A stretch of DNA of 64,000 bases from Candidatus Nanoarchaeia archaeon (GTDB lineage: Archaea > Nanobdellota > Nanobdellia > WJKC01): positions 6,568 through 70,567 of the forward strand of contig JBAZFG010000004.1 in NCBI GenBank assembly GCA_041653515.1. Direction: 5' to 3'. The notes below the pieces were generated by a model. That model saw nothing but the letters and a program-made list of their open reading frames with translations, had not been told where the DNA came from and did no database searches. Below are positions 1 through 64,000 of this stretch, piece after piece. Within the stretch, counting starts at the first letter, position 1. Every line of letters starts with the position of its first letter. The translations under genes were made by a program, and so were the position numbers.

Positions 1-240
1 CGCAAGCGAGCGCAGAGGAACTAAGTAAATAGTTTTGCCACCGCGAGACTTATTAATCATCGCAGCCACTTGAGCTACCAGTGTCTTGCCACTACTCGTC
101 GGCGAAGCTAATAATAGATTAGTGCCGTCAAGAAAACCAGTATTAAACGCTTCAGCTTGTGGTGGGTAGAACTCGTGAGGCAAGCGCTTAACAAGCGGTT
201 CAAGACAAGGGTATTGTTTAACTAAATCATTAATGTCCAT
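1..240 (-). CDS. Hel308/Ski2-like DEAD/DEAH-box helicase, N-terminal fragment (gene continues beyond the window start)
   Basis: Reverse-strand ATG at 240-238. Translation is MDINDLVKQYPCLEPLVKRLPHEFYPPQAEAFNTGFLDGTNLLLASPTSSGKTLVAQVAAMINKSRGGKTIYLVPLRSLA, with Q-motif-like PPQAEAF and Walker A ASPTSSGKT. Absent from the ORF track because no stop lies inside the window. Confidence 0.65.
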   Translation of the reverse strand, partial: MDINDLVKQYPCLEPLVKRLPHEFYPPQAEAFNTGFLDGTNLLLASPTSSGKTLVAQVAAMINKSRGGKTIYLVPLRSLA

Positions 241-294
241 CTAAATAAAAAATGATAGTTAGCCACTTATTAAGTTAATGCAAGGAAACAACCG

Positions 295-400
295 CTAAGG
301 GATAAGTTTTTGTTAAACAAAAGGGCACAGCCCCTCTTGACACCTCATGATTTTAAAGAAATAAGTGACTAAAACTAAGAGATAAGTTTTTATTAAAATA
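295..400 (+). promoter_or_regulatory. Upstream region of the surface-protein operon with two direct repeats of CTAAGrGATAAGTTTTTrTTAAA and a TATA-like box
   Basis: ctaagggataagtttttgttaaa at ~295-317 and ctaagagataagtttttattaaa at ~375-397. AT-rich TTTTTATTAAAATAA ends ~20 nt upstream of ATG 418. Confidence 0.3.
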
Positions 401-417
401 ATAACTAAGAATCCTTT

Positions 418-1824
418 ATGAATAAACGAGGGGAGAATGGGAAAAGCGCTGGCGTAATGCTGGCAATATTCTTGATATTAATGGCAGCGTACATTATTTA
501 CATAATGTTACTCCACCCTTGGGAGCGAAGAGCGTTATTAACAGTAGAATCAATGATTACAGTCAACGTTGTTGACTGCGATTCAGGTTACCCAATTAAT
601 GGCGCCAGAGTTAATCTTTATAACAATGAAGGAATAATTGTTGAGGAAGCAACAACAACTAATGGCTCAATTGTATTCAATGAATTCCCTGATTGTTTCA
701 TAATTAAAGCATCTTATGATGCTGAGCAAATAAGAGAAGTATGCACTGGTAATGGGGAACACAAAATAATTAACTTCTGTTACGACCACCCTGAAGCTAA
801 CCCTAACATTATTTATTATCAGGACACTATTGGTTTTATTGGCGGCACCACTGGAGAAGAAGTGAGTAATAAGAGTTTTAGCAACGTGTTATTATCATAC
901 CCATTAAATAATGTTACAATAACTTACCCTTCATCATTCATTTACTCAAACATCTTATGGAGTGAAGGAATGAAGATTAATTTAACAAACATTAATGAGT
1001 CATATACTAAAGCAATTAACTTTGAATTTAACATGGGCTCAAAAAGAGGCGACCCAACCACAAGGGTTTATGTTAATGGTCAATTATTATTTGATAATAA
1101 AGTATCAACTAATGAATTAGTCAGTGTTAGCATACCAAAACAATCGCTTAATGAGACAATGAACTTTGAAGTTAAATGTGATTTCAACGGCGTTTTCTTC
1201 TGGAGCACTCAGGATTGTAACTTAACTAATATAAGAGTTACTCAAGAGTTTTACTCCCCAGAGAAAACTAGTCAGGAATTCCCGTTCACTATCTCAACAA
1301 TTGAGTCGCAAGCAAATAGTCTTGGGTTATCATTCACTAGTGTTAATAATGTTATTGGCGGGGTAACAGCCAGCATTAATAATGTTCAAGTTTTTGACAG
1401 CAACTCATTATTAGCTAAGAATTACACTGCGTCAATAACTGTTGAAGGCATTAATTTTAACAATGACACTAACACGCTTCGCTTCAACGCTAACCCTGGT
1501 GCAGAAGCGCTATTAAGAAACATTAAGTTATCGTTCACTGCGCCAGTCACGCCTAAAGAAAAAGAGGTTATTGAGTTTGCTATTAATAATAATACTATGG
1601 ACTCACTTGATAGTGCAACTATTAATTTCTTCCTAAGTAACATTTACTTGAATGGTGAGTTATTATTCAAAGTAAATGATATTACTTACGTGACAACTGT
1701 TTACAAAGCAGGCTGGAACTCATTCACCATTGACAAAGAAGACTTAGCTAATGATAATGTATTAGAGATAAGTGCTATCACAGGTCGATTTGAGATGGAT
1801 GAATTAAGAATAACCTACGAGTAA
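418..1824 (+). CDS. Secreted or signal-anchored surface protein, many N-x-S/T sequons, hypothetical
   Basis: ORF-track protein of 468 aa. N-terminal hydrophobic anchor AGVMLAIFLILMAAYIIYIML followed by a large Asn/Thr-rich extracellular region. First gene of a co-directional, tightly packed operon. Confidence 0.6.
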   Translation: MNKRGENGKSAGVMLAIFLILMAAYIIYIMLLHPWERRALLTVESMITVNVVDCDSGYPINGARVNLYNNEGIIVEEATTTNGSIVFNEFPDCFIIKASYDAEQIREVCTGNGEHKIINFCYDHPEANPNIIYYQDTIGFIGGTTGEEVSNKSFSNVLLSYPLNNVTITYPSSFIYSNILWSEGMKINLTNINESYTKAINFEFNMGSKRGDPTTRVYVNGQLLFDNKVSTNELVSVSIPKQSLNETMNFEVKCDFNGVFFWSTQDCNLTNIRVTQEFYSPEKTSQEFPFTISTIESQANSLGLSFTSVNNVIGGVTASINNVQVFDSNSLLAKNYTASITVEGINFNNDTNTLRFNANPGAEALLRNIKLSFTAPVTPKEKEVIEFAINNNTMDSLDSATINFFLSNIYLNGELLFKVNDITYVTTVYKAGWNSFTIDKEDLANDNVLEISAITGRFEMDELRITYE

Positions 1825-1883
1825 AAACGCGTTTTTCTATATGAGTAAAGTATTATAAATCCTGAAACACTTAGGAAAAAGTA

Positions 1884-3899
1884 ATGGCGGAAATTGATGA
1901 CAGGATTGCTGCTCTTGCTAAAATGTTTAATAACACTACTGATGAAAATGAAAAAGCAGGCATTCAAAAGCAAATTGAGACTCTAAAATTATTGAGGAAT
2001 AAACAATCACAGGAGAGCACTGAAAAAGAGAAAACCTCTAAAGAAAAATACGAAGAAGAATCACAGGAGAGCACTGAAAAAGAGAAAACCTCTAAAGAAA
2101 AATACGAAGAAGAATATTATAAAAAGAAACTTGAAACTGAAAGTGCTGCTCAAAAAGCACAAAGTTCCTCTAAGACATTATTCAAACAGGGCTTGTCTTC
2201 TGGTTGGTTATTATTATTTATCGTTATGGCTGTTATTGGCTTCTTTTTAGTAATATTTAGCACATGGCTGGTTGGATTGCCATTAATCATTGCTGCAGGC
2301 GTGATAGCTTACAATAGAGGTAACTTAATGATACCAAGATTAACAGCAATACTAATCGCAATGTCATTCAAGTGGATGCCAATCATACCCCAATATGATT
2401 TAATCAGCGTTTTTGGCGTGACAATCGGTTTCATGGCAATAGTATTATTAATGCCTGAAGCCAAAGAGGGTAATAGTAAAAGCGGAGGGGTCTTTAAAGC
2501 AGGACCTGCTTTGTGGTGGGGTATTCTTGGTGTTATCATAACAGTTGGTTGGTCTATATTCATTTTTGCTGGAGTAACAAGCGGCACTACTATTGCGGCT
2601 GTCGCTGCTATTACTGGCGCAATGGTTGCGGGCAGTATTATCTGGAAGCAACCAATTAGTTCTGGTTGGAAAGGAATCTTAACACTAGCTTGTTTCTCGC
2701 CATTAATATTCCTCGGAGTTCAATACTTATTCATTGCAGGCGGCACAGCTCTTGGCGGCATCTTTGATGAAGTACAGCACTTACTAGGCCAAGGCATTGG
2801 TAGCACAGGCACATCACTTGACTGGTTATTAAACCCAACGCTGGCAGTGCAAGCTCAACTAAAACCACCAAGCACTGCAGCAACAACTACTAGTGGCACA
2901 GTCTCAAGCGTTAAATTAACTGTTACAGGGGATACCCTGCCAAGCACTGGTTGTTATGATTCCAGCCCATTCCAAATAATTGGTCGCATCAAGAATACAG
3001 GCACAGAGCATATCAGCTCGCTTGATGTTATAATGGAGCCTGACTGGTCTGGCGCGTCATTAACAAGTCAGTGCCGACAGATTAATTTGCCAACTGATTG
3101 CTCAACAACTATCACTTCAATCCCAACCGGTGTCACCTCAACCGTTGATTGCACAATTGAAAGCGTGCCGTCAAGTGATATTATAGGCGCGACAGCTACT
3201 CACACTTGTTATGTTGATATCACTGCAACAACAGGTTATCATAGCACTGCCCGACTGCCAATCCAATTCATTGAGTATGAGTATGGTCGCAGTAAGTTTG
3301 AGCAACACCAATTAACTCAACGAATCACGCCAAGCACGACTGGACCCGGCCCAGTTGAATTAAGCCTTGGTGGTTTTGAGCAACCAGTGCTTAATTATGT
3401 TAGCACAGGAAACGCGTCACCGCAGAAACTAACAATGATAACTACTATTAGTAATGACGGTACAGGTGATGTTAATAATTATGTTAGCGCTTACTTGTAC
3501 ATTCCTAATGTATTATTAGATGAAGGTCAATGCTCAGGCGCAGGCAATGGTTGGACTTGTATTAGTGAATTAAATTGTGATTCATTAAGCGATGAAGCTA
3601 AGACTAATTGCTTGAATTTCCTTACTTACAAGAATAATGGGTTAATCGCGGGTTATACTCAATTTGATTATGATTACGCTGACGAGTTATTAAATAATGA
3701 TTTCTCAATCTGCTTTTACAACAATGAGATTAATATTGATAATATTGAGACTAGCAAGTGCGTGTTAAAAGTTGGTGATGTAATGGATGGTGATAGTACT
3801 GCACTTAGGAAAACAATGCTAATAAGAGGCGATGTTCTTTACTCTTACAAAGTGACTGGTGAAGCCAGCTTCCAAGTCAAGGATTGTGATGTATCATGA
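1884..3899 (+). CDS. Polytopic membrane protein with N-terminal coiled/repeat region and C-terminal Thr/Ser/Cys-rich extracellular domain (CARDB-like NTGT motif)
   Basis: 671 aa. Tandem 18-aa repeat SQESTEKEKTSKEKYEEE x2. About 6-8 hydrophobic helices between aa 105-290. Downstream region contains IGRIKNTGTEHISSLDV, typical of DUF11/CARDB beta-sandwich domains. Stop overlaps the next start (ATGA). Confidence 0.6.
   Translation: MAEIDDRIAALAKMFNNTTDENEKAGIQKQIETLKLLRNKQSQESTEKEKTSKEKYEEESQESTEKEKTSKEKYEEEYYKKKLETESAAQKAQSSSKTLFKQGLSSGWLLLFIVMAVIGFFLVIFSTWLVGLPLIIAAGVIAYNRGNLMIPRLTAILIAMSFKWMPIIPQYDLISVFGVTIGFMAIVLLMPEAKEGNSKSGGVFKAGPALWWGILGVIITVGWSIFIFAGVTSGTTIAAVAAITGAMVAGSIIWKQPISSGWKGILTLACFSPLIFLGVQYLFIAGGTALGGIFDEVQHLLGQGIGSTGTSLDWLLNPTLAVQAQLKPPSTAATTTSGTVSSVKLTVTGDTLPSTGCYDSSPFQIIGRIKNTGTEHISSLDVIMEPDWSGASLTSQCRQINLPTDCSTTITSIPTGVTSTVDCTIESVPSSDIIGATATHTCYVDITATTGYHSTARLPIQFIEYEYGRSKFEQHQLTQRITPSTTGPGPVELSLGGFEQPVLNYVSTGNASPQKLTMITTISNDGTGDVNNYVSAYLYIPNVLLDEGQCSGAGNGWTCISELNCDSLSDEAKTNCLNFLTYKNNGLIAGYTQFDYDYADELLNNDFSICFYNNEINIDNIETSKCVLKVGDVMDGDSTALRKTMLIRGDVLYSYKVTGEASFQVKDCDVS
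2007..2114 (+). repeat. Perfect 54-bp tandem duplication (2 copies) inside the CDS, encoding an 18-aa repeat
   Basis: tcacaggagagcactgaaaaagagaaaacctctaaagaaaaatacgaagaagaa at 2007-2060 and again at 2061-2114. Confidence 0.9.
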
Positions 3900-4939
3900 A
3901 AAAATCATTAATAGCAATAATGGGCTTACTATTAATCTGTGGTTGCTTAGGTAATAATACTACGAGTACTGAAACTAAAATACAATCAACGCAAGGTATT
4001 GGCGTGCTAGAGTTCAAAGCAGTGGTTGATGACATGATAGCAAGCACTTACAATTACTTATTATTATCCATTAGGAATAACGCTGAAGGCAGTAGTGCTA
4101 AAAATATTATGGTCAGCCTTGAGAATGTTGAGCCATTCATGATTTATGAATGCAACCAAGAGCACGCGCCTAATGAGAAAAGAACTTCAGTCTGCAATCA
4201 ATTCTTTGATGATGTTGGCGAAGCTTACCGAACGCATAAAATTAATAATATGTTACCTGATGAAGAGATTCAATTCTTCTGGAATATTAGGGCGCCAACT
4301 GAGCAAGAAATAGTTAACTTAGCTTATGACCAGACAATTTATTACTCAATGAGTTATGATTATACCACGACAGTTACTCAAACAATTGCAGGTATCAGCC
4401 AAGCAGAGTACTTAGAGCGCAGTAAGGAAGGAGCAGTAACACTATCAGGCCAAACAATTAGTAGTCCAGGTGAAGTGAAAATAGAGAGCAAGACTCAGCA
4501 ACCAATAATATACACAGAAGGCAGTAGTATCCCACTGGATTTCACGCTTCAATTTGAATTAGATAATGTTGGAACAGGCGTGCCAAAACCAGGGAGCACA
4601 ATAATAGTGGCAGTTAAGAGTGATGAGTCAACCAGTGTTAATGAAGAATTAGCGCGCAGGGCTGGTTGGTTGCAGTATAGTGAAATACAATCAGCTTTTG
4701 ACGCTAAGTTCCCGTTAATTGAATTCGAGGAATTAACATCAACAATTAGAGAAGGCTTATGGATTACTAGTATTGATAGTAGTTTGATTAGGAGCAGTAG
4801 TTATTCGTTAATATTACCTGTGCAATTTAATACAGGAAATGTTTATGAACCACAAAAGATTTTAACCTTTAGTGCTTATATTTCATACACGTATTTAAAA
4901 GAAGGAAGCACCAGCATAAGTGTTTACCCAGTAGAGTGA
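3896..4939 (+). CDS. Putative lipoprotein or surface protein (lipobox-like LLLICGC), hypothetical
   Basis: N-terminus MKKSLIAIMGLLLICGCLGNNTT, with a signal peptide and Cys lipobox. Contains the CARDB-like motif FTLQFELDNVGTGVP. Confidence 0.6.
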   Translation: MKKSLIAIMGLLLICGCLGNNTTSTETKIQSTQGIGVLEFKAVVDDMIASTYNYLLLSIRNNAEGSSAKNIMVSLENVEPFMIYECNQEHAPNEKRTSVCNQFFDDVGEAYRTHKINNMLPDEEIQFFWNIRAPTEQEIVNLAYDQTIYYSMSYDYTTTVTQTIAGISQAEYLERSKEGAVTLSGQTISSPGEVKIESKTQQPIIYTEGSSIPLDFTLQFELDNVGTGVPKPGSTIIVAVKSDESTSVNEELARRAGWLQYSEIQSAFDAKFPLIEFEELTSTIREGLWITSIDSSLIRSSSYSLILPVQFNTGNVYEPQKILTFSAYISYTYLKEGSTSISVYPVE

Positions 4940-4944
4940 TTTGA

Positions 4945-5937
4945 GTGATAGACAACAAAACAATAAAAATAGCAACAATTGGGATGATAATACTACTTGC
5001 AGGTTGCACTGGAGAAGAAATAAACTCTGGAACAGGAATAACATTGAAAAACGAATTAAGCACTGAGTTAATGCAGCCAGGCGGCAGCGTTCTATTAAGA
5101 ACTAGCATTAATAATTTTTTTGACAGAGAATTAATTAATGCTCAAGCAAAATTAACAAGGAGTTTTGGTGAACTTGAAGCTAATCCATCAGACACAGCTT
5201 TTGTTGGAACAGTTCAGGCTAACCCTAACGCTACTGCCAGAACCCAATGGACTTTAGATGTTAGCGAGACTGCTAGCAGTGGCACTGAGTTCACTAATAA
5301 GATAAGACTTTGTTTTAATTACAATCAAACTTCTTGGCATGAGATAGTTTTGGTTAATAGTTTTGAAACAGAATCAGAAGTGAATAGTGGCGAGGATTCA
5401 GGCCCGTTAAAGATTAGTTTTGCAGGCATTGACACACCGTTCCCGTATAACGAGCAGATTAAGAGCCAAATACCAATTACAGTCAGTATTAAGAATGATT
5501 ATACTGGTTTTGTTGGTCGCTTAGGTTTATCAAGAGATGAGATACCTAACATTACTTACATTGAAATGAGGTTCTATGATAAGGATGGCGGCCCAGGATT
5601 AGGATATGTTTCTAATGGCTCGCCTTTTGGTGCTAACTTAAAGGAAGGAACTAATTTTGAAATAATCAAACAGTTCACTAATCCTTCATGCGATAAGAAA
5701 ACCAGTGGTTGCATGAATTGTGATAACAGTTTATGGGATGAAACTAATGGTTATTTCAAGTGTTATGCACAGAACATATCAGTGTTTGGTGACGAAACGT
5801 TTATTGGAACTAAATTAAATGTTACTAAGCTTGATGTTGAGGAGTTAATTGAGAAAGTTGAAGTGCTCATTTCATATGATTATTGCATTGAGAGTGAAGA
5901 CTTCATGATAACAGTGTTCACACCTGGTGGTAGGTAA
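4945..5937 (+). CDS. Putative lipoprotein or surface protein, hypothetical
   Basis: N-terminus IGMIILLAGCTGEE lipobox. Contains ITVSIKNDYTGFVG CARDB-like motif and sequons. Confidence 0.6.
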   Translation: MIDNKTIKIATIGMIILLAGCTGEEINSGTGITLKNELSTELMQPGGSVLLRTSINNFFDRELINAQAKLTRSFGELEANPSDTAFVGTVQANPNATARTQWTLDVSETASSGTEFTNKIRLCFNYNQTSWHEIVLVNSFETESEVNSGEDSGPLKISFAGIDTPFPYNEQIKSQIPITVSIKNDYTGFVGRLGLSRDEIPNITYIEMRFYDKDGGPGLGYVSNGSPFGANLKEGTNFEIIKQFTNPSCDKKTSGCMNCDNSLWDETNGYFKCYAQNISVFGDETFIGTKLNVTKLDVEELIEKVEVLISYDYCIESEDFMITVFTPGGR

Positions 5938-6926
5938 TGAAATCCTACTTCTTATTTTTTATTTTATTTTTATCAACACTAATAATGGGTTGCACAGGTT
6001 CTGAAGAACAAGTTTATGAGGGTAATGGTTTAGTAATCACTAATTTTACCAGCACTTTTAACACTTTAAGGGTTAATGAAGCCACTAACCTAAAATTAGT
6101 GATGCTTAATAATGGTGATTTTGAAGCGTGGAATATTACTTCAATTCTTTATGGTGAGGGCTTAATGACACGTGAGAATGAGAATAATTTTACTTATAGT
6201 ATTTTATCTGATAAACAAGAATTACAATTCTGGACATTAAGGGTTCCATTAAAATTAAGTCAAACTGAGTCAACGAGTTATACTATTAGTTCAAGAATGT
6301 ATTATTACTATAATTTTTCTGGTTTCCAACAAATTGGTTTTGTAGCCCCAACTTATGTTGGCGCTGACTTGCCTTTATCAAGCAGCACTAGTAAGTCACC
6401 ATTAAAGGTATCCATACAATCAAGGAATCCTATTAGGACCCTGCCTGATGAGGAGTCATTATTCTCAATAACTATTACTATTATTAATATTGGTGAGGGC
6501 AGTATTAATTATATTGATTGTATTGGCAACCCTAATTGTCGCAAGAAATCATATATTAATGATTTAAGAATTTCAGTGCCTGCTACTTGGACGCCAGTGA
6601 CTGACCTTAGTGCTTGGAGTAATGAAGTTTCGGGTGATGATATTGTTTATTCAATTAATTTTGGTGAATTAGATGATAATTATTATGAAGTGCTTAATTG
6701 TGATGAAACAAGTTATGATGAAACACCTGCTTGTTATCCTTTAAGTGAAGCACTTAATAGTTTGCGTATGGTTAGGGATGAGGAAGCGCGAATAGTATTG
6801 CAATTCCAAATTGATGAGGTTACTGAAACACTCATTGATTCAGTTAAGGTTAATGGAAACTTTGGTTATAACGTGGATGTTAGTGATTTCAAGAACCCAA
6901 TAACATTACTAGTGCTGGGTGATTAA
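5937..6926 (+). CDS. Putative lipoprotein or surface protein, hypothetical
   Basis: N-terminus FILFLSTLIMGCTGSEE lipobox. Contains LKLVMLNNGDFEAWNI and ITIINIGEGSINY motifs. ATG overlaps the upstream stop. Confidence 0.6.
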   Translation: MKSYFLFFILFLSTLIMGCTGSEEQVYEGNGLVITNFTSTFNTLRVNEATNLKLVMLNNGDFEAWNITSILYGEGLMTRENENNFTYSILSDKQELQFWTLRVPLKLSQTESTSYTISSRMYYYYNFSGFQQIGFVAPTYVGADLPLSSSTSKSPLKVSIQSRNPIRTLPDEESLFSITITIINIGEGSINYIDCIGNPNCRKKSYINDLRISVPATWTPVTDLSAWSNEVSGDDIVYSINFGELDDNYYEVLNCDETSYDETPACYPLSEALNSLRMVRDEEARIVLQFQIDEVTETLIDSVKVNGNFGYNVDVSDFKNPITLLVLGD

Positions 6927-6947
6927 ACTCTTTTTATATGAAAAGAA

Positions 6948-7020
6948 ACTTTGGTTTCCCAATAAACGCTCTTTTCAAAAAAAAGGAAGAGGTGTAGAGA
7001 GGGGAAAACTTTGGTTTCCC
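6948..7020. repeat. Two direct copies of GAAAACTTTGGTTTCCC, each holding the small hairpin GAAAC-TTTG-GTTTC, between convergent genes. Possible bidirectional terminator pair.
   Basis: gaaactttggtttccc at 6948-6963 and gaaaactttggtttcccc at 7002-7020. Confidence 0.4.
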
Positions 7021-7023
7021 CTT

Positions 7024-7785
7024 CTAACCAATGTAACATTGTCTAATAGTATTATTATCTGCTAAGCCTGCCAGTCTTGATTCTTCTTTTAATTCTTCTT
7101 CATAACTCTTGATTTCATCATCTAATTCATCAAAGTCAAGCTTGAAGCCGAGGTATTTGGTGATTACGGTTAATATCTTCTTGGCTTCTTTAACCCCAAC
7201 GTGTTGTGATTGATTAATGGTTTCAGCTAGTAATGAGAAAGCATTAATTTCTTCGAGGCTAGCAATACCTAATAATAAGCCTGCCGCGCCAAGCACTATC
7301 TTAACTGTCTCGTTGCCATCAAAAATAACGTCCAAGCCATTAAGTGATTCCTTAATTGATTCATTATTAATTATCACATGAACCCTTGGCTCGTCTGGTG
7401 GTTCAGGTAATCCAATACCACCAAGCGTGACTAATTCACTAACCCCTAATTCCTTGGCCAACTCAATGATTTTCTTACAAAGAGCATAACTCTCGCTGTC
7501 ACCTGTTGGTTGAATATCTCCTGAGACTAATAATAAATCTCTACCATTGATTTTTGTGTGATAAAACTCAATGCTAAACATCTTAATAGTTGAGTCATCA
7601 TTAATCGTCACTGAATTAGGGAATACATCTGAGAATAACTCAATTATTTTTCGCGCCTTAAGTTTATTAACTAAGTAATCAATGCTGGCGCGCGCAACGT
7701 TACCAATGCCTGGCAAGCCTTCAATCATTATGGGGTTAATCATCTTAACGGTCTCAAATTTTTTAACTACGAATTCAGTCACCAC
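7024..7785 (-). CDS. PAC2-family protein (proteasome assembly chaperone-like, COG1938)
   Basis: N-terminal MIEGLPGIGNVARASIDYLV matches the G-x-PG-x-G signature of archaeal PAC2 proteins. Sits where COG1938 usually follows aIF2alpha in archaea. Confidence 0.55.
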   Translation of the reverse strand: MVTEFVVKKFETVKMINPIMIEGLPGIGNVARASIDYLVNKLKARKIIELFSDVFPNSVTINDDSTIKMFSIEFYHTKINGRDLLLVSGDIQPTGDSESYALCKKIIELAKELGVSELVTLGGIGLPEPPDEPRVHVIINNESIKESLNGLDVIFDGNETVKIVLGAAGLLLGIASLEEINAFSLLAETINQSQHVGVKEAKKILTVITKYLGFKLDFDELDDEIKSYEEELKEESRLAGLADNNTIRQCYIG

Positions 7786-8539
7786 TGCTCACCAGAACTC
7801 TTAATGATTTGCCTTTAGCTACTAATTCAATCATTAGTTTATTAAAGAATTCTTCAGCAGTCTTATAATTCGTTGACTCAATGGTTAACAAGAATTTATT
7901 TGAACCAAGATAAGATAATTTAGTGGTTATTATTTTAGTTGATTTAATACTGTTTAATAATTCTTTTATTCGATTAACACCATCACCTTCAACTGAACTA
8001 ATGCTTAAAGTTTTCTTAATGCTGACATTTAATTGTTGCAGCATTGAATTAAAACTATCATTGATTGGCTTAACAATATTATCAGGTAATTTGACCATAT
8101 CAAGGAATTTCAAGCCTTTATCTCTTAAAGCTTCAAAAGCATTATAGAGATTGCCGTACTCCTTAACAAAAGAAGTTATTATGTTATCAGTTATTGATAT
8201 ATCACCTGCTTCTTTACAAGCGTGTTCAACTAAGTGATAAAAGCGTTTCTCAATTCGTGATTCATTAAGTTTTTGTTTGCGACCACCACTATTAACGCGT
8301 TTAAGGCTCACGTCAACCTCGCCTGGTTTAGCGCGCAGTATTTTACAAACAATTTTTTTATTAACACTCAGGTGATCCTTAATATTCTTAACACCTCTTA
8401 AAGCTACTTCACCAATATGGAGCATGCCTTCAACTCGTTCGTACTCATCAAGGTCAACAAAAGCTGAGTGAGGGCTTAATCGCTTAACAGTGCATAAGAC
8501 TAATTCACCAACTTCAGGTAAACCTTTTTTCTTAAACAT
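7775..8539 (-). CDS. eif2a: Translation initiation factor aIF-2 alpha subunit
   Basis: S1-domain N-terminus GELVLCTVKRLSPHSAFVDLDEYERVEGMLHIGEV. About 254 aa. GGAGGTG SD 8 nt upstream inside the S27e gene end. Confidence 0.85.
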   Translation of the reverse strand: MFKKKGLPEVGELVLCTVKRLSPHSAFVDLDEYERVEGMLHIGEVALRGVKNIKDHLSVNKKIVCKILRAKPGEVDVSLKRVNSGGRKQKLNESRIEKRFYHLVEHACKEAGDISITDNIITSFVKEYGNLYNAFEALRDKGLKFLDMVKLPDNIVKPINDSFNSMLQQLNVSIKKTLSISSVEGDGVNRIKELLNSIKSTKIITTKLSYLGSNKFLLTIESTNYKTAEEFFNKLMIELVAKGKSLRVLVSSGD

Positions 8540-8543
8540 TAGT

Positions 8544-8720
8544 TCATAACACCTCCTTTACTTTAGCCAACACAATAGTCTTGCCTCCTGAAGGCTTAGC
8601 TATTAATTTACTGCAAGAATTACAATTAATCTTTGAAGTAGCTTTGCCGAAAATTACTTGCTCTTTATTGCATTCAGGGCAAATGACTTTCAGGAATTTA
8701 CTGGTTGTTTTTTTAGTCAT
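8544..8720 (-). CDS. rps27e: Ribosomal protein S27e
   Basis: Not in the ORF track. Reverse-strand ATG 8720-8718 (alternative ATG at 8723), stop at 8546-8544. Translation MTKKTTSKFLKVICPECNKEQVIFGKATSKINCNSCSKLIAKPSGGKTIVLAKVKEVL has the C4 zinc ribbon CPEC...CNSC. Conserved S27e-aIF2alpha linkage. Confidence 0.8.
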   Translation of the reverse strand: MTKKTTSKFLKVICPECNKEQVIFGKATSKINCNSCSKLIAKPSGGKTIVLAKVKEVL

Positions 8721-9292
8721 CATTCACTTAACACCTCCTTAATGGCTTCCTTTTCTAATAATAATTTAACAACGCTTAAGGGTAGGTTAGCAACGTCTTC
8801 TTGTTTGAATGGCCCGAGGGTTGATTGGCCCCACGCGAATTCAGGGAAGTCATTGATAAACCTGACTAATACGTTATTATCATTTAAGACAGGGTTGTCC
8901 TCTTTTTTAAGCTTTCTACCAGTTAGTTGATTAAAATAATCATTTAAAGTGTTTCTTAGTTGATTGTAAAGAATCGCTTCAAATGATAACATTCCTTCAG
9001 TTTCGGGTTTAACACCCATTCTAGTGTCAACCAGTACTTGGTTGAATATTTTTTTGGCGCGGTGCTCGAACACGCCTTTAAAACTCTTGCGCGCGTTAAC
9101 TAACTCATTCTTGGTTCGCTCTTTCACTTTCTGGGCAATGATATTATCATCGCTCTTATCAAGCATTGATTGTTTATCAATAATATACGAGTTAAAGCGG
9201 TCAATGAATGATTCGTCAACATCAGTTAGTTTATTGCTCTCACGCTCGTTGCGTTCAACAACCCTTAATTCATCATAAGTCAATAAGTCCAT
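8720..9292 (-). CDS. Hypothetical protein, possibly a GINS (Gins15-like) replication factor
   Basis: 190 aa, helical, no Cys motifs. Immediately downstream and co-directional with the primase gene. The Gins15-PriS neighbourhood is conserved in archaea. Assignment rests on context only. Confidence 0.3.
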   Translation of the reverse strand: MDLLTYDELRVVERNERESNKLTDVDESFIDRFNSYIIDKQSMLDKSDDNIIAQKVKERTKNELVNARKSFKGVFEHRAKKIFNQVLVDTRMGVKPETEGMLSFEAILYNQLRNTLNDYFNQLTGRKLKKEDNPVLNDNNVLVRFINDFPEFAWGQSTLGPFKQEDVANLPLSVVKLLLEKEAIKEVLSE

Positions 9293-9341
9293 GAATAATA
9301 AAGTCCAATTATAGGGTTTTAAGTCTTTCTCTTTAACAAAA

Positions 9342-10688
9342 TTATTTATTTTCTTTAGTTAACCCTGCTGGTTTTTTTGTAACGCCCTGCTTTTTTTTAC
9401 GACGCTGGGGCTGATTAGTAGTTGAAGAGCGACGCTTAGTTTTAGTCATCTTATGTTTATGTAATGCGTAAGTCACGGGGTTATTTATCTTAGCGCACAA
9501 GCCATCAGGAGCGCAGACGCCAATATCCTTATAATTAGGGCTTTTACAATTAGGCGGCATTAAACCACCTTGCTTGCAGGACCAGTCTATCTGAGCTTTA
9601 ATATAACCAGTTCTTAATGGTGATTTATTAGTTTCATTCCATTTTATTAATAATGCTTCAATTAACTCCCAATCATAACCGCACTTGTAATAAAAATTGA
9701 TTAACATGAATAACGCTCGCTTGCGACCATCAGTTAAGCCAGTTAGAATATTATTAATACAAGGAGGAAAGCAATTAGTATTAACAGCAGTTTTAGGTAC
9801 TGTTTTATTAATCATTGACACTGGTTTTTTTTCAGATTGAATTTTATCATGCCAATCAAAGGCTTCCCTGAATAAACGGCTAGCGTCACAAGTTTGTTCA
9901 AGAAAACCTAACTCAAAAGTAATGTTTTCTGGTCGGGCTGACTCAGGGTTAAAGTCAAGCACTTCGCTTGGCTTGATTGGCTTGCTCACCAACCACTTCT
10001 TCTCATTAATACTGTAAGGCGCTCTGATTAAATGCCTTGATGAAATAGCAATTGGATCAATATTAACTACTTTGAATGGGTCAAACTCGTTATTAACTAA
10101 TAACGCACTAGTCTCGACACCCATCTTAACTGCTATATTATTAATTGAACCAGTTCTTAATAACTCATCTTTCAGGAAGTCTTTGATAACCCATTGAATG
10201 TAGGACCCAATCACTCTTAACGCATCAGGGAATAAATTTTTTACTAACTCACCTTTGATTCGTTCAGGATTACTAAAAGACAAACCAATATGAAATCCTG
10301 TGCCGCCGCTAAACTTAATGCTGACTTCTTTAATGTCAAGTATTTCAAGCGCGTCAATAATTAATTTAGCGCATAAGCGTGAGTAATCAATAATTGGGCA
10401 GTCAACGTCAAAAATTAAGTCCCAGCCGCTTCTTAATGAATCAAGTTCTTTGCGGTTCATATCAGCTGACAAGGCCATTGGGTTAGTCCAGTGTTCTTCA
10501 CTGCAATGAAAACTTGATGCTCCACGCCTAATAACATCAAGTAACTCGCCTTCAAAACGGAATGATTGCGGTCGCTCGCCAAAGTAATTGCCAAAACGAG
10601 GGACTACTTCCCTGCCGCGGGAAAACTTTAACATGAAGTTAATGAAGCCCTGCTGTGAATAATATTTGATTAATTCAGAAGTTCTCAT
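9342..10688 (-). CDS. priS: DNA primase, PriS catalytic subunit fused to a PriL C-terminal (Fe-S) like domain
   Basis: N-terminal AEP primase motifs DLIFDVDCP and SGGTGFHIGLSF. C-terminal ~150 aa contains CFPPCI (the PPC motif of PriL-CTD) plus clustered Cys (CKQGG, NCKSP, GVCAPDGLCAK) and a basic tail. Confidence 0.75.
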   Translation of the reverse strand: MRTSELIKYYSQQGFINFMLKFSRGREVVPRFGNYFGERPQSFRFEGELLDVIRRGASSFHCSEEHWTNPMALSADMNRKELDSLRSGWDLIFDVDCPIIDYSRLCAKLIIDALEILDIKEVSIKFSGGTGFHIGLSFSNPERIKGELVKNLFPDALRVIGSYIQWVIKDFLKDELLRTGSINNIAVKMGVETSALLVNNEFDPFKVVNIDPIAISSRHLIRAPYSINEKKWLVSKPIKPSEVLDFNPESARPENITFELGFLEQTCDASRLFREAFDWHDKIQSEKKPVSMINKTVPKTAVNTNCFPPCINNILTGLTDGRKRALFMLINFYYKCGYDWELIEALLIKWNETNKSPLRTGYIKAQIDWSCKQGGLMPPNCKSPNYKDIGVCAPDGLCAKINNPVTYALHKHKMTKTKRRSSTTNQPQRRKKKQGVTKKPAGLTKENK

Positions 10689-10723
10689 TAAAATAAATTA
10701 ATTAAGCAACAGCTTAATAAGTA

Positions 10724-11062
10724 TTGTTAATGAAACTAAAAGCCTTAACTAATGAATTACTTGAGTTATTGCCTGGCGCTGTTAAGGAATATCGCACGCC
10801 TGACGGCACGCGGATTGATGTTGCAGTGCCAGAAATAGGTTTGGCCATTGAATTAGAAAATACTTACAAATGGATTGACCGGCGAGTCTTGTTTAATGCA
10901 GTTAAAGCCCAGCGAGCTGGGTTCAAGGATTTAGTGATAATCTACCCGTTCAAGGATGACTGCATTAGGCGGTCATGGGTCATGAAGTATGTTAAGGAGT
11001 TAGGAATTAATTTAACAATAATCAAGCCTGATAAGATTAATAATTTAAAAAAGATAAAATAA
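10724..11062 (+). CDS. Hypothetical protein (possible nuclease-fold, weak)
   Basis: 112 aa. RIDVAVPEIGLAIELENTYKW is loosely reminiscent of PD-(D/E)xK or Hjc-type cores. No firm match. Confidence 0.35.
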   Translation: MLMKLKALTNELLELLPGAVKEYRTPDGTRIDVAVPEIGLAIELENTYKWIDRRVLFNAVKAQRAGFKDLVIIYPFKDDCIRRSWVMKYVKELGINLTIIKPDKINNLKKIK

Positions 11063-11075
11063 AAATTTAGTAATT

Positions 11076-11486
11076 TTAATTGTTGTCGTCTTCGCTTATC
11101 TGCCCTTCTAATTCCTCGGCTAAGACGGCTGCTTCCTGCCTGATTTTCTTGAGCGTGGCAATCAATCGTTTTTTCTCTTCGATTGATAAGCCAATCTTTA
11201 TGTAAGGCGCGGCTGCTTCCTTGAACTCACTAAGACCAAAGTAAGCGTAAGGCATCTTAGCCATTCGCTTGCTGATTTCAGTGGCAATATCACCCAGTAA
11301 TTTGTTTAATTCTTTCTTAACATCTGAGCGAATCATTGTCTTGCCAGTCTGAGCTTTAATTAATCTAACAACTGCAGCGTTAGGGAAAGGCAGTGAAGCG
11401 TCCTCTTCATCATCTTCGCTGTCAACAACGTCTTCTTCTTTGACTTCTTGTCCGTCAACAACTTCAATATCATCTTGTTTTGCCAT
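11076..11486 (-). CDS. Histone-fold-like protein with acidic N- and C-terminal tails
   Basis: Core SLPFPNAAVVRLIKAQTGKTMIRSDVKKELNKLLGDIATEISKRM resembles the alpha1-L1-alpha2 region of archaeal histone and NF-Y/NC2 folds. Flanked by D/E-rich tails. Confidence 0.4.
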   Translation of the reverse strand: MAKQDDIEVVDGQEVKEEDVVDSEDDEEDASLPFPNAAVVRLIKAQTGKTMIRSDVKKELNKLLGDIATEISKRMAKMPYAYFGLSEFKEAAAPYIKIGLSIEEKKRLIATLKKIRQEAAVLAEELEGQISEDDNN

Positions 11487-11570
11487 AAAAAAATTAATGA
11501 AACAATGCTTTAAAAAGGTTAGGGTAGGCTACTGCTAAATAAAAGTAAAGGCAACAAAATCAAGGAGAAA

Positions 11571-11599
11571 ATGCCTAAAAAACAGTTTTAGTTAGGCAT
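11571..11599 (-). terminator. Imperfect hairpin downstream of nrdG (ATGCCTAA...TTAGGCAT)
   Basis: atgcctaaaaaacagttttagttaggcat. 8-bp arms, located 14 nt past the nrdG stop. Confidence 0.25.
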
Positions 11600-11612
11600 C
11601 ATTAGGAAAGCT

Positions 11613-12308
11613 TTACACTCGTAAAACAACCTTCTTAAAGTAGGGCTTTAATAACTTGGCAAACTCTTTCAAATCAGCCTCAGAATAAGCCCGCTCATCC
11701 TTATACGACGGGTCAAGCACTTCACCATTACGGAATTGCTGCAACGAGTACAAATCAGAGCCATCTAACCACTCACCAATCTTAATAAAATCATCACGCG
11801 AGTGTAACCTTGGGAGAACAGTAGTCCTAAACTCATAAGGAACGCCACTAGACCGAATAAGGTTAATTGACTCCTGAATATCAGTCAAATTAACCCTAAC
11901 ACCAGCAGCCTCAGAGTAACGCTCAGGACTAGCCTTAATATCCATCGCAAGGTAATCAAGCAATTTAGCATCAATCAAACGCTTAAGGAGTTTCGGCAAC
12001 GAACCATTAGTATCAAGTTTAACTAACAAACCCTTAGCTTTAATCATTTTAATGAACTCATAAAGACCTGAAGAGAGCAATGGCTCACCACCAGTAATAC
12101 AAACACCCTCAAGCCAACCCTTACGCGAGTCAACAAAAGAAAAGAATTCATCCTCAGAAATAACAGGCAATGAACTAACACTATTAATTAATGAAGGATT
12201 ATGACAAAAAGGGCAACGGAAATCACAATTAGGCAGGAACACAGTACAAGCCACCTTTCCAGGATAATCAATTACAGTAGTTTTTTGCAGGCCAACAATA
12301 GAAATCAT
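11613..12308 (-). CDS. nrdG: Anaerobic ribonucleotide reductase activating protein (radical SAM)
   Basis: CDFRCPFCHN CxxxCxxC radical-SAM cluster. Start moved to the ATG at 12308 (MISIVGLQKTTVIDYPGKV), because the longer track ORF begins with a GTG inside the upstream gene. Confidence 0.85.
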   Translation of the reverse strand: MISIVGLQKTTVIDYPGKVACTVFLPNCDFRCPFCHNPSLINSVSSLPVISEDEFFSFVDSRKGWLEGVCITGGEPLLSSGLYEFIKMIKAKGLLVKLDTNGSLPKLLKRLIDAKLLDYLAMDIKASPERYSEAAGVRVNLTDIQESINLIRSSGVPYEFRTTVLPRLHSRDDFIKIGEWLDGSDLYSLQQFRNGEVLDPSYKDERAYSEADLKEFAKLLKPYFKKVVLRV

Positions 12309-12325
12309 AAAAAAAGAATAATTAA

Positions 12326-12478
12326 TCAGCAACTGCACTCTTCTTGAAGCGCTTTATGCTCACTGAAAGTCTTACGGTGCTTAAACTCCTCTTTTTTACC
12401 ATCATTCCAGTTATTAATCGGCCTAAAATAACCAACCACTCGGCTAAAAACCTCGCACTTAGAACCACACTCACTCAT
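12326..12478 (-). CDS. NrdD C-terminal glycyl-radical domain encoded as a separate 50-codon ORF
   Basis: Translation MSECGSKCEVFSRVVGYFRPINNWNDGKKEEFKHRKTFSEHKALQEECSC. RVVGYFRP...NDGKKEEFKHR matches the class III RNR Gly-radical signature (E. coli RVCGYLG...NAGKQEEVKRR). Own SD GGAGGTGA 8 nt upstream of the ATG. The frame is shifted relative to the end of the nrdD body ORF. An in-frame TAA lies 2 codons upstream. Confidence 0.6.
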   Translation of the reverse strand: MSECGSKCEVFSRVVGYFRPINNWNDGKKEEFKHRKTFSEHKALQEECSC

Positions 12479-14969
12479 CTTTTACATCACCTCCTTTTAA
12501 TGCTTTAACAGAAACCATAACAGCGTCAGCAATACTGCTTGACTGCTTATCAGACATTAACGGGCAAGTATGATGCTCACCGCGAATATAACCATGAATA
12601 GGGCAAATACTAAAAGTAGGCGTAATACTAAAGTAAGGCAATCGAGTGTTCTCAGCAATCTTACGCACAAGAGCTTTACAACTATCACCATCAGTCATGC
12701 GCTCACCAAGGAATGTATGAAACATTGTTCCACCAGTATACAATGGCTGAATATCATTCTGATGACTTAAAGCCTCAAATAAATCATCAGTAAAATCAAC
12801 AGGCAACTGAGTTGAGTTAGTCAAGAAAGGATAATCATTACCACTTAAATGAATATCAGGATGAAGTTTCCTATCAAGTCTTGCAAGCCGATAAGAAGCC
12901 CCCTCAGCAGGCGTTGCCTCAAGATTATACAAACTACCTGACTCCTGCTGATAACGCTTTAATAATTCACGCATGAAATTAAGCGTCTCAATAGCAAAAG
13001 CCTTACCCTCAGGCGTTGATATATCCTTGCCTAAGAAATTAATACAAGCCTCGTTCATACCACAAATACCAATAGTTGAGAAATGATTCCTAAATGAGCC
13101 AAGATAAACCTTAGTATAAGGCATTAAACCATTTTTGAGATTACGATTAATTACTTTACGCTTCATCTCCAAAGAATCGCGAGCTAAATTCATGAAATGC
13201 TGCAAACTCTCAAAGTACTTGCGCTTATTACCCTTAGCAATATAGGCCATTCGATTAATATTAATAGTCACCACCCCAATACTGCCAGTACTGTCACCAG
13301 CACCAAAACCACCACCAGGCCGATTCATTAATTCCTTTAAATTAAGGTTTAACCTGCAACACATAGCCCTAATACTCTTAGGGTCGAGATTACTCCCAAT
13401 ATAATTCTGGAAATAAGGAATGCCATATTTAGCTGTAACTTCAAACAATAAATTAGCCACAGGGCTATCCCAATCAAAGTTTTTAGTCAGATTATAAGTT
13501 GGTATCGGGAAAGTAAAAATTCTACCCTTAGCATCACCGTCACGCATCACTTCAAGGAAAGCAGTATTAATAATATCAACTTCAGGCTGACAATCACCAT
13601 AAGTAAAATCCATCTTCTTGCCGCCAACTATTGCAGGCTCATCTTTCATATCCTGAGGAACAATTAAGTCAAAAGTCAGGTTAGAGAAAGGCATTTGACT
13701 GCCCCAACGCGAAGGAATATTAAGATTAAAAATAAGCTTTTGCATATTTTGTTTAACTTGTTTAAAAGTCAGTTTATCAGTTTTAATAAATGGAGCTAAT
13801 AACGTATCAACACTGCTAAAAGCTTGGGCACCAGCAAACTCCATTTGTAGGCAACCAATAAAATTAACAATCTGACCAACAACAACATCCATATGCTTAG
13901 CAGGCACTGTATCAACTTTATTAGAAACACCACCAAAACCTATAGTCAATAAATTCTTCAATGACCAACCAGCACAATAACCAACCACACCACAACTAAG
14001 GTCATGCAAGTGGAAGAAACCATTATTATGCGCATCCCTAATTGGTTGAGAGTAAATCTCATTAAGAGTGTAATTAGCAATTACTTTACCAGCAGTATGA
14101 AGCATCAAGCCAGAAAAAGAGTAATCAGTATTACTGTTCTCCTTAACGCGCCAATCAACTTGGTCCAAGTAATCATTAATAGTGTTATTAACATCAACAA
14201 AGATAGATTTAGACTCCCTTAATCGCTTATGCTCAGCCCGATAAAGAATGTATGCTTTAGCAGTCTTTGCATGACTATTCTTAATAAGCACTTCCTCAAC
14301 AGCATCCTGAACAGCTTCAACCTCAGGGTTGCCGCCAGGGAACTTACGACTTAATAAATTAACAACTTCATCCCCTAAATGATCAGCCAGTGATTGGTCA
14401 GCACCACCAATAGACTCAGCAGCCTTAAAAATTGCCTTAACAATCTTAGCTTTATCAAAATCAACCAAGAAACCTGAACGCTTCTTAACCATTCTTGGTG
14501 GTTCACCAGCAGGAGTATTGAGTAATCTTAATTTCTCAATTTCATGCTCAAAAACATCAACATCCTCAAACATTAAGTGAACACTGGCGTAACGAAGATA
14601 AGCAATCTTATCAACACTACGCAAACCATCCATAATTAATGAACCAATAGTCTTAGTTAGAACCTCATTTTCATTAGATTGTTTAAAAGTTAACTCAATA
14701 TTATTAACAATAACATCAACTTGCTCTTCAGTAACCGAGCGCTTATCACAAGCTTTTAGTATGCTAAGCTTTAATTTATCTTTATCAAAAGATTCACGAC
14801 GACCATCACTCTTAATAACCACTAAATCAAAACTTTCAACCCGTTCATAAGTAGTAAAACGCTTACCACAAGAAGTGCACTCACGACGACGACGCGAAAC
14901 ATCAAAGTCAGAAGTATCCCTTTTATCCACCACTTTTGTTTCATTACTCGTGCAATATGGACATTTCAT
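12471..14969 (-). CDS. nrdD: Anaerobic ribonucleoside-triphosphate reductase catalytic body with N-terminal NrdR-like Zn-ribbon plus two ATP-cones. Lacks the Gly-radical tail in frame.
   Basis: Start set to ATG 14969 (MKCPYCTSNETKVVDKRDTSDF..RRRECTSCGKRFTTYERVE), which has GAGGGG SD 8 nt upstream. A second ATP-cone follows (GFLVDFDKAKIVKAIFKAAE). Class III RNR core follows. Ends ..ICPIHGYIRGEHHTCPL..KGGDVKDE* without the RVxGY motif. Confidence 0.85.
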   Translation of the reverse strand: MKCPYCTSNETKVVDKRDTSDFDVSRRRRECTSCGKRFTTYERVESFDLVVIKSDGRRESFDKDKLKLSILKACDKRSVTEEQVDVIVNNIELTFKQSNENEVLTKTIGSLIMDGLRSVDKIAYLRYASVHLMFEDVDVFEHEIEKLRLLNTPAGEPPRMVKKRSGFLVDFDKAKIVKAIFKAAESIGGADQSLADHLGDEVVNLLSRKFPGGNPEVEAVQDAVEEVLIKNSHAKTAKAYILYRAEHKRLRESKSIFVDVNNTINDYLDQVDWRVKENSNTDYSFSGLMLHTAGKVIANYTLNEIYSQPIRDAHNNGFFHLHDLSCGVVGYCAGWSLKNLLTIGFGGVSNKVDTVPAKHMDVVVGQIVNFIGCLQMEFAGAQAFSSVDTLLAPFIKTDKLTFKQVKQNMQKLIFNLNIPSRWGSQMPFSNLTFDLIVPQDMKDEPAIVGGKKMDFTYGDCQPEVDIINTAFLEVMRDGDAKGRIFTFPIPTYNLTKNFDWDSPVANLLFEVTAKYGIPYFQNYIGSNLDPKSIRAMCCRLNLNLKELMNRPGGGFGAGDSTGSIGVVTININRMAYIAKGNKRKYFESLQHFMNLARDSLEMKRKVINRNLKNGLMPYTKVYLGSFRNHFSTIGICGMNEACINFLGKDISTPEGKAFAIETLNFMRELLKRYQQESGSLYNLEATPAEGASYRLARLDRKLHPDIHLSGNDYPFLTNSTQLPVDFTDDLFEALSHQNDIQPLYTGGTMFHTFLGERMTDGDSCKALVRKIAENTRLPYFSITPTFSICPIHGYIRGEHHTCPLMSDKQSSSIADAVMVSVKALKGGDVKDE

Positions 14970-15125
14970 TATTAAACCCCTCAAACAAGCACATACTACC
15001 GGTAGTGTTTTTTTAAACAAATACCCACTACATCTTGTTAGTATCGCTAAAATAGTAATAAATCATTCTTGTATATAAACCTATTTAGGGACAAAGTTTT
15101 CTGTTGTCCATTAATATATTTTTTA

Positions 15126-15154
15126 GTAGTATAGAAAATAAATTTATATACTAC
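15126..15154. promoter_or_regulatory. Inverted repeat GTAGTATA-N13-TATACTAC in the nrdD upstream / 15169-gene downstream region
   Basis: 8-bp perfect arms at 15126-15133 and 15147-15154. Could be an operator or an AT-rich terminator hairpin for the gene ending at 15169. Confidence 0.25.
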
Positions 15155-15168
15155 AAGCCATACTTCAC

Positions 15169-15831
15169 CTAAATGCTTAATTGGGTAAATGTATCCATAT
15201 ATTTTTTACCATAAACGATTATAACAGCGTTCATTGAGGGTTCCTGCATCCAATAACCAAGGAATTTTGTCTTACTAATCGCTTTATTAGGCTGAGCTTT
15301 TTCAGGTCCAGTCTCATGATAATAAAAATTATTAACATCACAACCAGTTAGCACAACATATTTACCAAAACGCTTCTTAGTGCCAAGGATAACTATCGGC
15401 AAACAACCCTTGTTAATAAAACTCTCAATATCAACCAAGGATAATGATTTTTTCTCAATTAAATTCTTATTACTAACATAATCAAATGACTCACTCAAAG
15501 CCCCAAAATGAGTCTTATCAACATAAGAATTATTAAAAACACTAATAAAAGAATTATAATCAGAAAAAACACTCAAGTCACCAGCAGTAAACAATCGAAC
15601 AAACATGCCAACTTCATCAAAAGCCCTGACTACTTGCATAGGCCAAACCCATAATTCCCTTTCAGGACAAAGAAAAGCATTAATGAACTCCTGCGAGTAA
15701 AAATCCTTTGAAAAGTGCTTAATAACACTCTGCATTGCTGCATGAATACAATGCCACTCATCAGGATTCTTAAAGAATGGAACTGTGCCAATCATTAAAG
15801 AGATGACAAACACACCCCTTAAAAGGACCAT
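15169..15831 (-). CDS. Hypothetical protein, possible papain-like (C39-like) cysteine peptidase fold
   Basis: Candidate catalytic Cys in PDEWHCIHAAMQSV. Later KYVVLTG...YYHETG resembles the His-block region of C39-like peptidases. Weak. Confidence 0.3.
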   Translation of the reverse strand: MVLLRGVFVISLMIGTVPFFKNPDEWHCIHAAMQSVIKHFSKDFYSQEFINAFLCPERELWVWPMQVVRAFDEVGMFVRLFTAGDLSVFSDYNSFISVFNNSYVDKTHFGALSESFDYVSNKNLIEKKSLSLVDIESFINKGCLPIVILGTKKRFGKYVVLTGCDVNNFYYHETGPEKAQPNKAISKTKFLGYWMQEPSMNAVIIVYGKKYMDTFTQLSI

Positions 15832-15920
15832 TCAAAGAAAATGATTAGAAAAGAATATAAACTAATTAACAATAGTTAATTAATTATGATTTTACCACAA
15901 GAACTAGAAGTCTTCCCGAA

Positions 15921-15971
15921 CCGCAGGGGGGACACCCCCCTTCAGTTCATGGCATCTCCTGATTCCCCCCG
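15921..15971 (+). repeat. 51-bp GC-rich palindromic core element, copy 1 (CCGCAGGGGGGACACCCCCCTTCAGTTCATGGCATCTCCTGATTCCCCCCG)
   Basis: Identical to copies at 16022-16072 and 57921-57971. GGGGGG-ACA-CCCCCC hairpin plus a second CCCCCC tract. Confidence 0.9.
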
Positions 15972-16021
15972 AAAACGAGGCGACCAATGATTCTTCCACA
16001 AGAACTAGAAGTCTTCCCGAA

Positions 16022-16072
16022 CCGCAGGGGGGACACCCCCCTTCAGTTCATGGCATCTCCTGATTCCCCCCG
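16022..16072 (+). repeat. 51-bp GC-rich palindromic core element, copy 2
   Basis: Identical to 15921-15971. Confidence 0.9.
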
Positions 16073-16087
16073 AAAACGAGGCGACCA

Positions 16088-16441
16088 ATGATTCTTCCAC
16101 AAGAACTAGAAGTCTTCTATGTCATCCCCGCAATCAGGCGGGAACTAGCCCTATCCCTTAGCAAAAAAGGCTTTAAACAAAAAAAGATTGCCCAGATTTT
16201 CGGGGTCACTGAAGCCTGCATCAGCAATTACTTCAAATCAAAAAGAGCTAACGAAGTCAAATTCAACGTTAAAATAATCAAATTAATCAATGATTGTGCT
16301 GAAAAACTATCAAAAGGACAAACTTGTTTCATTAACGTTGTCCAAAAAGTTTGCAAAGAATTCAAGAATAGCGAGTGTTTATGCGCTCTTCACGAAAAAC
16401 TTGACGAGCACGTCTGTAAATGCAGGGGGTGCTTAGAATGA
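16088..16441 (+). CDS. HTH transcriptional regulator with C-terminal Cys cluster, upstream of iscSU (possible Fe-S responsive regulator)
   Basis: HTH-like KKIAQIFGVTEACISNYF. C-terminal CLCALHEKLDEHVCKCRGC. Stop overlaps the iscS ATG (ATGA). GAGG RBS 8 nt upstream of the ATG. Confidence 0.45.
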   Translation: MILPQELEVFYVIPAIRRELALSLSKKGFKQKKIAQIFGVTEACISNYFKSKRANEVKFNVKIIKLINDCAEKLSKGQTCFINVVQKVCKEFKNSECLCALHEKLDEHVCKCRGCLE

Positions 16442-17562
16442 ATAAAAAAATTTATTTTGATAACGGTGCAACAACAATGACTGACCCGTTAGTGGTTAAA
16501 GCAATGACGCCTTACTTCACTATTGACTACGGTAACCCATCAAGCCTTCATTCTTTTGGCACTAAAGCTCGTGAAGCTGTTGAATTAAGCCGAAAAGTAA
16601 TTGCAACTAAAATAAACGCTAAACCTCAAGAAATAATCTTTACTAGCGGCGGCACCGAAAGTGATAACTTAGCCATCAAAGGCATTGCTGGACTAAAAGG
16701 CAAGGGCCACATAATCACAAGCAATATTGAGCACCCAGCAGTTCTTAATACTTGTAAAAAACTAGAAACTAAAGGATTCAAAGTCACTTACTTAAAAGTT
16801 GATAATGAAGGCTTAATTAACCCAATTGAAGTTGAGAAAGCAATCAGACCAGACACAATATTAGTAACAATCATGCACGCTAATAATGAGATTGGCACTA
16901 TTCAACCAATCAAAGAAATTCACCAAATCTGCTTAAAAAACAAGATACCATTTCATACTGATGCAGTTCAATCATTTACCAAAACACCCTTATCAGCTTG
17001 TAATGCTGACTTAATTAGCTTATCAGCCCATAAGATTCATGGACCAAAAGGGGTTGGCGCATTATTCGTACGCGAAGGATTAAAACTTGAAAGACAAAAT
17101 GACGGTGGTAGTCACGAGCAAGGATTTAGAGCAGGCACTGAAAACACGCCAAGCATTGTCGGCTTTGCCAAAGCAGTTGAATTAACAAACAATGAAGGCT
17201 TAACTGAATTAAGGGATTATATCATTAATGAATTACTCAACATACCTAACTCAATACTTAATGGCTCAAAGAATAAACGCTTATGTAATAATATTAACAT
17301 AACATTCAAAGGAGTTGAAGGTGAGTCATTACTACTCCACCTTGACGCTAAAGGCATTGCAGTCAGCACTGGAAGCGCTTGTTCCAGCCACTCACTTAAG
17401 CCAAGCCACGTGCTAACAGCCATTGGATTAAAACCAGAAGAATCCCATGGCAGCATCAGGATAACTATTTCACGCTTCACAACCAAAGAAGAAATTGACT
17501 ACTTAATCAAATCACTAAAAGAGATTGTCAAAAACTTACGAGAGATGAGTCCATTAAAATGA
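16438..17562 (+). CDS. iscS: Cysteine desulfurase IscS/NifS
   Basis: PLP-lysine block SAHKIHGPKGVG and active-site GSACSS. Start set at ATG 16438 (MNKKIYFDNGATTM). Confidence 0.9.
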   Translation: MNKKIYFDNGATTMTDPLVVKAMTPYFTIDYGNPSSLHSFGTKAREAVELSRKVIATKINAKPQEIIFTSGGTESDNLAIKGIAGLKGKGHIITSNIEHPAVLNTCKKLETKGFKVTYLKVDNEGLINPIEVEKAIRPDTILVTIMHANNEIGTIQPIKEIHQICLKNKIPFHTDAVQSFTKTPLSACNADLISLSAHKIHGPKGVGALFVREGLKLERQNDGGSHEQGFRAGTENTPSIVGFAKAVELTNNEGLTELRDYIINELLNIPNSILNGSKNKRLCNNINITFKGVEGESLLLHLDAKGIAVSTGSACSSHSLKPSHVLTAIGLKPEESHGSIRITISRFTTKEEIDYLIKSLKEIVKNLREMSPLK

Positions 17563-17930
17563 ATTACAACAAGAAAGTAATGGATTACTTCCTGCACCCA
17601 AAGAATATGGGTGAGCTTGACAAACCTGATGGTGAAGGACAAGTGGGCAACCCAGTGTGCGGCGACGTGATGAAAGTCCAAATAAAAGTCAAGGCAGATC
17701 ACATCAGTGACATTAAGTTCAAAACCCTTGGTTGCGCAGCAGCAATAGCAAGCAGCAGCGCGCTCACAGAATTAGCTAAAGGCAAGACACTCAAGCAAGC
17801 TGAAATGATAACCCGTGATGATGTGGTCAAAGAATTAGGCGGCCTGCCAACCGAGAAAGTTCATTGCTCAGTCCTAGCGCAAGAAGCATTAAAAAAGGCA
17901 ATCAAGAATTATAAAAATAAAAGTTTATAA
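17559..17930 (+). CDS. iscU: Fe-S cluster scaffold IscU/NifU-like
   Basis: GNPVCGDVMKV, LGCAAAIASS and KVHCSVLA conserved Cys blocks. ATGA overlap with iscS. Confidence 0.85.
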   Translation: MNYNKKVMDYFLHPKNMGELDKPDGEGQVGNPVCGDVMKVQIKVKADHISDIKFKTLGCAAAIASSSALTELAKGKTLKQAEMITRDDVVKELGGLPTEKVHCSVLAQEALKKAIKNYKNKSL

Positions 17931-17955
17931 AGACATCCTAAAAATCAATTCAATA

Positions 17956-18564
17956 ATGAAAGAATCAATTTATGATAGACGATATCAAGATTTCAGCAAA
18001 GTAATGATTAAAAACCTATTTGAACTAGATTCAATGCTTAAAGAAACTGGAATCAATTATTTTATTGCTGAAGACACTGCAGTCAGGGCTTATGTTATAA
18101 CTTTAAAGAATAAAAAAATAATTAAGACAAAACCAGACATCTTTAAATTAAAAATTAAAGATGATAATGAAAAAATCTCAAATCTTAAAGACTTAATCAC
18201 TGAATCAAAAAATTTTGAGAATGATCGTTTCAGACCAACTTATCAAATCATATCAAAGCAGTGTGGAATATTTGATTTTAGTGTTGAATTTAATGATATT
18301 GAATTTACTCATAAACAATTATTAACAAACGAGTTAGCAAGCCTACCTGCTCAAAACCCATCAACACTTACCGCATACTTAATTGATAACTTAAATTATG
18401 ATGACCGTGAATTAATGAATATTTATCGAATGTTCACACTCTTTAATAACAAACAATTAAAACCTAATAAAGGATTATTCAACGAACGCATTAAAGAGTA
18501 TAATTGTGAAGAAACGTATAACAAAGTAAAGAACTTATTAAAAATTGATAATCCTTTCAGCTAA
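17956..18564 (+). CDS. Hypothetical protein
   Basis: 202-aa ORF, Lys/Asn-rich, no recognisable motif. Confidence 0.4.
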   Translation: MKESIYDRRYQDFSKVMIKNLFELDSMLKETGINYFIAEDTAVRAYVITLKNKKIIKTKPDIFKLKIKDDNEKISNLKDLITESKNFENDRFRPTYQIISKQCGIFDFSVEFNDIEFTHKQLLTNELASLPAQNPSTLTAYLIDNLNYDDRELMNIYRMFTLFNNKQLKPNKGLFNERIKEYNCEETYNKVKNLLKIDNPFS

Positions 18565-18602
18565 AAGGATATAAATAATCCAATGATTATTAATTAATCA
18601 TA

Positions 18603-19550
18603 ATGGGTAAAACTCAGTTTGTCAGAGTTGATAAAGACTCTCTTAAAAAGATTGCCCAGTTCCAAAAAGAGTTAAATCAAAATAGTGTTATTATTGGCAG
18701 TTACTCACTTGGTATTCACGTCCTAAAAAATAAGAATAATATTAATGAAAAATTTGAGTTTGGCAAAGAAGAAAGTTATGAAACATTAGAAAAGTTAAGC
18801 GATTTAATTGGAAACATCTTAAACGAAATCAACAGAAGCAAAGGCAAGCTTACTAAGAATATTAAAAACTCAATTAATGATATTAATGAAAAATTACCTG
18901 CTAATTGGCAGTCTAAAGACCTTAATAAAAATTCATTATCACTAATAAAAAACGAATTAGATGAATTAAAGAGCGACCTCAAGGATTATAATAAAAACCT
19001 TAAGACTTTAAAAAACTCAAAAGAAGGTGATAAAATCAAGGATTATATTCTTGATAAACTATCTGACATTGACCTCATTGTAGAAAAACCAACAGACGCT
19101 GCTAAAAAAGTTAAAGAACATATCTGGCACAAAGAAGGCGCTTTATTACACCTTAATTATTACGGCATGCCAGTTGGGTTCTTACTAACAAGCGATGAAT
19201 TCACTAGAATTGAACTAGATAATTATGTTGAATATGAATTAAAAGAATTTGGCATTAATTCAAATGGTCGCATTCGCGTCACCACACCAGAAGGTTTTAT
19301 TGGTTCAAAACTATTCATTAACACCCTTGAATTAAAGGATTATCTTAACATTGGTGTTGCGCTTAGATTAATTGCTAACAAGAAAATACCCTTTAACAAA
19401 GAATTGTTCATAAAATTAATTAAGAACTCAAGAGGGGCGAGCAGCCCAAAAAGAGCTTATAGGATTTATTTAAGGATACTAAAAATTTTTAATATAAACA
19501 AAGACCCACTTGACTTTAAAGCGGTTATGAAATCATTAGGCATTAAGTAA
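18603..19550 (+). CDS. Hypothetical coiled-coil protein
   Basis: 315-aa ORF with long K/E/N-rich helical segments. Confidence 0.4.
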   Translation: MGKTQFVRVDKDSLKKIAQFQKELNQNSVIIGSYSLGIHVLKNKNNINEKFEFGKEESYETLEKLSDLIGNILNEINRSKGKLTKNIKNSINDINEKLPANWQSKDLNKNSLSLIKNELDELKSDLKDYNKNLKTLKNSKEGDKIKDYILDKLSDIDLIVEKPTDAAKKVKEHIWHKEGALLHLNYYGMPVGFLLTSDEFTRIELDNYVEYELKEFGINSNGRIRVTTPEGFIGSKLFINTLELKDYLNIGVALRLIANKKIPFNKELFIKLIKNSRGASSPKRAYRIYLRILKIFNINKDPLDFKAVMKSLGIK

Positions 19551-19587
19551 AATATATAAAAAGAATTCATGACTCAAGCTTACTAAT

Positions 19588-19611
19588 ATGAAGATACTCG
19601 CTACAGCAGAC
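19588..19611 (+). other. Ghost gene start: a diverged copy of the first 8 codons (MKILATAD) of the downstream metallophosphoesterase
   Basis: ATGAAGATACTCGCTACAGCAGAC versus live ATGAAAATATTAGCGACTGCGGAC. All five differences are synonymous. Followed by hairpin CAACAA-CAAAG-TTGTTG. Confidence 0.7.
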
Positions 19612-19661
19612 ACTCAACAACAAAGTTGTTGGGTCCCGCAGTCACATGAAGGTGGAATAGC

Positions 19662-20264
19662 ATGAAAATATTAGCGACTGCGGACATACACGGGGACAAA
19701 AAACTAGTTGACCGCTTAATTAAGAATAGTAAGGACGCTGACGTAATTGTTGTGGCCGGTGACCTGACTTGGGCTGAAAATGATTTGCGAGGGATTATTG
19801 GGCCACTAAAAAAGCAAGGCAAACCAATTATTATGATACCAGGCAATCACGAAACACTAGCTTCAGTTGATTTCTTAGAGAACTTGTATAAGCCGGGTGT
19901 TTACAACTTGCACGCGCGCGGCATTAAAATCGGTGACACTTGTTTTGTTGCTTGCGGTTCAGGTAACATTGGTTTATTCCAACTAAGCGATGATGAAGTC
20001 ACTGACGCTTTAGAGAAAGCAATTAAAGAAGTAAAGGGTTGCACTAAAACAGTGCTAGTCACTCACACGCCGCCATACCAAACATTACTGGATAACCTTG
20101 GCTGGACTAATGCAGGGAGCAAAGCGGTCAGAAAATTCATTGAGAAGCACAAACCAGACTTATGCTTGTGCGGCCACATCCACGAGACCGCAGGTTTAAT
20201 GGAGAAAATAGGCAAGACACTAGTGGTAAACGTTGGGTTTAGCGATAAGATAATTGAGATATGA
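19662..20264 (+). CDS. Calcineurin-like metallophosphoesterase
   Basis: ADIHGD, VVAGDLT, GNHE and HTPP motifs. Confidence 0.7.
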   Translation: MKILATADIHGDKKLVDRLIKNSKDADVIVVAGDLTWAENDLRGIIGPLKKQGKPIIMIPGNHETLASVDFLENLYKPGVYNLHARGIKIGDTCFVACGSGNIGLFQLSDDEVTDALEKAIKEVKGCTKTVLVTHTPPYQTLLDNLGWTNAGSKAVRKFIEKHKPDLCLCGHIHETAGLMEKIGKTLVVNVGFSDKIIEI

Positions 20265-20364
20265 TTAACGCCCCTAACCTCAAAAGGGGGAGGTTAGGTC
20301 CAAGGAGGGAGAACGCCTCCTGGACGTAAACGTTGGTTTTAGTGATAAAATAATTGAGATTTAA
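20265..20364 (+). repeat. 61-bp GC-rich double-hairpin insert followed by a ghost copy of the last 12 codons plus stop of the metallophosphoesterase
   Basis: Insert 20265-20325 carries CCCCTAACCTC-AAAA-GGGGGAGGTTAGG and CCAAGGAGG-gagaacg-CCTCCTGG hairpins. Ghost GTAAACGTTGGTTTTAGTGATAAAATAATTGAGATTTAA (20326-20364) versus live GTAAACGTTGGGTTTAGCGATAAGATAATTGAGATATGA. Both encode VNVGFSDKIIEI*. Confidence 0.8.
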
Positions 20365-20404
20365 CAAACAATATTTAAGTCAGAGAATATTTTAATTATA
20401 ATTA

Positions 20405-21145
20405 ATGAATTACTGGTTATTACTCAGCCCAATTGGCATGATACTAATTGGTTTACTAACAATTATTTACTGGCGAACAAAACATAAATCAAAATTAATC
20501 TTATTCGCTTGGGGTGGATTATTATGGTTTATGGCAATAATGCTCAAGTCAGTATTAGATTACACTGTAATGCCTTACTTTTATGAATTCATTAATAATT
20601 TATGGCCTGCAGCATTATTAGTCATCGCATCAATCACTCTTGGGCTTAGAACAGGGTTCTTTGAGTCAGGCATTAGTTATTTAATGCTTAAAGGCAAGTT
20701 AAAGAAACCATCTTGGAATGACACTATTGCTATTGGTATTGGTTTTGGCGCGAGTGAAGCAATATTATTTGGCGTGTTAAGTTTGATTAACATGTTAGTA
20801 TTAATGAATCCTGCTTTTATGAGCACTCTTAGCGAGGTTGAGTTAACAATGCTTGAAGCACAATTAAGCCAGAACACTATTATTGTCGTCGCTGCTTGGT
20901 TGGAGCGATTCTTCGCATTATTAGTTCATGTATTCGCAACCGCTTTAGTTATCAAAGCCTTAACTAAGAGCAAGAAAAAGTTCTTATGGTGGTCAATTGC
21001 TTTTAAATCACTAATAGATACACCTGTATTATTACTTCAGTCATTCATCAGTGAATCAATCGTTAATGCCTTCATTGCTGAATCATATATAGTATTGTTA
21101 GGCTTGGCAGGTTTTTATGGCCTTAAGTGGCTGAAGAATCAGTAA
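20405..21145 (+). CDS. Polytopic membrane protein, hypothetical
   Basis: 246 aa with 6-7 hydrophobic helices. Confidence 0.45.
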   Translation: MNYWLLLSPIGMILIGLLTIIYWRTKHKSKLILFAWGGLLWFMAIMLKSVLDYTVMPYFYEFINNLWPAALLVIASITLGLRTGFFESGISYLMLKGKLKKPSWNDTIAIGIGFGASEAILFGVLSLINMLVLMNPAFMSTLSEVELTMLEAQLSQNTIIVVAAWLERFFALLVHVFATALVIKALTKSKKKFLWWSIAFKSLIDTPVLLLQSFISESIVNAFIAESYIVLLGLAGFYGLKWLKNQ

Positions 21146-21205
21146 TCTTTTTAAAGGACTCTTCTGTTCTTTTTTAATAACCAATGATACGAGGTGTAAA
21201 AAACT

Positions 21206-21571
21206 ATGAGTGAAGAAAAGTCAACAAAGAAGGAATCAGTCAGTACCAAGGACTTATTTGAGTTAATTGAGATTGCAACTGCTCCAAGCACTAAAGGTAA
21301 GGTTAGGAAGGGTGTTAACGAAGTAACTAAAGCTATTGAGCGCGGTAACGCCCAAATAGTAGTTGTTGCTGAAGACGTTAGTCCTAAAGAGATAATTGCT
21401 CACATACCAATTTTATGCAAGGAGAAGAACATCAAGTACTTAACACTCCCAACCAAAACTGAGCTAGGAAAAGCTGCTGGTATTGGCAAGGATTGTTCAA
21501 GCATTGCAATAATCAGTGCTGGTGAAGCTGAAGGAAAAGAATTATTGATGAAGGTAATGAAGAATGCCTAA
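21206..21571 (+). CDS. rpl7ae: Ribosomal protein L7Ae
   Basis: KGVNEVTKAIERGNAQIVVVAEDVSPKEIIAHIPILCKEKNIKY matches the L7Ae/K-turn-binding signature. Confidence 0.85.
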   Translation: MSEEKSTKKESVSTKDLFELIEIATAPSTKGKVRKGVNEVTKAIERGNAQIVVVAEDVSPKEIIAHIPILCKEKNIKYLTLPTKTELGKAAGIGKDCSSIAIISAGEAEGKELLMKVMKNA

Positions 21572-21842
21572 AAAACAAAAGGATGTTAAGGCTAGCCCTG
21601 AAACTGATGAAACTGATAAGTTCGTCGAAGGCGAGGCAGTTCCAGCTCAAGTAATTGAAGTGATTGGTCGCGTTGGCACTAGAGGAGAAGCAACCCAAGT
21701 TAGGTGTAAGATTCTTCAAAGTATGGATAAAGGTAAGATTCTCAGGCGCAACGTTAGGGGGCCTATTAGGATTGATGATATATTAATGCTTGTTGAAACA
21801 GAGTTAGAAGCAGCTCCATTAAGAGGAGGCAGGCGTCAATGA
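21564..21842 (+). CDS. rps28e: Ribosomal protein S28e
   Basis: AQVIEVIGRVGTRGEATQVRCKIL...RNVRGPIRIDDIL. Confidence 0.85.
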   Translation: MPKKQKDVKASPETDETDKFVEGEAVPAQVIEVIGRVGTRGEATQVRCKILQSMDKGKILRRNVRGPIRIDDILMLVETELEAAPLRGGRRQ

Positions 21843-22009
21843 ATTGTTCTTATTGTAAAGGCGAGATTGAGCAGGGCCGAGGCGTTTTTGTTGTTAAAAA
21901 AGATGGTAAGATTAATCGTTTTTGCAGCAGTAAATGCCGTAAGAACTTTAATTTAAAGCGCAACCCAAGCAAGCTTAAATGGATTACTAAAGAGGTTAAA
22001 AAGAAATGA
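21839..22009 (+). CDS. rpl24e: Ribosomal protein L24e
   Basis: Not in the ORF track. MNCSYCKGEIEQGRGVFVVKKDGKINRFCSSKCRKNFNLKRNPSKLKWITKEVKKK. Zn-ribbon C..C...C..C. ATGA overlaps with S28e and ndk. Confidence 0.8.
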   Translation: MNCSYCKGEIEQGRGVFVVKKDGKINRFCSSKCRKNFNLKRNPSKLKWITKEVKKK

Positions 22010-22485
22010 TTGAGCATACATTAGTCTTGATTAAGCCTGATGGTGTTTATCGAGGCCTTATCGGCGAGGTCGTTCAGCGGTTCGAGCGAGCAGGCTTAAA
22101 AGTTGTTGGTATGAAAATGGAATGGATTGAAAAAGATTTTGCCAAAAAACATTATCATGCCCATTTAAAGAAAGGTTTTTACCCTGGATTAGAGCAATAT
22201 ATTACTTCAGGTCCAGTGGTCGCCATTGTATTAGAGGGTATTAATGTTGTTGAGGTTGTCAGGAAGATTGTCGGCCCGACTGAGCCGGGCAAAGCAATGC
22301 CAGGCACTATCAGGGGTGATTACTGTCACGTTAATGTTGCTTACGCTGATGAGAAAAAGAAAAGCGTTTACAATATTATTCACGCGAGCGGCAGCGTTAA
22401 TGAAGCCAAGGATGAAATACTATTATGGTTTGACCCGCCTGAGTTAAGTAATTATAAACGTGTGGGCGAAGACTGGATTCAATAA
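22006..22485 (+). CDS. ndk: Nucleoside diphosphate kinase
   Basis: TLVLIKPDGV, active-site region NIIHASGS, and the classic L7Ae-S28e-L24e-ndk archaeal cluster. Confidence 0.9.
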   Translation: MIEHTLVLIKPDGVYRGLIGEVVQRFERAGLKVVGMKMEWIEKDFAKKHYHAHLKKGFYPGLEQYITSGPVVAIVLEGINVVEVVRKIVGPTEPGKAMPGTIRGDYCHVNVAYADEKKKSVYNIIHASGSVNEAKDEILLWFDPPELSNYKRVGEDWIQ

Positions 22486-22493
22486 ACATTACT

Positions 22494-23123
22494 TTATTTT
22501 AATGAAGGTTTTTTGCATAAATAATTCAGATAACTATTGCCTCCTTCATAGTGTTCATTACCAGCAGAATTATAAAACAACTTAAAATGATGTTTTTCAA
22601 GAAGAGCTGTTAATTCATCATTCGAGTATAAAGCATAAAAACGCTCCTTATCGCCATACCATTTAGATTTTTTAAAACCCTCAGAAGAACCATTCTTCAT
22701 GCTCAAACCAAGTATTCCATCTGGTTTTAAAACTCGATAAAGCCCATCCAAGGCTGAGGGAAAATGATTTTTAGGAATATGAATCAAAGAAGTGTTAGCC
22801 CAAACACCATCAAAACTCTGGTCAGGAAAAATAATTTTTTCTAAATCCATTTTAATCGCGTTTAAACCCTTGTTTTTACATAACTCAATCATTGAGTCAG
22901 ACAAATCAATGCAAGTAACATTAAAGCCATTAAGCTGAAAGTATGATGCGTCGCGACCAGGCCCGCTACCAACATCCAAAATTTTTTTACCAATAATAGA
23001 TTCAATAAACAAATCAGTATGCGCTGGAGAAAGGTTGTTAGTTACTAAATCAAATTTCTCTGCAATCTTATCATAAGTCTCAATAGTAATCCTTTTTTCG
23101 TTATCCATCAAAAGCAGAATCAC
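22494..23123 (-). CDS. Class I SAM-dependent methyltransferase
   Basis: Motif I ILDVGSGPGRD. Confidence 0.6.
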   Translation of the reverse strand: MILLLMDNEKRITIETYDKIAEKFDLVTNNLSPAHTDLFIESIIGKKILDVGSGPGRDASYFQLNGFNVTCIDLSDSMIELCKNKGLNAIKMDLEKIIFPDQSFDGVWANTSLIHIPKNHFPSALDGLYRVLKPDGILGLSMKNGSSEGFKKSKWYGDKERFYALYSNDELTALLEKHHFKLFYNSAGNEHYEGGNSYLNYLCKKPSLK

Positions 23124-23191
23124 AACAAGTTTTTATAAAATTATCTATCAGAGCAAAGATTTTAAAAGAAACCCTTAATTCTTTCTCTTTA

Positions 23192-24964
23192 ATGACTACC
23201 CGCCAATTAATCTGCTCAGTGCTTGGTCATATTGACCACGGCAAGACGACTATCCTAGATCGGATTAGGGGTACTGCTGTTCAGTCAAGGGAGGCTGGGG
23301 GTATTACTCAGCATACTGGTGCTAGCGAGGTGCCATTAGAAGTTATTAAACGGGTTTGTGGTCCATTACTTAAAGGGATTAAAGGTGACTTAAAGATTCC
23401 TGGCTTATTATTCATTGACACACCAGGCCATAAAGCGTTCACTAGCTTGCGCCAGCGCGGGGGTAGTATTGCTGATATTGCTATCCTAGTGGTTGACGCG
23501 CAGGATATATTACAACCACAAGCATTAGAGTCAATTGCCATCCTAAAACAATTCAAGGTGCCGTTTATTATTGCTTTAAATAAAGTTGACACGATTGGTG
23601 GCTGGGTCACCCAGAAGAATAAGTATATTCTGGATAGTATTAAATTACAAAAGCAAGAAGTTCAAGGAATGCTTGAGCAACGATTATACTCATTAGTTAA
23701 TGAATTAAGCCAGCAAGGGATTAACGCTGAGCGGTTCGACCGAATAAGTGATTTTACCAAAGAGGTTAGTATTGTGCCAACCAGTGGTTTTACAGGTGAG
23801 GGCGTGCCTGAATTATTAATGGTCTTATCAGGATTAGCTCAACGTTACTTAGAGAAAAGCTTGGAAGTTAATCTTGATAAACCTGCTGTTGGCAGCGTGC
23901 TTGAAGTCAAAGAAGTTAAAGGGTTAGGCACCACGCTTGACGTGATTATTTATGACGGCACACTCAACGAAGGCGATTTAATTGTTATCGGAGGGTTAGA
24001 TAAACCTATTAAGAGTAAGGCTCGAGCGTTATTGAAACCAGCACCATTACAAGAGACTAGGGAGAAAGGTGATTATAATTATGTTAAATCAGTTGTTGCA
24101 GCAGCAGGGGTTAAGATTAGCGGGCCAGGGCTTGACGCTGTTGTGCCAGGTATGCCGTTGATTGCTTGCCGCAACGAAGCAGATTTATTAGCAGCTGAAG
24201 CTAAAGTTCAAGAGAATATTAATCGAATCTCATTCAAAACAGATAAGGAAGGTATTATCATCAAAGCTGACTCACTTGGTTCGCTTGAAGCGCTCACTAA
24301 TTTATTTGGTGATTATCCTGTTAAGAAAGCAGTTATTGGTAATGTTAACAAGAGCGATGTTATTGAAGCAGTGAGTGTTAAGGAAAAGCAGGAAGCTTTA
24401 GGTGTTATTATCTCATTTAATGTTAATGTCTTACCTGAAGCCAAGGAATTAATTAATGAAAATGGGATTAAGTTGTTTGACGCTAAAATAATTTATACAC
24501 TGCTTGATGATTATAAAAAGCATCGGGAGGAAGTTGAATTAGAAGTTAAGCGCCGAGCACTCTCAGGGCTTGTCCTGCCAGCTAAAATCAAAGTCTTACC
24601 TGATCATGTTTTCAGGGCAAGCGGGCCAGCCATTATTGGGGTTGAAGTAGTTGGCGGCACACTAAAAGTTGGTTATTCATTAATTAATGAGGAATTAAAA
24701 CAAGTGGGCCATGTTAAGTCCATCAGGCATGACAAAGAAGTATTGGGCGAAGCTGTTAAGGGGTCAAGCGTGGCGATAAGTATTGACAGCGGCGTGGTTG
24801 GTCGCAACATCACTGAAGGTGGCTTACTCTACACTGGGGTTAGCGAGCAAGAATTCCATAAAATGAAGACTGCACTCAAGAAATTCTTAAAACCAGACGA
24901 GCTTGAGGCAATGAGGGAAATACTTAAGTTACAGCGAGAGAAAAACCCACTCTGGGGCTTTTAA
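23192..24964 (+). CDS. infB: Translation initiation factor aIF5B (IF2 homolog)
   Basis: GHIDHGKTTILD, DTPGH and NKVD GTPase motifs, about 590 aa. Confidence 0.85.
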   Translation: MTTRQLICSVLGHIDHGKTTILDRIRGTAVQSREAGGITQHTGASEVPLEVIKRVCGPLLKGIKGDLKIPGLLFIDTPGHKAFTSLRQRGGSIADIAILVVDAQDILQPQALESIAILKQFKVPFIIALNKVDTIGGWVTQKNKYILDSIKLQKQEVQGMLEQRLYSLVNELSQQGINAERFDRISDFTKEVSIVPTSGFTGEGVPELLMVLSGLAQRYLEKSLEVNLDKPAVGSVLEVKEVKGLGTTLDVIIYDGTLNEGDLIVIGGLDKPIKSKARALLKPAPLQETREKGDYNYVKSVVAAAGVKISGPGLDAVVPGMPLIACRNEADLLAAEAKVQENINRISFKTDKEGIIIKADSLGSLEALTNLFGDYPVKKAVIGNVNKSDVIEAVSVKEKQEALGVIISFNVNVLPEAKELINENGIKLFDAKIIYTLLDDYKKHREEVELEVKRRALSGLVLPAKIKVLPDHVFRASGPAIIGVEVVGGTLKVGYSLINEELKQVGHVKSIRHDKEVLGEAVKGSSVAISIDSGVVGRNITEGGLLYTGVSEQEFHKMKTALKKFLKPDELEAMREILKLQREKNPLWGF

Positions 24965-25003
24965 CGTAAAACTTTTTAAAAGGAATGATTAATTCCATTA
25001 AAC

Positions 25004-25534
25004 ATGAAACTATTCTTTGTTCGACATGGCGAGTCAGTTGGTAATCAATTAAAGATAGCTCAAGGCCATCTTGATTATGACCTGACTAATGATGGAGTTG
25101 AGCAGGCAAGGAGAGTGGCTGAACGCTTAAAGAACGAGCAGTTCGCTCATATTTACTCAAGTGATTTATTACGAGCAGCTAATACTGCGCGGGAAATAAT
25201 TAAGCATCACCCAGATAAACCAATCACTTTTACAGCCACGTTAAGGGAGCGTGATTATGGTGAGTTATCAGGAACAAAACAGCGCTTAAAGGATTTGGAT
25301 AAAATACCAATTAGTGTTGAGAGTGATGAATTATTAATTAATCGCTTCAAGTCATTCCTTGATTCAATTGAGTCAAATGACAATATCTTAATTGTTAGTC
25401 ACGGCACTGCCATTAAAACAATGATTTCAATAATCACTAACAAAGAATTTGATGAAAGTTATAATAATACTGGTTTAACAATCATTAATAACGGTGAGAT
25501 TGAATTATTTAATGACGCCAAGCACTTAGAGTAA
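25004..25534 (+). CDS. Histidine phosphatase (phosphoglycerate mutase family)
   Basis: LFFVRHGESVGN RHG catalytic motif, and SHG at VSHGTAI. Confidence 0.65.
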   Translation: MKLFFVRHGESVGNQLKIAQGHLDYDLTNDGVEQARRVAERLKNEQFAHIYSSDLLRAANTAREIIKHHPDKPITFTATLRERDYGELSGTKQRLKDLDKIPISVESDELLINRFKSFLDSIESNDNILIVSHGTAIKTMISIITNKEFDESYNNTGLTIINNGEIELFNDAKHLE

Positions 25535-25568
25535 GTCTTAAAAATAATAATTGTTGATTTAAAGAATT

Positions 25569-26039
25569 ATGAATAAAATAGATGAGATAATCAATTTTTT
25601 TGACTTCAAAAACTTAGATGACCTTATTTTAAGACTTAATAAAGCAGTGGCGCACTCAATACAAGAGAGTATTCACACGCCAGGCTTAATAAGCAGGCGC
25701 TGTAAAGGGATTAGTATTATTGATGATGTTTATGACTCAATGCCTAATAGAATAATTACTTTCTGCGTTGACTTCAGTGAGCTAACAAAACAATTAGGGA
25801 AAGCGCTCGGCTACGAAGTAGAATTAATAACGTGTTACCCTAAATACTTGAATAACAATTATCACTGGCTTATCAAGTCAAGTGGCGTCTTCAAGGACCC
25901 GTCAATTTACAATAAACATTACAATAATGGTAAATGGGTTAAGACTAAACCAGAATTAATGCTTAATGTACCTGAAGAGCAATTAGGAAAACACTGGGCT
26001 ATTAACCTTGACTCTTTTTATAAAAAGAAAGCTTTTTAA
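25569..26039 (+). CDS. Hypothetical protein
   Basis: 156-aa ORF, no recognisable motif. Confidence 0.35.
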   Translation: MNKIDEIINFFDFKNLDDLILRLNKAVAHSIQESIHTPGLISRRCKGISIIDDVYDSMPNRIITFCVDFSELTKQLGKALGYEVELITCYPKYLNNNYHWLIKSSGVFKDPSIYNKHYNNGKWVKTKPELMLNVPEEQLGKHWAINLDSFYKKKAF

Positions 26040-26064
26040 AACCTTCAACTTTTATCTTCTCTCA

Positions 26065-26439
26065 ATGGAATTTAAGCTAACAATTAATGATAAGGCTAAG
26101 AGTTACAAACAAGTAGTTAAAGAGCCAGAAGCAGCTATACTGGTTGGCTTAAAGATTGGGGATAAAGTTAAGGGCGACCACCTTGGTTTGATTGGTTATG
26201 AATTAATAATTAGTGGTGGCAGTGATAAGACTGGTGTGCCAATGCACAAAGGGGTTTTAGGCGCTGACCGAGCTAAGATGATTAAGCGATTAAATAATGG
26301 TTCTGGTGTTAGGAAAACAGTTATGGGTAACACAATATCTGAGAATGTTGTTCAAATCAATTTAACAGTAGCCAAGAAAGGCGCTAAAGAACTTGAAGAA
26401 TTATTCGGCAAGAAAGAAACAGAAATCAAACAAGAGTAA
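26065..26439 (+). CDS. rps6e: Ribosomal protein S6e
   Basis: Start reset to ATG 26065 (MEFKLTIND). GYELIISGGSDKTGVPMHKGV and RKTVMGNTIS match S6e. The longer track ORF overlaps the upstream gene. Confidence 0.8.
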   Translation: MEFKLTINDKAKSYKQVVKEPEAAILVGLKIGDKVKGDHLGLIGYELIISGGSDKTGVPMHKGVLGADRAKMIKRLNNGSGVRKTVMGNTISENVVQINLTVAKKGAKELEELFGKKETEIKQE

Positions 26440-26474
26440 AACTTATAATAAGCGCTAATTCTTTCATTCTAATA

Positions 26475-27686
26475 ATGGTTCCTGAAATTAATATCGGCAT
26501 GGTAGGTCATATTGACCACGGCAAGACTAGTTTGCTTAAGAGCTTGACTGGTAAGTGGGCCAGCACTCATAGTGAAGAAAAAAAACGAGGCATTACTATC
26601 AGGCTTGGTTACTCAGAGATGATTGTTTATCAATGCCCTGAAGGTGAGTATACTAATCAAGAGAAGTGTTTGGAGCATAATAAGAAATGCAAAGCAGTTA
26701 GGACTATTAGTTTTGTTGACGCCCCGGGTCACGAGACGCTAATGGCAACTATGTTATCAGGCGCGAGCGTGATGGACGCGGCAGTGCTAGTTATTGCTGC
26801 TAACGAGAAGTGCCCTCAACCACAAACAAAAGAGCATTTAGCAGCGTTGAATATAATGAATATTAAAGATATTATTATTGTTCAAAACAAAGTTGACTTA
26901 GTTAATGATGAACAAGCACATGAGTCAATGAATAATATTAAATCATTTGTTAAAGGCAGTGTGGCTGAATCAGCCCCAATCATCCCAATCAGCGCGTTGC
27001 ATGATGGTAACCTTGATGTATTAATTGAAGCTATTCAAGAATTATTTAAGACACCAAAGCGTGACCTTAATAAACCGCCAATAATGTTAGTGTCAAGAAG
27101 TTTTGATGTTAATAAACCCGGCAGCACAATTAATGAATTTAAAGGAGGTGTTATTGGCGGCATATTAAAACAGGGTAAATTAAAGAAAGGGGATGAAATA
27201 ATAATCTTGCCCGGACTAAAATCAGAAGAAGGCGGGGTCACTAAGTGGTTGCCATTAAAAACTATTGTTGAATCATTATTTTACGGTAATAAAGAAGTAA
27301 TTGAAGCAGTGCCAGGGGGTAATTTTGGTTTAAGCACAACAATTGACCCAGGTGTGGCTCGTAACGACGCGCTTGCAGGCAGTCTAGCTTGCACTAACGC
27401 GCACCAACCACCAGTTTTTATTGATAGTATTAATCTTAAAGCTGATTTAATGGTCCGCGTAGTAGGCACTTCAAAGGAATTAAATATTGGTCCATTAAAA
27501 GTTAGTGAACCATTAATGATTAATGCATTCACAGCCAAGACTGTAGGTGTTATTAACCGGGTAGCGCCAGAAAGCATAACTGTTAAGCTTAAACTACCAA
27601 TCGCTATTGATGTTGGTGAAAGCGTGGCATTAAGCCGATTCATCAATAATAAATGGCGGTTAGTTGGTTCAGGGGTAGTGCTTTAA
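26475..27686 (+). CDS. eif2g: Translation initiation factor aIF-2 gamma subunit
   Basis: GHIDHGKTSL, Zn-ribbon CPEGEYTNQEKCLEH, DAPGH and QNKVD. About 403 aa. Confidence 0.85.
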   Translation: MVPEINIGMVGHIDHGKTSLLKSLTGKWASTHSEEKKRGITIRLGYSEMIVYQCPEGEYTNQEKCLEHNKKCKAVRTISFVDAPGHETLMATMLSGASVMDAAVLVIAANEKCPQPQTKEHLAALNIMNIKDIIIVQNKVDLVNDEQAHESMNNIKSFVKGSVAESAPIIPISALHDGNLDVLIEAIQELFKTPKRDLNKPPIMLVSRSFDVNKPGSTINEFKGGVIGGILKQGKLKKGDEIIILPGLKSEEGGVTKWLPLKTIVESLFYGNKEVIEAVPGGNFGLSTTIDPGVARNDALAGSLACTNAHQPPVFIDSINLKADLMVRVVGTSKELNIGPLKVSEPLMINAFTAKTVGVINRVAPESITVKLKLPIAIDVGESVALSRFINNKWRLVGSGVVL

Positions 27687-27734
27687 TTTTTGATACTCAA
27701 GAGTAAGCTTATTTAGTAACTAAATTAATTATCC

Positions 27735-27977
27735 TCACTTCTTCTTTTTGTAGGACATCCAACTCTTAGGGGCTTTGGCTACTTTATCAAAAAGCTCAAA
27801 AACCATTGTCTTAATAGCCATTGAAGTAACTGTTTTTTTGTTCTTAACTTTTTTAGTCACCATTGACGCAATAGTCTTAGCAATTGGTTCTGGCACGCCT
27901 GCACGCTTACAAGCCATAACAATCTTAGCTGATTTATAGCCCTCGAGTGATTTATCCCTCTTAACGACTTTAACCAT
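27735..27977 (-). CDS. Stand-alone ATP-cone domain protein (80 aa)
   Basis: MVKVVKRDKSLEGYKSAKIVMACKRAG... fits the ATP-cone N-terminal consensus (V-KRDG-x-E-F-x-KI-x-A-x-AG). Confidence 0.45.
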   Translation of the reverse strand: MVKVVKRDKSLEGYKSAKIVMACKRAGVPEPIAKTIASMVTKKVKNKKTVTSMAIKTMVFELFDKVAKAPKSWMSYKKKK

Positions 27978-28043
27978 GCGTTAATCTAACGTTTTATGTA
28001 TTTAAAAAAATTTATAATATGATTTTAGCTCAATCTGAATAAT

Positions 28044-28157
28044 GCTTCGGTAGCTCAGAGGTAGTAGCGCTGCTCCGGTACGCTCACTTCGTTTATGTAA
28101 TAACGAGAGTTGAGCCTAGAAAGGCAGAGGTCGTGGGTCCAATTCCCATCCGAAGCT
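28044..28157 (+). tRNA. tRNA with 41-nt canonical 37/38 intron. Anticodon probably GGT (Thr).
   Basis: Acceptor GCTTCGG/CCGAAGC. D-arm GCTC..TAGC. Anticodon stem CTGCT/GGCAG (28070-74 / 28123-27). Loop CCGGTA|A, exon1 ends at 28080, intron 28081-28121. T-arm GTGGG-TCCAATT-CCCAT. Discriminator T28157. C33 is unusual, so anticodon identity is tentative. Confidence 0.65.
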
Positions 28158-28169
28158 TTATAAATTTGT

Positions 28170-28619
28170 GTGCAAACAATCTTGATTATGGATAAATATT
28201 CATTTATCGAAGGACTCACTTATGCGGGAAATAAATTATTAGATTACTTCCAAGACAAGTATTTCACTGAAGCTAACCAATACTTACGCAAGGGCATGAA
28301 TGAGTTATTAAATAATATTAATATTTTTTGTGGGCTTGAAGAAAAATTATTATTAAGCAATAAAAAAGGACTTGAATTAATCAGTGATAGTATTAATTCT
28401 GTTAAGTTAATTCAAGGGCAATACATCAATAAAGGGCTTGATAATGAAAGTTATAACAAAGGGCTTGAACAAATATTCAACTTAATCAACAAGACTTTTA
28501 ATGAAGTTCCTTTTGGCATAAAATTATTGTTTGGTCCTGTACTCAACCCAGCAATTAAGGAATCAAAAAGAATAATTAAGAGCTTAAAGCGACCGCTTAC
28601 TAACCAAGTAAGCAATTAA
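28170..28619 (+). CDS. Hypothetical protein
   Basis: 149-aa ORF. Confidence 0.35.
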   Translation: MQTILIMDKYSFIEGLTYAGNKLLDYFQDKYFTEANQYLRKGMNELLNNINIFCGLEEKLLLSNKKGLELISDSINSVKLIQGQYINKGLDNESYNKGLEQIFNLINKTFNEVPFGIKLLFGPVLNPAIKESKRIIKSLKRPLTNQVSN

Positions 28620-29138
28620 TAATGAGCCAAACGTTAAGCCAATTGTTAACGGAAACATTAAGCTTAATGAGTAATCAGGCAAGTAAGGGTGAGTGCCAAG
28701 TAAGTAATCGGATAAATCACTCAATAACAAGAAGCTTAATACTATTAATAATGATTTTTTAGTGAACTTGAATTTAAGTGAGAGTAATAATTGTTCAAAA
28801 ATTAATAATAAGTGCGCGGCAAGGTTAATTAAATTAATAGCCAGATTATCTGGCGTTACATAAAAACCCCAATAACTAGTAATGACAATCCAAGTCCAAA
28901 GACCATACTTAATACCAGCGCTAACAGTTAGCAAGAACAAAGTGTTATTAGCTTTCTTATTCAATAATAATAATGACGCTGATAATACAAAGAGAAATGC
29001 TGCTAATGGACAGTCAGGCACAAAAACCCACAACAAAGGATTAGTAGCCATTAATTGAGAGCCATAAAAGAATAATGAACCATTAATAAAACCAAATAAG
29101 TTCACTACTACTAACAAATAAAGTAAGTCTTCAATCAT
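28584..29138 (-). CDS. Polytopic membrane protein, hypothetical
   Basis: 184 aa, 5-6 hydrophobic helices. Confidence 0.4.
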   Translation of the reverse strand: MIEDLLYLLVVVNLFGFINGSLFFYGSQLMATNPLLWVFVPDCPLAAFLFVLSASLLLLNKKANNTLFLLTVSAGIKYGLWTWIVITSYWGFYVTPDNLAINLINLAAHLLLIFEQLLLSLKFKFTKKSLLIVLSFLLLSDLSDYLLGTHPYLPDYSLSLMFPLTIGLTFGSLLIAYLVSKRSL

Positions 29139-29192
29139 TAAAAATGATTAATATGGATAATTTAATAAATAATTCCTTTATTTGTTTGAATA

Positions 29193-29735
29193 ATGAGAAT
29201 AATTGGTTTAATGGGTCGGATTGGCAGCGGCAAAGGAACGGTTGGCGAAGTATTAGTTAAGGAGTATGGTTTTAACAGCATCACAATGGGGGACTTAGCT
29301 CGTGAAGAAACTATTAATCGCGGGCTTGAACCAACACGCGAAGAGACCACTAGAATCAGTACTGAATGCCGAATGAATGACCCTGCTTACTTTATTAAAA
29401 AAGCGGTGAGCAAGATAAAAGAGTCAGGGCATGACAAATGGGTGATTGATGGCATTAGGACACCCTTAGATGTTAAGGAGTTCAAGCAATCATTTCCTGA
29501 AATTAAATTCATTAAAGTTGAAGTCTTACCTCAGATTCGCTATGAGCGAATGAAACTTAGGGGCAGAGCAGGTTTCCCTGACTCATTTAACAAATTCATA
29601 GAGCATGAAGCATTAGAGGAAGAGCGTTTCAACTTGAAAAGCACTCTTAGTAATGCTGATTACACTATTGAGAATAACGGGTCTTACGAGGAATTAGTTA
29701 ATAAGACTCGTGAATTAGTTAATAAATTATTTTAA
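29193..29735 (+). CDS. P-loop nucleotide kinase-like protein (adenylate/dephospho-CoA kinase-like fold)
   Basis: Walker A GLMGRIGSGKGTVG at the N-terminus. Confidence 0.5.
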   Translation: MRIIGLMGRIGSGKGTVGEVLVKEYGFNSITMGDLAREETINRGLEPTREETTRISTECRMNDPAYFIKKAVSKIKESGHDKWVIDGIRTPLDVKEFKQSFPEIKFIKVEVLPQIRYERMKLRGRAGFPDSFNKFIEHEALEEERFNLKSTLSNADYTIENNGSYEELVNKTRELVNKLF

Positions 29736-30128
29736 TTGCCTTAGCATGTTAGACTTGCCTTTATCCTTGAAAGCGCTGGATAAATCAATATAATACTTGC
29801 CTTCACTGATATTAATCACTATTGGTTCACCACGCATCAGAGCACTGATATCAATCTCAAACTTGCCTGGACCAAGTGTCTTAATAGTCTCTAAGTCAAG
29901 AATAACTGGTTTACCTGGTGATTTATCACCTAATAAATCCCTAACGTCCCGCTCCATCTCCTTAACATCAGTCTCTGATAAACTATTGCGGATTAACTCA
30001 GCGCTCGCTGATAACTCTTTATCCTTAATGTAAAAGAAGAACCGGCCACCGCAAGCTTCACAACCAGTTAATAATTGCTTTGAGCCATCCTCAATCCTCT
30101 TACCACAACGAACGCATTGATGGGGCAT
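29727..30128 (-). CDS. Zn-ribbon protein, conserved archaeal hypothetical
   Basis: CVRCGKR...CEACGG N-terminal C4 ribbon. Confidence 0.45.
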   Translation of the reverse strand: MPHQCVRCGKRIEDGSKQLLTGCEACGGRFFFYIKDKELSASAELIRNSLSETDVKEMERDVRDLLGDKSPGKPVILDLETIKTLGPGKFEIDISALMRGEPIVINISEGKYYIDLSSAFKDKGKSNMLRQLK

Positions 30129-30162
30129 GGAGTATTCTTAGACCTTGAACTTTAATAAGTTT

Positions 30163-30537
30163 TCACTTAATAAGCAGGCTAATCCGGTCAGGCTCTCTTT
30201 TTATCTGGCTAACTATTTTAGCTGGACCAATAACAGTGATGCCACTCTTGCCTCGAGTTAAGAAATTAACAATTCCCTCTTTAATGCGAGCCAACAAACT
30301 GTTATCACCCATTAATTCGCTACTTGACAGAGACGCTATTTCAACCCCAGAGAATGACTTATTAATGCTCTCCATTGTCCGCTGAATAAGAGCAGTCTCC
30401 TCTTTAGGGTCAAACCGCGCATTAAGCACTACTATTTTCTTGTCCTTGATTTTTGATAGGATTAACTCAACCCTATCCTCCATTGATGACTTCATCAATA
30501 ATTCAACTGGTATAAAATCTAGTGTTAAACCTTTCAT
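30163..30537 (-). CDS. Hypothetical protein (co-transcribed with GTPase)
   Basis: 124-aa ORF, abutting the downstream GTPase gene. Confidence 0.4.
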   Translation of the reverse strand: MKGLTLDFIPVELLMKSSMEDRVELILSKIKDKKIVVLNARFDPKEETALIQRTMESINKSFSGVEIASLSSSELMGDNSLLARIKEGIVNFLTRGKSGITVIGPAKIVSQIKREPDRISLLIK

Positions 30538-30539
30538 TA

Positions 30540-31172
30540 TTATTTTAACCTCCGACTAATATCAAATAACGCGTCATATAAATCATTAAAGCCCTCGCCG
30601 TTCCTAGCGCTCAAACCAATCACTTTATACTGAGGGAAAGCTGAGTTAACTCTCATTATCTTAGCAGTCTTCAAATCAGTCTTGTTAGCAACTATTATCA
30701 CAGGTATCTTCCTTGCTTCAAGGTTGCCAAGAATAGTAATATTAACTTGAGTATAAGGGTCCTTGGTTGAATCCATTACTGCTAACACAACGTCCATATC
30801 ATCAAGCCACTTAATTGCTTCAATAATGCCTTTAGTTGCTTCTCGGGCGCGCTTCTTGGCTTCGTTGCGTTTAATGCCATACTTAATGAATTCTTCAAAG
30901 TCAACTTTAGTGCTAATGCCAGGGGTATCAATTAAATTAATCTCAATTTTTCGACCGTTGCGCTCAATTGCCACTTTTTCTTTTGTCTGAACTTCTCTTG
31001 TTTCATGAGGTATCTTACTAGCAGTCCCTAATTCCTCACCAGTCCATTCTTTACTAATCCAATTAGCAATACTAGTCTTGCCTGCGTTGGGGGGTCCATA
31101 AACGCCTAGCCTAAAAACCTTCTTTTTCCAAAAGAAACGAGCCAAGAAGTTCTTGAAAAAATTAAACGCCAT
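30540..31172 (-). CDS. Small GTP-binding protein
   Basis: G1 GPPNAGKTS, G3 DTPG, G4 NKTD. Confidence 0.7.
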   Translation of the reverse strand: MAFNFFKNFLARFFWKKKVFRLGVYGPPNAGKTSIANWISKEWTGEELGTASKIPHETREVQTKEKVAIERNGRKIEINLIDTPGISTKVDFEEFIKYGIKRNEAKKRAREATKGIIEAIKWLDDMDVVLAVMDSTKDPYTQVNITILGNLEARKIPVIIVANKTDLKTAKIMRVNSAFPQYKVIGLSARNGEGFNDLYDALFDISRRLK

Positions 31173-31254
31173 AATAGTAATTGAGTGCTGTGTGCTTAAA
31201 TTTCTTGTGATATTAGAGAAATGTTTTTATTAAAGACACCCATTAACTTATTCT

Positions 31255-32685
31255 ATGCGAAAAACAATCCTATTAATAGCTTTTATTCTAATGGCTGGGG
31301 TAACAAGCGCGGTTAGTTATGAAGTCACTGGGGTTAAAACAAGAGTATACCCTGAGGAGAGTCTTATTTACAGGATAAACATAATTAACAATGACTCGGT
31401 TAGCAAAGAGGTTTACATTAACAAGTATATGGTGGAGAACACTTTTGGTATGGCTAGCAGTGTTAGGCCGTCAATTAACCTTGTTTTATCACCTAATAGT
31501 TCAACAATCATTAATGTCACAATTCCAGTTAGTAATAGTGTTACTAAAGGGACTTACAGCACGCCATTATTATTCTCTTACGGCAATACCACCACGGACA
31601 GGGTTTATCTTGAATCAGTTATTCTTAGTAAGGTATTAGAACCAATTGAATTGCAAAACATTACGGTCATTAACCCTGAGAGCATTATTCCAGTTCATGA
31701 GTTTAACACAACAGTCACGCTCTTATGCAACATTGAGTCAGTTTACCCGTTAGTTAAAATAACTGTTAGTGATGATAATGGAATTATTTATGAGTCTAGC
31801 AGTGTTCAGGAATTAAAAGAAGGTATTAATGTGTTCAGGCGCAGCGTTAAATTACCTGACCGAACAATGCCTGGCACTTACACTTTATTAGTTGAAGCTA
31901 GTGTTTCGGGCAGGGTTATTACTCAGGGGGTGGGTGATTTAGTAATTAATCCCTACACTTACATTAATTATTCAGCTGGGGTTTATGAGGACTTGTTTGG
32001 TAAACGAGTTAATCGCACTGCGGATAACCTTGGTACTGAAATAATTAACACTAGTGTTAATTACACTACTTCGTTATTAGAGCCATTATTAATTAATCGA
32101 ATATTATTATTAATTAAGAAAGATGGTAATATTATTAGTTCAACTACACCTGTTATTAGTGATTACTTAATTAATGAATTAGTCACGCTTGAATCAGGTG
32201 AGTCAGCTGAATTAATCATTGAGTTTGGTTATGGCTTATTAATTGCAATCCCATTTGTTATTATCTTAGTGATTATTGGTTGGTTCTTCGTGACTAAGCG
32301 AGTAATTGTTAAGAAAGAAATAATTGAATGCCATAAGGATGGTAATGAATTAACCGTTAAGGTTGGAGTTAGTGTTAAGAACGTTTCACTTAGCAGTATT
32401 AATAATGTTAAAATTATTGAGGATTTGCCTGTTTACGCTAAGAAAGCAGGCGCTTTTGGCAGTATTAAGGGTGATATTGACCGCAAGAAAGGTATTATTA
32501 CTTTCCTGCCAGGCCGGCTTGACCCTAAAGAAGAAGTATTATTATCTTATAAATTCAAGACTGATATTGAGTTAGTTGGCAGGGTCTCGTTGCCGCCAGC
32601 CACAGTTAAGTTCAGGGTTGATGATAAAGTAATGATTGTTAAGAGTAATACTACTGGCATTGAATTAATTAAAGGCGGAGAGTAA
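31255..32685 (+). CDS. Secreted surface protein with C-terminal transmembrane anchor, hypothetical
   Basis: Signal peptide MRKTILLIAFILMAGVTSA. Beta-rich body with sequons. Hydrophobic segment LLIAIPFVIILVIIGWFFV near aa 320. Confidence 0.5.
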   Translation: MRKTILLIAFILMAGVTSAVSYEVTGVKTRVYPEESLIYRINIINNDSVSKEVYINKYMVENTFGMASSVRPSINLVLSPNSSTIINVTIPVSNSVTKGTYSTPLLFSYGNTTTDRVYLESVILSKVLEPIELQNITVINPESIIPVHEFNTTVTLLCNIESVYPLVKITVSDDNGIIYESSSVQELKEGINVFRRSVKLPDRTMPGTYTLLVEASVSGRVITQGVGDLVINPYTYINYSAGVYEDLFGKRVNRTADNLGTEIINTSVNYTTSLLEPLLINRILLLIKKDGNIISSTTPVISDYLINELVTLESGESAELIIEFGYGLLIAIPFVIILVIIGWFFVTKRVIVKKEIIECHKDGNELTVKVGVSVKNVSLSSINNVKIIEDLPVYAKKAGAFGSIKGDIDRKKGIITFLPGRLDPKEEVLLSYKFKTDIELVGRVSLPPATVKFRVDDKVMIVKSNTTGIELIKGGE

Positions 32686-32838
32686 AAACAATCTATTCTT
32701 TCATCTTTACATCCAATCTTAGCTCAATAAACCCTTTTCTCGCTTCGCTCCAAAAGTATTTCATCCCAAAATTAATGCGCTTAGTAATCTTTTTAAAACA
32801 ATCTATTCTTTCATCTTTGTATCCCGTCTTAGCTCAAT
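32685..32838 (+). repeat. 44-bp direct repeat x2 (110 bp apart) duplicating the tRNA-Tyr upstream region and the first ~16 nt of the tRNA
   Basis: aaaacaatctattctttcatctttacatccaatcttagctcaat (32685-32728) versus aaaacaatctattctttcatctttgtatcccgtcttagctcaat (32795-32838). Confidence 0.8.
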
Positions 32839-32958
32839 GGTAGAGCGCATGGCTGTAGACCAATACTGGATTCAAAATATTCTCGTGTTGGGGAAAAGCG
32901 TGCATTGAGCAGGCATTCAGATACCATGAGGTTCCCGGTTCAAATCCGGGAGACGGGA
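32823..32958 (+). tRNA. tRNA-Tyr (GTA) with 64-nt intron at 37/38
   Basis: C1:G72 acceptor CCCGTCT/AGACGGG, which is the archaeal Tyr identity. D-arm GCTC-AATGGTA-GAGC. Anticodon stem CATGG/CCATG. Anticodon GTA at 32855-57. Intron 32859-32922. T-arm CCCGG-TTCAAAT-CCGGG. Discriminator A32958. No encoded CCA. Confidence 0.8.
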
Positions 32959-33050
32959 CATTCTTATTCCTCCTGGTTCAAACTCTCGAGTGAAACGAGA
33001 GAGTGCCTGAGCGAGCGATAGCGAGTGCAGAGCATCCGGGAGACGGGACA
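32944..33050 (+). repeat. tRNA-Tyr 3'-end duplication flanking a structured insert (element A)
   Basis: 17-bp direct repeat ATCCGGGAGACGGGACA at 32944-32960 and 33034-33050. Insert 32961-33033 = CATTCTTATTCCT + CCTGGTTCAAAC (T-arm mimic) + hairpin CTCTCG-AGTGAAA-CGAGAG + GTGCCTGAGCGAGCGATAGCGAGTGCAGAGCA. Confidence 0.8.
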
Positions 33051-33059
33051 CTTTTTTTT

Positions 33060-33902
33060 TTAAATTTTAATGATTAATCCGTCGTATGATATTAGGTTTT
33101 TTTGTTTTGAGTGCTTTTTTAATCCACAGTTGATTAAAGCTTGTCTAATCGTGTTGTCCCATTCTTTGTGGTTTTTTGGCGTCTTATAAGGCAGTGGGTT
33201 ATTGTTTGTTATTTCCTCATCACTAAAGTGCGTAAAGTACACATTTTTAGGAGTCCATCTTATTAGGTAATTAATTGCTTGTTGAAAACTCATGTGACCT
33301 GGTTTATTATTAATTGGTTCGTTAAACCAATTGGTTTCAATTATTAGTGAGTCAATTGGTTTTTCAATAATTATTGATTCATTTTCAATGCTATTAAAAT
33401 CAGATGTGTAAATTAATCGCTTGTTATCTTCATCAATTATGTAGCCAGTTGAGCCTGGCGCAAATGAGCCATGATTAGTCTTAAAAGGGGTTATTAGTAA
33501 GTTGTCAAGAGTTAATGATTCATTATATTTTATCGCTTGTTCTTTTATTATTGAGTCAAATAAGTATTTTAGGTCTTTTTTGTTTTTTAAGTAATTAATT
33601 GCATCAATATGAGCATATAATGGTACTTGCCAGTTTTTGTAAGCGCGTCTATAAATATTTAATTCATCAAGACCACCAGTATGGTCTTGGTGTGTGTGAG
33701 TAATTAATAGTGCGTCAATATTTTTTATAGAGTGCTTGATTCTTTGTTCTTTAAAGTCAGGTCCGCAGTCAATAAGCACTTTTTTGTTTGATTCAATTAG
33801 TAATGAAGTTCTAGTGCGATAATCCCTGTAATCAGTTATATTATTGATTAATTCATTTGGAAGACCCCAAGCGTTACCAGTGCCTAGAAAAGTGATTTTC
33901 AT
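33060..33902 (-). CDS. Metallo-beta-lactamase fold hydrolase (RNase Z/ElaC-like possible)
   Basis: ITFLGTGNAWG, LIDCGPD and LLITHTHQDHTGGL (HxHxDH). Start moved to the internal Met (MKITFLGTGN) to avoid overlap with the 33907-34422 ORF. Start coordinate is uncertain by about 1-2 nt. Confidence 0.6.
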   Translation of the reverse strand: MKITFLGTGNAWGLPNELINNITDYRDYRTRTSLLIESNKKVLIDCGPDFKEQRIKHSIKNIDALLITHTHQDHTGGLDELNIYRRAYKNWQVPLYAHIDAINYLKNKKDLKYLFDSIIKEQAIKYNESLTLDNLLITPFKTNHGSFAPGSTGYIIDEDNKRLIYTSDFNSIENESIIIEKPIDSLIIETNWFNEPINNKPGHMSFQQAINYLIRWTPKNVYFTHFSDEEITNNNPLPYKTPKNHKEWDNTIRQALINCGLKKHSKQKNLISYDGLIIKI

Positions 33903-33906
33903 TTTT

Positions 33907-34422
33907 TTAATCATCCCATAATTGATCGAAGTGTTCAAAATCAGGCAGTGATTCAAGCATGGCACTGACAGCTTTACTACTCCTTTGCCAATCAAGCTTT
34001 GCCTGTTTTCTCGAATCACTTTTAAGGTAGGGGTAATCATGCAATGAGTCTGGATTTTCAATCACTTGCATAATTCTGTCATAATAATCAACCCAGTAGT
34101 GGTTATGAAAACCATTAAGCGGAACAAGCTTGCCAGTCAGGCCAACGCGTTCAAGAAGAGGTAGTTCATTGTATAATTGTGTGTGATAAATATTCTTAAA
34201 ATTAAAATCAAGAACAACGCAGTAGGTCTTATACCGAGGATTATCAATAATGTCAATAATAAATCCGTTACGCACTGAACGTTCAAATTTATGTTCGTAA
34301 GTGTTAGTGTTATACTCCCAGTTTAGTATATCATATTTAAGATTTTTAGATTCAGATTTGCTGATTAAATGAAAAAATAAAGACTTGTTATTATCAATTG
34401 TGTTTTCAATTTCGTTTTTCAT
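33907..34422 (-). CDS. Hypothetical protein
   Basis: 171-aa ORF. Confidence 0.4.
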   Translation of the reverse strand: MKNEIENTIDNNKSLFFHLISKSESKNLKYDILNWEYNTNTYEHKFERSVRNGFIIDIIDNPRYKTYCVVLDFNFKNIYHTQLYNELPLLERVGLTGKLVPLNGFHNHYWVDYYDRIMQVIENPDSLHDYPYLKSDSRKQAKLDWQRSSKAVSAMLESLPDFEHFDQLWDD

Positions 34423-34518
34423 AAGTTTAATTTAAGCAGAAATATTATTTTAAATCTGTTATTTAAAAATAAATCAAAGAGTAATATTTTTAATATAAAA
34501 ATTACTATTTGATATAAT

Positions 34519-35481
34519 ATGTTATTATCTGTTAAGGATGAACGAATTATTAAGGGGCTTAATAAGAATAGCAGGCAGTCGTTTACTCAGCTTGGTAAAA
34601 AAGTAGGTCTGCCAAAAAACATTGTTAATTACCGTGTTAAAAAATTAGTTGATGAGGGGGTTATTACTCTTTTTTGCACAACTATTAATCGCGCAAAACT
34701 GGGTTACATGTATTGTAGGTTTTTTTTAAAGTTCATGCATTTTTCTGAAAAAATTGAGGAATCACTTGTTAAGTCAGTTTCAAAATTAAAAAATATACAC
34801 TTTGTTGCAAGACTTGATGGTTCATTTGATTTTTGTATAATATTTCTTGCTAAAACAATTAAAGAAATTGATGACATATATGATTCAATCACTTACTCGT
34901 TTGATAATAACTTAATAGATAAAGAATTAAGTATTGCATCGAGACTTTATTATTTGCCTTATAATTATTTGTATAACAAAAGCGAGCCTGTTTATAGCGA
35001 AGTATTAAATGTTGATAAGACAATTAATTTAGATGAGAATGATTATAAGTTAATTAACATTATTAAAGAAAATTCTAGAAAACCAATGATTGAATTAATT
35101 AATGAACTAAAATTAAGTCCGCAAGTTATTAGGGCTCATATGAAGAAACTAATTAGTGAAGGTATTATAATTGGTTATAATATTAGGGTTAATAATAAGA
35201 AGTTTAATTTAAATAATTTTCACATTTTTCTTAACTTAACAAATATTAATGAGTCTAAGTATCAGGAGATAATTAATTTTTTATTTAGTAAAAAACCAGT
35301 AACACACATAATTAAAGGTTTAGGTAAGTGGGATTTAGAATTTGAAGCAGTTCTTAAATCACATTTTGAGTTACATGAGTTAATTAAGGAATTAAAAGAT
35401 AAGTTTCCAACAAATATTTTAAAGCATGAGTCAGCAATAATTTATGAAGTTTATAAAATTAACACTGTTAAATACTCTTAA
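34519..35481 (+). CDS. Tandem Lrp/AsnC-type HTH transcriptional regulator
   Basis: Two HTH_AsnC-like segments: NSRQSFTQLGKKVGLPKNIVNYRVKKLVDEGVI and NSRKPMIELINELKLSPQVIRAHMKKLISEGII. Confidence 0.55.
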   Translation: MLLSVKDERIIKGLNKNSRQSFTQLGKKVGLPKNIVNYRVKKLVDEGVITLFCTTINRAKLGYMYCRFFLKFMHFSEKIEESLVKSVSKLKNIHFVARLDGSFDFCIIFLAKTIKEIDDIYDSITYSFDNNLIDKELSIASRLYYLPYNYLYNKSEPVYSEVLNVDKTINLDENDYKLINIIKENSRKPMIELINELKLSPQVIRAHMKKLISEGIIIGYNIRVNNKKFNLNNFHIFLNLTNINESKYQEIINFLFSKKPVTHIIKGLGKWDLEFEAVLKSHFELHELIKELKDKFPTNILKHESAIIYEVYKINTVKYS

Positions 35482-35782
35482 ATAAGTGCCTATAGGAATC
35501 TAATTCTTTTATGTGGTGCTTTCCTTGCACACCTAAATAAGTGTAATTGTCATTACCCTCTTCATCAGTGTAGGCATAAATTACGTAAGGAAGTGGTTCT
35601 TCTTCCAGTTTTAATAATTCTTTTAGTGTTTTATTAAACTCTGTTGAGTCATTTTCAGATTCTTTTAATTTTTTTAATAGTTGTTCTAGTGATTTTTCAA
35701 ATTTATTTTTTTCTTTTAAAATAAGTTCACAAGCTTTGTCATATTCACTGTAAATTGAGTATTTTGTGTCAGGCATAATCAA
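35468..35782 (-). CDS. Hypothetical protein
   Basis: 104-aa ORF. Confidence 0.3.
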   Translation of the reverse strand: MIMPDTKYSIYSEYDKACELILKEKNKFEKSLEQLLKKLKESENDSTEFNKTLKELLKLEEEPLPYVIYAYTDEEGNDNYTYLGVQGKHHIKELDSYRHLFKSI

Positions 35783-35973
35783 TTAAAGTATTTATGGTAA
35801 TATGAATTTTGTTTTATTATTTTAATCCAAAAAGAATTATTTAAGATTGTTTAGTTATCTTTTGATATAAATTGTCTTTTGTAATACAATCTAGATTAAA
35901 AAATATTTGATTAATAAACAACAATCACATCACTATTTATATTCATTCTAATTAAACCGAAGATAATTTTTAT

Positions 35974-36070
35974 GTCAGGGAGATGGGACATTCTTATTTC
36001 TCCTGGTTCAAACCCACGAACGAAGTGAAGTGGGTGCCTGAACGAAGTGCAATGTGTCCAGTAGATAGGA
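35974..36070 (+). repeat. Degenerate third member (element B) of the tRNA-downstream structured element family. No tRNA present.
   Basis: GTCAGGGAGATGGGACA (a tRNA 3'-end-like remnant) + CATTCTTATTTCTCCTGGTTCAAAC + hairpin CCCAC-GAACGAAGTGAA-GTGGG + GTGCCTGAACGAAG. Covaries with element A. Confidence 0.7.
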
Positions 36071-36126
36071 TAATCTTTTTTTGAATAATCAGTTTTATAA
36101 GCCACATCACTACTCTAAATTTATTT

Positions 36127-37371
36127 GTGAACAAGTTTTATTCGTTAATCTTTATAGTATTACTAGCTGGTTGTATCAAAGTTAATACACAAAGTAATGC
36201 CTGCACGCCTAACTGGCAGTGCACTGATTGGATTAACTGCCTACAAGGCAATCAGAATCGGACTTGCACTGATATTAATGATTGTAATAATAACATGAGC
36301 AAGCCTGATTTAACTAAAAAATGTGATGAACAATCTTGTAATTCTTACAAGCCAAACGTGGTTTATAACATGGCTTTCGTTTTGTTCAGCAGTCCTGACA
36401 GCAGTCCTGCATCAAGTGAAGAATTAAGCAGATTAAATGAATCAATAATCCTTGCTCAAGATAAGTGGAATGAAATAACTCCTGGGCTTAGCTTAAGAAT
36501 AAAATTGTACTTGATTAATGTTTCACGGTTCGCAACAACAGAGCCAATTCGTGCTGTAAATACTTTTTATGATTATTATCCTCTGGAAAACCAGAATTAT
36601 GACGCAATAGCTTTTATGGATACTTGGACTAACAATGATTATTACTGTAGCAGTAATAATTTCCTTAAGGATGATGTGGACACTCTTTTCGGCATTAATA
36701 ATTGCAGTTTAAGACAGGTTATTTTCCTAACAAGTATACATAACCCTTGCAGTGCTATTAATAATTTAGATGCTTATCAAATTGCTACTATTATAATTCA
36801 TGAAACAACTCATCACTGGGCAGTGCAATTACCAGTTGTTTTCTTAGATGGTAACTCAAGTGACACTTCATCACCAGCAAGCCTCTTAGATTCTTACAAA
36901 GTTCACTGGAGTGATTATGTTAACTCCTCGTTTGACCCGTTGGGTGGTAATTTATTTGAATTAAATAATAGCACTTTTACTGTGGTTGCTCACTCCTTGC
37001 GCTTAATCTGGCCTAATGAAAATGATTCTAAATACACTTTTGATAACATGAAGAGACTTGACTTAGAGTTATTCATGATGGGGTTAAAGACTAGAGAGGA
37101 AGTTAGTAATGTAAGATTAATGACTAATTGCAATAATTATATATGTTCATCATACCATGATTTCAGCGTGGATGATATCCTGCCTATAAATATGGCAACA
37201 ATAACCCCTAGCCTTCCGGGAGACACTGATGGGGATGGAATTTATACGTGGGCTGAGCTTGAAGGAACACTTGGTTACAAGTCTGACCCCTTTAATAAGG
37301 ACACTAACCAAAATGGGATTGATGACTTAAGTGAAATACTCAATGGACAAAACCCATTGTTATGTCAATAA
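36127..37371 (+). CDS. Lipoprotein, putative secreted zinc metalloprotease (HExxH) with N-terminal 6-Cys module and C-terminal Ca-binding-like D-rich repeats
   Basis: Lipobox LLAGC. CTPNWQCTDWINC...RTCTDINDCNNN. IIIHETTHHW (HExxH). DTDGDGIYTW..DTNQNGIDD. Confidence 0.5.
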   Translation: MNKFYSLIFIVLLAGCIKVNTQSNACTPNWQCTDWINCLQGNQNRTCTDINDCNNNMSKPDLTKKCDEQSCNSYKPNVVYNMAFVLFSSPDSSPASSEELSRLNESIILAQDKWNEITPGLSLRIKLYLINVSRFATTEPIRAVNTFYDYYPLENQNYDAIAFMDTWTNNDYYCSSNNFLKDDVDTLFGINNCSLRQVIFLTSIHNPCSAINNLDAYQIATIIIHETTHHWAVQLPVVFLDGNSSDTSSPASLLDSYKVHWSDYVNSSFDPLGGNLFELNNSTFTVVAHSLRLIWPNENDSKYTFDNMKRLDLELFMMGLKTREEVSNVRLMTNCNNYICSSYHDFSVDDILPINMATITPSLPGDTDGDGIYTWAELEGTLGYKSDPFNKDTNQNGIDDLSEILNGQNPLLCQ

Positions 37372-37524
37372 ATAAAACATTGTATTCTAGCATGAAATAT
37401 AATATCATTTCTTATTATTTTGATTCAAACCTAAAGAAATGAGGGTAAATTTGGTTAAAACATGAGTCTTATGACGTGAGTGACCCTACCTTTTTATAAC
37501 TATTAAGTGTGTTTCATTCTTTCT

Positions 37525-38391
37525 ATGAAAACCACTGACTTGATTGATAAGCTTGATAATGACTTCAAATTAAGCTCTTTAAGTGATGATTGGAGTGATT
37601 GGCCTGAATTAAAAAGTAATTCTTATGTTACTGATAAATTCAAGAAGTGTTACATGGGATTAATAGCTGATAATGCTTCTGAAATTGAAAGTATTTATAC
37701 TGCTGTGTTCCCAAGCAAGCAAGTCTTTAGTGAGTTAAAAAACGTTAATAATGCTTTATTAATCACTCATCACCCAATGAAATGGGATATAAGAGTTAAA
37801 CCCGCTTTCACCCCGATTAGTAATAAAGAATTTAGCTTGCTTAAGAAGAATAAGATATCTTTTTACAATCTGCACGTGCCACTTGATGCTAATGGAACTT
37901 ACTCCACCAGTGTTAATCTGGCCCGAGCGTTAGGGGCTGGTTTGCTTAAAAAAGAATTCTTTGATTATCATGGAGTTAAAGTCGGTGTTGTCAGCAAGAT
38001 TAATGAAAAAACGGTTCAGGAATTAAAAGATAAGTTCAGCGCATTATTAGGTCATGAGATTGGTTTGTATAATTATGGTAATCAAGTGATTACTAAAGGG
38101 CTTGTTGGTTTTGTTGGTGGTGGGGGCCTTAATGTTGAGTCATTAAATGACTTAAATAAAATAGGAGTTAACACGTTAGTGACTGGTGTCACTGCGGTTA
38201 ATAGTTATTCAAAACCAATGCATGAATTAGCCAATAAGTATAAGATTAATATTTTAGGCGGTAGCCATTACTCAACTGAGAAGTTCGCGTGCGTTAAGCT
38301 ATGTGATTACTTCAAAAAGAGGAATTTAACTGCCCAATTCATAGAGGAAAATATTAAAAACAATCTTGATTGGATAAAAGCGGATTTATAA
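37525..38391 (+). CDS. NIF3-family metal-binding protein
   Basis: HHPMKW and GGSHYSTEKFA match the NIF3 HHP and GHYxTE blocks. Start set at ATG 37525 (MKTTDLIDKL). Confidence 0.6.
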   Translation: MKTTDLIDKLDNDFKLSSLSDDWSDWPELKSNSYVTDKFKKCYMGLIADNASEIESIYTAVFPSKQVFSELKNVNNALLITHHPMKWDIRVKPAFTPISNKEFSLLKKNKISFYNLHVPLDANGTYSTSVNLARALGAGLLKKEFFDYHGVKVGVVSKINEKTVQELKDKFSALLGHEIGLYNYGNQVITKGLVGFVGGGGLNVESLNDLNKIGVNTLVTGVTAVNSYSKPMHELANKYKINILGGSHYSTEKFACVKLCDYFKKRNLTAQFIEENIKNNLDWIKADL

Positions 38392-38444
38392 AAAAAATTG
38401 CTTTTCAAAATCATTATAAAACCATTCTTCCTTAGGATTAATCA

Positions 38445-39701
38445 GTGTTTAAGGGTTATTTATTAGCAGGGACTTTATTATTAATAGTATTAATCGCTGG
38501 TTGTGCTACTAACACGCCAGCAGTGACTAATTGTAATGATTATTGTTTATTAGAATCACATGAATCTTGCGATGGTGAATGGAGTATTAGTGGTGAGTAC
38601 CCTAATTGCACTTGTGGTTGGGTTTGTGATGATACTTGCACGCCTGACTGGAGTTGCACTGAATGGAATGATTGTAACGTAACTAATTTACAGACAAAGC
38701 ATTGTATTGACTTAAATGAATGCGGGATTAACACAAACAAACCAGCTGAGTCGCAAGCTTGCACTTTCATTAATTTTTGTGATTCAATCAGCAGCGCTAA
38801 CCTGAAAGCTAATTGCAACGCGTTCTTGTACAATGATGTTAGTAAGTGCCCAACTGAATCAACCACTTTTTATGAGAACTGTGCTTATGATTTGGCAAAG
38901 ATTACTTTTAATATCACTGTTTGTGATTCAATCAACACTACTTACACTAGGAATGTTTGTAAAGCAATAGTTAAGAATAACTTGGCTTATTGTAATATTC
39001 TTATACCAATAAACAGGACTCAATGTTATGAAGATGTTTACGCGTTCCTTAATTATCGGGCTAGTTTTGAGAATAATTCTTATTATTGTGGTTTAATAAT
39101 TAACACAACTCTTTACCCTAATTGCGCTAACCAACCAACAAGGAATACTTACTTGAATCATTATAGTAATTACAGTATTTGTGAGCGCTACTTCTTTGAT
39201 TATAACAGCACTGATTATCAGAGCATCTTTGCTTGTTATTCTTATCATGTTAAAACAGATAACACTAAAACTGTTTGTGAAAGCATAAAGAACATTGTTA
39301 ATATGACTGACTTATTCTATGATGAGTGCATAGCACTAGCGGATAATAATATTACTTATTGTTATGATTTTAATGGAACCCTTAGGGATCGTTGCTTGGC
39401 TAATTTTGCTTATTTACGAAACGACACTGATATTTGTCGCGACGCGTCTAATCGTGATAATTGTAATCAAATTGTTTGCGGTGAATTTGGCTACATTAAT
39501 TTCTGCGATATGTTAACTACTACTGTCACGCGCAACGTTGAGGTTTATAATTTAGCTATTGCTTGCTTATCAAATAACTGGGCTTCATGTAACATGGGTT
39601 ATTGTGATTTATTAACCGACCAAGTGTTAAAGGATTCATGTATTTACTATATTTATCGTTATGAGAAAATGCTTGGTTATAATTACAGAAATTATATTTG
39701 A
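38445..39701 (+). CDS. Cysteine-rich lipoprotein, paralogous N-terminal module to the 36127 gene product
   Basis: Lipobox LIAGC. Shared module CTPDWSCTEWNDCNVTNLQTKHCIDLNECGINTNKP. More than 50 Cys overall. Confidence 0.5.
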   Translation: MFKGYLLAGTLLLIVLIAGCATNTPAVTNCNDYCLLESHESCDGEWSISGEYPNCTCGWVCDDTCTPDWSCTEWNDCNVTNLQTKHCIDLNECGINTNKPAESQACTFINFCDSISSANLKANCNAFLYNDVSKCPTESTTFYENCAYDLAKITFNITVCDSINTTYTRNVCKAIVKNNLAYCNILIPINRTQCYEDVYAFLNYRASFENNSYYCGLIINTTLYPNCANQPTRNTYLNHYSNYSICERYFFDYNSTDYQSIFACYSYHVKTDNTKTVCESIKNIVNMTDLFYDECIALADNNITYCYDFNGTLRDRCLANFAYLRNDTDICRDASNRDNCNQIVCGEFGYINFCDMLTTTVTRNVEVYNLAIACLSNNWASCNMGYCDLLTDQVLKDSCIYYIYRYEKMLGYNYRNYI

Positions 39702-39744
39702 ATAGTAATCCTTAAAAATAGGTCTTTGGTTTCATTTTACAATT

Positions 39745-39817
39745 GCTTCGGTAGTCTAGTGGTCTAGGATCTCGGACTGTCGATCCGGGGACCCGGGTTC
39801 AAATCCCGGCCGGAGCG
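39745..39817 (+). tRNA. tRNA-Asp (GTC), no intron
   Basis: Acceptor GCTTCGG/CCGGAGC. D-arm GTCT-AGTGGTCTA-GGAT. Anticodon stem TCGGA/TCCGG with loop CTGTCGA. T-arm CCGGG-TTCAAAT-CCCGG. Discriminator G. 73 nt. Confidence 0.85.
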
Positions 39818-39880
39818 GTTAAAACAAGCGACGGCAGGGGCCTGGAATTTATTCCAGTGCACCGGCCGAAGCGATTATCT

Positions 39881-40342
39881 TTATAATTTATACTTACTTA
39901 ATATTGAATTAACCTTTAAGTCAAGCTTAGAAAAACGCTCACTATCAGGTTTGCATTTCAAGGCATAAGTTAAGTAATGATTTATCAAGCTTAAAGCATT
40001 AGTTAATTCCTCTTCTTTACCAGAATAATCAGGGGCTTTAATTGCTAATAAATTAATTAATTCTTCAGCAAAACTTATGCAAACATCATGAAAAACGTTT
40101 CTAAACACTGCTTCAAATATTGGTTTATCATCTAATTCTTTAATGACTTGTTGTTTCAATGATTTATTAACAGTGGTCTCATAAAAGGATGATTGAACAA
40201 TTATCTCATAAAGGTAAAGAATATTTCTATTCGGATTAAGCGCTTTCTCATCATCAATGATTAATAATGCTTCATCAAGATTACAATAATAAACTTGTTT
40301 AGCAATCTTTTGAATAAGGTCCATAAAGAAGAAAACTATCAT
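39881..40342 (-). CDS. Hypothetical protein
   Basis: 153-aa ORF. Confidence 0.35.
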   Translation of the reverse strand: MIVFFFMDLIQKIAKQVYYCNLDEALLIIDDEKALNPNRNILYLYEIIVQSSFYETTVNKSLKQQVIKELDDKPIFEAVFRNVFHDVCISFAEELINLLAIKAPDYSGKEEELTNALSLINHYLTYALKCKPDSERFSKLDLKVNSILSKYKL

Positions 40343-40446
40343 TAAAAGCTTATTAACTTATTGACAAAACTTATAAAACAAACAATATTTTTCTAAATGA
40401 TAATAATGAGTCTGGCTTCTCGGAGAAGACGCATTATACAAATAGT

Positions 40447-40586
40447 GGGCCCGTAACTCAGTCTGGTTAGAGTACTTGGCTTTTACGTCGCTACGCTCCT
40501 CCGTCCTTACGGACGGACGCTCGCTTGCTAAAACAAGCGGTGACGAGGATACCAAGGAGTCGCGGGTTCGAATCCCGTCGGGCTCA
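40447..40586 (+). tRNA. tRNA-Lys (TTT) with 65-nt GC-rich intron at 37/38
   Basis: Acceptor GGGCCCG/CGGGCTC (G2:U71). D-arm ACTC..GAGT. Anticodon stem CTTGG/CCAAG. Loop CTTTTA|A. Intron 40486-40550. T-arm GCGGG-TTCGAAT-CCCGT. Discriminator A40586. Confidence 0.75.
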
Positions 40587-40747
40587 CATCCTCAAGGAGG
40601 GGGACTCCCCCTCCTTTAGAGATAATTCTCCCCCGATAAGTTGCGCCAAAGGCGCTAACCAATAAGTGGGTTCAAACCAACGGAGCTCTGCGAAGTTAGT
40701 GCCTGAACGAGCGAATAACAAAGTTCAGAGCATCCCGTCGGGCTCAC
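40572..40747 (+). repeat. tRNA-Lys 3'-end duplication flanking a 144-bp structured insert (element C)
   Basis: 16-bp direct repeat ATCCCGTCGGGCTCAC at 40572-40587 and 40732-40747. Insert includes the perfect 23-nt palindrome AAGGAGGGGGA-C-TCCCCCTCCTT (40594-40616), the T-arm mimic GTGGGTTCAAACC, and the conserved arm GTGCCTGAACGAGCGA...CAGAGCA. Confidence 0.8.
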
Positions 40748-40932
40748 TCAACCCCTTTCTTTTACAAAGAAAGTGGTTTGATCCCCAAAGAAACTATTTG
40801 ATTCGAGCTAACGCTCGAAAGTTATTTACTAAAGAATTGCGCCAGAAGCGCTAATAAACTGGCTCAAACCCAAGGGGTGATGGCAAATAATAATAGTAAA
40901 ATTTATAATGATATCAAACGAATAAAAACATC

Positions 40933-41325
40933 ATGAAAATTGATTTTGATAATTATAGTAAAATAATTCCAGGTAGTATACCAGCACTCTACCAATCAGG
41001 CAGTGATATTATTTGCTATAAATTACTTAATGGCGAAAAAGTTAACAATAACCCTGAATTTTTTATTGAAAGATTATCAATGATAACAGGCATCCAAAAA
41101 AGCGAATTATTCAATGAACGCACTACTCTGGTCAGTAAGTCTGGGAAAATATTTGATAACTGGTGTGCACAAGAACACAAAGAAATAATACCTGCATGGA
41201 TTACTAAAACTATTGACAACAAAATTAAAGGATTGTTTATAGACTCTGATTATATTTGGTCACCCAACCAATCTAATAATAAAAGGAACGAATTATTCCA
41301 GCAATTCTTAGATATATTCTATTAA
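40933..41325 (+). CDS. Hypothetical protein
   Basis: 130-aa ORF. Confidence 0.35.
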   Translation: MKIDFDNYSKIIPGSIPALYQSGSDIICYKLLNGEKVNNNPEFFIERLSMITGIQKSELFNERTTLVSKSGKIFDNWCAQEHKEIIPAWITKTIDNKIKGLFIDSDYIWSPNQSNNKRNELFQQFLDIFY

Positions 41326-41330
41326 GTTAT

Positions 41331-42059
41331 TCATTTTCTCATTACTCTTGACTCGAATGGGATTTTATTTTCTTTAAGATTATGGTAAAAATCCTGTTTT
41401 GATAAAGGGTGTTTGTATAACTGGCCTGGTTTTTTTACCTGATAAAAAGAGGGTCTATTAGACAGAAAAGAAAGTTCATAGACACAATTGTCCTTGAATA
41501 AATATTTATTAGACAAACGATTAATTAATCGATTAAGAATTATTATCTCATCAGGATTAATTGTTGATTTTATTAACTCATGACCAGACGCACTTAACTT
41601 AATTATTGTCCGCTCAGCTTCCAAACGGTCAATATTAAAGTGATTGCCTTTAACTGCTTCAATAATATAAGCGCCGTTTTGGGGCATTAGGTTAAGCGAG
41701 AACAAGTAATCAGTCTCAGGTGTCCATTCTTGAATAATAATAAAACCATCAGAGTAACCGCCATGTTTTTCTGATAAGAATACTAAAGCTTCTCTCATTT
41801 TGGATAATATTAATTCATCATCATTAGCGTCAAGGTTAGGCGCTAAGAATAATTTAAATTCAGGGCGACCTGCTAAGCCAACTCTAACGCAAGCTAACTG
41901 ACAATTAATTTTTGATTTAAAATTACGCAAGCCATCACGCAAGAATGATTCAATCTCATCAGGCCTAACGCCATTAAGGTCAAGGGCGTAAAAACTATTA
42001 TGAGGAAAACCCATAGATGATAATTCAAGCATACTATACAATTTGTTGCTCATTATCAT
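41331..42059 (-). CDS. Hypothetical protein (possible ATP-grasp-like fold, weak)
   Basis: 242-aa ORF, no firm motif. Confidence 0.35.
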   Translation of the reverse strand: MIMSNKLYSMLELSSMGFPHNSFYALDLNGVRPDEIESFLRDGLRNFKSKINCQLACVRVGLAGRPEFKLFLAPNLDANDDELILSKMREALVFLSEKHGGYSDGFIIIQEWTPETDYLFSLNLMPQNGAYIIEAVKGNHFNIDRLEAERTIIKLSASGHELIKSTINPDEIIILNRLINRLSNKYLFKDNCVYELSFLSNRPSFYQVKKPGQLYKHPLSKQDFYHNLKENKIPFESRVMRK

Positions 42060-42088
42060 TAGATTAATTAATAACTTACTTATATAAT

Positions 42089-42529
42089 ATGATTGAAATG
42101 AAACTAACTGCGGTTGAGCCGTGCATTTTTTGTCGGATAATCAAAGGCGAGTTACCATCATATAAAGTATATGAGGATAATAAGTCAATAGCTTTCCTTG
42201 ACATTTATCCTATTAATGAAGGTCATTTACTTGTCATGCCAAAAGAGCATTACAAGACGATTACTGATATGCCATGTAAATTAAACAAGCACTTAGCAGG
42301 TGTTGTCTGGGAATTAGTCCTCAGGTTACAGAAAACACTTGACCCGCCTGGAATAAAAATAATTCAAAATAATAATGAAGCCGCAGGCCAAGAAGTGCCA
42401 CATTATCATATTCACTTATTGCCAAGGTATGAAGGCGATGGTGAGCGTTATAAAGAAACTACCCTTAGAACAAAAGCGAATAAGGATAAATTACTGAAAT
42501 TACAGGAAAAGTTACAAAAAAAGAGCTAA
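42089..42529 (+). CDS. HIT-family (histidine triad) hydrolase
   Basis: PHYHIHLLP HxHxHxx motif. Confidence 0.75.
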   Translation: MIEMKLTAVEPCIFCRIIKGELPSYKVYEDNKSIAFLDIYPINEGHLLVMPKEHYKTITDMPCKLNKHLAGVVWELVLRLQKTLDPPGIKIIQNNNEAAGQEVPHYHIHLLPRYEGDGERYKETTLRTKANKDKLLKLQEKLQKKS

Positions 42530-42569
42530 CGAAAGATTTAAAAAGGCTAGTAATTTGTTTTTCTCAATA

Positions 42570-42869
42570 ATGGCTTCTAATAAGAAAATTCCTGTAAAAG
42601 AAAAAGAACAAGAAGAAACTGTCAAGGATTTGAAAAGAAGCATTAATGAACATAAGCTCGTGCCCCCTCATAGGATAATTAATGATGAGGAAAAACAAAA
42701 ATTACTGATTGATTTTAAGGTTAGATTAAAAAACTTACCTAAAATAAGCATTAAAGACCCTGTTGTTAAAACACTTAAGGATGCAAAGGTTGGTGATGTT
42801 GTTGAGATTAAGCGCAGAAGCGTTACGGCAGGCGAGTCAATGTATTACCGAGTGATAATTAATGATTAG
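42570..42869 (+). CDS. rpoH: RNA polymerase subunit H (Rpb5 homolog)
   Basis: KHKLVPPHRIIND...VGDVVEIKRRSVTAGESMYYRVI. Start set at ATG 42570 (the track ORF starts at a TTG). Confidence 0.8.
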   Translation: MASNKKIPVKEKEQEETVKDLKRSINEHKLVPPHRIINDEEKQKLLIDFKVRLKNLPKISIKDPVVKTLKDAKVGDVVEIKRRSVTAGESMYYRVIIND

Positions 42870-44355
42870 TAAAAAATTATTGAAAGCATACCACAAGGAT
42901 CGTTTGACTAACCAGTTTAATCTAGATTCTTTTAATAAATTCATTAATGAAGGAATGCAATTAGTTATTGATGAAGTTGGCAACGTGTTACCTGATATCT
43001 TGCCATCTAATGTTAGAGATTTTGAAATTAAATTTGGTAAGGTTTGGATAGAGAAGCCATGTATTGTTGAATCAGATGGTACTCGTAGGGAGATAATCCC
43101 AATGGAAGCCAGACTTAGGGATATTACTTATGAATCACCAATACTTCTTGAGATGTATTACTTAAAGAATGGAGTTAAGAGTGAAAAACAAATTATTAAT
43201 ATTGGCCATATACCAATAATGGTTAAAGGATCTGCTTGCACGCTTAATGGTTTAAAGCGGGATGAATTAATTGAGAAAAAAGAAGACCCTGATGACCCTG
43301 GCGGTTACTTTATTATTAACGGCACTGAACGTGCTATCGTAATCATTGAGGACTTAGCGCCTAATAGAATGTTTGTTGAGAGGAAAGCAACTGGTAAGTA
43401 TACTGAGATTTGTAAGGTTTTCAGCGAGGATGCTCAATTAAGGATTCCTCATGTAGTTCAAAAGGATAAGAGTGGTATGATAACAGTTAGTTTCACTCGA
43501 ATGAAAAATATTTCATTTACATTGTTAATGAAAGCACTTGGTATTTGCAGTGATAAGGATATTGTTAAAGCAATTAACCCGACTGAGAAGATGATGAGTG
43601 AGTTGTATACTAACTTGTATGAAACAGCGTCTATTAAAGATCACGCTGATGCATTAAGCACTATTGGTAAGAAGATTGGTGGCAGTAAACGTGAGGAGAT
43701 TAATGTTGAGAAAGCTATTAGGATGATGGATAAGTACTTATTCCCTCATATTGGTCATGAAGAAAGCGACCGATTACGTAAAGCGTATTACTTGGCTAAT
43801 ATGGTTAAGAAATTATTAAAATTATCTTATGGTCTTGTTGAAGAGGATGATAAAGACCATTATTCAAACAAGCGATTAAGATTATGCGGTGATATGATGG
43901 AAGGATTATTCAGGTATTCATTCAGAATATTAGCAAGCGATATGAAATATAATTTTGAGCGATTAGTCAAACGAGGTAAATTGCCAGGTTTACAAGCAAT
44001 TACCAGACGACAGTTATTAACTTCTCGAATAAAGAGCAGTCTTGCTACTGGTGAATGGGTTGGCGGCAGACATGGTGTTAGTCAGCACTTGCAGCGAAAT
44101 AATTTTGTGGCAACAATCTCTCATCTAAAGAGGGTTGTTAGTTCATTAAGTTCTGCTCGTGAGAATTTTGAGGCAAGGGACTTACACCCAACTCAATGGG
44201 GCAAGCTTTGTGCTTCAGAAACACCTGAAGGTCAAAACGTTGGTTTAAGAAAAACTTTAGCAATCACTTGTGAAATTAGCACTCAGGTTAACAATGATGA
44301 CAATGATAATATCATTAAATCAATTAGTGAATTAGGAGTGAAGGTGATTAAATAA
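42862..44355 (+). CDS. rpoB2: RNA polymerase subunit B'' (N-terminal half of split B)
   Basis: 497 aa, N-terminal RNAP B domains. Gene order rpoH-B''-B'-A'-A''. Confidence 0.9.
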   Translation: MISKKLLKAYHKDRLTNQFNLDSFNKFINEGMQLVIDEVGNVLPDILPSNVRDFEIKFGKVWIEKPCIVESDGTRREIIPMEARLRDITYESPILLEMYYLKNGVKSEKQIINIGHIPIMVKGSACTLNGLKRDELIEKKEDPDDPGGYFIINGTERAIVIIEDLAPNRMFVERKATGKYTEICKVFSEDAQLRIPHVVQKDKSGMITVSFTRMKNISFTLLMKALGICSDKDIVKAINPTEKMMSELYTNLYETASIKDHADALSTIGKKIGGSKREEINVEKAIRMMDKYLFPHIGHEESDRLRKAYYLANMVKKLLKLSYGLVEEDDKDHYSNKRLRLCGDMMEGLFRYSFRILASDMKYNFERLVKRGKLPGLQAITRRQLLTSRIKSSLATGEWVGGRHGVSQHLQRNNFVATISHLKRVVSSLSSARENFEARDLHPTQWGKLCASETPEGQNVGLRKTLAITCEISTQVNNDDNDNIIKSISELGVKVIK

Positions 44356-46157
44356 TGAGTGATATTTACCTTAATGGTGTTTTCCTTGGCGTAACTGAGA
44401 AACCAGTTGATTTTGTTAATAAATTAAGGGTTAAGCGACGCAAAGGTGATTTAATTGGTATGATGAACGTCTCTTATGATGAGGAGTATGATAATGTTGA
44501 GATTTCAACTGAAAAGGGCAGGGCTAGACGACCATTAATTGTTGTCAAGAACGGCGTCCCATTATTAACTAAAGAATTAATGAATAAGTTATCAAAAGAT
44601 GAGATTGATTGGGATGGTTTAGTTAAGTTAGGTGTTATTGAATATTTAGACGCTAATGAAGAGGATAATACTAAGATTGCAATTAATGAAAGTGCGATCA
44701 CTGATGAACATACTCACTTGGAGATTAGTCCTTTAGTAATATTTGGTAATCAAGCATCACTGGTTCCTTATGCAGGGCATAACATGGCTACTAGAATTAT
44801 TTTTGGTTCAAAAATGACTAAGCAGGGCTTGGGTATTTATGCTAGTAATTACTTGTTGCGTGATGATACTAATGCGCACATAATGCATTATGCTCAGAAA
44901 CCATTAATCTCAACAGTAATGTATGATTTAATGAATTATGACCTTCATCCGTTTGGTATGAACGTTGTTGTTGCAGTAATGCCATGGGATGGTTATAATA
45001 TGGAGGACTCAATTGTTATTAATAAATCATCAGTTGATCGCGGTTTATTTAGGAATAATTCTTTCAAGCCAACTAAATGTGAAGAATTAAGATATGCTGG
45101 TGGTATCAAAGATAAGATTGGTATTCCTGATAAAGATGTTAGTGGTTATCGAACAGAAGAATCTTATGCTCATTTAGAAGAAGATGGTATTATTCACCCT
45201 GAAGCTAAAGCTAAACCATATGAAGTATTAGTTGGCAAGACTAGCCCACCAAGGTTTATGACTAGTGTTGAAGAATTCAGGGTTAGTGTTGAGTCAAGGA
45301 AAGAGACTAGTGCAGCCATGAAGAGTGATGAGAATGGTGTGGTTGACTCAGTTATGATCACTGAGAGTGGTGAAGGTAATAAGATGGTTAAAGTAATTAT
45401 TAGAGAAGAGCACATCCCTGAATTAGGTGATAAGTTTGCGAGCCGTTATGGCCAAAAAGGTATTATTGGTATGACTGTGCCCCAAAATTCGATGCCTTTC
45501 ACTGCGTCAGGTGTTGTGCCAGATATTATTTTCAGTCCATTAAGTATTCCATCAAGAATGACTTATGCTCAGGTGCTTGAGTGTGTTGGTGGCAAAGCAT
45601 CAGCCATGAGTGGTGAGGTTATTGACGCAACTAGTTTTGAGGCCACGCCTGAGGATAAGCTTAGGAGTATGTTGTTAAGTATGGGCTTTAGGGATAATGG
45701 CACTGAAGCAATGTATGATGGTCGAACTGGTAGGATGTATAAAGCTCGAATTATGATTGGTAATATGTTTTATATGAAATTAAAATACCTTGTCTCAGGC
45801 AAGATACAAGCTCGTGGTAGGGGCAGGCTTCAATTATTAACACGACAACCAACTGAGGGTCGCGCTAAGGAAGGTGGTCTTAGATTAGGTGAAATGGAAA
45901 AGGATTGTCTTATTAGTCATGGTTCAAGCCTGTTATTACAGGAAAGGTTTAATAGTGATAGAGCGATTATTCCTATTTGTAAGAAATGTGGTTTAGTTGC
46001 TATTTACAATAAGTTCAAGAATAAGGGTTTATGCCCTGTTTGTGGTGATAAAAGCGAAATAGTATTAGTTGAGATGAGTTATGCGTTTAAGTTGTTATTA
46101 GATGAATTAAAATCATTATGTATTTATCCACAATTAAAGGTTAAGGAGAAAAATTAA
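44355..46157 (+). CDS. rpoB1: RNA polymerase subunit B' (C-terminal half of split B)
   Basis: 600 aa with C-terminal Zn-binding CKKCGLVA...CPVCGDK. ATGA overlap with the upstream gene. Confidence 0.9.
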   Translation: MSDIYLNGVFLGVTEKPVDFVNKLRVKRRKGDLIGMMNVSYDEEYDNVEISTEKGRARRPLIVVKNGVPLLTKELMNKLSKDEIDWDGLVKLGVIEYLDANEEDNTKIAINESAITDEHTHLEISPLVIFGNQASLVPYAGHNMATRIIFGSKMTKQGLGIYASNYLLRDDTNAHIMHYAQKPLISTVMYDLMNYDLHPFGMNVVVAVMPWDGYNMEDSIVINKSSVDRGLFRNNSFKPTKCEELRYAGGIKDKIGIPDKDVSGYRTEESYAHLEEDGIIHPEAKAKPYEVLVGKTSPPRFMTSVEEFRVSVESRKETSAAMKSDENGVVDSVMITESGEGNKMVKVIIREEHIPELGDKFASRYGQKGIIGMTVPQNSMPFTASGVVPDIIFSPLSIPSRMTYAQVLECVGGKASAMSGEVIDATSFEATPEDKLRSMLLSMGFRDNGTEAMYDGRTGRMYKARIMIGNMFYMKLKYLVSGKIQARGRGRLQLLTRQPTEGRAKEGGLRLGEMEKDCLISHGSSLLLQERFNSDRAIIPICKKCGLVAIYNKFKNKGLCPVCGDKSEIVLVEMSYAFKLLLDELKSLCIYPQLKVKEKN

Positions 46158-46158
46158 A

Positions 46159-50021
<3,863 letters not shown>

Positions 50022-50025
<4 letters not shown>

Positions 50026-50456
50026 GTAGTAATCTTAAAATAATTTTTGATAATGAGTGTCTTAAGCATATTAATTTATTTCAATCAATTACTAAAGCAA
50101 GTGTTAAGGATTGTATTATTGATTTGGATAAAATAATGTTTGTTGTTAAAGAAGGTCAAGCTGGGTTAGCTATTGGTAAGAATGGAGCTAATATTAAGAA
50201 TTTACAGCGATTAATTAAGAAAAAAGTTGAGATTATTGAGTTTAATAATGACTTAAAATCTTTTTTGGATAATATTTTTAGGCCAGTCAAAGTTAAGGAA
50301 TCAGTTAATGTTGATGGTGGTAATCGACGGGTTGTTAAGGTATCTGTTGAGAATGATAATCACATTAATTCTAAATCTTATGTTAAGAGCAAGGTTAAGA
50401 AAGCTCGTGGATTATTAAAGAGATATTTTAATATTGATGACATTAACATTGTTTAG
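50022..50456 (+). CDS. nusA: Archaeal NusA-like KH-domain protein
   Basis: Two KH segments with GQAGLAIGKNGANIKNLQ. ATGA overlap. Confidence 0.8.
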
Positions 50457-50496
50457 AGGAAATATTTAAAAAGCCTTCGGGGTTTTCTTTTAGAGT

Positions 50497-50931
50497 ATGA
50501 AAAAGCCTAATGGTTTATTTGCAGGCAGAGCATTGCTTAGCCGGCGCAAGAAGTTTAAGACTGCTAAGAAGGGTTATAAGATGAAAAAGTTAGGCTTGAG
50601 TTTCAAGCATGACCCTTTAGAGGGTTCGCCTAGAGCTAAGGGTATTGTAATGCTTAAGTGTAATGTTTCTTGTAAACAACCACACTCAGCTTTGCGTAAG
50701 TGTGTTGTGGTTCAATTAATTAAAAATGGTAAGAACGTGACTGCGTTCGTGCCTGGAACAGGCGCTATTAAGCATGTTGATGAGCATAACACTGTTTTAA
50801 TTGAGCGTATTGGTGGCCCAATGGGTGGTAGTAAGGGCGATATTCCTGGTGTTAAATTCAAAGTAGTTAGTGTTAATGGTGTTAGTTTGCCAATGCTTAT
50901 TGCAGGCAAGAAGGAGAAACCAGTTAGATGA
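50497..50931 (+). CDS. rps12: Ribosomal protein S12 (uS12)
   Basis: [48 protein letters not shown]. Confidence 0.9.
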
Positions 50932-50937
50932 TGTTAA

Positions 50938-51621
50938 ATGGTTAAGAAATCTTTATTGCTGAAAGCAAAGGAAATTGAGGATAAGAAGATTGTTAAGAAA
51001 GGCGAGGAAGTCTTGATTGATTTTAGTGATATTAAATTGTTTGATAAGTGGGATACTAATAATATTGAGGTTAAGGATGAGGGTTTGAAGCGTTATATTA
51101 ATCTTAAACCAGTAATCGTGCCTAAGACTCATGGTCGTAACCAAAAGACTCGTTTCTGGAAGAGTAAACAACATATTGTTGAGCGATTAATGAATCATGT
51201 GCCTGTTAGTGGTCATAAGGGCAAGAAGCATTATTGGAGTAGTGCTGAGCAGATTGGTGAGGGTCATACTATTTTTATGGTTATGATTAAGGCTTTAACT
51301 GAGATTGAGCGTAAGACTAAAATAAACCCTGTTGAAGTGATTGTTCGGGCGATTGAGAAGTCTTCACCGCGCGAGGAAGTCACAACAGTTCAGTATGGTG
51401 GTATTAAGCATCCTAAAGCAGTTGATTGCGCGCCTCAGCGAAGGGTTGATTTAGCGCTTCGTTGGATGAGTCAGGGCGCTTTCCAAGCGAGCAATAAGGG
51501 TAAACGTCGTATTTGGAGCACTTTATCTGATGAGATTATTGCTGCTTACAATAATGACCGTAAGAGTTTAGCTATTAGTAAGAAATTTGAGACTGAACGA
51601 CAAGCTGCTGCCAGCAGGTAA
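50938..51621 (+). CDS. rps7: Ribosomal protein S7 (uS7)
   Basis: 227-aa uS7/eS5-type sequence, in the canonical S12-S7 order. Confidence 0.9.
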   Translation: MVKKSLLLKAKEIEDKKIVKKGEEVLIDFSDIKLFDKWDTNNIEVKDEGLKRYINLKPVIVPKTHGRNQKTRFWKSKQHIVERLMNHVPVSGHKGKKHYWSSAEQIGEGHTIFMVMIKALTEIERKTKINPVEVIVRAIEKSSPREEVTTVQYGGIKHPKAVDCAPQRRVDLALRWMSQGAFQASNKGKRRIWSTLSDEIIAAYNNDRKSLAISKKFETERQAAASR

Positions 51622-51714
51622 AATTGATTTTTTCTAATAATTAATATTATTCTTTGGGGTGAAGCCCTTTCTTTTTAAGAAAGGGTTTCTTTGAGACTGA
51701 ACGACAAGCTGCTG
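51589..51714 (+). repeat. rps7 3'-end duplication: 22-nt direct repeat flanking a hairpin-bearing insert
   Basis: GAGACTGAACGACAAGCTGCTG at 51589-51610 (the live end, ..GCCAGCAGGTAA) and at 51693-51714 (ghost, ..GTATCAAGATAA = ETERQAAVSR*). Between them lies the hairpin GAAGCCCTTTCTT-TTTAAG-AAAGGGTTTCTT (51661-51692). Confidence 0.8.
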
Positions 51715-51736
51715 TATCAAGATAAAAAAAGATTAA

Positions 51737-52654
51737 TTATATTTTTTTCTCAATATTCTTAATTAAACTTAATAGACCATTTCTATCATTCTTTATTAGT
51801 ATTGATACTTGGTTATTGTTTACTCGACAAACATTGAATTCTTTTAGGCAATTATAGAATTCGACTGTAAGTGATTCATCAAGATTTTCAGGCGGGGTTA
51901 GCGTGTAATCAGTGTTTTTATTAATGAATTGTTCTTCAACGTAGTTTATTACTGATTCAATGGCAGTTTTTTTAATATAACAATCAAGTTCTTTGGATGA
52001 TTTTCTAATTTCTTTCTTTTTTAACAAAGCGCTTAGTTCTTTTAAGTCTGTGTTAATGCCATTAATTTGTTGCTCAAGTTTTTTGATAGTAGTATCTTTA
52101 TGTAAGAAGCGTTGTTGATAAGCAGATAATTCTTCCTTAACAACTATTAAGTTAGATTCTCTTTGCTCAATAGCCTCTTTTAATGAATTAATTAATTTAG
52201 GGTAATTATCCTCTAATAATAACATGTAATCATTAAGCACCCTAAGAGTGAGAGATGGATTAGGCTTGTTAAAGTAATAATTATTATTTTTGCGTTTAAT
52301 TATTATATTTTCAGTTAATTGATTAATGGCTTCCTCAATGAGTGGTTTTTCACATTTAACAAAGTCAGGGTTAATTTCTTTTAAGTGATTAATTAATGAT
52401 TTAAACTCAGTCAATCCTTTATTGGATTCATTAAAGTCATAAACTGCTTGTTCCATTGACTTGCAATCCTCAAATAAGTAAGCATTATTTTTTAATAACT
52501 CTTTTTTATCATTAATACATTTAATCTGGTTATCAATAGTCATATAACCTTTTTTAGCTAATAGAGCATTAAGCGCAAAACTACCCATACAATTAATCTC
52601 TGTTGATAATAATTCAAGCTCTAATGTCCGATAAGCCTTATTTTCACGATACAT
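51737..52654 (-). CDS. Hypothetical coiled-coil protein inserted on the opposite strand between rps7 and EF-2
   Basis: 305-aa K/E/N-rich helical ORF interrupting the conserved S12-S7-EF2 array. Confidence 0.4.
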   Translation of the reverse strand: MYRENKAYRTLELELLSTEINCMGSFALNALLAKKGYMTIDNQIKCINDKKELLKNNAYLFEDCKSMEQAVYDFNESNKGLTEFKSLINHLKEINPDFVKCEKPLIEEAINQLTENIIIKRKNNNYYFNKPNPSLTLRVLNDYMLLLEDNYPKLINSLKEAIEQRESNLIVVKEELSAYQQRFLHKDTTIKKLEQQINGINTDLKELSALLKKKEIRKSSKELDCYIKKTAIESVINYVEEQFINKNTDYTLTPPENLDESLTVEFYNCLKEFNVCRVNNNQVSILIKNDRNGLLSLIKNIEKKI

Positions 52655-52739
52655 AAATGATTACTCCTAACTAAGCCCTTTTAAACTTTATGAATTAATA
52701 GTAATCTTTAAAAACGGTTGGTCTTTCATTTTTTCGTAT

Positions 52740-54914
52740 ATGGCTAAGTTTGATGATAAAATAGCTTTTCTTCATAAGAAACAAGCTCAGATTAGGAATA
52801 TGGGTATTATTGCTCATATTGACCATGGTAAGTCAACTTTAAGTGACTCATTATTGGCTGGTGCTGGTATGATGCGGATGGAGCAAGCTGGTACTCGCCG
52901 GATGACTGATACAACTGATGAAGAGCAACAAAGAGGTATTACTATTCAGAACACTGGTGTTAGCATGATTCATAATGTTAATGATATTGATTATTTAATT
53001 AACTTAATTGACACGCCAGGCCACGTTGATTTTGGCGGTGAGGTCACAAGGGCTTTGCGAGCAGTTGATGGCGCGTTAGTGGTTGTTTGCGCAGTTGAGG
53101 GCGCGATGCCTCAAACTGAGACTGTATTAAAGCAAGCGCTTAAGGAGCGAGTTAAACCAGTTTTATTCATTAACAAAGTTGACCGATTATTAAAAGAATT
53201 AAAACTCACACCTGAGCAAATGCAGGAGCGTTTCCTTAGGATTATTGCTAAGGTTAATCAAATTATTTATGATAACGCGCCTGCTGACTTGAAGAATAAA
53301 TGGCAGATTAATGTTAATGATGGCACAGTTGCTTTTGGCACAGCAGTTGACCGTTGGGGCCTGAGCGTGCCTGTAATGAAGCAGAAAGGAATGACTTTCA
53401 AGGATGTATTAGATGCTTATTATAAGGGTGGTAAAGAAGCAATTAATGAATTAGGTGATAAAGCACCGGTTCACTCAGTTATCCTTGATATGGTAACCAA
53501 GCACTTGCCTAACCCGATTGAGGCTCAGAAGATGAGGATACCAATTTTATGGCATGGGGACCTTAATAGTGTTGTTGGTAAATCATTAATGAACTGTGAC
53601 CCTGAAGGCCCATTAGTATTCATTGTTACTAAAATATTTAATGACCCACAAGCAGGTGAGTTAGCTTTTGGTAGAGTCTTTAGCGGCACTTTAAGGCAGG
53701 GTAATGAAGTTTACATGGTTAACGCTAAAACTGACTCGCGGTTCCAGCAAGTATTCATCATGAAGTTAGATAAGCGTGAGATTGTTGATAGTGTGCCTGC
53801 AGGTAATATTGGCACAGTTATTGGTTTGAAAGGGGTTGGTAGTGGTGAAACTGTTTGTCAGGATAAAGAGATGATTGGTTTTGAAAAAATTAAACATATG
53901 TTTGACCCAGTAGTTACTAAGAGTATTGAACCTAAGGACCCTCAAAAACTTGTTAAGTTAATCAAATTATTAAGGAATTTACAGCAAGAAGACCCAACTA
54001 TGAGAACCACTATTAATGAAGAGACAGGTGAGTGTCTTATCTCTGGTTTAGGTGAGCTTCACTTAGAGATTATTGAGCATAAGATTGAGCGCGATAATGA
54101 TATTCCAATTGTTACTAGCCCGCCAATTGTTGTTTATCGTGAGAGTATTGGTAAAAAGAGTAATGTTGAGTTTGGTAAGAGTCCTAACAAGCATAATCAT
54201 TTCTTCTTCCTGATTGAGCCTATGCCAACTAATATTTATGACGCATTAGCTAAAGGTGAGTTAAATGATATGGAAATTAAGAAGAAACATAATGATGTTA
54301 TTGATAAATTAATTGATATTGGCGTTGACCGAGAGGAAGCTAAGCGTATTAGGAGTATTTACAAGAAGAATATGTTGATTGACGGCACTAAGGGTATTGT
54401 TCAGATTGGTGAGGTCATTGGGTTAGTTATTGATGGTTTCAAACAAGTAATTAATGCAGGCCCATTAGCTAAGGAGCCTTGTGAGGGCATTAAGGTTACT
54501 TTCACTGATTGTAAGTTGCACGAGGACGCGATTCATCGAGGTCCGGCTCAGGTTTACCCAGCTGTTAGGGAAGGTATTCGTTTTTGTTTTAATAGCGCTG
54601 AAGCACAATTATTAGAGCCAGTACAAATAAGACAGATAGAAGCGCCTAATGAATTCATGGGCTCTTTATCTAAGATTGTTCAGTCAAGGCGCGGTAAGTT
54701 GATGAGCATGGACCAAGAAAATAATAATGTTATTATTAAAGCTGAATTACCTGTTTCTGAATCATTTGGTTTCACGAGCACTCTTCGAAGCGCAACTGAA
54801 GGCCGTGGAGTCTGGTTCTTAATTGACAGTAAGTATCAGCCAGTACCTAAGTCATTGCAGGATGAAGTTGTTAAGAAGATTAGGCAACGCAAAGGCATGA
54901 AGACTGAAGAGTAA
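52740..54914 (+). CDS. fusA: Elongation factor aEF-2
   Basis: AHIDHGKST, DTPGHVDF, and the diphthamide-loop region HRGPAQ. Confidence 0.9.
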   Translation: MAKFDDKIAFLHKKQAQIRNMGIIAHIDHGKSTLSDSLLAGAGMMRMEQAGTRRMTDTTDEEQQRGITIQNTGVSMIHNVNDIDYLINLIDTPGHVDFGGEVTRALRAVDGALVVVCAVEGAMPQTETVLKQALKERVKPVLFINKVDRLLKELKLTPEQMQERFLRIIAKVNQIIYDNAPADLKNKWQINVNDGTVAFGTAVDRWGLSVPVMKQKGMTFKDVLDAYYKGGKEAINELGDKAPVHSVILDMVTKHLPNPIEAQKMRIPILWHGDLNSVVGKSLMNCDPEGPLVFIVTKIFNDPQAGELAFGRVFSGTLRQGNEVYMVNAKTDSRFQQVFIMKLDKREIVDSVPAGNIGTVIGLKGVGSGETVCQDKEMIGFEKIKHMFDPVVTKSIEPKDPQKLVKLIKLLRNLQQEDPTMRTTINEETGECLISGLGELHLEIIEHKIERDNDIPIVTSPPIVVYRESIGKKSNVEFGKSPNKHNHFFFLIEPMPTNIYDALAKGELNDMEIKKKHNDVIDKLIDIGVDREEAKRIRSIYKKNMLIDGTKGIVQIGEVIGLVIDGFKQVINAGPLAKEPCEGIKVTFTDCKLHEDAIHRGPAQVYPAVREGIRFCFNSAEAQLLEPVQIRQIEAPNEFMGSLSKIVQSRRGKLMSMDQENNNVIIKAELPVSESFGFTSTLRSATEGRGVWFLIDSKYQPVPKSLQDEVVKKIRQRKGMKTEE

Positions 54915-54968
54915 ATTCTTTAGTGTTAATAGTAATCTTTTTAAAGTCATTCTATTTTTCATCTGGTT

Positions 54969-56237
54969 ATGGCAAAGAAAGAACACTTAAACCTTGTATT
55001 CGTTGGTCACGTTGATCATGGTAAGTCTACTTTAATTGGTAGTATCTTCCACATGACCGGCGCTTTAAGCCCTCAAGAACTAGAAAAGTTCAAGGCTAAG
55101 GCCAAAGAGTACGGTAAGGCTACATGGGAGTTTGCTTACTTGACAGACGCTACTGAGCAGGAGCGAAAGAGGGGTGTAACTATTGAGTTATCCCACAAGA
55201 AGTTCGAGACAAACAAGTATATGTTCACAATTATTGATGCCCCTGGACACAAGGACTTCATTAAGAACATGATTACTGGCGCGTCACAGGGCGATGCTGC
55301 TGTTCTTGTCGTAGCTGCTAGTGAAGGCGTTATGCCTCAAACCAAAGAGCACATATTCCTTTGCAGGACTCAAGGCATCAAGCAATTAATGGTTGCTGTT
55401 AATAAGATGGATTTGATTGACTACAAAGAGGATAAGTTCAAGAAATTGGTTGAGGACTTGAAGGTATGGATTAGAAGCGCAGGTTTTAACCCTGACACTA
55501 TTAAGTTCATTCCTGTTAGCGCAGTCACTCAAGAGAACTTGGTTAAGAAGAGCGATAAGATGCCATGGTATACAGGTAAGTCATTAGTAGAAGAGCTTGA
55601 TGAACTTCAAATGCCTGAGAAACCTACTTCGTTACCATTAAGGATTCCAATTCAGGATGTTTATAGCATTACTGGTATTGGCGCAGTCCCTGTTGGTAAA
55701 GTACAGACTGGTGTTATGAAGATTGGCGACAAAGTCGTCTTTAAGCCAAGCGGTGCTGCTGGTGAAGTTAAGACCATTGAAATGCATCACGAGACAGTGC
55801 CTCAGGTTGAGCCAGGTGATAATATTGGTTTCAACGTTAGGGGTGTTGGTAAAGGCGATGCTAAGCGCGGAGACGTTTGCGGTCACGCTGATAACCCGCC
55901 AACTGTTGCTAAACAGTTTAAGGCTCAGGTAATCATTATTGACCACCCAACTGTTATCACGCCTGGTTACACACCTGTATTCCACTGCGGTACTGCGCAA
56001 GTCGCGTGCAGCTTCAAGCAATTACTTGCTAAAGTTGACGCTAGGACTGGTGCGGTTAAAGAAGAGAACCCTGACGTTTTACGTAAGGGCGACGCTGCAA
56101 TTGTTATTATCGAACCTAACAAGCCGATGGTTATTGAAGAGAAGGGTGTAGTCCCTCAATTGAGTAACTTCGCTATTAGGGATATGGGTAAGACGATTGG
56201 CGCAGGTATGTGCATCAAAGTGCTTGAGAAAGCATAG
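54969..56237 (+). CDS. tuf: Elongation factor aEF-1 alpha
   Basis: [17 protein letters not shown] and NKMD motifs. Confidence 0.9.
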
Positions 56238-56331
56238 AATCCCATTCTAATTTTTTGAATTTTAATTTTATTTTTTATTTTTCATAATAACTAAATGTTT
56301 TTATATTAAAATTTAATGGGAGTTCTCCCTA

Positions 56332-56784
56332 ATGGTGAACCTTAATTTCTCTAATGAAGTTTTTTTCTGCCTGCCAGTTAGTGAAAATGAGTTTGATGAC
56401 TTAATGATTGGCCTAGACTCGCTTGAAAACCGATTAAATAATACTAAGCGGGTTTTAAGTAATAATTATTTTAATGATTGGTTATTCTTTAACTCAATTA
56501 ATATTTCGTTAAGTTTATTAGAGATTTATTGTCATTTAAGTAATAAAACTGTTAATTATTTATCACGGTTTAATGATTTAACTGATGAGCATCATAAGAA
56601 GATTTTTGGTTTCACTAAAGATGAACCTGAAGTGCGTTCAAAAAGGTATTCTTTATTTCAGAGTTATAACATACAATTAATCCCTAATAATCAGGAATAT
56701 GGTGATTCATTAAAAAAGCTTAAGATTCCTGATTATGCTAAACCTAATGCTATGTATCATATTGCTTTAAGCCAAAACCTTTAA
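56332..56784 (+). CDS. Hypothetical protein inserted between EF-1alpha and S10
   Basis: 150-aa ORF. Confidence 0.35.
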   Translation: MVNLNFSNEVFFCLPVSENEFDDLMIGLDSLENRLNNTKRVLSNNYFNDWLFFNSINISLSLLEIYCHLSNKTVNYLSRFNDLTDEHHKKIFGFTKDEPEVRSKRYSLFQSYNIQLIPNNQEYGDSLKKLKIPDYAKPNAMYHIALSQNL

Positions 56785-56810
56785 AAAGTGTTTGTTATTC
56801 TTTACTGCTT

Positions 56811-57122
56811 ATGAGTTCGAAAGCCCGAATTAAATTAAGTAGCACTGAACCTGAAGCACTTAATAGTATTTGCGAGCAAATTAAGGGCATTACTAGTCGG
56901 ACTGGGGTTGACATTAAAGGACCAGTGCCATTGCCGACTAAGAAGATTCGAATGGCTACTAGGCGTGCTATTAGTGGTGAGGGCAGGGAAACTTATGAGA
57001 GTTGGGAGTTAAGGATTCACAAGCGATTAATTGATATCCCAATGGATGAGCGCGCGTTAAGGCTGATAATGAGGATTGCCATCCCTAAGAGCGTTAACAT
57101 GGAAATGGAAATTACTGAGTAA
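56811..57122 (+). CDS. rps10: Ribosomal protein S10 (uS10)
   Basis: ARIKLSSTEPEALNSICEQIKGITSRTGVDIKGPVPLPTKKIRMATRRA. Confidence 0.85.
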   Translation: MSSKARIKLSSTEPEALNSICEQIKGITSRTGVDIKGPVPLPTKKIRMATRRAISGEGRETYESWELRIHKRLIDIPMDERALRLIMRIAIPKSVNMEMEITE

Positions 57123-57250
57123 AATATTTAATATTTAGTTCTTTTGGTCAAGGTTTTCTTGCTAAGAAAAGCTTGTTGGAAATGGAAATTACTGAGTAAA
57201 ATATTTAGTTCTTTTGGTCAAGGTTTTCTTGCTAAGAAAAGCTTGTTGGA
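57101..57250 (+). repeat. Tandem duplication (~73-77 bp x2) of the rps10 3' end (last 6 codons + stop) and its 3'UTR hairpin
   Basis: ggaaatggaaattactgagtaaaatattta[atattta]gttcttttggtcaaggttttcttgctaagaaaagcttgttgga at 57101-57180, and again without the 7-bp extra at 57178-57250. Contains the stem GGTTTTCTT-GCT-AAGAAAAGC. Confidence 0.85.
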
Positions 57251-57262
57251 ATAAAATAATTC

Positions 57263-57898
57263 TTAACGGTGCTTATACCTGCCTCTTGATTCAACAGTTA
57301 GTAATCGTTTAATTACTTCCCTGCCAATAGGGTAATGTTTCTCGTAAGCTTTTTTGAATAACTTCCATGCTTTATGGTAAACATTATAGTGACGGCTCAT
57401 CAAAGCTTGTTTTAGAACATGCAAGTCAACTGCTCTTGACTCAACTTTATCACTAACCTCGCTTAAACCAAAATCAATAATGAATAATTCACCCTCTTTT
57501 AGCAGCATATTACTTGTTGTTAAGTCGCCGTGAATAATATTATTAACATGCAATAAAGCCACTAAACGACCAACTTCTTTCATAACATTAAGATTATTAT
57601 CAAGCACATCACGCAGGACTGGCGCGTCAATGAAATCCATCGTGATTGAGTAATCAGTCACGCCGCGAACTCTTGGCACATTAATTAGTTTACCAGCCCG
57701 CTCCAGTAACCGCGCCTCGGCCTTAGTTCGCTGGCGACGCAACATTAAATCAAGCTCTTTAATACGATAAGACTTTTTCACCCGCGCCTTAATTAAAGTT
57801 GAACCATCACGCCATAACTTACTCTCAGCCCCTTGCGCAATAATCTGGCGCTTATTGCTCTTCGCTTCGCTCAGCCGCTCTTTATTATTTAACGCCAC
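57263..57898 (-). CDS. bud32: Bud32/PRPK-like protein kinase (KEOPS)
   Basis: RQIIAQGAESKLW, IIHGDLTTSNMLL, IIDFGLS. GTG start at 57898 with GAGGTGA SD 7 nt upstream. Adjacent to kae1. Confidence 0.75.
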   Translation of the reverse strand: MALNNKERLSEAKSNKRQIIAQGAESKLWRDGSTLIKARVKKSYRIKELDLMLRRQRTKAEARLLERAGKLINVPRVRGVTDYSITMDFIDAPVLRDVLDNNLNVMKEVGRLVALLHVNNIIHGDLTTSNMLLKEGELFIIDFGLSEVSDKVESRAVDLHVLKQALMSRHYNVYHKAWKLFKKAYEKHYPIGREVIKRLLTVESRGRYKHR

Positions 57899-58069
57899 TT
57901 AACTATCACCTCATCCCAAACCGCAGGGGGGACACCCCCCTTCAGTTCATGGCATCTCCTGATTCCCCCCGCAAAAACTAACGCCACTTAACTATCACCT
58001 CATCCAAACTTTTCCGCTCCGCGCAAAACCTTGACCAAAAAACTAACGCCACTTAACTATCACCTCATC
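57891..58069. repeat. Three direct copies of a 25-32-bp segment (kae1 3' end + bud32 RBS/start) separated by two different short inserts
   Basis: AACGCCACTTAACTATCACCTCATC at 57891-57915, 57980-58004 and 58045-58069. Spacer 1 contains the 51-bp GC-rich core. Spacer 2 = CAAACTTTTCCGCTCCGCGCAAAACCTTGACCAAAAAACT. Confidence 0.9.
57921..57971 (+). repeat. 51-bp GC-rich palindromic core element, copy 3
   Basis: Identical to 15921-15971 and in the same orientation. Confidence 0.9.
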
Positions 58070-59005
58070 TGTTCTTTCACTTTGATTAATATCAATTCTT
58101 GACTTAACCCCTGACTCATACATCTTCAAGCCCAACAAACCAATCATCGCGCCATTATCAACACAATACTCCATCGGTGGCGCGCTAAACTTAGCGCCAC
58201 GCTCATCACACATAATCTTACACATCTCACGCAAGCGCTTATTAGATGCCACGCCGCCAGTTAGAATTAACTCATTCTTCTGACAATGAGCAAGGGCTCG
58301 CTCAGACACTTCAATCAGCATTGCAAAAACAGTCTCTTGTAACGAATAACACAAATCATCAAGCTTATGGTCTTTTAGTTTCTGACGCAAGTTAGTTAAG
58401 ATGCCAGTTAAGCTCACATCCATACCCTTAACAACGTAAGGCAGTGGAATGTACTTGCCCTTCAAGGCTTTCTGCTCGATTACTGGACCACCTGGAAAAG
58501 GAATGCCAGCGTAACGAGCAAAAGAGTCAATAAAATTACCCACACCCATATCAAGTGTTTCAGCAAACACACGATAACGACCACCCTGATAAGCAATAAC
58601 TTGAGTGTTAGCCCCACTAGTGTATAATACAACCGGGTCATTAAAGCCAGTAAGCTGTCGTGCGACCTCAACATGCGCAATACAATGATTAACACCTATT
58701 AGTGGGATTTTTAATGATTGAGCCAGCGTCTGAGCAGCTACTAAGCCAACGCGCAGTGAATGGCCAATGCCCGGTGCCCGGCTAAAAGCAATCAAGTTAA
58801 TATCACTGTAATCAATGCTTGCCTTACGCACAGCAGCATTGATGATGTCAGCAGCCCTAGAAGCAATGAAATCACTAGCTTCTCGAGGATGAATACCACC
58901 ACTAACAGGATGATAAGTCTCCTTAACATTAGATAAAATCTTACCATCAAATACTACTCCAACACCAAACGTATGAGCAGTTGACTCAATACCAAGACAA
59001 ATCAT
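58043..59005 (-). CDS. kae1: Kae1/TsaD N6-threonylcarbamoyladenosine synthase (KEOPS)
   Basis: MICLGIESTAHTFGVGVV, HCIAHVE and GGVASN. Start set at the internal Met. Last codons DEVIVKWR* lie within the repeated segment. Confidence 0.85.
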   Translation of the reverse strand: MICLGIESTAHTFGVGVVFDGKILSNVKETYHPVSGGIHPREASDFIASRAADIINAAVRKASIDYSDINLIAFSRAPGIGHSLRVGLVAAQTLAQSLKIPLIGVNHCIAHVEVARQLTGFNDPVVLYTSGANTQVIAYQGGRYRVFAETLDMGVGNFIDSFARYAGIPFPGGPVIEQKALKGKYIPLPYVVKGMDVSLTGILTNLRQKLKDHKLDDLCYSLQETVFAMLIEVSERALAHCQKNELILTGGVASNKRLREMCKIMCDERGAKFSAPPMEYCVDNGAMIGLLGLKMYESGVKSRIDINQSERTDEVIVKWR

Positions 59006-59059
59006 TAAAAGTAAAATAAACAATTGAGTTTATAAATATGTAACTCTGAACAAGTCAAT

Positions 59060-59557
59060 ATGTCACAAAGAACCTTTGATAGTATATACCAAAAATTAAG
59101 CAGGAAATACCCTAAAATAACTGGTTTTAATCATAAATTGATTGAGAATTATAACAAGGCATTAAAACTAATTAATAAAAACAATTTAATAATAATCAAT
59201 GATTTCTTTTTCACAAAACTAGGCACCTGCCTAACTTTATACAAACAAGAATCAAGCAATGATTACTGCGTGACACTAACAACAAGCGTTAATGATGAAT
59301 TAATAATGACTGGCTTATACGACAAGGGTGATATGATAATTGGCGGCCACTGCACCACTAAATTAGTTGAGCATGAATCAATTATTGATGACTTGGATAA
59401 ATTCACTAATGAAGTTCATAAAAGATTAAAGCCAAGAATAGTAGTCGCTGTCGCGCCAATAGAAAATATATCAAGTATGATTAATGACGATGTATTCCTG
59501 CCAGACCAAATAAAAACAATTAATACACTAAAGGAAATACTGCTAAAATCTATTTAA
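59060..59557 (+). CDS. Hypothetical protein
   Basis: 165-aa ORF. Confidence 0.35.
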   Translation: MSQRTFDSIYQKLSRKYPKITGFNHKLIENYNKALKLINKNNLIIINDFFFTKLGTCLTLYKQESSNDYCVTLTTSVNDELIMTGLYDKGDMIIGGHCTTKLVEHESIIDDLDKFTNEVHKRLKPRIVVAVAPIENISSMINDDVFLPDQIKTINTLKEILLKSI

Positions 59558-59756
59558 TCTCAACATAACCGCATTTACCACAAACATGACGATTCTGGTG
59601 GTCAGCCATGAACACGCCAGGACCACAACGAGGACAATAAACTGCGCGCTTAACAGAGTCACCTTCAACAGTGTACTTAGCGTACTTCTTACTAGACTCA
59701 TGTCCCTTGCGCTCCTTCTTACCCTTACGAACCACTTTCTTCTTCTTAGCACCCAT
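59550..59756 (-). CDS. rps27ae: Ribosomal protein S27a (eS31)
   Basis: CPRCGPGVFMADHQNRHVCGKCGYV zinc ribbon and basic N-terminus. Confidence 0.8.
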   Translation of the reverse strand: MGAKKKKVVRKGKKERKGHESSKKYAKYTVEGDSVKRAVYCPRCGPGVFMADHQNRHVCGKCGYVEIK

Positions 59757-59757
59757 T

Positions 59758-60087
59758 TTAAGCCTCAGCCTCCGCAGATTCAGTCACAACGCCTTCCTTC
59801 TTTGCTTCAATAAGATTATTACGCTTCAATAAATATTGAGACTCATAATCATTCATCTCATCAGTATTCTTGTAAACACGCGCATTACCAATTGTTCGGC
59901 CAATACCAAACAAAGTTTTAAAACCATCAATAACAACAAGCGATGAATCACCACCAACCTTCTTAGCTAATAAAAGTCTAACATCAATTAATTTAGGTGT
60001 TGGCTCACCATCATGAACTACTTCAAACCGAATCTCATTACGATTAAATAAAAGGTTCTCAGTCTCGTTTAATAATTTAACATCCAT
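59758..60087 (-). CDS. rps24e: Ribosomal protein S24e
   Basis: NLLFNRNEIRFEVVHDGEPTP...RTIGNARVYK. Confidence 0.8.
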   Translation of the reverse strand: MDVKLLNETENLLFNRNEIRFEVVHDGEPTPKLIDVRLLLAKKVGGDSSLVVIDGFKTLFGIGRTIGNARVYKNTDEMNDYESQYLLKRNNLIEAKKEGVVTESAEAEA

Positions 60088-60088
60088 T

Positions 60089-60271
60089 TTATTGTTTCAC
60101 CTTCAAAGCGTACTTGCCTGGCTTTAATTCCATTGCCTTAGCAATATCACTATTCTCATCATAAATCATTAATAAACCATTCCATTTAGCACTTAACTTA
60201 GGGTTACCACAAACAGGACAAGTCTTAGCGTCAGTCACTGCTTTACACTTAACACAAGCCTTATCAACCAT
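60089..60271 (-). CDS. spt4: Transcription elongation factor Spt4 (RpoE'')
   Basis: KACVKCKAVTDAKTCPVCGN Zn-ribbon. Located downstream of rpoE'. Confidence 0.7.
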   Translation of the reverse strand: MVDKACVKCKAVTDAKTCPVCGNPKLSAKWNGLLMIYDENSDIAKAMELKPGKYALKVKQ

Positions 60272-60846
60272 TAAGCTTCAGCCTCCTTCTTCTTAGATGC
60301 TTTCTTAACAGGCGCCACTTTCTTCTCAAACCAAGACAAAACACCCATGCCTTCCTGCCTCATGGTTAAACCAACTTTAGCAGTCTGTAAGTTCTTCAAA
60401 TTAGCAGCAATAACCCTAGCGCGAATCTTATCACCAACTTTCAAAACGCGATTAGAATCCTTACCAGCCATTGAACCAGTTTTTGAATAAGAAACGAAAT
60501 CATCCATTATCTGCGATTTATGAATTAAACCTTCAATCGGACCAATCTTAGCAAAAGCCCCAAACTCAGCAATCTCAGTAATAATACCCTCAACTACTTC
60601 CTGAACAACTGGTTTATAAGCTAAAATAGTGAAAACAACATCATAATAAACAGCGCCATCACCAGCCACAATAACACCATCACCTATGTCTAATACTTCA
60701 ATAACACCTAAGAATAAGCCTTCCTCTAAGTCCAGAACGCCTTCAAAGTCAGTCCTAACGCTTTCCTCAACTGACTCAGCTATCTTCTTGCCGAACAAGT
60801 GAGGCGGCACCCTTATTTTTGATTTTAACTTTAATTCAGTGTACAT
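60271..60846 (-). CDS. rpoE: RNA polymerase subunit E' (Rpb7 homolog, S1 domain)
   Basis: N-terminal RVPPHLFGKKIAESV and C-terminal S1 domain GDKIRARVIAANLK. Confidence 0.8.
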   Translation of the reverse strand: MYTELKLKSKIRVPPHLFGKKIAESVEESVRTDFEGVLDLEEGLFLGVIEVLDIGDGVIVAGDGAVYYDVVFTILAYKPVVQEVVEGIITEIAEFGAFAKIGPIEGLIHKSQIMDDFVSYSKTGSMAGKDSNRVLKVGDKIRARVIAANLKNLQTAKVGLTMRQEGMGVLSWFEKKVAPVKKASKKKEAEA

Positions 60847-60855
60847 TTTTTTTAC

Positions 60856-61224
60856 TCAACCCATTATCACAAAGTGATTTTTTTGACGTAATATGACTAC
60901 ACGCAAGCTATTATTTAAAAGCTTTTTCTTTAAAAGCCTATCCTGAGTCAGGACCAGCGCCTTATTAGGACGCGCGTACTCAACAATCAAATCATCAACT
61001 GACGATGCTTTCAAATCAGTTTTAATTATTTTTAAGCCATTCCTCAAACCTAAATCAATAATTGACTCCCATTGGCGTGGTTTAAGCCCTTTAAGCTCAT
61101 TAACACAAGCCTCAAGCGTTACTAACTCAGCTCCAGGCACCAAATCCTTAACCCCTTGATAAGGGTTAACTTTAAACATAAAAGGAATTAATAACGCGTT
61201 AGTGTCAAAGATAACCTGCGTCAT
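60856..61224 (-). CDS. PIN-domain protein (Fcf1/VapC-like RNase fold)
   Basis: N-terminal VIFDTNALLIP acidic PIN signature. Conserved position upstream of rpoE'. Confidence 0.5.
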   Translation of the reverse strand: MTQVIFDTNALLIPFMFKVNPYQGVKDLVPGAELVTLEACVNELKGLKPRQWESIIDLGLRNGLKIIKTDLKASSVDDLIVEYARPNKALVLTQDRLLKKKLLNNSLRVVILRQKNHFVIMG

Positions 61225-62141
61225 AAAGCGTCCTGTATTTTTGGCACGACTTGCTTCTTACGGCTCATCACGCCAGGCAACAAAACTTCATTATCCTTTG
61301 ATTTCTTGCCAAAAGCGTTCTCAATAATAACAGTATCACCAGTAAACCATAAACGAGTCACTTCACTGATAATATTAGTAACCATTAAACAAGCCAGTTT
61401 CAAGCCGCCAGCAACCCTAACTGACTCAAGCTCTTTTAATAACTCATCCTTGCGCTCATCAGCCTCAACATAATCAACCACTTCTAATTGACCAATACCA
61501 TACTTAAAACAATCCTTATCAAACGCCTTAAAGTCAATCATAATAACCTCATTAGCAGTTAGTTTCTTAATACTGGCCTTAGCTTTCTTGACTTCAAGAC
61601 CGAATGGCACTAAATCAAGCTTGGCTATCTTATTTAATTGCTCAGCCAACCGACGGTCCTTATCAGTTGTTGTCGGCGACTTAAAAATAACAGTATCAGA
61701 GAGTATGGCTGCGAGCAACGCTGAAGCTAATTGTTTACTCAGCGGGACTTTATGATAAAAGAAGAAATCAGCCACAATAGTAGCAGTCGAGCCAACTGGT
61801 TCAGCGTGAAATAATATTGGGGAACTAGACTGGAAACCACCAACCTTATGATGGTCAATAATCTCGAAAATAATTGCTTGGTCAGCGCCGTCAACTACTT
61901 GACCCATCTCATTATGATCAACTAATATGAGCTTCTTACCAGCAGCATCTGATAATAGTTCAGGCGCAGGCAACTTAAAGCGATTCAACACATACTCAGT
62001 TTCAGGGTTAAGCGCGCCAGCCCTGGCAGGCAAGTACTCATCATCAAGGTCAACTAATGACTTGAACTTAGCATAAGCTATTGCAGCAACCACTGAATCA
62101 GTATCAGGGCACTTATGACCAATAACATAAATCTTTGCCAT
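61221..62141 (-). CDS. DHH-family phosphoesterase (family II inorganic pyrophosphatase / NrnA-like)
   Basis: IGHKCPDTDSVVAA, LVDHNE and GGFQSS blocks. Start set at the internal ATG 62141 (MAKIYVIGHK). Confidence 0.6.
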   Translation of the reverse strand: MAKIYVIGHKCPDTDSVVAAIAYAKFKSLVDLDDEYLPARAGALNPETEYVLNRFKLPAPELLSDAAGKKLILVDHNEMGQVVDGADQAIIFEIIDHHKVGGFQSSSPILFHAEPVGSTATIVADFFFYHKVPLSKQLASALLAAILSDTVIFKSPTTTDKDRRLAEQLNKIAKLDLVPFGLEVKKAKASIKKLTANEVIMIDFKAFDKDCFKYGIGQLEVVDYVEADERKDELLKELESVRVAGGLKLACLMVTNIISEVTRLWFTGDTVIIENAFGKKSKDNEVLLPGVMSRKKQVVPKIQDAL

Positions 62142-62217
62142 TAAATAGAGGATAATCAGAAAGCGGTTTTTAAAGTTTACTAAGATATTTAAGCCGCTGG
62201 GAATTAATAAATAATTA

Positions 62218-63120
62218 ATGACAGTCAGTAATATTGTAATACAAAACATAAGGAATATTAATGATAAACCTGACGTTAATCTAAAGGATATTAAAATAAA
62301 AGACCTTTACAGCTTAAGAGAAGCAATTATTTTCTTCTCACTTAAGAGAATATTATCAGAGAAATTTGGCAAAAGCGATTTTGTAATATACGTTTTTTAC
62401 GACCACCCAGGATTTACTGCAGCGAACAAGGAAGCACCTTATGTTGAAATACTAGGCGAGACAGATTATTCTTTTAGCGAACCGATTGACCCAAATTACA
62501 ATGGCAATATTGATTTATTCATAGTTAACAAAGAATGGCAGGATTACAACCCAAAAACAATGTTTAATTCATTAAGTAAAATTGAGAACTCAAAAATAGT
62601 TTTAAAACAAAACTTAATAAAAGGTAATTATGAACTTGATATTGATGAAGACTTGTTTAAAAGAACAGAGTTTAACAAAATAAGTAATAAAGAAGAATTC
62701 AAAGAATTAAACAAAGTATTATTAGATATTCAAAGCCAATTAATAACCCAAAAGATTGGTGACAAAATAATTATTTTCAGAAAAAACATCAGTGACAAGT
62801 TCTTAGAAAAAGAAAACGTATTCAAGAATAAATTCCTAACAGGAATAACTTTTGATGCATCAATAGCTGAGCGCTCAGGAAAAAGGTGGTTTCAGATAGT
62901 TAATATTTCTGACAATGCCAAGACAAGTAATAATATTAAGAAACTTGAATGCGCCAAGAAATGGATTGAAGACGAATTCATAAGCAAACAAGAATTAATT
63001 AACAAAATAAAAAAAGTAAGCGCAATAATTTTTAATGAAATGAGCAATGAGATGCCAAAACTGGATGAGGATAGTTTAAAACCAATAGTTGATGAAGTTT
63101 ACAAATTACTCATCAATTAA
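62218..63120 (+). CDS. Hypothetical protein
   Basis: 300-aa ORF. Confidence 0.35.
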   Translation: MTVSNIVIQNIRNINDKPDVNLKDIKIKDLYSLREAIIFFSLKRILSEKFGKSDFVIYVFYDHPGFTAANKEAPYVEILGETDYSFSEPIDPNYNGNIDLFIVNKEWQDYNPKTMFNSLSKIENSKIVLKQNLIKGNYELDIDEDLFKRTEFNKISNKEEFKELNKVLLDIQSQLITQKIGDKIIIFRKNISDKFLEKENVFKNKFLTGITFDASIAERSGKRWFQIVNISDNAKTSNNIKKLECAKKWIEDEFISKQELINKIKKVSAIIFNEMSNEMPKLDEDSLKPIVDEVYKLLIN

Positions 63121-63617
63121 AAATTACTAGTAAAAACATTAACTCTGTCAGCGTAATTAACCAACTCATCAATGATTTCATCGTGGCGCGCACCAACTAT
63201 TATGGCTGCATCACAATTATTATTGCTTAAGTATTCTTTAATATAACCAAGCATCTCACTGTTAGTCGCCTGATTATAATCATCATGATGAATTGTCAAC
63301 TCGCAAGTATTAACATCAAGACTTACACCAGCAAACAGATTATAATTAGAACCAATCGGGATAATCTTCACGTCATTCTTGCGCGCATTAAGGATTAACT
63401 CCTTGACAGCAGGCATTAAAAAAATACAATCCTTACAATACTCATCAAAACATTGCTCTGGGCTAATTGAATCATTATTATAATCATCAATCAAAGCCAT
63501 CACCCCATCAGTACGCCTGATTAATTCAGTCAATAATGGCAAGCCATTAACCTTCTCAAGAAATAAGCCAAGTGACTCTGTATCAGTATGATTATCCAAT
63601 AGGATTTTTAGTTCCAT
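63117..63617 (-). CDS. Hypothetical protein
   Basis: 166-aa ORF. Confidence 0.35.
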   Translation of the reverse strand: MELKILLDNHTDTESLGLFLEKVNGLPLLTELIRRTDGVMALIDDYNNDSISPEQCFDEYCKDCIFLMPAVKELILNARKNDVKIIPIGSNYNLFAGVSLDVNTCELTIHHDDYNQATNSEMLGYIKEYLSNNNCDAAIIVGARHDEIIDELVNYADRVNVFTSNF

Positions 63618-63700
63618 GAGTATTCAGATGAAACTAATTGATTTAAATAATTTACCATTAAGTGAAAAGATTTATAAGGAGGTTGGATTTTCTTTTCTCC

Positions 63701-64000
63701 ATGGCAAAGCTTAGACCAGCGATTTGTTATAAAACGCCTAAGAGACCTTACACAAGGGTTTCAAAGTATAAACGAGCGTCATTTGTTACAGGTGTGCCTG
63801 GGTCAAAAATTAGGAAGTTTGATATGGGCCAAACTAATGGAGATTTTGAGATTGAAGTTGGTTTCAAATGCCATGATAACATCCAAATAAGACATAATGC
63901 TTTAGAAGCATTCCGTATCAGCGCTAATAGGAATCTTGAGAAAAAATTAGGCAAGAATAATTATCACTTAAAACTAAAAATATACCCTCATCATGTTATG
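63701..64000 (+). CDS. rpl10e: Ribosomal protein L10e (uL16), 5' fragment running off the window end
   Basis: ATG 63701. MAKLRPAICYKTPKRPYTRVSKYKRASFVTGVPGSKIRKFDMGQ... matches the L10e N-terminus. TATA-like TTTATAA about 30 nt upstream. Absent from the ORF track because no stop lies in the window. Confidence 0.8.
   Translation, partial: MAKLRPAICYKTPKRPYTRVSKYKRASFVTGVPGSKIRKFDMGQTNGDFEIEVGFKCHDNIQIRHNALEAFRISANRNLEKKLGKNNYHLKLKIYPHHVM

Follow-up and report, generated by a model that had tools for sequence, protein, structure and literature searches.

We favour, with slightly better than even confidence, the reading that the structured element downstream of tRNA-Tyr and tRNA-Lys in the window (the whole 64,000-nt stretch of DNA analysed here) is what insertions into the 3′ portion of tRNA genes left behind, their junction lying at T-loop position 59/60. 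On the best reading of the sequence, the conserved block of the element, module E, would be a non-autonomous, intron-like insertion module.

Layout of the tRNA-Tyr and tRNA-Lys loci

The gene for tRNA-Tyr(GTA) occupies positions 32823–32958 on the plus strand, as do all tRNA-related features described below. It has an anticodon-loop intron of 64–67 nt and an uninterrupted T-loop, TTCAAAT, and is detected by Rfam (58.7 bits) and by ARAGORN in intron mode; an ARAGORN run without intron mode misses it. A decayed 44-nt duplicate of its leader and first 18 nt lies 110 nt 5′ of the gene (32685–32728; 91% identity to 32795–32838). This upstream leader fragment has an equivalent in L007 and none in L033.

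The 3′ end of tRNA-Tyr carries the proximal copy of a 17-nt repeat, ATCCGGGAGACGGGACA (32944–32960), which extends from T-loop position 59 to 2 nt beyond the discriminator. The repeat is followed by a T-rich spacer, TTCTTATTCCT (32961–32971), similar to the native tRNA-Tyr 3′ flank in the relative L012, and by a T-arm mimic, CCTGGTTCAAA (32972–32982), composed of the 5′ strand of a pseudo T-stem, CCTGG, and T-loop positions 54–59, TTCAAA. The mimic can pair with CCGGG in the distal repeat. Copy A of module E (51 nt, 32983–33033) is inserted at T-loop position 59/60 and contains two hairpins, P2 (32982–32987 paired with 32999–33004) and P3 (33005–33012 paired with 33025–33033, with one bulged A). 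The distal copy of the 17-nt repeat (33034–33050) is identical to the proximal copy at 17/17 positions, verifying the claim of an earlier note that the exact tRNA-Tyr 3′ end recurs downstream. An oligo-T run, CTTTTTTTTTTA (33051–33062), is present after the distal repeat only, and we infer that it is an archaeal terminator. The same note had described a 53-nt insertion; the insertion is real, but the block from TTCAAA to the repeat measures 51 nt (55 nt at tRNA-Lys).

The tRNA-Lys locus shares this architecture across 40572–40747, as had been claimed. Specifically, tRNA-Lys(TTT) (40447–40586; Rfam and ARAGORN in intron mode), which has an anticodon-loop intron and the T-loop TTCGAAT, carries at its 3′ end the proximal copy of a 16-nt repeat, ATCCCGTCGGGCTCAC (40572–40587). 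A 78-nt spacer (40588–40665), with two GC-rich hairpins, AAGGAGGGGGACTCCCCCTCCTT and GCGCCAAAGGCGC, and with last bases (ACCAATAA) similar to the start of the tRNA-Lys 3′ exon, precedes the pseudo T-stem GTGGG, TTCAAA and copy B of module E (40666–40731). The distal repeat (40732–40747) is identical to the proximal one at 16/16 positions and adjoins the native flank, and here too oligo-T occurs only after the distal copy. Further downstream, at 40837–40885, the GCGCC hairpin recurs ahead of the decayed 5′ portion of an E unit, TGGCTCAAACCCAAGG.

The array at tRNA-Tyr is nested, in that fresh unit A is followed by a low-GC island and then by old unit C. The island (33051–35973) is 2.9 kb long with a GC content of 0.277 (0.360 for the window) and has repeat copies at both edges; the E units themselves are only 73 and 144 nt long. 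It encodes an MBL-fold hydrolase, a double Lrp/AsnC regulator, a 171-aa ORF without an assigned family and a 104-aa coiled-coil ORF, is absent from L033, and yielded no recombinase in Pfam, PHROGs and NCBIfam searches. Beyond it lies a decayed repeat, GTCAGGGAGATGGGACA (35974–35990; 3/17 mismatches), the left edge of which again falls at T-loop position 59. Unit C proper (35991–36055) consists of a spacer, CCTGGTTCAAA and a module E in which P2 is CCCAC/GTGGG and P3 is truncated, and it ends at the most decayed repeat, GTCCAGTAGATAGGATA, with an oligo-T run (36056–36085; 6/17 mismatches). This last segment adjoins a Cys-rich gene, whose homolog in L033 lies directly 3′ of tRNA-Tyr. Mismatches of the repeats to tRNA-Tyr rise with distance (0, 3 and 6 of 17). 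The degenerate copy that had been reported is thus present, at 35974–36072, with both repeats decayed, the second hairpin truncated and a P2 that is different but paired.

Comparison with relatives supports the claim of insertion. In L033, tRNA-Tyr is directly followed by oligo-T and then by a homolog of the window ORF at 38445–39701, while in L029, tRNA-Lys directly abuts the conserved flank that here follows the distal repeat. Because the Tyr and Lys sites are empty in these relatives, the E units are insertions. In addition, tRNA-Tyr and tRNA-Asp are adjacent in L009 and L013 and 6.7 kb apart here, and L028 carries a degraded variant of the unit. A check of tRNA genes for downstream copies, run on 28 tRNAs, found 3′-end duplicates downstream of five (mirror-image controls, 0). 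A further 12 kb of the source contig contains no more tRNAs and no E copies.

Structure and boundaries of module E

Copies A, B and C are more alike than in any of 200 shuffles. In the E covariance model they score 86.7, 81.3 and 67.5 bits, respectively, while the rest of the window scores at most 17 bits, the level of plain T-arms. A fourth copy, D, lies downstream of tRNA-Lys in a related genome, L005 (71.4 bits), where the distal tRNA-end duplicate is 40 nt long. The covariance-model check therefore leaves A, B and C as the only copies in the window, with L005 adding D, and bears out the existence of a real family of structured, non-coding modules joined to different tRNA 3′-end repeats. 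The motif GTGCCTGARCGAGCGA, allowing up to 3 mismatches, has four matches in the window (0.25 expected), of which two inexact ones fall in protein-coding sequence.

The proposed structure of E pairs 91% of cells, versus 32–43% when the partners are slid by 1–3 columns. In P2, both partners differ between copies at three pairs, and P3 is conserved without covariation; the covariation previously ascribed to the hairpin holds for these three P2 pairs only, and the conserved arm does not covary. Folding of single units gives modest z-scores, between −1.6 and −2.2. Furthermore, GGTTCAAAC, which had been presented as a mimic of the tRNA's own T-arm, is the element's own sequence and no copy of the resident T-loop, which in tRNA-Lys is TTCGAAT. 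The 5-nt pseudo T-stem strand tracks each tRNA (CCCGG/CCTGG, GCGGG/GTGGG and, in L005, GGGGG/AGGGG).

The units have stops in nearly every frame and no frame conserved among copies. Rfam searches over 27900–41000, at the gathering score and at E-values up to 1, returned tRNA matches only, inspection of E by eye found nothing that fits ribozyme or C/D-box motifs, and neither the units nor the tRNAs are bounded by convincing terminal inverted repeats. Two candidate origins for parts of E were rejected. Homology to anticodon introns was seen only between unit B and the tRNA-Tyr intron (16/19 bases, p ~0.006 before correction for 6 tests), and we treat it as unproven. Descent of P2 from a decayed tRNA 3′ end is not significant for copies A–D (p > 0.27); the likeness is significant only in the L028 variant, U.

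In each tRNA-like arm, the E block is located exactly at T-loop position 59/60. The E junctions have a central helix, UUCA/AGAG, with 3/4 pairs, and bulges AA|C and CA|U; a canonical bulge-helix-bulge (BHB) motif is a 4-bp helix between two 3-nt bulges. Boundary quality equals that of the tRNA-Tyr anticodon introns in the window, L012 and L013, and the ends of E appear to fit the relaxed BHB rule of this lineage's genuine introns. Decayed copy C has lost the BHB-like boundary, and a single inner helix is absent in E. Position 59/60 is a known archaeal intron and permutation site (PMC3239211, PMC3218864), and 59/60 introns with relaxed motifs are cut by a DPANN endonuclease (PMC3239211). E has exactly the T-loop position of published BHB introns and permuted tRNA junctions at 59/60 (ARMAN-2 tRNA-Cys, PMC3239211; permuted tRNA-Tyr and tRNA-iMet of Thermofilum pendens, PMC3218864), and its UUCA helix and 3-nt bulges would match theirs, but the inner helix is replaced in E by two separate hairpins.

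Genuine introns at 59/60 occur in the tRNA-Tyr of L009 and L010. E has no homology to either of them, and L010 scores 17.9 bits in the E covariance model, again the level of plain T-arms. Every E has an uninterrupted T-arm and 3′ end upstream, so no mature tRNA requires its removal; since E lies outside the copy that the cell needs, splicing is not required. As for a split or permuted tRNA, complete tRNA-Tyr and tRNA-Lys genes are present, and no complementary partner sequence was found. The position at 59/60 and the intron-like boundaries had gone unremarked in the earlier note.

Proposed integration and its alternatives

Under the reading that we favour, each event would leave an intact tRNA followed by inserted DNA, which would comprise the spacer, the pseudo T-stem with TTCAAA and module E. 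Next would come a second copy of the last 16–17 nt of the tRNA (40 nt in L005), with the former 3′ flank and its oligo-T run beyond it. This layout is the 'regenerated tRNA plus displaced 3′ fragment' known from site-specific integration at the T-arm. E itself would be non-coding and would interrupt, in the manner of an intron, the tRNA-like arm that came in with the inserted DNA, as in the published model of an intron-bearing attachment site (Sugahara et al. 2012, PMC3293823). The joining would have been done by a recombinase acting in trans, and the units are probably non-autonomous or remnants, because no recombinase is encoded nearby. Were crossing-over to occur 5′ of E, the host tRNA would acquire E as a spliceable 59/60 intron. 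In its present place, E would be transcribed with the tRNA in the 3′ trailer and would need no host function.

The search for a nearby recombinase that the earlier note had proposed found none in the 64-kb window and 12 kb of flanks: ORFs of the island and its surroundings had no such match in Pfam, PHROGs or NCBIfam, and tblastn with the L010 integrase gave no match. The L010 integrase gene, which lies beside tRNA-Asp, was considered as a model element and rejected, there being no tRNA-end repeat and no E at that site. We found no intact E-carrying element. Scans of viral contigs for E returned nothing, or chance matches in phage coding DNA, and blastn of the unit A insert against phage records and of the unit B insert against plasmid records gave no match. 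In genome and metagenome contigs, the pattern GGTTCAAACN{12,32}GTGCCTGARCGA gave chance matches in GC-rich bacteria only; the 12–32 gap range of these collection scans excludes the L005 variant (10 nt), so absence elsewhere is weakly tested.

The loci have much in common with tDNA islands (Reiter 1989; Williams 2002; Islander, PMC4383910), which typically attach in the T-stem region, leave 3′ tDNA fragments and form tandem arrays (PMC4383910). Shared features are an intact tRNA with a displaced 3′ fragment in direct orientation, an identity block that begins in the T-arm region and extends beyond the tRNA, several units in tandem at one tRNA, empty sites in relatives, and a low-GC cargo island between repeats. 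Unlike in tDNA islands, the units here have no integrase in reach, most inserts measure only 73–144 nt, and the displaced T-loop is split by a conserved structured block, with one block at two tRNA cores. The intron-bearing attP model (PMC3293823), in which the intron ends up, after integration, either in the tRNA or in the leftover fragment, likewise has a tRNA-like attachment sequence holding an intron-like insert; there, however, the intron entered a working tRNA at 24/25 and the recombinase gene lay in the insert, whereas here the insert stays in a spare fragment at 59/60 and recurs at two tRNAs and in two genomes.

Cis-mobilizable elements (CIMEs) are known from streptococcal ICEs; they are kilobases long and bacterial, and their mobilization in trans has been shown. 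The units here resemble CIMEs as short DNA between attL and attR without an integrase, in tandem with other elements at one tRNA: both flanking repeats are present and an integrase is absent, while mobilization in trans would hold only by analogy. MITEs are similar in being tens of bases long, hairpin-rich, multi-copy, non-coding and located at gene boundaries, and several such families occur in the window. They differ in that the units lack terminal inverted repeats and in that the flanking duplications here are long and variable (15–44 nt; 16, 17 and 40 nt at E units) rather than short and fixed. Randau and Söll are said to have proposed a protective role for tRNA introns.

The earlier candidates are supported in part. 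Preferring another explanation to a decayed att site was too strong, since the layout is of att type, with an island bracketed by repeats and a nested array. A miniature integrative element comes close to our best reading, but no feature favours a SINE-like element: there is no A-tail, no reverse transcriptase among the ORFs scanned, and only a mimic of the 3′ T-arm and acceptor. Insert size and tRNA cores also count against integration. Inserts of 73, 144 and ~95 nt are too small for plausible free circles, which implies either repeated deletion of whole elements with similar endpoints or another route. The same E also adjoins two distinct tRNA cores, an unusual situation for a single integrase.

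The chief competing explanation, which we consider unlikely, dispenses with the integrase. Template switching or slippage at hairpins would duplicate gene ends, and E would be a separate mobile insert: the last ~37 nt of the tRNA gene and flank, from the T-arm through the acceptor strand into the first flanking bases, would be copied in tandem, and E would land in T-loop DNA (GGTTCAAA|TCC) and survive only in the spare copy. The window offers precedents for such duplication. Short-range direct repeats are ~45-fold enriched (17 exact segments versus 0.37 in shuffles), true tandem duplications lie at 15886–16117 and 57100–57251, and protein-gene ends are duplicated around short inserts at 51586–51727 and 57884–58069; across the repeat-insert-repeat loci, the repeats are 15–44 nt long and the inserts belong to recurring families. 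Since protein-gene ends share the layout, the process appears to be more general than tRNA genes, which counts against integration and weakens the earlier suggestion of an element that captures tRNA 3′ ends. Furthermore, the likeness of spacer A to the L012 tRNA-Tyr flank and the tracking of each tRNA by the pseudo T-stem make unit A read as a head-to-tail ~37-nt duplicate with E added, and the negative recombinase searches also favour duplication. However, the same two steps would be needed independently at three or four loci, with extra events for the 78-nt spacer at tRNA-Lys and for the additional partial 3′ end in L005. Duplication also leaves the bounding 17-nt repeat of the island, with its edge at position 59, unexplained, and no known mechanism targets inserts to T-loop DNA.

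It is quite improbable that the unit persists because it serves as RNA. In that case, with tRNA and unit cotranscribed to the distal oligo-T, the trailer would be released as a structured small RNA that combines a T-loop and two hairpins with a 3′ tail identical to that of the tRNA, or the distal end would give the same mature tRNA by a second route, in which the splicing endonuclease would remove the stretch from the first T-loop to the distal repeat, as against RNase Z acting at the first end. Such a role would suit the persistence of GGTTCAAAC, GTGCCTGARCGA and CAGAGCATCC beside a hypervariable, always paired P2 at two tRNAs and in two genomes, the perfect distal repeats where a unit looks young, and the restriction of oligo-T to the distal copy. 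In thermodynamic folds of the full transcripts, it is the distal 3′ end that forms the acceptor stem with the 5′ strand; a BHB-like geometry is also obtained when the whole stretch from the first T-loop to the distal repeat is read as the insert; and GGUUCA in the T-loop mimic is complementary to UGAAC in P3, a possible switch. Yet close relatives L033, L029 and L030 do without the unit, copy C and the L028 variant are degraded, and neither the fold z-scores of single units nor the Rfam searches lend it weight. A shade more improbable still, E would be a genuine 59/60 intron of ancestral tRNA-Tyr and tRNA-Lys, and an incoming element or gene conversion would have supplied an intron-less 3′ end that displaced the intron-bearing exon. 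The 59/60 introns in the tRNA-Tyr of L009 and L010, the identity of the pseudo T-stem CCTGG with the real T-stem of L005 tRNA-Tyr, the distal copy adjoining the native flank and the intron-like boundaries of E all agree with this; but it would require a crossover 5′ of E, in the stretch where the copies agree least, and the perfect identity sits downstream of E and reaches beyond the tRNA, by 25 nt in L005. The two E units with different P2 at tRNA-Tyr would also need repeated gain and loss, the relatives examined have no T-loop intron in tRNA-Lys, and E is unrelated to the L009 and L010 introns. Finally, the source is a metagenome-assembled genome, and independent Logan contigs from this sample end precisely at two other repeats, but chance similarity or a strain-mixture assembly artefact is extremely improbable: the architecture recurs in contigs of other samples or sources (L005 from JGI, L028 from NCBI), the statistics lie far beyond chance, and repeats of 16–17 nt are shorter than the word lengths usual for assemblers.

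Consequences for tRNA gene evolution

Interruption, splitting and permutation of archaeal tRNA genes have been argued mostly from end states, with 59/60 as a recurrent position, and split tRNA genes were first found in Nanoarchaeota, the phylum of this metagenome-assembled genome. The locus described here offers a graded series, from empty sites through fresh units, a decayed unit and a nested cargo island to true 59/60 introns in relatives. At these loci the footprint of mobile DNA at tRNA genes goes together with an intron-like block placed precisely where introns occur, which makes the proposed seeding of introns by mobile elements testable.

It is rather unlikely that the E units represent a live stage on the way to new T-loop introns, or that they form a class of tiny mobile inserts not described before. 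If they were such a stage, the pre-tRNA would have two interchangeable 3′ ends, matured by RNase Z at the first end or by endonuclease excision of the stretch from the first T-loop to the distal repeat. Were the proximal end then lost, a 59/60 intron would become fixed, or a permuted or split gene could arise. The genome may also carry hairpin inserts of 30–100 nt that enter gene termini and make target duplications of 15–44 nt, by a mechanism that may not yet have been described in archaea. Short hairpin inserts between duplicated ends of protein and tRNA genes may mark an unrecognized process, mutational or mobile, in reduced DPANN genomes.

Duplicated tRNA 3′ ends around inserted DNA

The window covers AT-rich (GC 0.36) core chromosomal DNA of the archaeon, with genes for RNA polymerase subunits and translation factors as well as for Kae1 and OapABC. 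Three of the four tRNA genes identified by Rfam contain introns, namely a tRNA with an intron in a non-canonical place (28044–28157), tRNA-Tyr (32823–32958) and tRNA-Lys (40447–40586); the fourth, tRNA-Asp (39745–39817), is intronless. The ARAGORN label Val(aac) for the tRNA at 28044–28157 is implausible; synteny with the related loci L007 and L013 makes tRNA-Thr(GGT) the expected identity.

The sequence features from which the earlier note argued for a structured element abutting tRNA 3′ ends were all found in the window. At tRNA-Tyr, the 17-nt repeat ATCCGGGAGACGGGACA, spanning T-loop position 59 to two bases beyond the discriminator, occurs at 32944–32960 and 33034–33050. The insert between the two copies (unit A) consists of a T-rich spacer, the string CCTGG+TTCAAA, which corresponds to a pseudo T-stem strand plus T-loop positions 54–59, and a 51-nt two-hairpin block, designated E; oligo-T follows the distal copy, not the proximal one. 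The same layout lies downstream of tRNA-Lys (unit B), with a 16-nt repeat at 40572–40587 and 40732–40747, and a decayed unit (unit C) occupies 35974–36085. A fourth copy of E (D) is located downstream of tRNA-Lys in the related locus L005, where the repeat is 40 nt long and comprises the tRNA end and 25 nt of flank.

Related loci, retrieved via neighbouring proteins, are polymorphic at these sites. In L029, a conserved 89-nt flank, which in the window follows the distal repeat, directly adjoins the tRNA-Lys 3′ end, indicating that window positions 40588–40747 are extra DNA. The 89-nt stretch itself (40748–40836; ~7359–7270, minus strand, in L029) is non-coding and conserved between the genomes, while its neighbouring protein is just 59% identical; it contains two hairpins and a T-arm-like GGTTTGATCCCC, and has no match in Rfam. 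L033, the nearest relative for the Tyr locus, has oligo-T immediately downstream of tRNA-Tyr and, next to it, a gene for a Cys-rich protein homologous to window 38445–39701. tRNA-Tyr and tRNA-Asp are adjacent in L009 and L013 and 6.7 kb apart in the window. For the Lys locus the nearest relative is L028, in which a tandem degraded E variant follows an intronless tRNA-Lys (Lys and Asp features at 1880–2125 and 2700–2845, both minus strand): two tandem ~82-nt units, each a tRNA 3′ end plus a 67-nt E variant without most of P3, the second hairpin of E, precede a third 3′ end. The 3′ end of L028 tRNA-Asp is duplicated after an AT-rich hairpin, different from E, inside a pseudo T-loop. Among 28 tRNAs examined on 10 genomic stretches, 5 are followed within 450 nt by a copy of their own 3′ end, all of them in the window, L005 and L028; mirror-image controls gave 0.

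Outward from tRNA-Tyr, the order is unit A, a 2.9-kb island, unit C, the ancestral oligo-T and a Cys-rich gene. Unit A is fresh, with perfect repeats, while unit C is old, with repeat copies that differ from the tRNA at 3/17 and 6/17 positions and a truncated P3. The island (GC 0.277) has genes for an MBL-fold hydrolase and an Lrp/AsnC-type regulator, together with two unknown ORFs, and on the right it meets a repeat copy that also starts at T-loop position 59. The decay rises with distance from the tRNA, as expected if successive insertions used the tRNA-proximal site, and this pattern matches the tandem arrays known for tDNA islands (PMC4383910). One Cys-rich copy and a NIF3-like gene (37507–38391) may also lie within the inserted region, since the L033 homolog directly follows tRNA-Tyr. 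The Cys-rich secreted proteins at 36127–37371 and 38445–39701 are paralogous, and a family search with them gave no match. The end of the MBL-fold hydrolase gene (33060–34061, minus strand) is 10 nt away from the distal repeat of tRNA-Tyr; the gene product has weak similarity to RNase Z, cyclic-nucleotide phosphodiesterases and anti-Pycsar Apyc1, all far under family cut-offs.

Structure of E and its position at 59/60

The similarity among the three window units exceeds that of all shuffles. A covariance model trained on the four E copies scores A, B, C and D at 86.7, 81.3, 67.5 and 71.4 bits, respectively, and nothing above 17 bits, the level of a plain tRNA T-arm, in the rest of the window. 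E is non-coding, matches no Rfam family and forms two neighbouring hairpins, P2 and P3. P2 begins at T-loop position 59 and has conserved closing A-U and C-G pairs, being otherwise hypervariable in sequence and length, with double-sided changes at three pairs; A and C have nearly identical spacers and flanks, whereas their P2 stems are entirely different. P3 (GCCUGAAC...GUUCAG-A-GC) is conserved, with a single bulged A. Pairing is possible in 91% of cells under the E structure, compared with 32–43% with partners slid. RNAalifold alone recovers P2, and proposes that UGAAC of P3 can pair with GGUUCA of the T-loop mimic. Taken together, the four sequences are suggestive of structural selection on E.

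Introns with relaxed motifs that are cut by a DPANN endonuclease have been published for the 59/60 boundary (PMC3239211), which is also the junction of the permuted tRNA-Tyr and tRNA-iMet of Thermofilum (PMC3218864). In the related loci L009 (11476–11656) and L010 (11955–12177), tRNA-Tyr genes missed by Rfam at the gathering score and by ARAGORN each carry three introns, in the D-arm, at 37/38 and at T-loop 59/60. The L010 T-loop intron is 78 nt long with two GC-rich hairpins; a covariance comparison of E with the L009 and L010 introns indicated no homology. We applied a bulge-helix-bulge geometry test to the working introns of the lineage, which have a central helix of 4 bp, or of 3 bp plus a mismatch beside the first bulge, the latter form occurring in the anticodon introns of tRNA-Tyr from the window, L012 and L013. 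In A, B and D, E has UUCA/AGAG (3/4 pairs) with bulges AA|C and CA|U, a geometry lost in the decayed C. As the boundaries of A, B and D fit this geometry, E is predicted to be compatible with splicing. E has no single inner helix, and the fragment in which it lies is dispensable to the cell. The start of unit B, ACCAATAAGTGGGTTCAAA (40657–40676), matches that of the tRNA-Tyr anticodon intron, ACCAATACTGGATTCAAA (32859–32877), at 16/19 positions (p ~0.006, uncorrected), which may reflect kinship between E and the intron, or chance.

Duplicated gene ends elsewhere in the window

Short-range direct repeats are ~45-fold enriched in the window, and several are duplicated gene termini flanking short hairpin inserts. 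The final 36 nt of the ORF at 50938–51621, with the stop codon, recur 104 nt downstream (51586–51727), FETERQAAASR* at the ORF end becoming FETERQAAVSR* in the copy, after the hairpin CCCTTTCTTTTTAAGAAAGGG; this protein gene shows the same layout of regenerated end plus displaced fragment as the tRNAs. The Kae1/TsaD gene end (~30 nt, with stop codon) is present in three copies (57884–58069, minus strand) separated by unrelated 32- and 57-nt inserts, and the outermost copy adjoins the start of a Bud32-like kinase gene, which overlaps Kae1 in L013. Because protein-gene termini are also duplicated around inserts, the repeat-insert-repeat layout is not tRNA-specific.

The inserts group into recurring families, and the repeats are between 15 and 44 nt long. 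A 101-nt tandem repeat (15886–16117; 2.3 copies, 98% identical) comprises a 30-nt ORF start and a 71-nt GC-rich hairpin element, CCGCAGGGGGGACACCCCCCTTCAGTTCATGGCATCTCCTGATTCCCCCC, which is also one of the Kae1 inserts (57915–57970); a G5/C5 hairpin resembling it is found in the spacer at tRNA-Lys (40594–40616). A perfect tandem duplication at 57100–57251 (minus strand), with a unit of ~70–77 nt, combines the 3′ end of a small ORF with an element containing TTTTGGTCAAGGTTTT, a motif that also starts the other Kae1 insert (58025–58040, minus strand). The tRNA-Tyr leader and the first 18 nt of the tRNA form a 44-nt direct repeat, 91% identical (32685–32728 and 32795–32838), the duplicated fragment lying 110 nt upstream; an equivalent 5′ fragment is present in L007 (11533–11550), and L033 has the intervening conserved sequence without the fragment. 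Two window repeats (2034 and 58040) are the exact places where independent Logan contigs of the same sample (SRR18595300) end, so these repeats fragment assemblies. A perfect 15-nt direct repeat, AAACTTTGGTTTCCC (6946–6960 and 7006–7020, 60 nt apart), is intergenic between convergent genes.

Origin of the units

On balance, we favour reading the units as footprints of insertion at a 59/60 junction, of the type that leaves a regenerated tRNA and a displaced fragment. E would be an intron-like block within the tRNA-like arm of the inserted DNA, in agreement with a model in which the attachment site carries an intron (PMC3293823); the units would be non-autonomous, or remnants, and the recombinase is one that we only infer. 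No integrase, transposase or reverse transcriptase was found among 30 ORFs scanned, and tblastn with the L010 integrase, the sole one seen in a relative, gave no match. E was not found in viral contigs or in phage or plasmid records, and two large collection scans returned chance matches only, with a gap range that would miss the L005 variant.

A rival account, in which a local duplication precedes a T-loop-directed insertion of E, is favoured by the genome-wide duplications and by the failure to find a recombinase; on the whole we consider it unlikely. Site-specific joining is favoured by the recurrence of the 59/60 boundary, also at the edge of the 2.9-kb island. It is improbable that the units serve as a functional trailer RNA or allow dual maturation, slightly more so that they are a displaced ancestral intron-bearing exon, and an artefact or chance is highly improbable.

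Features already known are tRNA-end remnants, T-arm attachment sites, tandem arrays and 59/60 introns. What is new is a structured, conserved, intron-like module at 59/60 of a displaced fragment, the fact that it recurs at two tRNAs and in two genomes, the polymorphism of relatives for the insertion, and a genomic setting rich in mini-inserts between duplicated gene ends.

Follow-up and report, generated by a model that had tools for sequence, protein, structure and literature searches.

Hairpin modules with duplicated gene ends at the ribosomal protein S7 locus and further loci of Woesearchaeota

Introduction

Insertions with a long target duplication of variable length, which sometimes overlaps the 3' ends of genes, have been described by Furuta, Abe & Kobayashi (2010, PMC2853133). 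The elements reported here resemble these insertions in that direct repeats of tens of base pairs are single-copy at the empty site, the insert carries neither a transposase nor an integrase, and the repeats sometimes extend over the 3' end of a gene without disrupting it. Yet the insertions described earlier are unique events in bacteria that involve a kilobase-scale restriction-modification unit, whereas the present inserts are non-coding hairpin sequences of 33-140 nt, which are themselves dispersed repeats and occur many times per genome in DPANN archaea, often in arrays. Target duplications that exceed the usual 2-14 bp by far and vary more in length are also known from insertion sequences, with direct repeats of 8-514 bp for IS1634/IS1549 and 19-26 bp for IS1630 (PMC2266710, PMC2853133); the IS1634 family is found preferentially in Euryarchaeota (PMC2266710). 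Those are autonomous elements of 1.5-2 kb with a DDE transposase and terminal inverted repeats, while at our loci neither such a gene nor clear inverted termini were found and several unrelated hairpins share one architecture.

Multicopy extragenic stem-loops that are short and GC-rich, typically lie just downstream of genes and possibly act as terminators or mRNA stabilisers are represented by the REP/BIME and MITE-type repeats of prokaryotes (PMC3184786, PMC2817692), and all these traits recur here. REPs, however, do not duplicate their target and possess a conserved GTAG end tied to the RAYT transposase, and MITEs have inverted termini and short duplications of fixed length. Neither duplicates 16-53 bp of a neighbouring gene like the elements described below.

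In fungal mitochondria, mobile elements displace the C-terminus of a gene, as in the Allomyces atp6 hybrid gene, and GC clusters and double-hairpin elements are present; the process is driven by a homing endonuclease ORF with co-conversion of the flanks. The succession of a live end, a mobile insert and a displaced coding-like ghost is common to both cases, as are GC-rich hairpins in a compact AT-rich genome, but the host in our case is archaeal, its inserts are very small and an endonuclease was not seen. Diversity-generating retroelements, which have been reported in DPANN archaea, contain a template and a variable repeat at the 3' end of a gene and a hairpin downstream. Our loci likewise have two direct copies of a 3' end, one of them coding, with a hairpin after the coding copy. 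Yet the repeats are 16-53 nt instead of about 100 nt or more, housekeeping genes and tRNAs serve as targets, and a reverse transcriptase was not seen.

Here we analyse a window of 64,000 nt from contig JBAZFG010000004.1 of a Candidatus Nanoarchaeia archaeon together with related loci, which are denoted by L numbers. Hairpin-plus-duplication modules at gene ends of Woesearchaeota are apparently undescribed, and our literature search returned no paper that combines Woesearchaeota with intergenic hairpin repeats.

The duplicated 3' end of the S7 gene

The gene of ribosomal protein S7 is located at 50938..51621 of the plus strand (Pfam PF00177 Ribosomal_S7, E=7e-32). It is live and intact, and its length of 227 aa matches that of the relatives (227-228 aa). 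The last 33 coding nucleotides of this live copy, X, with the TAA stop codon and two further A (51586..51623, plus strand), are repeated as a ghost, X', at 51690..51727 of the same strand with a stop codon at 51723-51725. The direct repeat of 38 nt has an identity of 84% and a start-to-start distance of 104 nt, and its first 25 nt are exact (51586-51610 = 51690-51714). This 25-nt segment has only two occurrences in the window even if up to three mismatches are allowed; the expectation from 100 dinucleotide shuffles was 0. The original prediction had described a repeat of the last 22 nt of rps7. The repeat itself was confirmed, but the unit comprises the last 36 nt including the stop codon plus a run of A (AA/AAAA).

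Live copy and ghost differ at 0 of the first 25 positions and then at 6 of 11. The final 11 nt read CCAGCAGGTAA in the live copy and TATCAAGATAA in the ghost, so that the live tail encodes FETERQAAASR* and the ghost FETERQAAVSR*. From live copy to ghost, the codon changes are GCC>GTA (Ala>Val), AGC>TCA (Ser, synonymous with 3/3 bases exchanged) and AGG>AGA (synonymous), which bears out the predicted coding capacity of the ghost with two synonymous changes and one Ala-to-Val exchange. Read-through or frameshifting into the ghost was considered and rejected: the offset of 104 nt is not a multiple of 3, which places the ghost out of the S7 frame, and no open frame spans the insert.

The insert between the copies amounts to 66 nt of non-coding DNA. 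Its AT-rich spacer from the S7 stop to the hairpin (51624..51655, plus strand) has no significant similarity to the sequence following the ghost; for an extension of the duplication past X into the AT-rich flanks, 297 of 500 shuffles equalled the score. Alignment and a scan for terminator-like structures delineated a mini-hairpin, GGGGTGAAGCCC(T) followed by TTCTTTTT, at 51656..51668 of the plus strand, which is the positional homolog of the GGGGYGRARCCCCTTC hairpin adjoining the S7 ghost in L015, L016 and L043. Together with its T-run the mini-hairpin scores as terminator-like on the S7 strand. A 13-bp hairpin at 51661..51689 (plus strand, arms 51661-51673 and 51677-51689, loop TTT) directly adjoins the ghost. 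Its 13-nt arms are 92% complementary, with 12 Watson-Crick pairs, one G-T pair and a 3-nt loop; the perfect 12-bp stem of the original prediction was thus nearly right. As RNA, the hairpin forms 13 pairs and a stretch of 77 nt folds at -18.9 kcal/mol (z = -2.5). The hairpin may be a terminator or an RNA-stabilising stem between convergent genes, while the ghost is most likely a by-product without function.

Metagenome-assembled genomes come from mixed populations and the two tails look like two alleles, as if two strain variants of the S7 end had been concatenated during assembly. However, a contig from the independent Logan assembly of SRR18595300 (L014, 10,176 nt) is 100% identical across the S7 region, and the 25-nt exact repeat is below the k-mer size of that assembler. 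Thus an assembly artefact at S7 is unlikely. Furthermore, the intervening hairpin is part of neither supposed allele, and more than 10 contigs of various projects and assemblers share the X-hairpin-X' architecture. We consider a concatenation of strain variants to have next to no probability.

The ORF between S7 and EF-2

An orphan ORF of 305 aa with a coiled-coil centre converges on S7 from the minus strand (51737..52654), as had been predicted, and separates it from the EF-2 gene (52740..54914, plus strand). The S12-S7-EF2 array is indeed interrupted: in L045 and L047, with S7 identities to the window of 72% and 60%, EF-2 is adjacent to S7 and starts 36-46 nt after it. The stop codon of the ghost (51723-51725) is 11 nt from that of the ORF.

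The original prediction had associated the duplication with the insertion of the whole gene, which the relatives do not support. A minus-strand ORF converging on S7 at the same position is present in the window, L015, L016, L017/18, L042, L043 and L044. L042 and L044 have this ORF and lack hairpin and ghost; conversely, L046 has hairpin and ghost and lacks the ORF. Hairpin and ghost on the one hand and the convergent ORF on the other are therefore uncoupled, and in the window the gene lies outside the repeat pair and the duplication event. The spacing between ghost and ORF in filled lineages is 0-11 nt (window, L015, L016) or 74 nt (L018), and that between S7 and the ORF in empty lineages is 1-6 nt. 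The likeness of these spacings implies that hairpin and duplication arose after the gene had come to adjoin S7. The 305-aa gene has long occupied the S7|EF-2 junction, evolves fast and is older than the duplication. Nor did a recent date of either event hold, because relatives share the arrangement. According to the original prediction itself a shared arrangement would be old and stable; old it is, but stable it is not, given its patchy presence on the S7 tree.

No Pfam family was found for the 305-aa ORF, and a word-indexed search of 5.8e9 proteins returned only the self-match. The homolog search proposed in the original prediction yielded one protein, P0122 of L049 with 35% identity, which was retrieved by exhaustive search of 1.84e9 representatives and is also convergent on an S7-type end. 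An AlphaFold model was poor (pLDDT 52). A chain of weak hits (hhalign, 41% probability) is suggestive of homology to the positional counterparts in L015, L016, L018, L043 and L044, which is not established.

The S7 site across relatives

The S7 site is filled in the window, L015, L016, L018, L043 and L046, and it is empty with a single-copy target in L042, L044, L045, L047 and L048. The ghost differs from the live S7 of its own lineage at 2/36 positions in L015, 1/26 in L017/18 and 1/37 in L043. Decay is evident in L016, whose ghost has an in-frame stop and differs at 14/36 positions. At positions 12, 15 and 18 the ghosts of the window, L015 and L016 carry the synonymous states of their own lineage; each ghost tracks its own live copy, as asked for by the proposed check of ghost ends in relatives.

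The co-variation of live copy and ghost at synonymous sites in three lineages could reflect selection for identity if the ghost were functional, either as an antisense sequence in the 3' UTR of the convergent gene, with 25 nt of perfect complementarity to the end of the S7 mRNA, or as a guide-like small RNA. In line with such a role the ghost adjoins the stop of the convergent ORF in the window, L015 and L016, and the conservation of the hairpin families between lineages exceeds that expected of neutral DNA. On the other hand, the ghost is missing in L042 and L044 despite the same gene pair, the L016 copy decays, and the architecture recurs at tRNAs, 5' ends and co-oriented genes, where an antisense logic fails. 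Rfam provided no matching family either: at the gathering threshold the whole window yielded four tRNAs only, and at E<=10 the S7 locus and L046 gave noise, with best hits of 13-23 bits against thresholds of 33-99. A functional ghost is very unlikely in our view.

Further loci with duplicated gene ends

At least 10 further loci of the window consist of a gene end, a short AT-rich stretch, a GC-rich hairpin and a copy of the gene end. The recurrence stated in the original prediction was hence correct, while its count of four other loci falls short of the at least 10 further duplications of termini or boundaries. The 3' end of S10 (57100..57262, plus strand) forms an X-Y-X-Y-X'' array with a unit of 70/77 nt, and its insert is homologous to that at the S10 end of the outgroup L048. 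At the junction of the Kae1 3' end and the RIO-kinase 5' end (57884..58069, minus strand) the last 27-32 nt of Kae1 are present three times around two different hairpin inserts, and the RIO start codon (GTG at 57898) is derived from the distal Kae1 copy. The first 30 nt of ORF 16088 also occur three times (15886..16117, plus strand), with an insert that holds a 53-nt element of the Kae1 locus. The 3'-terminal module of a metallophosphoesterase gene (gene 19662..20264, module 20226..20369, plus strand) has a GC-rich double hairpin as its insert, and all 5 of the 5 differences between ghost and live end are synonymous, including TGA>TAA.

Two intron-containing tRNAs are affected as well. In the first (32823-32958), inserts are flanked by duplicates of the 5' part as well as of the 3' end (32685..33058, plus strand); the 3' end of the second (40447-40586) is copied 160 nt downstream (40570..40747, plus strand), and the insert of 142 nt is hairpin-rich (z = -3.8). 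An intergenic duplication, 6946-6963 / 7006-7023 (6946..7024, plus strand), surrounds a hairpin GGTGTAGAGAGGGG...CCCCTTC that resembles the H family described below, and another upstream of ORF 418, 295-317 / 375-397 (295..397, minus strand), surrounds an inverted hairpin of this kind (323-344). In 522 kb we counted 57 local repeats, 7 of which were intragenic. Where the copies differed in their stop codons, the change was from stop to stop in 7 of 7 cases.

Dispersed inserts and empty sites

The 53-nt element is identical at 15919-15971, 16020-16072 and 57919-57971, between different duplicated targets, and a copy of about 85% identity with the same two ends follows a tRNA in L043. A second family, H, with the sequence GGGG(G)TKTNGARAGGGG...CCCCTTC, occurs in L015, L043, L046, L047 and the window, with S7, S10 and rpoA'/A'' among its sites. 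It was detected with a sequence profile (nhmmer); a covariance model was abandoned because its alignment was out of register. The S7 hairpin of the window is too degenerate for this profile, which missed it even at E<50; its putative membership is suggested by position and a 12-nt core. A second copy of the window's own S7 insert was not found. An H-family 18-mer had five matches in viral contigs, all of them generic phage terminator hairpins in unrelated contexts without flanking duplication.

Relatives show a gene-end duplication plus hairpin at S7, S10, rpoH/rpoB and rpoA'/A''. The rpoA'/A'' junction is interrupted in L015 only (43 nt plus a 16-nt duplication) and uninterrupted in 8 relatives. 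The S10 site is empty in L044, as is the Kae1/RIO site in L044, L047 and L048, where the two genes overlap. Taken over all loci, at least 6 unrelated hairpin sequences have one architecture, and the duplications vary three-fold from 16 to 53 bp with a few below 30 bp. Such a range is unusual for transposases.

Scanning 38 ORFs of the window, about half of its total, with Pfam revealed no transposase, integrase, reverse transcriptase or Cas1. With the insertions with long target duplication the S7 module has in common a single-copy empty site and a duplication of more than 30 bp and variable length (36-38 bp at the window S7), yet in place of a restriction-modification gene unit there is a non-coding insert of 66 nt with the 305-aa ORF outside the repeat pair. 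Dispersed copies with conserved ends like those of MITEs are seen in family 1 (three copies in the window plus L043) and in the H family. A clear inverted repeat at the termini was not apparent in the sequences, only a short G-run/C-run symmetry and internal hairpins. The duplications are of variable length (16-53 bp) instead of fixed and short, and a cognate transposase was lacking among the 38 ORFs. The hairpins are extragenic like REPs, but they are without a GTAG end and have long flanking duplications, and RAYT was not seen in the ORFs scanned. The changes from ghost to live copy (among them T>C, T>A and C>G) are not adenine-specific as in diversity-generating retroelements, and the ORFs scanned contain no reverse transcriptase. 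In comparison with CRISPR arrays or ectopic spacers, the repeats of 16-53 nt are locus-specific and the 'spacers' recur; the Rfam CRISPR hit reached 14 bits against a threshold of 39.

Duplicated 3' ends of genes and tRNAs are the classical signature of an integrase (PMC2853133). The 3' ends of two tRNAs are duplicated in the window, and the S7 copies might be attL/attR cores of an element that was integrated into the S7 3' end and mostly deleted later. However, across more than 20 loci the inserts are uniformly small (33-140 nt), the targets also include 5' ends and junctions of overlapping genes, and an integrase was not found in the 38 ORFs scanned. Moreover, the repeats around one and the same insert differ between 15886-16117 and 57884-58069, which a site-specific system would not produce. 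Thus integration remnants are largely refuted as an explanation, and we assign them only a marginal probability.

Tandem units and a possible local origin

Some loci contain tandem units joined at microhomologies in the manner of a VNTR. At S10, arrays with identical units are found in the window (microhomology TGGAA), L015 and L043; copy numbers of longer arrays are unreliable in short-read assemblies. The S7 locus of L046 contains two full units bounded by CTTC, and that of L043 two units followed by TTGAGA, whereas at the window S7 only X is repeated. The modules at the S7 loci of L046 and L043 and the S10 arrays could equally well have come from a 3' UTR hairpin already in place, by tandem duplication between microhomologies. 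One may therefore ask whether a mobile element is needed at all. A native S7 3' UTR terminator could promote slippage at microhomologies by its hairpin, with tandem duplication and subsequent trimming, and the likeness of hairpins across loci would be terminator convergence. The terminator-like score of the window's mini-hairpin with its T-run and the lack of a mobility gene among the 38 ORFs would agree with such an origin. It leaves unexplained, however, the L015 rpoA'/A'' hairpin that 8 relatives lack, the 53 identical nucleotides at two unrelated loci of the window and after a tRNA in L043, and the splitting of the Kae1/RIO overlap by two different inserts. Furthermore, at S7 of the window, L015 and L018 there is no second UTR or hairpin after the ghost, and the flanks beyond X are dissimilar. 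In three cases already the insert lacks a precursor at its site. On balance we regard a purely local origin as unlikely.

Possibly allelic differences between the copies

The window ghost has a Ser codon of the TCN type, as do the live S7 genes of L015/L016 and L044/L045/L046, and both types, AGC and TCN, segregate among close relatives. A pattern of 0/25 and then 6/11 differences with Ser AGC against TCA cannot arise by simple duplication and decay and would call for a recombination step. Conceivably, gene tail, hairpin and ghost spread together between lineages by homologous recombination with the gene ends as homology arms, and live copy and ghost are the alleles of donor and recipient. The allelic-looking differences fit this idea, namely 5/5 synonymous changes at the metallophosphoesterase and 6 changes in the last 11 nt of S7, and so do the two Ser codon types among close relatives and the stop-to-stop replacements in 7 of 7 cases. 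In addition the targets are highly conserved (S7, S10, tRNAs, RNAP subunits, Kae1), and the type of S10-end insert conflicts with the S7 tree, family 2 being present in the window and L048 and the H family in L015, L043 and L047. Yet homing does not account for the first duplication at a new site, as in L015 rpoA'/A'', and there is no established mechanism for the integration of a fragment with both arms matching one single-copy target. Differential loss from mixed arrays (Kae1 with its two insert types) and escape of the edges from gene conversion mimic the patterns, and a donor-recipient pair was not identified. The spread of whole cassettes is thus an improbable source of the modules.

Discussion

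We favor the view that small non-autonomous GC-rich hairpin elements insert with a long target duplication, the downstream half of which is the S7 ghost; this is the probable, if by no means certain, origin of the locus. Directly evident are the structure of the loci, identical inserts at separate places, filled and empty sites, the occurrence in several lineages and the younger age of the S7 module relative to the 305-aa gene; the survival filter, the homogenisation, the allele replacement and in particular the mode of insertion are inferred. A hairpin module would have been copied in just past the S7 stop codon and would have duplicated its target on that occasion. The modules are heterogeneous dispersed repeats of several Woesearchaeota lineages that land at gene boundaries. 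They would survive only where the duplication restores an intact gene end, or both ends of two overlapping genes. The genomes are packed and their genes often abut or overlap, and the survival of end-regenerating insertions alone would give the loci their appearance of terminus duplications.

Insertion may proceed via an enzyme with widely staggered cuts or by replication template switching that ends at the hairpin. A structure-driven process would fit the finding of at least 6 unrelated hairpins in one architecture better than one element with a dedicated enzyme. Subsequently, unequal recombination of the copies would generate tandem arrays of the type X-Y-X-Y-X and presumably homogenise the copies, by which the ghost keeps tracking its own live gene. 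It may also delete the module precisely and restore the empty site. The synonymous or allelic differences of the tails probably arose when homologous recombination with a diverged allele subsequently exchanged one copy.

A bolder notion is that of tiny enzyme-less hairpin cassettes which enter conserved gene ends and, with their own duplications as homology arms, home into the same gene of other lineages by ordinary homologous recombination, are precisely excised and are swapped as cassettes. We think this rather doubtful. If it were true, the ghost ends would be a fossil record of the donor or recipient allele, and overlapping genes would be uncoupled.

The modules are a recurrent feature of DPANN (Woesearchaeota) genomes on core genes (S7, S10, tRNAs, RNAP subunits, Kae1/Bud32) in lineages with S7 proteins only 60% identical. 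They provide many natural comparisons of filled and empty sites for the poorly understood insertion with long target duplication. Errors of gene calling, tRNA detection and inference from synteny can result from ghost ends and duplicated starts, as exemplified by the reading of the S7 locus as a gene insertion. Because ghost ends keep older or foreign alleles, they offer a direct readout of recombination between uncultivated lineages. Finally, the modules are a simple route to the separation of overlapping, translationally coupled genes like rpoA'/A'' in L015 and Kae1/RIO in the window.

Duplication of the S7 end

The window comes from an archaeon, has 36% G+C and shows the gene order rpoH-rpoB-rpoA'-rpoA''-L30e-NusA-S12-S7-[305-aa ORF, minus strand]-EF2-EF1a-[150-aa ORF]-S10. 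The nearest relatives in GTDB and metagenomes were Woesearchaeota/Nanoarchaeia MAGs with a top S7 identity of 80%. The S7 gene (50938..51621, plus strand) ends in TTTGAGACTGAACGACAAGCTGCTGCCAGCAGGTAA, of which the first 25 nt recurred exactly at 51690-51714, followed by TATCAAGATAA; the 25-mer occurred twice in the window, with 0 occurrences expected by chance. The original prediction of a repeat of the last 22 nt of rps7 was thus correct except for the length, which is 25 exact nt inside a unit of 36-38 nt. The downstream duplicate, termed ghost, translates as FETERQAAVSR* and departs from the live copy at three codons (GCC>GTA, AGC>TCA and AGG>AGA), which bears out its reading as an S7 C-terminus with one A-to-V and two synonymous changes. 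The two copies are separated by an AT-rich stretch of 32 nt, a mini-hairpin GGGGTGAAGCCC with a T-run after it and a hairpin adjoining the ghost. The stem of the latter, predicted as perfect with 12 bp, does have 12 Watson-Crick pairs, but an additional G-T pair extends it to 13 bp. A Logan contig, i.e. an independent metagenome assembly, from SRR18595300 was identical to the window across 10,176 nt. The hairpin-plus-duplication at S7 is real.

Other loci with the same pattern

Short-range direct repeats with a spacing of 65-202 nt picked out further loci in the window: the 3' end of a metallophosphoesterase gene (20226/20326; 5/5 differences synonymous, TGA>TAA among them), both ends of an intron-containing tRNA (32685-33058), the 3' end of a second tRNA (40570/40730), an array of the S10 3' end (57100-57262), three copies of the Kae1 3' end (57884-58069), three copies of the first 30 nt of ORF 16088 (15886-16117) and two intergenic duplications (295-397 and 6946-7024). 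At every one of them the insert showed a GC-rich hairpin fold beside the distal copy. Only 7 of 57 such repeats in 522 kb (the window plus related loci) were intragenic despite a coding density of about 90%. The pattern of hairpin and terminus duplication is genome-wide.

Several loci had peculiarities of their own. The triplication at ORF 16088 starts from the ATG with a unit of 101 nt, and each upstream copy begins a 33-codon ORF whose terminal TGA overlaps the next ATG. At the tRNA at 32685-33058 the 5' part is duplicated together with 24 nt upstream, as is the 3' end; the two inserts contain complementary motifs, CTCGCTTCGCTC and GAGCGAGCGATAGCGAG, so that leader and trailer of the tRNA could pair. 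An orphan copy resembling a tRNA 3' end (GGGAGATGGGACA) at 35975-36080, with an insert similar to 32961-33033, has no adjoining tRNA gene. Rfam found intron-containing tRNA genes at 28044-28157, 32823-32958 and 40447-40586 (40-59 bits) that ARAGORN missed, the sole tRNA reported by the latter being tRNA-Asp at 39744-39818. A 54-nt tandem repeat at 2002-2109 (98% identical) within ORF 1884..3899 codes for a repeated 18-aa segment. The stop codon differed in seven live/ghost pairs (window 20262/20362 and 58043/57890; related contigs L015 10676/10846, L018 685/845, L043 10685/10784 and S10 array, and L048 S10). It was always swapped for another stop (TAA/TGA/TAG), in several pairs as the sole difference.

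The hairpin inserts are dispersed repeats. Family 1, a 53-nt element (AACCGCAGGGGGGACACCCCCCTTCAGTTCATGGCATCTCCTGATTCCCCCCG), was located between the start copies of ORF 16088 and also, in inverted orientation with respect to the gene, between the Kae1 end copies; in L043 a copy with about 85% identity, its two ends being the same, lies behind a tRNA. In the window the insert at S10 and the second one at Kae1 have TTTTGGTCAAGGTTTT...AAAAGYTTG in common, and L048, an outgroup, carries a homolog of the S10 insert at its S10 end. The H family, GGGG(G)TKTNGARAGGGG...CCCCTTC, was present at S7 (L015, L043, L046), S10 (L015, L043 and the second outgroup L047), the rpoA'/A'' junction (L015) and elsewhere, adjoining the downstream duplicate at these three sites. 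All significant profile matches were co-oriented with the S7 strand of their own locus; the profile search yielded two weak H-like matches in the window, 6991-7024 and 323-344.

Filled and empty sites in relatives

The rpoA'/rpoA'' junction has the usual overlapping stop/start in eight relatives. Only L015 has an insert of 43 nt with a 16-nt duplication (AGGTGAGTTAAARTGA), copy 1 closing rpoA' and copy 2 opening rpoA''. The Kae1 stop and the RIO-kinase start overlap (ATGGCGTTAA) in L044 (~18354), L047 (~18847) and L048 (~18054). In the window two different hairpin cassettes (57884-58069) separate Kae1 from the RIO/Bud32 kinase, whose start codon (GTG at 57898) sits within the distal Kae1-end copy. 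The rpoH 3' end is duplicated ahead of rpoB in both of the sister outgroups, L047 (1764-1886) and L048 (1765-1883), with unlike hairpin inserts and unlike boundaries (26 vs 34 nt).

The S7 site was filled in the window, L015, L016, the pair L017/18, L043 and L046, and empty in L042, L044, L045, L047 and L048. These states were patchy on a neighbour-joining tree of S7, e.g. L043 filled vs its sister L044 empty, and L015/L016 filled vs L042 empty. Relative to the stop the duplication boundary was at -33 in the window, L015, L016 and L043, at -23 in L017/18 and at -10 to +40 in L046. No such repeats were detected in 10-20 kb sampled from L042, L044 and L045.

The hairpin core GGGGYGRARCCCYTTC immediately 5' of the ghost is common to the window, L015 and L016. 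Comparison with the live rps7 ends of relatives showed that ghosts match their own lineage, with differences of 2/36 in L015, 1/26 in L017/18, 1/37 in L043 and 0/25 in the first part of the window unit; at positions 12, 15 and 18 the ghosts also carry the synonymous variants of their own lineage. The identical units in S10 arrays show that expansion was recent. We infer concerted evolution via unequal recombination between copies, which would also make precise loss possible. The L016 ghost (1723-1760) is decaying with 14/36 differences and an in-frame stop; its changes are strand-asymmetric (6 C>T out of 7 C vs 0 G>A out of 8 G), which suggests deamination of one strand.

In the window pair 6/6 differences fall within the last 11 nt, including Ser as AGC in the live copy vs TCA in the ghost, and both Ser codon types segregate among relatives. 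Thus, the two tails are probably of different ancestry, and one was presumably replaced later via recombination with a diverged allele. Across the window, L015-L018 and L042-L049, close relatives differ in the Ser codon that precedes the C-terminal Arg, which switches between AGC and TCT, e.g. AGC in L043 vs TCT in L044, a shift that requires three base changes.

The 305-aa gene at the S7-EF2 junction

EF-2 follows directly 3' of S7 in L045 and L047, which confirms that the S12-S7-EF2 array of the window is broken. The L046 junction contains 8.6 kb of inserted DNA and that of L048 a DUF5680 gene; because of these varied contents we consider the junction an insertion hotspot. The interrupting ORF (51737-52654, minus strand, convergent on S7) belongs to no Pfam family and matched only itself in 5.8e9 proteins. 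An exhaustive search for homologs among 1.84e9 representatives produced a single one, P0122, with 35% identity. P0122 comes from a contig of 989 nt, where its gene converges on an S7-type end that lies 24 nt away from the P0122 stop. Because this end is preceded by TTCTTC instead of S7 codons, it is probably also a ghost. As to synteny, L015, L016, L018, L042, L043 and L044 each carry a minus-strand ORF at this position, but L045 and L047 do not. Their similarity is weak and chained (pairwise 1e-15, 2e-11, 1e-3, 0.015 and 0.05; hhalign E = 2.8e-4, 41% probability).

The original prediction had tied the duplication to insertion of the whole gene. This link was not supported: L042 and L044 have the convergent gene without duplication and L046 has the duplication without the gene, i.e. 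the two are uncoupled. Furthermore, the ghost adjoins the ORF as S7 itself does in empty lineages, which makes the duplication the later event.

A low-confidence model of the 305-aa protein (pLDDT 52) had an extended coiled coil at its centre (about residues 133-245), flanked by two helix-plus-beta-hairpin units (103-128 and 260-285), which, as a guess only, could be winged-helix-like. Lineage-variable, mostly orphan ORFs occur at every junction of the S7-EF2-EF1a-S10 cluster (window 56332-56784; L015 17090-17455 and 17568-17945; L044 13850-14617; L047 12908-13771; L043 17917-20012). The two L015 ORFs resemble paralogs with a common VFFK..PLS..Y..YI..KKINL.YI.E.KRVL.

Origin of the duplications

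Small hairpin modules turn up at gene boundaries with long target duplications. Readings as a DGR, a CRISPR-like array, integrase att repeats, read-through or an assembly artefact were rejected on membership tests. One candidate for making the duplication is an enzyme with widely staggered cuts, for which IS1634/IS1549/IS1630 and 'insertion with long target duplication' are precedents. The other is template switching in replication, where a hairpin module is copied from elsewhere and the return occurs upstream of the departure point. Template switching fits the variable duplication lengths, the junction microhomologies CTTC, TTGAGA and TGGAA, the many unrelated hairpins with one architecture and the lack of a mobility gene among the 38 window ORFs scanned. 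Yet the defined ends of family 1 and the H family argue against pure template switching. Selection would retain solely those events by which an intact gene end is restored, and recombination between copies would account for arrays, homogenisation and empty sites. Taken together, the S7 locus belongs to a lineage-specific and apparently undescribed class of hairpin cassettes, which occur at gene termini of Woesearchaeota and are accompanied by long target duplications.

Follow-up and report, generated by a model that had tools for sequence, protein, structure and literature searches.

Three copies of the kae1/bud32 junction enclose two different inserts

Within the window, the whole 64,000-nt stretch of DNA analysed here, which comes from a DPANN archaeon with a tiny genome, the junction between kae1 and bud32 is present in three direct copies that enclose two different short inserts, called E1 and E2 in the following. 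The pair is of the Kae1-Bud32 (KEOPS) type, Kae1 (TsaD-like domain; Pfam PF00814, TsaD, 8e-78) being directly followed by the Bud32 RIO-type kinase. The repeated segment, T, is 26 nt long and holds the kae1 stop together with the SD and GTG start of bud32. The locus consists of the following features, given in the direction of transcription:

58043..59005, minus strand: kae1, protein accession MFA5406398.1, 320 aa from ATG, with the reading frame open up to a TTG at 59023
58044-58069, minus strand: T copy c, the real kae1 end (DEVIVKWR)
58005-58043, minus strand: insert E2, 39 nt, AT-rich, between copies b and c, GTTTTTTGGTCAAGGTTTTGCGCGGAGCGGAAAAGTTTG
57978..58052, minus strand: mini-ORF b, 24 codons, (M)ALVFWSRFCAERKSLDEVIVKWR and stop, from the copy c GTG to the copy b TAG
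57979-58004, minus strand: T copy b, ending mini-ORF b and opening mini-ORF a
57916-57978, minus strand: insert E1, 63 nt, 60% GC, between copies a and b
57889..57987, minus strand: mini-ORF a, 32 codons, (M)ALVFAGGIRRCHELKGGVPPAVWDEVIVKWR and stop, from the copy b GTG to the copy a TAA, overlapping the bud32 GTG
57890-57915, minus strand: T copy a, running on into bud32, with SD GAGGTGAT and GTG at 57898-57896
57263..57898, minus strand: bud32, 211 aa, GTG start, RIO/Pkinase-type (Pfam: RIO/Bud32-type kinase)

T reads TAACGCCACTTAACTATCACCTCATC on the plus strand and GATGAGGTGATAGTTAAGTGGCGTTA on the minus strand of each copy, encoding the kae1 C-terminus (DEVIVKWR, stop) as well as the SD and the bud32 GTG. 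The original prediction, made from the sequence alone, had placed three direct copies at 57888-58070, each combining the last kae1 codons with the bud32 SD and GTG, copy c closing kae1 and copy a opening bud32, and this was confirmed at the positions listed. One detail is corrected: copy a ends with TAA, not TAG, and keeps the ancestral TAA in the kae1 frame. The TAG at copy c shares its last base with the first base of E2 (58043). The 26-nt core is 100% identical among copies a, b and c; between b and c the identity extends to 32 nt, and copy a diverges in 6-8 nt outside the core. By our own estimate, ~0.2 exact 13-mer repeats within 260 nt are expected per 64 kb, therefore a triple repeat of 26-32 nt cannot be due to chance.

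Two inserts had been predicted, of 38 bp and with a 51-bp core; their number stands, and the 26-nt boundaries of T set their sizes at 39 nt and 63 nt. On the minus strand, E2 consists of a T-run and then an imperfect hairpin; the arms of the latter form a 9-nt imperfect inverted repeat, and its 3′ arm abuts copy b. E1 holds the exact 51-nt core (57921-57971) and an internal hairpin, GAACTGAAGGGGGGTGTCCCCCCTGCGGTT, close to its 3′ end and adjoining copy a, and lacks terminal inverted repeats. This core had been called palindromic, which is only partly correct: it has a 7-bp G/C stem within a longer imperfect hairpin. Both inserts share exactly the same 26-nt boundaries, and the joints between inserts and T copies show no microhomology.

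The two mini-ORFs chain Kae1 to Bud32 via the same stop/start overlap as the ancestral junction; we infer that ribosomes could be handed on by this relay from kae1 across both inserts to bud32. All three repeat spacings, 65, 89 and 101 (the last at a second locus described below), equal 2 mod 3, and no internal stop interrupts the relay ORFs. A composition-matched random insert preserves the relay ~15% of the time. The relay is intact at two loci, with a chance of ~0.02 of being kept twice, which as a signal of selection is suggestive only; the relay may be under selection. Runs of T5/T6 follow each TAG at the array and could cause archaeal transcription termination before bud32, so that the relay is maybe not harmless.

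The array is unlikely to be a misassembly. Mis-joined strain variants, or a repeat collapsed or expanded during assembly, might be suspected, as the source is a metagenome-assembled genome and the S10 array of one relative (L084, a scaffold) is interrupted by an N gap. This explanation is nevertheless extremely improbable: the repeat units of 97 and 121 nt, both flanking copies included, are shorter than a typical short read, and the same layout appears in assemblies made by several groups with several assemblers. In addition, the Logan contig of SRR18595300 ends at ...GGCGTTAGTTT, which, with k=31 assumed, is one k-mer before the 31-mer common to copies c and b, a break that reads containing both contexts would produce. 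Two more repeats, that at S10 and a 54-nt tandem one, likewise coincide exactly with contig breaks in this independently assembled data set.

The single, overlapping junction is ancestral

We compared the locus with those of related genomes, for which a single overlapping junction had been predicted. This holds in the two closest retrievable lineages. In L082 (79% Kae1 identity) the junction is single, ACATGGCGTTGAAGCGGCTGAGC, and the kae1 TGA overlaps the bud32 start ATGGCGTTG; in L086-88 (75% Kae1 identity) it is single as well, TGGCGATGA, with a 4-nt overlap. With overlap and a single copy in the nearest relatives available (75-79% Kae1 identity), the triplication is a derived state. The ancestral junction deduced from these relatives contains no hairpin, and deleting the inserts and two T copies from the window restores an intact junction, in agreement with the predicted intact kae1 end and bud32 start. 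In a further group (L083-85), a 40-nt spacer between kae1 and bud32 resembles an old, degenerate duplication of the same junction (p ~0.008). The original statement that Kae1-Bud32 genes are otherwise fused or overlapping applies to L082 and L086-88 and was too general beyond them, as the two genes lie apart in most Woesearchaeota-type or more distant DPANN loci.

Scans with Kae1 of GTDB genomes and JGI metagenomes yielded distant relatives only (≤60% identity, one 67%, one 75%) and contributed little on the junction. Between the near-identical relatives (L083/84/85 and L086/87/88) we found no presence/absence polymorphisms; their contigs end at repeats. Exact-protein look-ups of bud32, gene 16088, the cysteine desulfurase neighbor and mini-ORF a had no entry on record.

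Both inserts recur between duplicated ends of other genes

A search for further copies of both inserts, as had been suggested, located each at a second place in the window:

15886..16117, plus strand: second E1 locus, with the first 30 nt of gene 16088-16441 present three times (15886, 15987, 16088)
57100..57251, plus strand: second E2 locus, with the S10 3′ end (31 nt including the stop) and a 39-nt hairpin, E2′, each present twice

The GC-rich core, noted before at 15921, occurs as an exact 51-nt match at 15921, 16022 and 57921, with 0 matches expected. Upstream of gene 16088, two identical 71-nt inserts, composed of E1 and GAGGCGACCA, lie between the three 30-nt copies, forming two identical 101-nt units with two 34-codon ORFs chained through ATGA overlaps. 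The extension of E1 places an SD-like GAGG ahead of gene 16088, and the outer copy there differs by a synonymous Leu change (TTA vs CTT) and has different leaders. In total, E1 (63-71 nt) occurs three times at two unrelated loci, with 100% identity over 53 nt and flanked by duplicated gene ends that are unrelated to each other (26 nt at one locus, 30 nt at the other). These two loci in one genome suggest that E1 is mobile. Scans with an E1 28-mer of viral contigs and JGI metagenome contigs gave no match, and a comparison of the E1 peptides from three open frames with 5.8 billion proteins yielded no candidate with a common word.

E2 and the S10-end hairpin have 16+8 nt in common and exactly equal length (39 nt). 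The family occurs three times at two loci of the window and additionally at the S10 end of L084, whose hairpin is an orthologous-looking, conserved relative. The S10 array of the window has a period of 70/77 nt, then TGGAA, and is an exact 70-nt unit doubled at TGGAA microhomology. Both inserts are thus repeated elements between duplicated gene ends, which supports the terminus-duplicating insertions postulated at the outset.

The layout of gene end, hairpin insert and gene end is found in the window also at S7, at tRNA-Tyr (5′ and 3′), at tRNA 40447 and probably at tRNA-Asp. Among the relatives, L086 has it at S10 and S7, L084 shows one case with 45 nt, and L021, L024 and L030/L049 have it at tRNA ends. 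All occurrences of five hairpin motifs lay within such layouts (~1.9 Mb of fetched loci), and the families E4 and E5 were found at differing targets (tRNA vs S10) in different genera, which argues for the hairpins as probable discrete mobile units, not filler. The inserts measure 39-144 nt over all events and contain no ORF of their own; the duplications measure 12-45 nt, or 26-31 nt at the protein genes of the window, and differ in sequence from locus to locus. Those at tRNA genes begin in the T-loop. In 11/16 events, the strongest hairpin ends 0-2 nt ahead of the next gene-end copy. A short-motif scan of viral contigs gave 0 matches for E5; the 120+ matches for E4 and 16 for E3 were scattered, single matches on unrelated contigs, chance-like for 14-15-nt patterns.

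Several outer copies are diverged. The outer copy at S7 reads AGC AGG TAA vs TCA AGA TAA in the window and CGA TAA vs CGG TGA in L086, and the outer copy of the L084 S10 array has likewise diverged. At these loci and at gene 16088, clustered, mostly synonymous changes in the outer copy stand beside a perfectly identical core.

Possible origin of the arrays

The recurrence of this layout at S10, S7, tRNA and kae1 ends over several DPANN lineages suggests a specific insertion or recombination mechanism. The explanation we favor, to which we give an even chance, is that small non-autonomous hairpin elements insert with unusually long target duplications of 16-45 nt and that only gene-end-restoring events survive. 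Insertion itself would generate the duplication, a target-site duplication of exceptional length, through two nicks ~26 nt apart, followed by joining of the element and fill-in, and the putative mobilizing enzyme would act in trans. The three-copy array could stem from another insertion into an existing copy or from unequal recombination of an E2-bearing with an E1-bearing allele; the predicted double opening of the overlap holds for the number of inserts, and stacking of two alleles is an alternative to two openings. In a nearly spacer-free genome, an insertion would be viable only if its duplication restores the stop of the gene before it and the SD and start of the gene after it, which would account for the restriction of the observed elements to the termini of genes and tRNAs.

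Precedents for long, variable target duplications, known from IS1634 and IS1549, count for an insertion; the absence of terminal inverted repeats from E1 and the variable duplication length count against it. Two independent hits with identical 26-nt boundaries would need a site-specific cut or strong selection. Diverged outer copies are not predicted by a simple target duplication, so that extra recombination with diverged alleles, or elements bearing their own gene end, must be invoked; the diverged, "allelic" outer copies elsewhere show that recombination contributes too. Among 34 scanned ORFs of the window, about a dozen of which had no match at all, Pfam searches identified no transposase, integrase, reverse transcriptase or Cas protein.

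Alternatively, the elements may bring the gene ends along, as a cassette or circle with its own copy of the terminus that enters by a single crossover in this homology, with either a recombinase that works on the base of the hairpin or homologous recombination as the agent (Campbell/att-type, or cassette introgression from a related strain), the inner copy then being the donor's and the outer copy the resident's. This would explain the clustered, coding-preserving differences at S7, gene 16088, L086 S7 and L084 S10 as well as the identical boundaries of both inserts at kae1/bud32; the T-loop start of the tRNA duplications resembles integrase att sites, the hairpin abutting the outer copy resembles a recombination site, and tRNA fragments next to insertions with a recombinase are on record for archaea (PMC3293823). 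We still consider such an origin rather unlikely, since unrelated targets carry copies of a single element (E1 for kae1 and gene 16088, E4 and E5 for tRNA and S10), a distribution that a fixed att site or homology arm cannot produce without a prior duplicative step. Moreover, the inserts are non-coding, the scanned window ORFs include no integrase, and the 100% identical cores at kae1/bud32 do not require a foreign donor. Clearly less probable still are enzyme-free errors of replication or repair, in which a tandem duplication by slippage, or microhomology-mediated template switching with the hairpin copied from elsewhere and synthesis resumed a few dozen nt upstream, would be followed by unequal crossing-over. 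The doubled units at S10 and gene 16088 fit this, variable duplication lengths would be natural for it, and hairpins stall polymerases. However, the kae1/bud32 ancestor had no hairpin to duplicate, the joints at this locus lack microhomology, and discrete elements with conserved ends recur across targets and genera.

Whatever its origin, the array might also be a selected regulatory device that tunes Kae1:Bud32 expression, with T-runs and hairpins attenuating transcription and the mini-ORF relay setting translational coupling. The likelihood of this is slim. The intact relays, the T5/T6 runs, the GAGG provided by the E1 extension and the S10-end hairpins conserved between the window and L084 are in its favor, whereas the closest relatives have a plain kae1/bud32 overlap, no Rfam family matches, the hairpin stability is unexceptional for the composition (z -0.8 to -2.7), and the chance of keeping the relay twice is not low enough to be more than suggestive. 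Ectopic CRISPR adaptation, in which a site outside any CRISPR would have received two "spacers" from Cas1-Cas2, with duplication of a target as long as a repeat (neo-CRISPR array), is disfavored and in our view hardly conceivable. It could draw on the repeat-spacer-repeat layout, the 26-32-nt "repeat" and the 65-nt period of one unit, and off-target integration that duplicates the target was reportedly observed by Nivala et al. in 2018. Yet genomic repeats of 39-144 nt stand in place of the "spacers", the duplication length varies between 12 and 45 nt from locus to locus, the scanned window ORFs include no cas gene, the window has no true CRISPR array, and the same layout exists at tRNA 5′ ends and gene starts.

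In the Rfam searches of the window, only tRNAs passed the gathering score, and a permissive scan of 57800-58150 gave a best match of E=0.065, below threshold. Several further candidates were rejected: a DGR (VR/TR), as the differences are not adenine-specific; a BHB intron, as the folds contain no bulge-helix-bulge structure; an integron attC, as the element ends lack the GTTRRRY core; a hammerhead or other ribozyme, for want of a motif and an Rfam match; and a C/D-box sRNA, for which the sR55 match reached only E=0.77. A promoter/terminator consensus scan of the array returned nothing, the consensus being bacterial in type and saying little for archaea.

Comparison with known systems

The elements share many features with prokaryotic MITEs, which are likewise tens of nt long, non-coding, hairpin-forming, present in several copies per genome at gene boundaries, flanked by direct target repeats and devoid of an enzyme of their own. 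E1 and E2 are also small (<300 nt), non-coding and present at more than one locus. They differ in that the flanking duplications measure 16-45 nt instead of the 2-10 nt in MITEs and range over 12-45 nt overall in place of a short, fixed length, in the missing terminal inverted repeats of E1, and in lying within the last or first codons of essential genes, where they survive because the duplication rebuilds these codons. Rickettsia palindromic elements are short palindromic selfish elements that reside in frame in the coding sequence of a reduced genome. They add residues inside proteins without target duplication; the arrays described here leave the proteins as they were and give rise to separate mini-ORFs.

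In Streptococcus, non-autonomous elements (ICE/CIME) accrete between three att copies. Such integrative elements correspond to our arrays in the direct repeats from gene or tRNA ends, in three repeats bracketing two different inserts, in an inner copy that restores the gene and in the occurrence of diverged outer copies. Direct repeats from the 3′ part of a gene or tRNA, as at att sites, were found at kae1, S10, S7 and tRNA ends; in contrast to integrative elements, the inserts lack an integrase and a size in the kb range, and one family occurs at several unrelated targets. The resemblance to CRISPR arrays, which had already been called superficial, is confined to the repeat-spacer-repeat periodicity and the 26-32-nt repeats: here, each locus has its own gene end as the repeat, repeated hairpin elements take the place of spacers, and we found no cas domains in the scanned window ORFs, no leader and no unique foreign spacers.

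Long direct repeats of variable length (8-514 bp) are known from IS1634/IS1549, and the IS1634 family is reportedly common in Euryarchaeota (PMC2266710). The target duplications of these elements differ in length from copy to copy, as observed here; these are, however, 1.5-2 kb elements encoding a DDE transposase. We found no IS1634-type DDE transposase among the scanned window ORFs and no matching element ends; the ends here are hairpin arms, not of the C...YT type. Mobile GC clusters of yeast mitochondrial DNA (PMC4478555; Weiller et al. 1989 therein) are ~40-nt GC-rich hairpins in an AT-rich compact genome and occur both as single elements and in tandem arrays; their putative target duplication is only 2-3 nt (AG/ACT) and gene termini are not duplicated. 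In fungal mitochondria, according to the summary in PMC3787672 (citing Beaudet et al. 2013), "gene hybrids" are mediated by homing endonucleases: the insertion lands near the 3′ end of a gene and supplies this gene with an in-frame terminus of foreign origin, the resident one staying behind downstream. The pattern summarized there matches S7, gene 16088 and the L084 S10 array; the hybrids so described carry an endonuclease ORF, while here there is no ORF and the kae1/bud32 copies are identical.

It is possible, although we regard it as more doubtful than probable, that hairpin micro-elements of 40-140 nt form a mobile, terminus-duplicating class in DPANN archaea that has yet to be described, with families common to genera. 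By insertion at essential-gene or tRNA ends, they would copy or carry 16-45 nt of the target, spread between lineages by recombination via the duplicated gene ends and provide a general route to the uncoupling of overlapping genes in ultra-compact genomes. An enzyme acting at the hairpin base (HUH-type or an integron-like recombinase) or a transposase with very long stagger might mobilize them.

The locus illustrates how a genome with virtually no intergenic space can keep short elements: duplication of the gene end around them leaves both genes intact, although the site hit is an overlap between essential genes that are translated together. The kae1/bud32 locus offers a concrete, testable way for overlapping genes to separate. 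Such structures also break short-read assemblies and create spurious small ORFs, and the pseudo-terminal gene and tRNA fragments that they leave confuse annotation.

Organization of the kae1/bud32 junction

The archaeal DNA of the window is low in GC (~36%) and carries genes for EF-2, EF-1a, S10, S7 and RNA polymerase as well as intron-bearing tRNAs. Between kae1 and bud32, a 26 nt segment, here called T (GATGAGGTGATAGTTAAGTGGCGTTA, minus strand), occurs in three direct-order copies (a, b and c) separated by two different inserts (E1 and E2).

Features of the kae1/bud32 junction
58043-59005/59023, minus strand: kae1 (Pfam TsaD, 8e-78)
58044-58069, minus strand: T copy c
58005-58043: E2, 39 nt, a T-run and an imperfect hairpin
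57979-58004, minus strand: T copy b
57916-57978: E1, 63 nt, including a 51 nt GC core
57890-57915, minus strand: T copy a
57263-57898, minus strand: bud32, after kae1 (Pfam RIO/Pkinase)

T contains the final eight codons of kae1 as far as the TA of the stop and, in another frame, an SD-like GAGGTGAT followed by the bud32 GTG. Past copies c and b the sequence runs on into G TTTTT, yielding a TAG stop ahead of a T-run; past copy a it runs on into AATAAT, yielding TAA and the bud32 reading frame. These three copies with E2 and E1 confirm the original prediction of a triplicated junction around two different inserts. The finding is real and its reading essentially right; the description held overall and needed only minor corrections to boundaries and stop codons.

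An assembly artefact is unlikely to have made the triplication. The repeat-insert-repeat units measure 97 and 121 nt, each below standard read length, and the identical Kae1 protein is on record in an NCBI MAG (MFA5406398.1), in JGI/IMG and in the Logan assembly of read set SRR18595300. The Logan kae1 contig terminates at ...GATGAGGTGATAGTTAAGTGGCGTTAGTTT; uniqueness to copy c ends with its final 31-mer, the following one being shared with copy b, so that a k=31 graph break is expected at this end if the reads hold at least two TAGTTTT-type copies. Another contig of SRR18595300 stops 7 nt past the S10 stop, and the Logan contig L305 ends near 2005 at a 54 nt tandem repeat. This repeat (2005-2115) is perfect, with 2.1 copies, and lies within a 671-aa ORF (1884-3899).

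Orthologous junctions

Kae1 relatives were sought in species-representative genomes, JGI metagenome contigs and a protein database. Those from the first two sources all belonged to Woesearchaeota/Nanoarchaeia-type DPANN, with Kae1 identities of ≤60% save for two contigs (67% and 75%), and bud32 is not adjacent to kae1 in most of them. Closer contigs with synteny came from the protein database.

Kae1/bud32 junctions in syntenic contigs
L082 (Kae1 identity 79%): junction ACATGGCGTTGAAGCGGCTGAGC, kae1 ..TWR* overlapping ATGGCGTTG
L083-85 (77%): 40 nt spacer between kae1 and bud32 (L083 10935-11010 = L084 1735-1810)
L086-88 (75%): junction TGGCGATGA, single 4 nt overlap

The single overlapping copy predicted for related genomes was thus found in L082, where the N-terminus MALKRLSKAKS matches MALNNKERLSEAKS of the window, and in L086-88. 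In L083-85, aligning the 30 nt ahead of the bud32 ATG with the kae1 3′ end gives a score of 24 versus 14 ± 2.7 for shuffled sequences, better than 99% of shuffles (p ~0.008), which suggests that the spacer arose from an earlier duplication of the junction that has since decayed. The ancestral state is hence a single overlapping junction, and the triplication belongs specifically to the window's lineage.

E1 and E2 at other loci

As predicted, the 51 nt E1 core recurs exactly at 15921, and also at 16022, besides 57921; by chance, no such recurrence would be expected. Upstream of gene 16088-16441, the first 30 nt of this gene occur three times (15886, 15987 and 16088), separated by two identical 71 nt inserts consisting of E1 and GAGGCGACCA. 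E1 is identical over 53 nt between the two loci, and the flanking repeats are unrelated. No E1 was found elsewhere in viral contigs, JGI metagenome contigs or 5.8 billion proteins. The two target segments, 57880-57915 and 15880-15915, are partly alike (TTATTATTTAACGCCAC... versus TTATGATTTTACCAC...) and both end in TC(A/T)TC immediately before E1, which could reflect either a preferred target or chance in AT-rich DNA.

Beyond the original prediction, the 39 nt E2 is also a member of a repeated family. It has TTTTGGTCAAGGTTTT, AAAAGYTTG and its length in common with a hairpin following the S10 stop, where the 31 nt S10 end and the hairpin each occur twice (57100-57251). L084 has a clearly related hairpin after its S10 end.

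A stop/start relay from Kae1 to Bud32

Judged from its reading frames, the array preserves a stop/start relay leading from Kae1 to Bud32, a further point new to this analysis. The GTG of copy c opens a 24-codon ORF across E2 that stops at the TAG of copy b, and the GTG of copy b opens a 32-codon ORF across E1, whose stop is the copy a TAA overlapping the bud32 GTG. At gene 16088, two 34-codon ORFs are linked by ATGA overlaps. Every spacing, 65 and 89 at kae1/bud32 and 101 at the gene 16088 locus, equals 2 mod 3, and the frames in use are free of stops. A composition-matched insert in random phase would keep the relay ~15% of the time, and two independent retentions have a chance probability of ~0.02, which is no more than suggestive of selection. 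The T5/T6 runs past each TAG may function as archaeal terminators, and no TATA-like sequence was seen ahead of bud32, so that Bud32 expression may depend on read-through; that the array as a whole has a purely regulatory origin is unlikely.

Gene-end duplications around hairpin-ended inserts

The arrangement of gene end, insert and gene end is found at several further sites in the window; below, inner and outer denote the two gene-end copies flanking an insert.

Further gene-end duplications in the window
51586-51727: S7 3′ end, at 51586 and 51690
32685-33058: tRNA-Tyr, both ends, at 32685/32795 and 32944/33034
40572-40747: last 16 nt of tRNA 40447-40586, repeated past a 144 nt insert

The two S7 copies share an identical 25 nt core and end in GCC AGC AGG TAA (inner) or GTA TCA AGA TAA (outer; Ser AGC versus TCA), and the 79 nt insert finishes in a hairpin, GAAGCCCTTTCTTTTTAAGAAAGGGTTTC, adjoining the outer copy. 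The 5′ duplication of tRNA-Tyr (32823-32958, 67 nt intron) comprises the upstream region and the first 16 nt (44 nt, 91%), with changes in the acceptor stem; the last 17 nt recur after a 73 nt insert, and a T10 terminator follows the outer 3′ copy only. The 144 nt insert contains a GC hairpin, GGAGGGGGACTCCCCCTCC. Common to both tRNA 3′ inserts (33003-33018; 40572-40747) is GGTTCAAAC...GTGCCTGARCGAGCGA...CAGAGC right before the outer copy, which gives the impression of a T-arm-like piece split within its T-loop. tRNA-Asp (region 39745-39880) probably carries the same layout: ~46 nt downstream, CCGGCCGAAGCG nearly repeats its 3′ end CCGGCCGGAGCG and would pair without mismatch with the 5′ acceptor strand. 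Three of the four tRNA genes in the window have long introns (28044-28157, 32823-32958 and 40447-40586; total lengths 114-140 nt), and ARAGORN detects the intron-less tRNA-Asp only.

Gene-end duplications and hairpin sites in related DPANN contigs
S10 end: L086 and L084
S7 end: L086, 19761/19931, 33 nt exact, 137 nt insert
Further gene end: L084, 45 nt repeat, 42 nt GC hairpin
tRNA 3′ ends: L021, L024, L030/L049 and L072
E4/E5 hairpins: L030 19260-19360 and 19954-20050; L086 12238-12340

Downstream of S10 in L084 (4190-4560, minus strand), the S10 end TTAGAGATGGAGATTACTGAGTAA (LEMEITE*) is present in four copies, with E2-like and E4-like hairpins between them. Copies 2 and 3 differ in third-position synonymous changes and the stop codon only; because the L084 scaffold contains an N gap within this array, caution is due over a possible strain-variant mis-join. 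The hairpin family E5, with the loop AAAC(C)GTAG(G)TTGC (AAACCGTAGGTTG), covarying stems and a conserved 5′ part ATTAAGGRAGGGGTT, has two kinds of target, a tRNA end (L030/L049) and the S10 end (L086). E4 (AACGCTTTGCGAA) likewise lies both beside a tRNA (L030) and within the L084 S10 array. All occurrences of the five hairpin motifs (E1-E5) in ~1.9 Mb of fetched loci lie within such a structure, and the strongest hairpin ends 0-2 nt ahead of the outer copy in 11 of 16 events. This confinement and position argue for discrete hairpin-ended units at different gene ends rather than random filler. The layout is widespread, affecting S10, S7, tRNA and further gene ends both in this lineage and in other DPANN, and its hairpin families are common to several targets and genera, neither of which the original prediction had included.

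Possible origin of the arrays

We favour, with about half of our belief, hairpin elements that lack their own enzyme and would be mobilised in trans; each insertion would duplicate a long stretch of target, and selection would let through only those insertions that rebuild both gene ends. We favour this because the same element lies between duplications of unrelated targets, because hairpin families cross genera and because the kae1/bud32 triplication is a derived state. A precedent is found in IS1634 and IS1549, which make long variable duplications of 8-514 bp by an unknown mechanism (PMC2266710). Against it count the identical T boundaries of E1 and E2, the lack of terminal inverted repeats in E1, the failure to find E1 elsewhere, and a Pfam search of 34 window ORFs that detected no transposase, integrase, RT or Cas domain. 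Several ORFs of 315-476 aa have no Pfam match (418-1824, 3896-4939, 4945-5937, 5937-6926, 18603-19550, 31255-32685, 36127-37371 and 38445-39701), and any of them could hide an unrecognised recombinase.

Simple target duplication fails to account for the outer copies at other loci.

Diverged gene-end copies
S7, window: inner ..GCTGCTG CC AGC AGG TAA; outer ..GCTGCTG TA TCA AGA TAA
S7, L086: inner CGA TAA; outer CGG TGA
Gene 16088: inner GAGGCGACCA ATG ATT CTT; outer TTAATTAATT ATG ATT TTA
S10 array, L084: LEMEITE*, two of four copies differing at third codon positions only

Where differences cluster and preserve coding next to a perfectly identical core, one copy must derive from a diverged allele; recombination with diverged alleles hence contributes, which adds to the original prediction. 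Diverged outer copies would also fit elements carrying their own gene end, by cassette, att or Campbell-type integration, which we regard as rather unlikely, and they fit the movement of an existing T-E-T structure between lineages by homologous recombination, in which the gene body and outer T would serve as arms. Pure replication errors, less probable again, account for the window S10 array, in which a 70 nt unit is duplicated at a TGGAA microhomology, but not for how E2 and E1 came to a junction without a hairpin. Ectopic CRISPR adaptation is unlikely, and the locus differs from CRISPR in having neither cas genes nor unique spacers.

Among known systems, the elements resemble MITEs in their behaviour, but without a short fixed target duplication at this locus. 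They also resemble the mobile GC clusters of yeast mitochondria, which are GC hairpins, single or in tandem arrays, in an AT-rich compact genome, with duplications of 2-3 nt, unlike the long ones here (PMC4478555). The layout of three repeats and two inserts is reminiscent of the way integrative elements accrete at a gene 3′ end, and of the Caldiarchaeum tRNA-fragment model (PMC3293823), but this locus has no integrase and no single att target. The diverged outer termini recall the endonuclease-mediated gene hybrids of fungal mitochondria (mentioned in PMC3787672), but there is no endonuclease ORF at the locus. Since defining features of each system are missing, we file the locus as small non-autonomous elements outside these families.

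In a convergent intergenic region of the window (6940-7025), AAACTTTGGTTTCCC occurs twice, spaced 60 nt, and the second copy folds into a hairpin, GGGGAAAACTTTGGTTTCCCC; this repeat may be a duplicated terminator.
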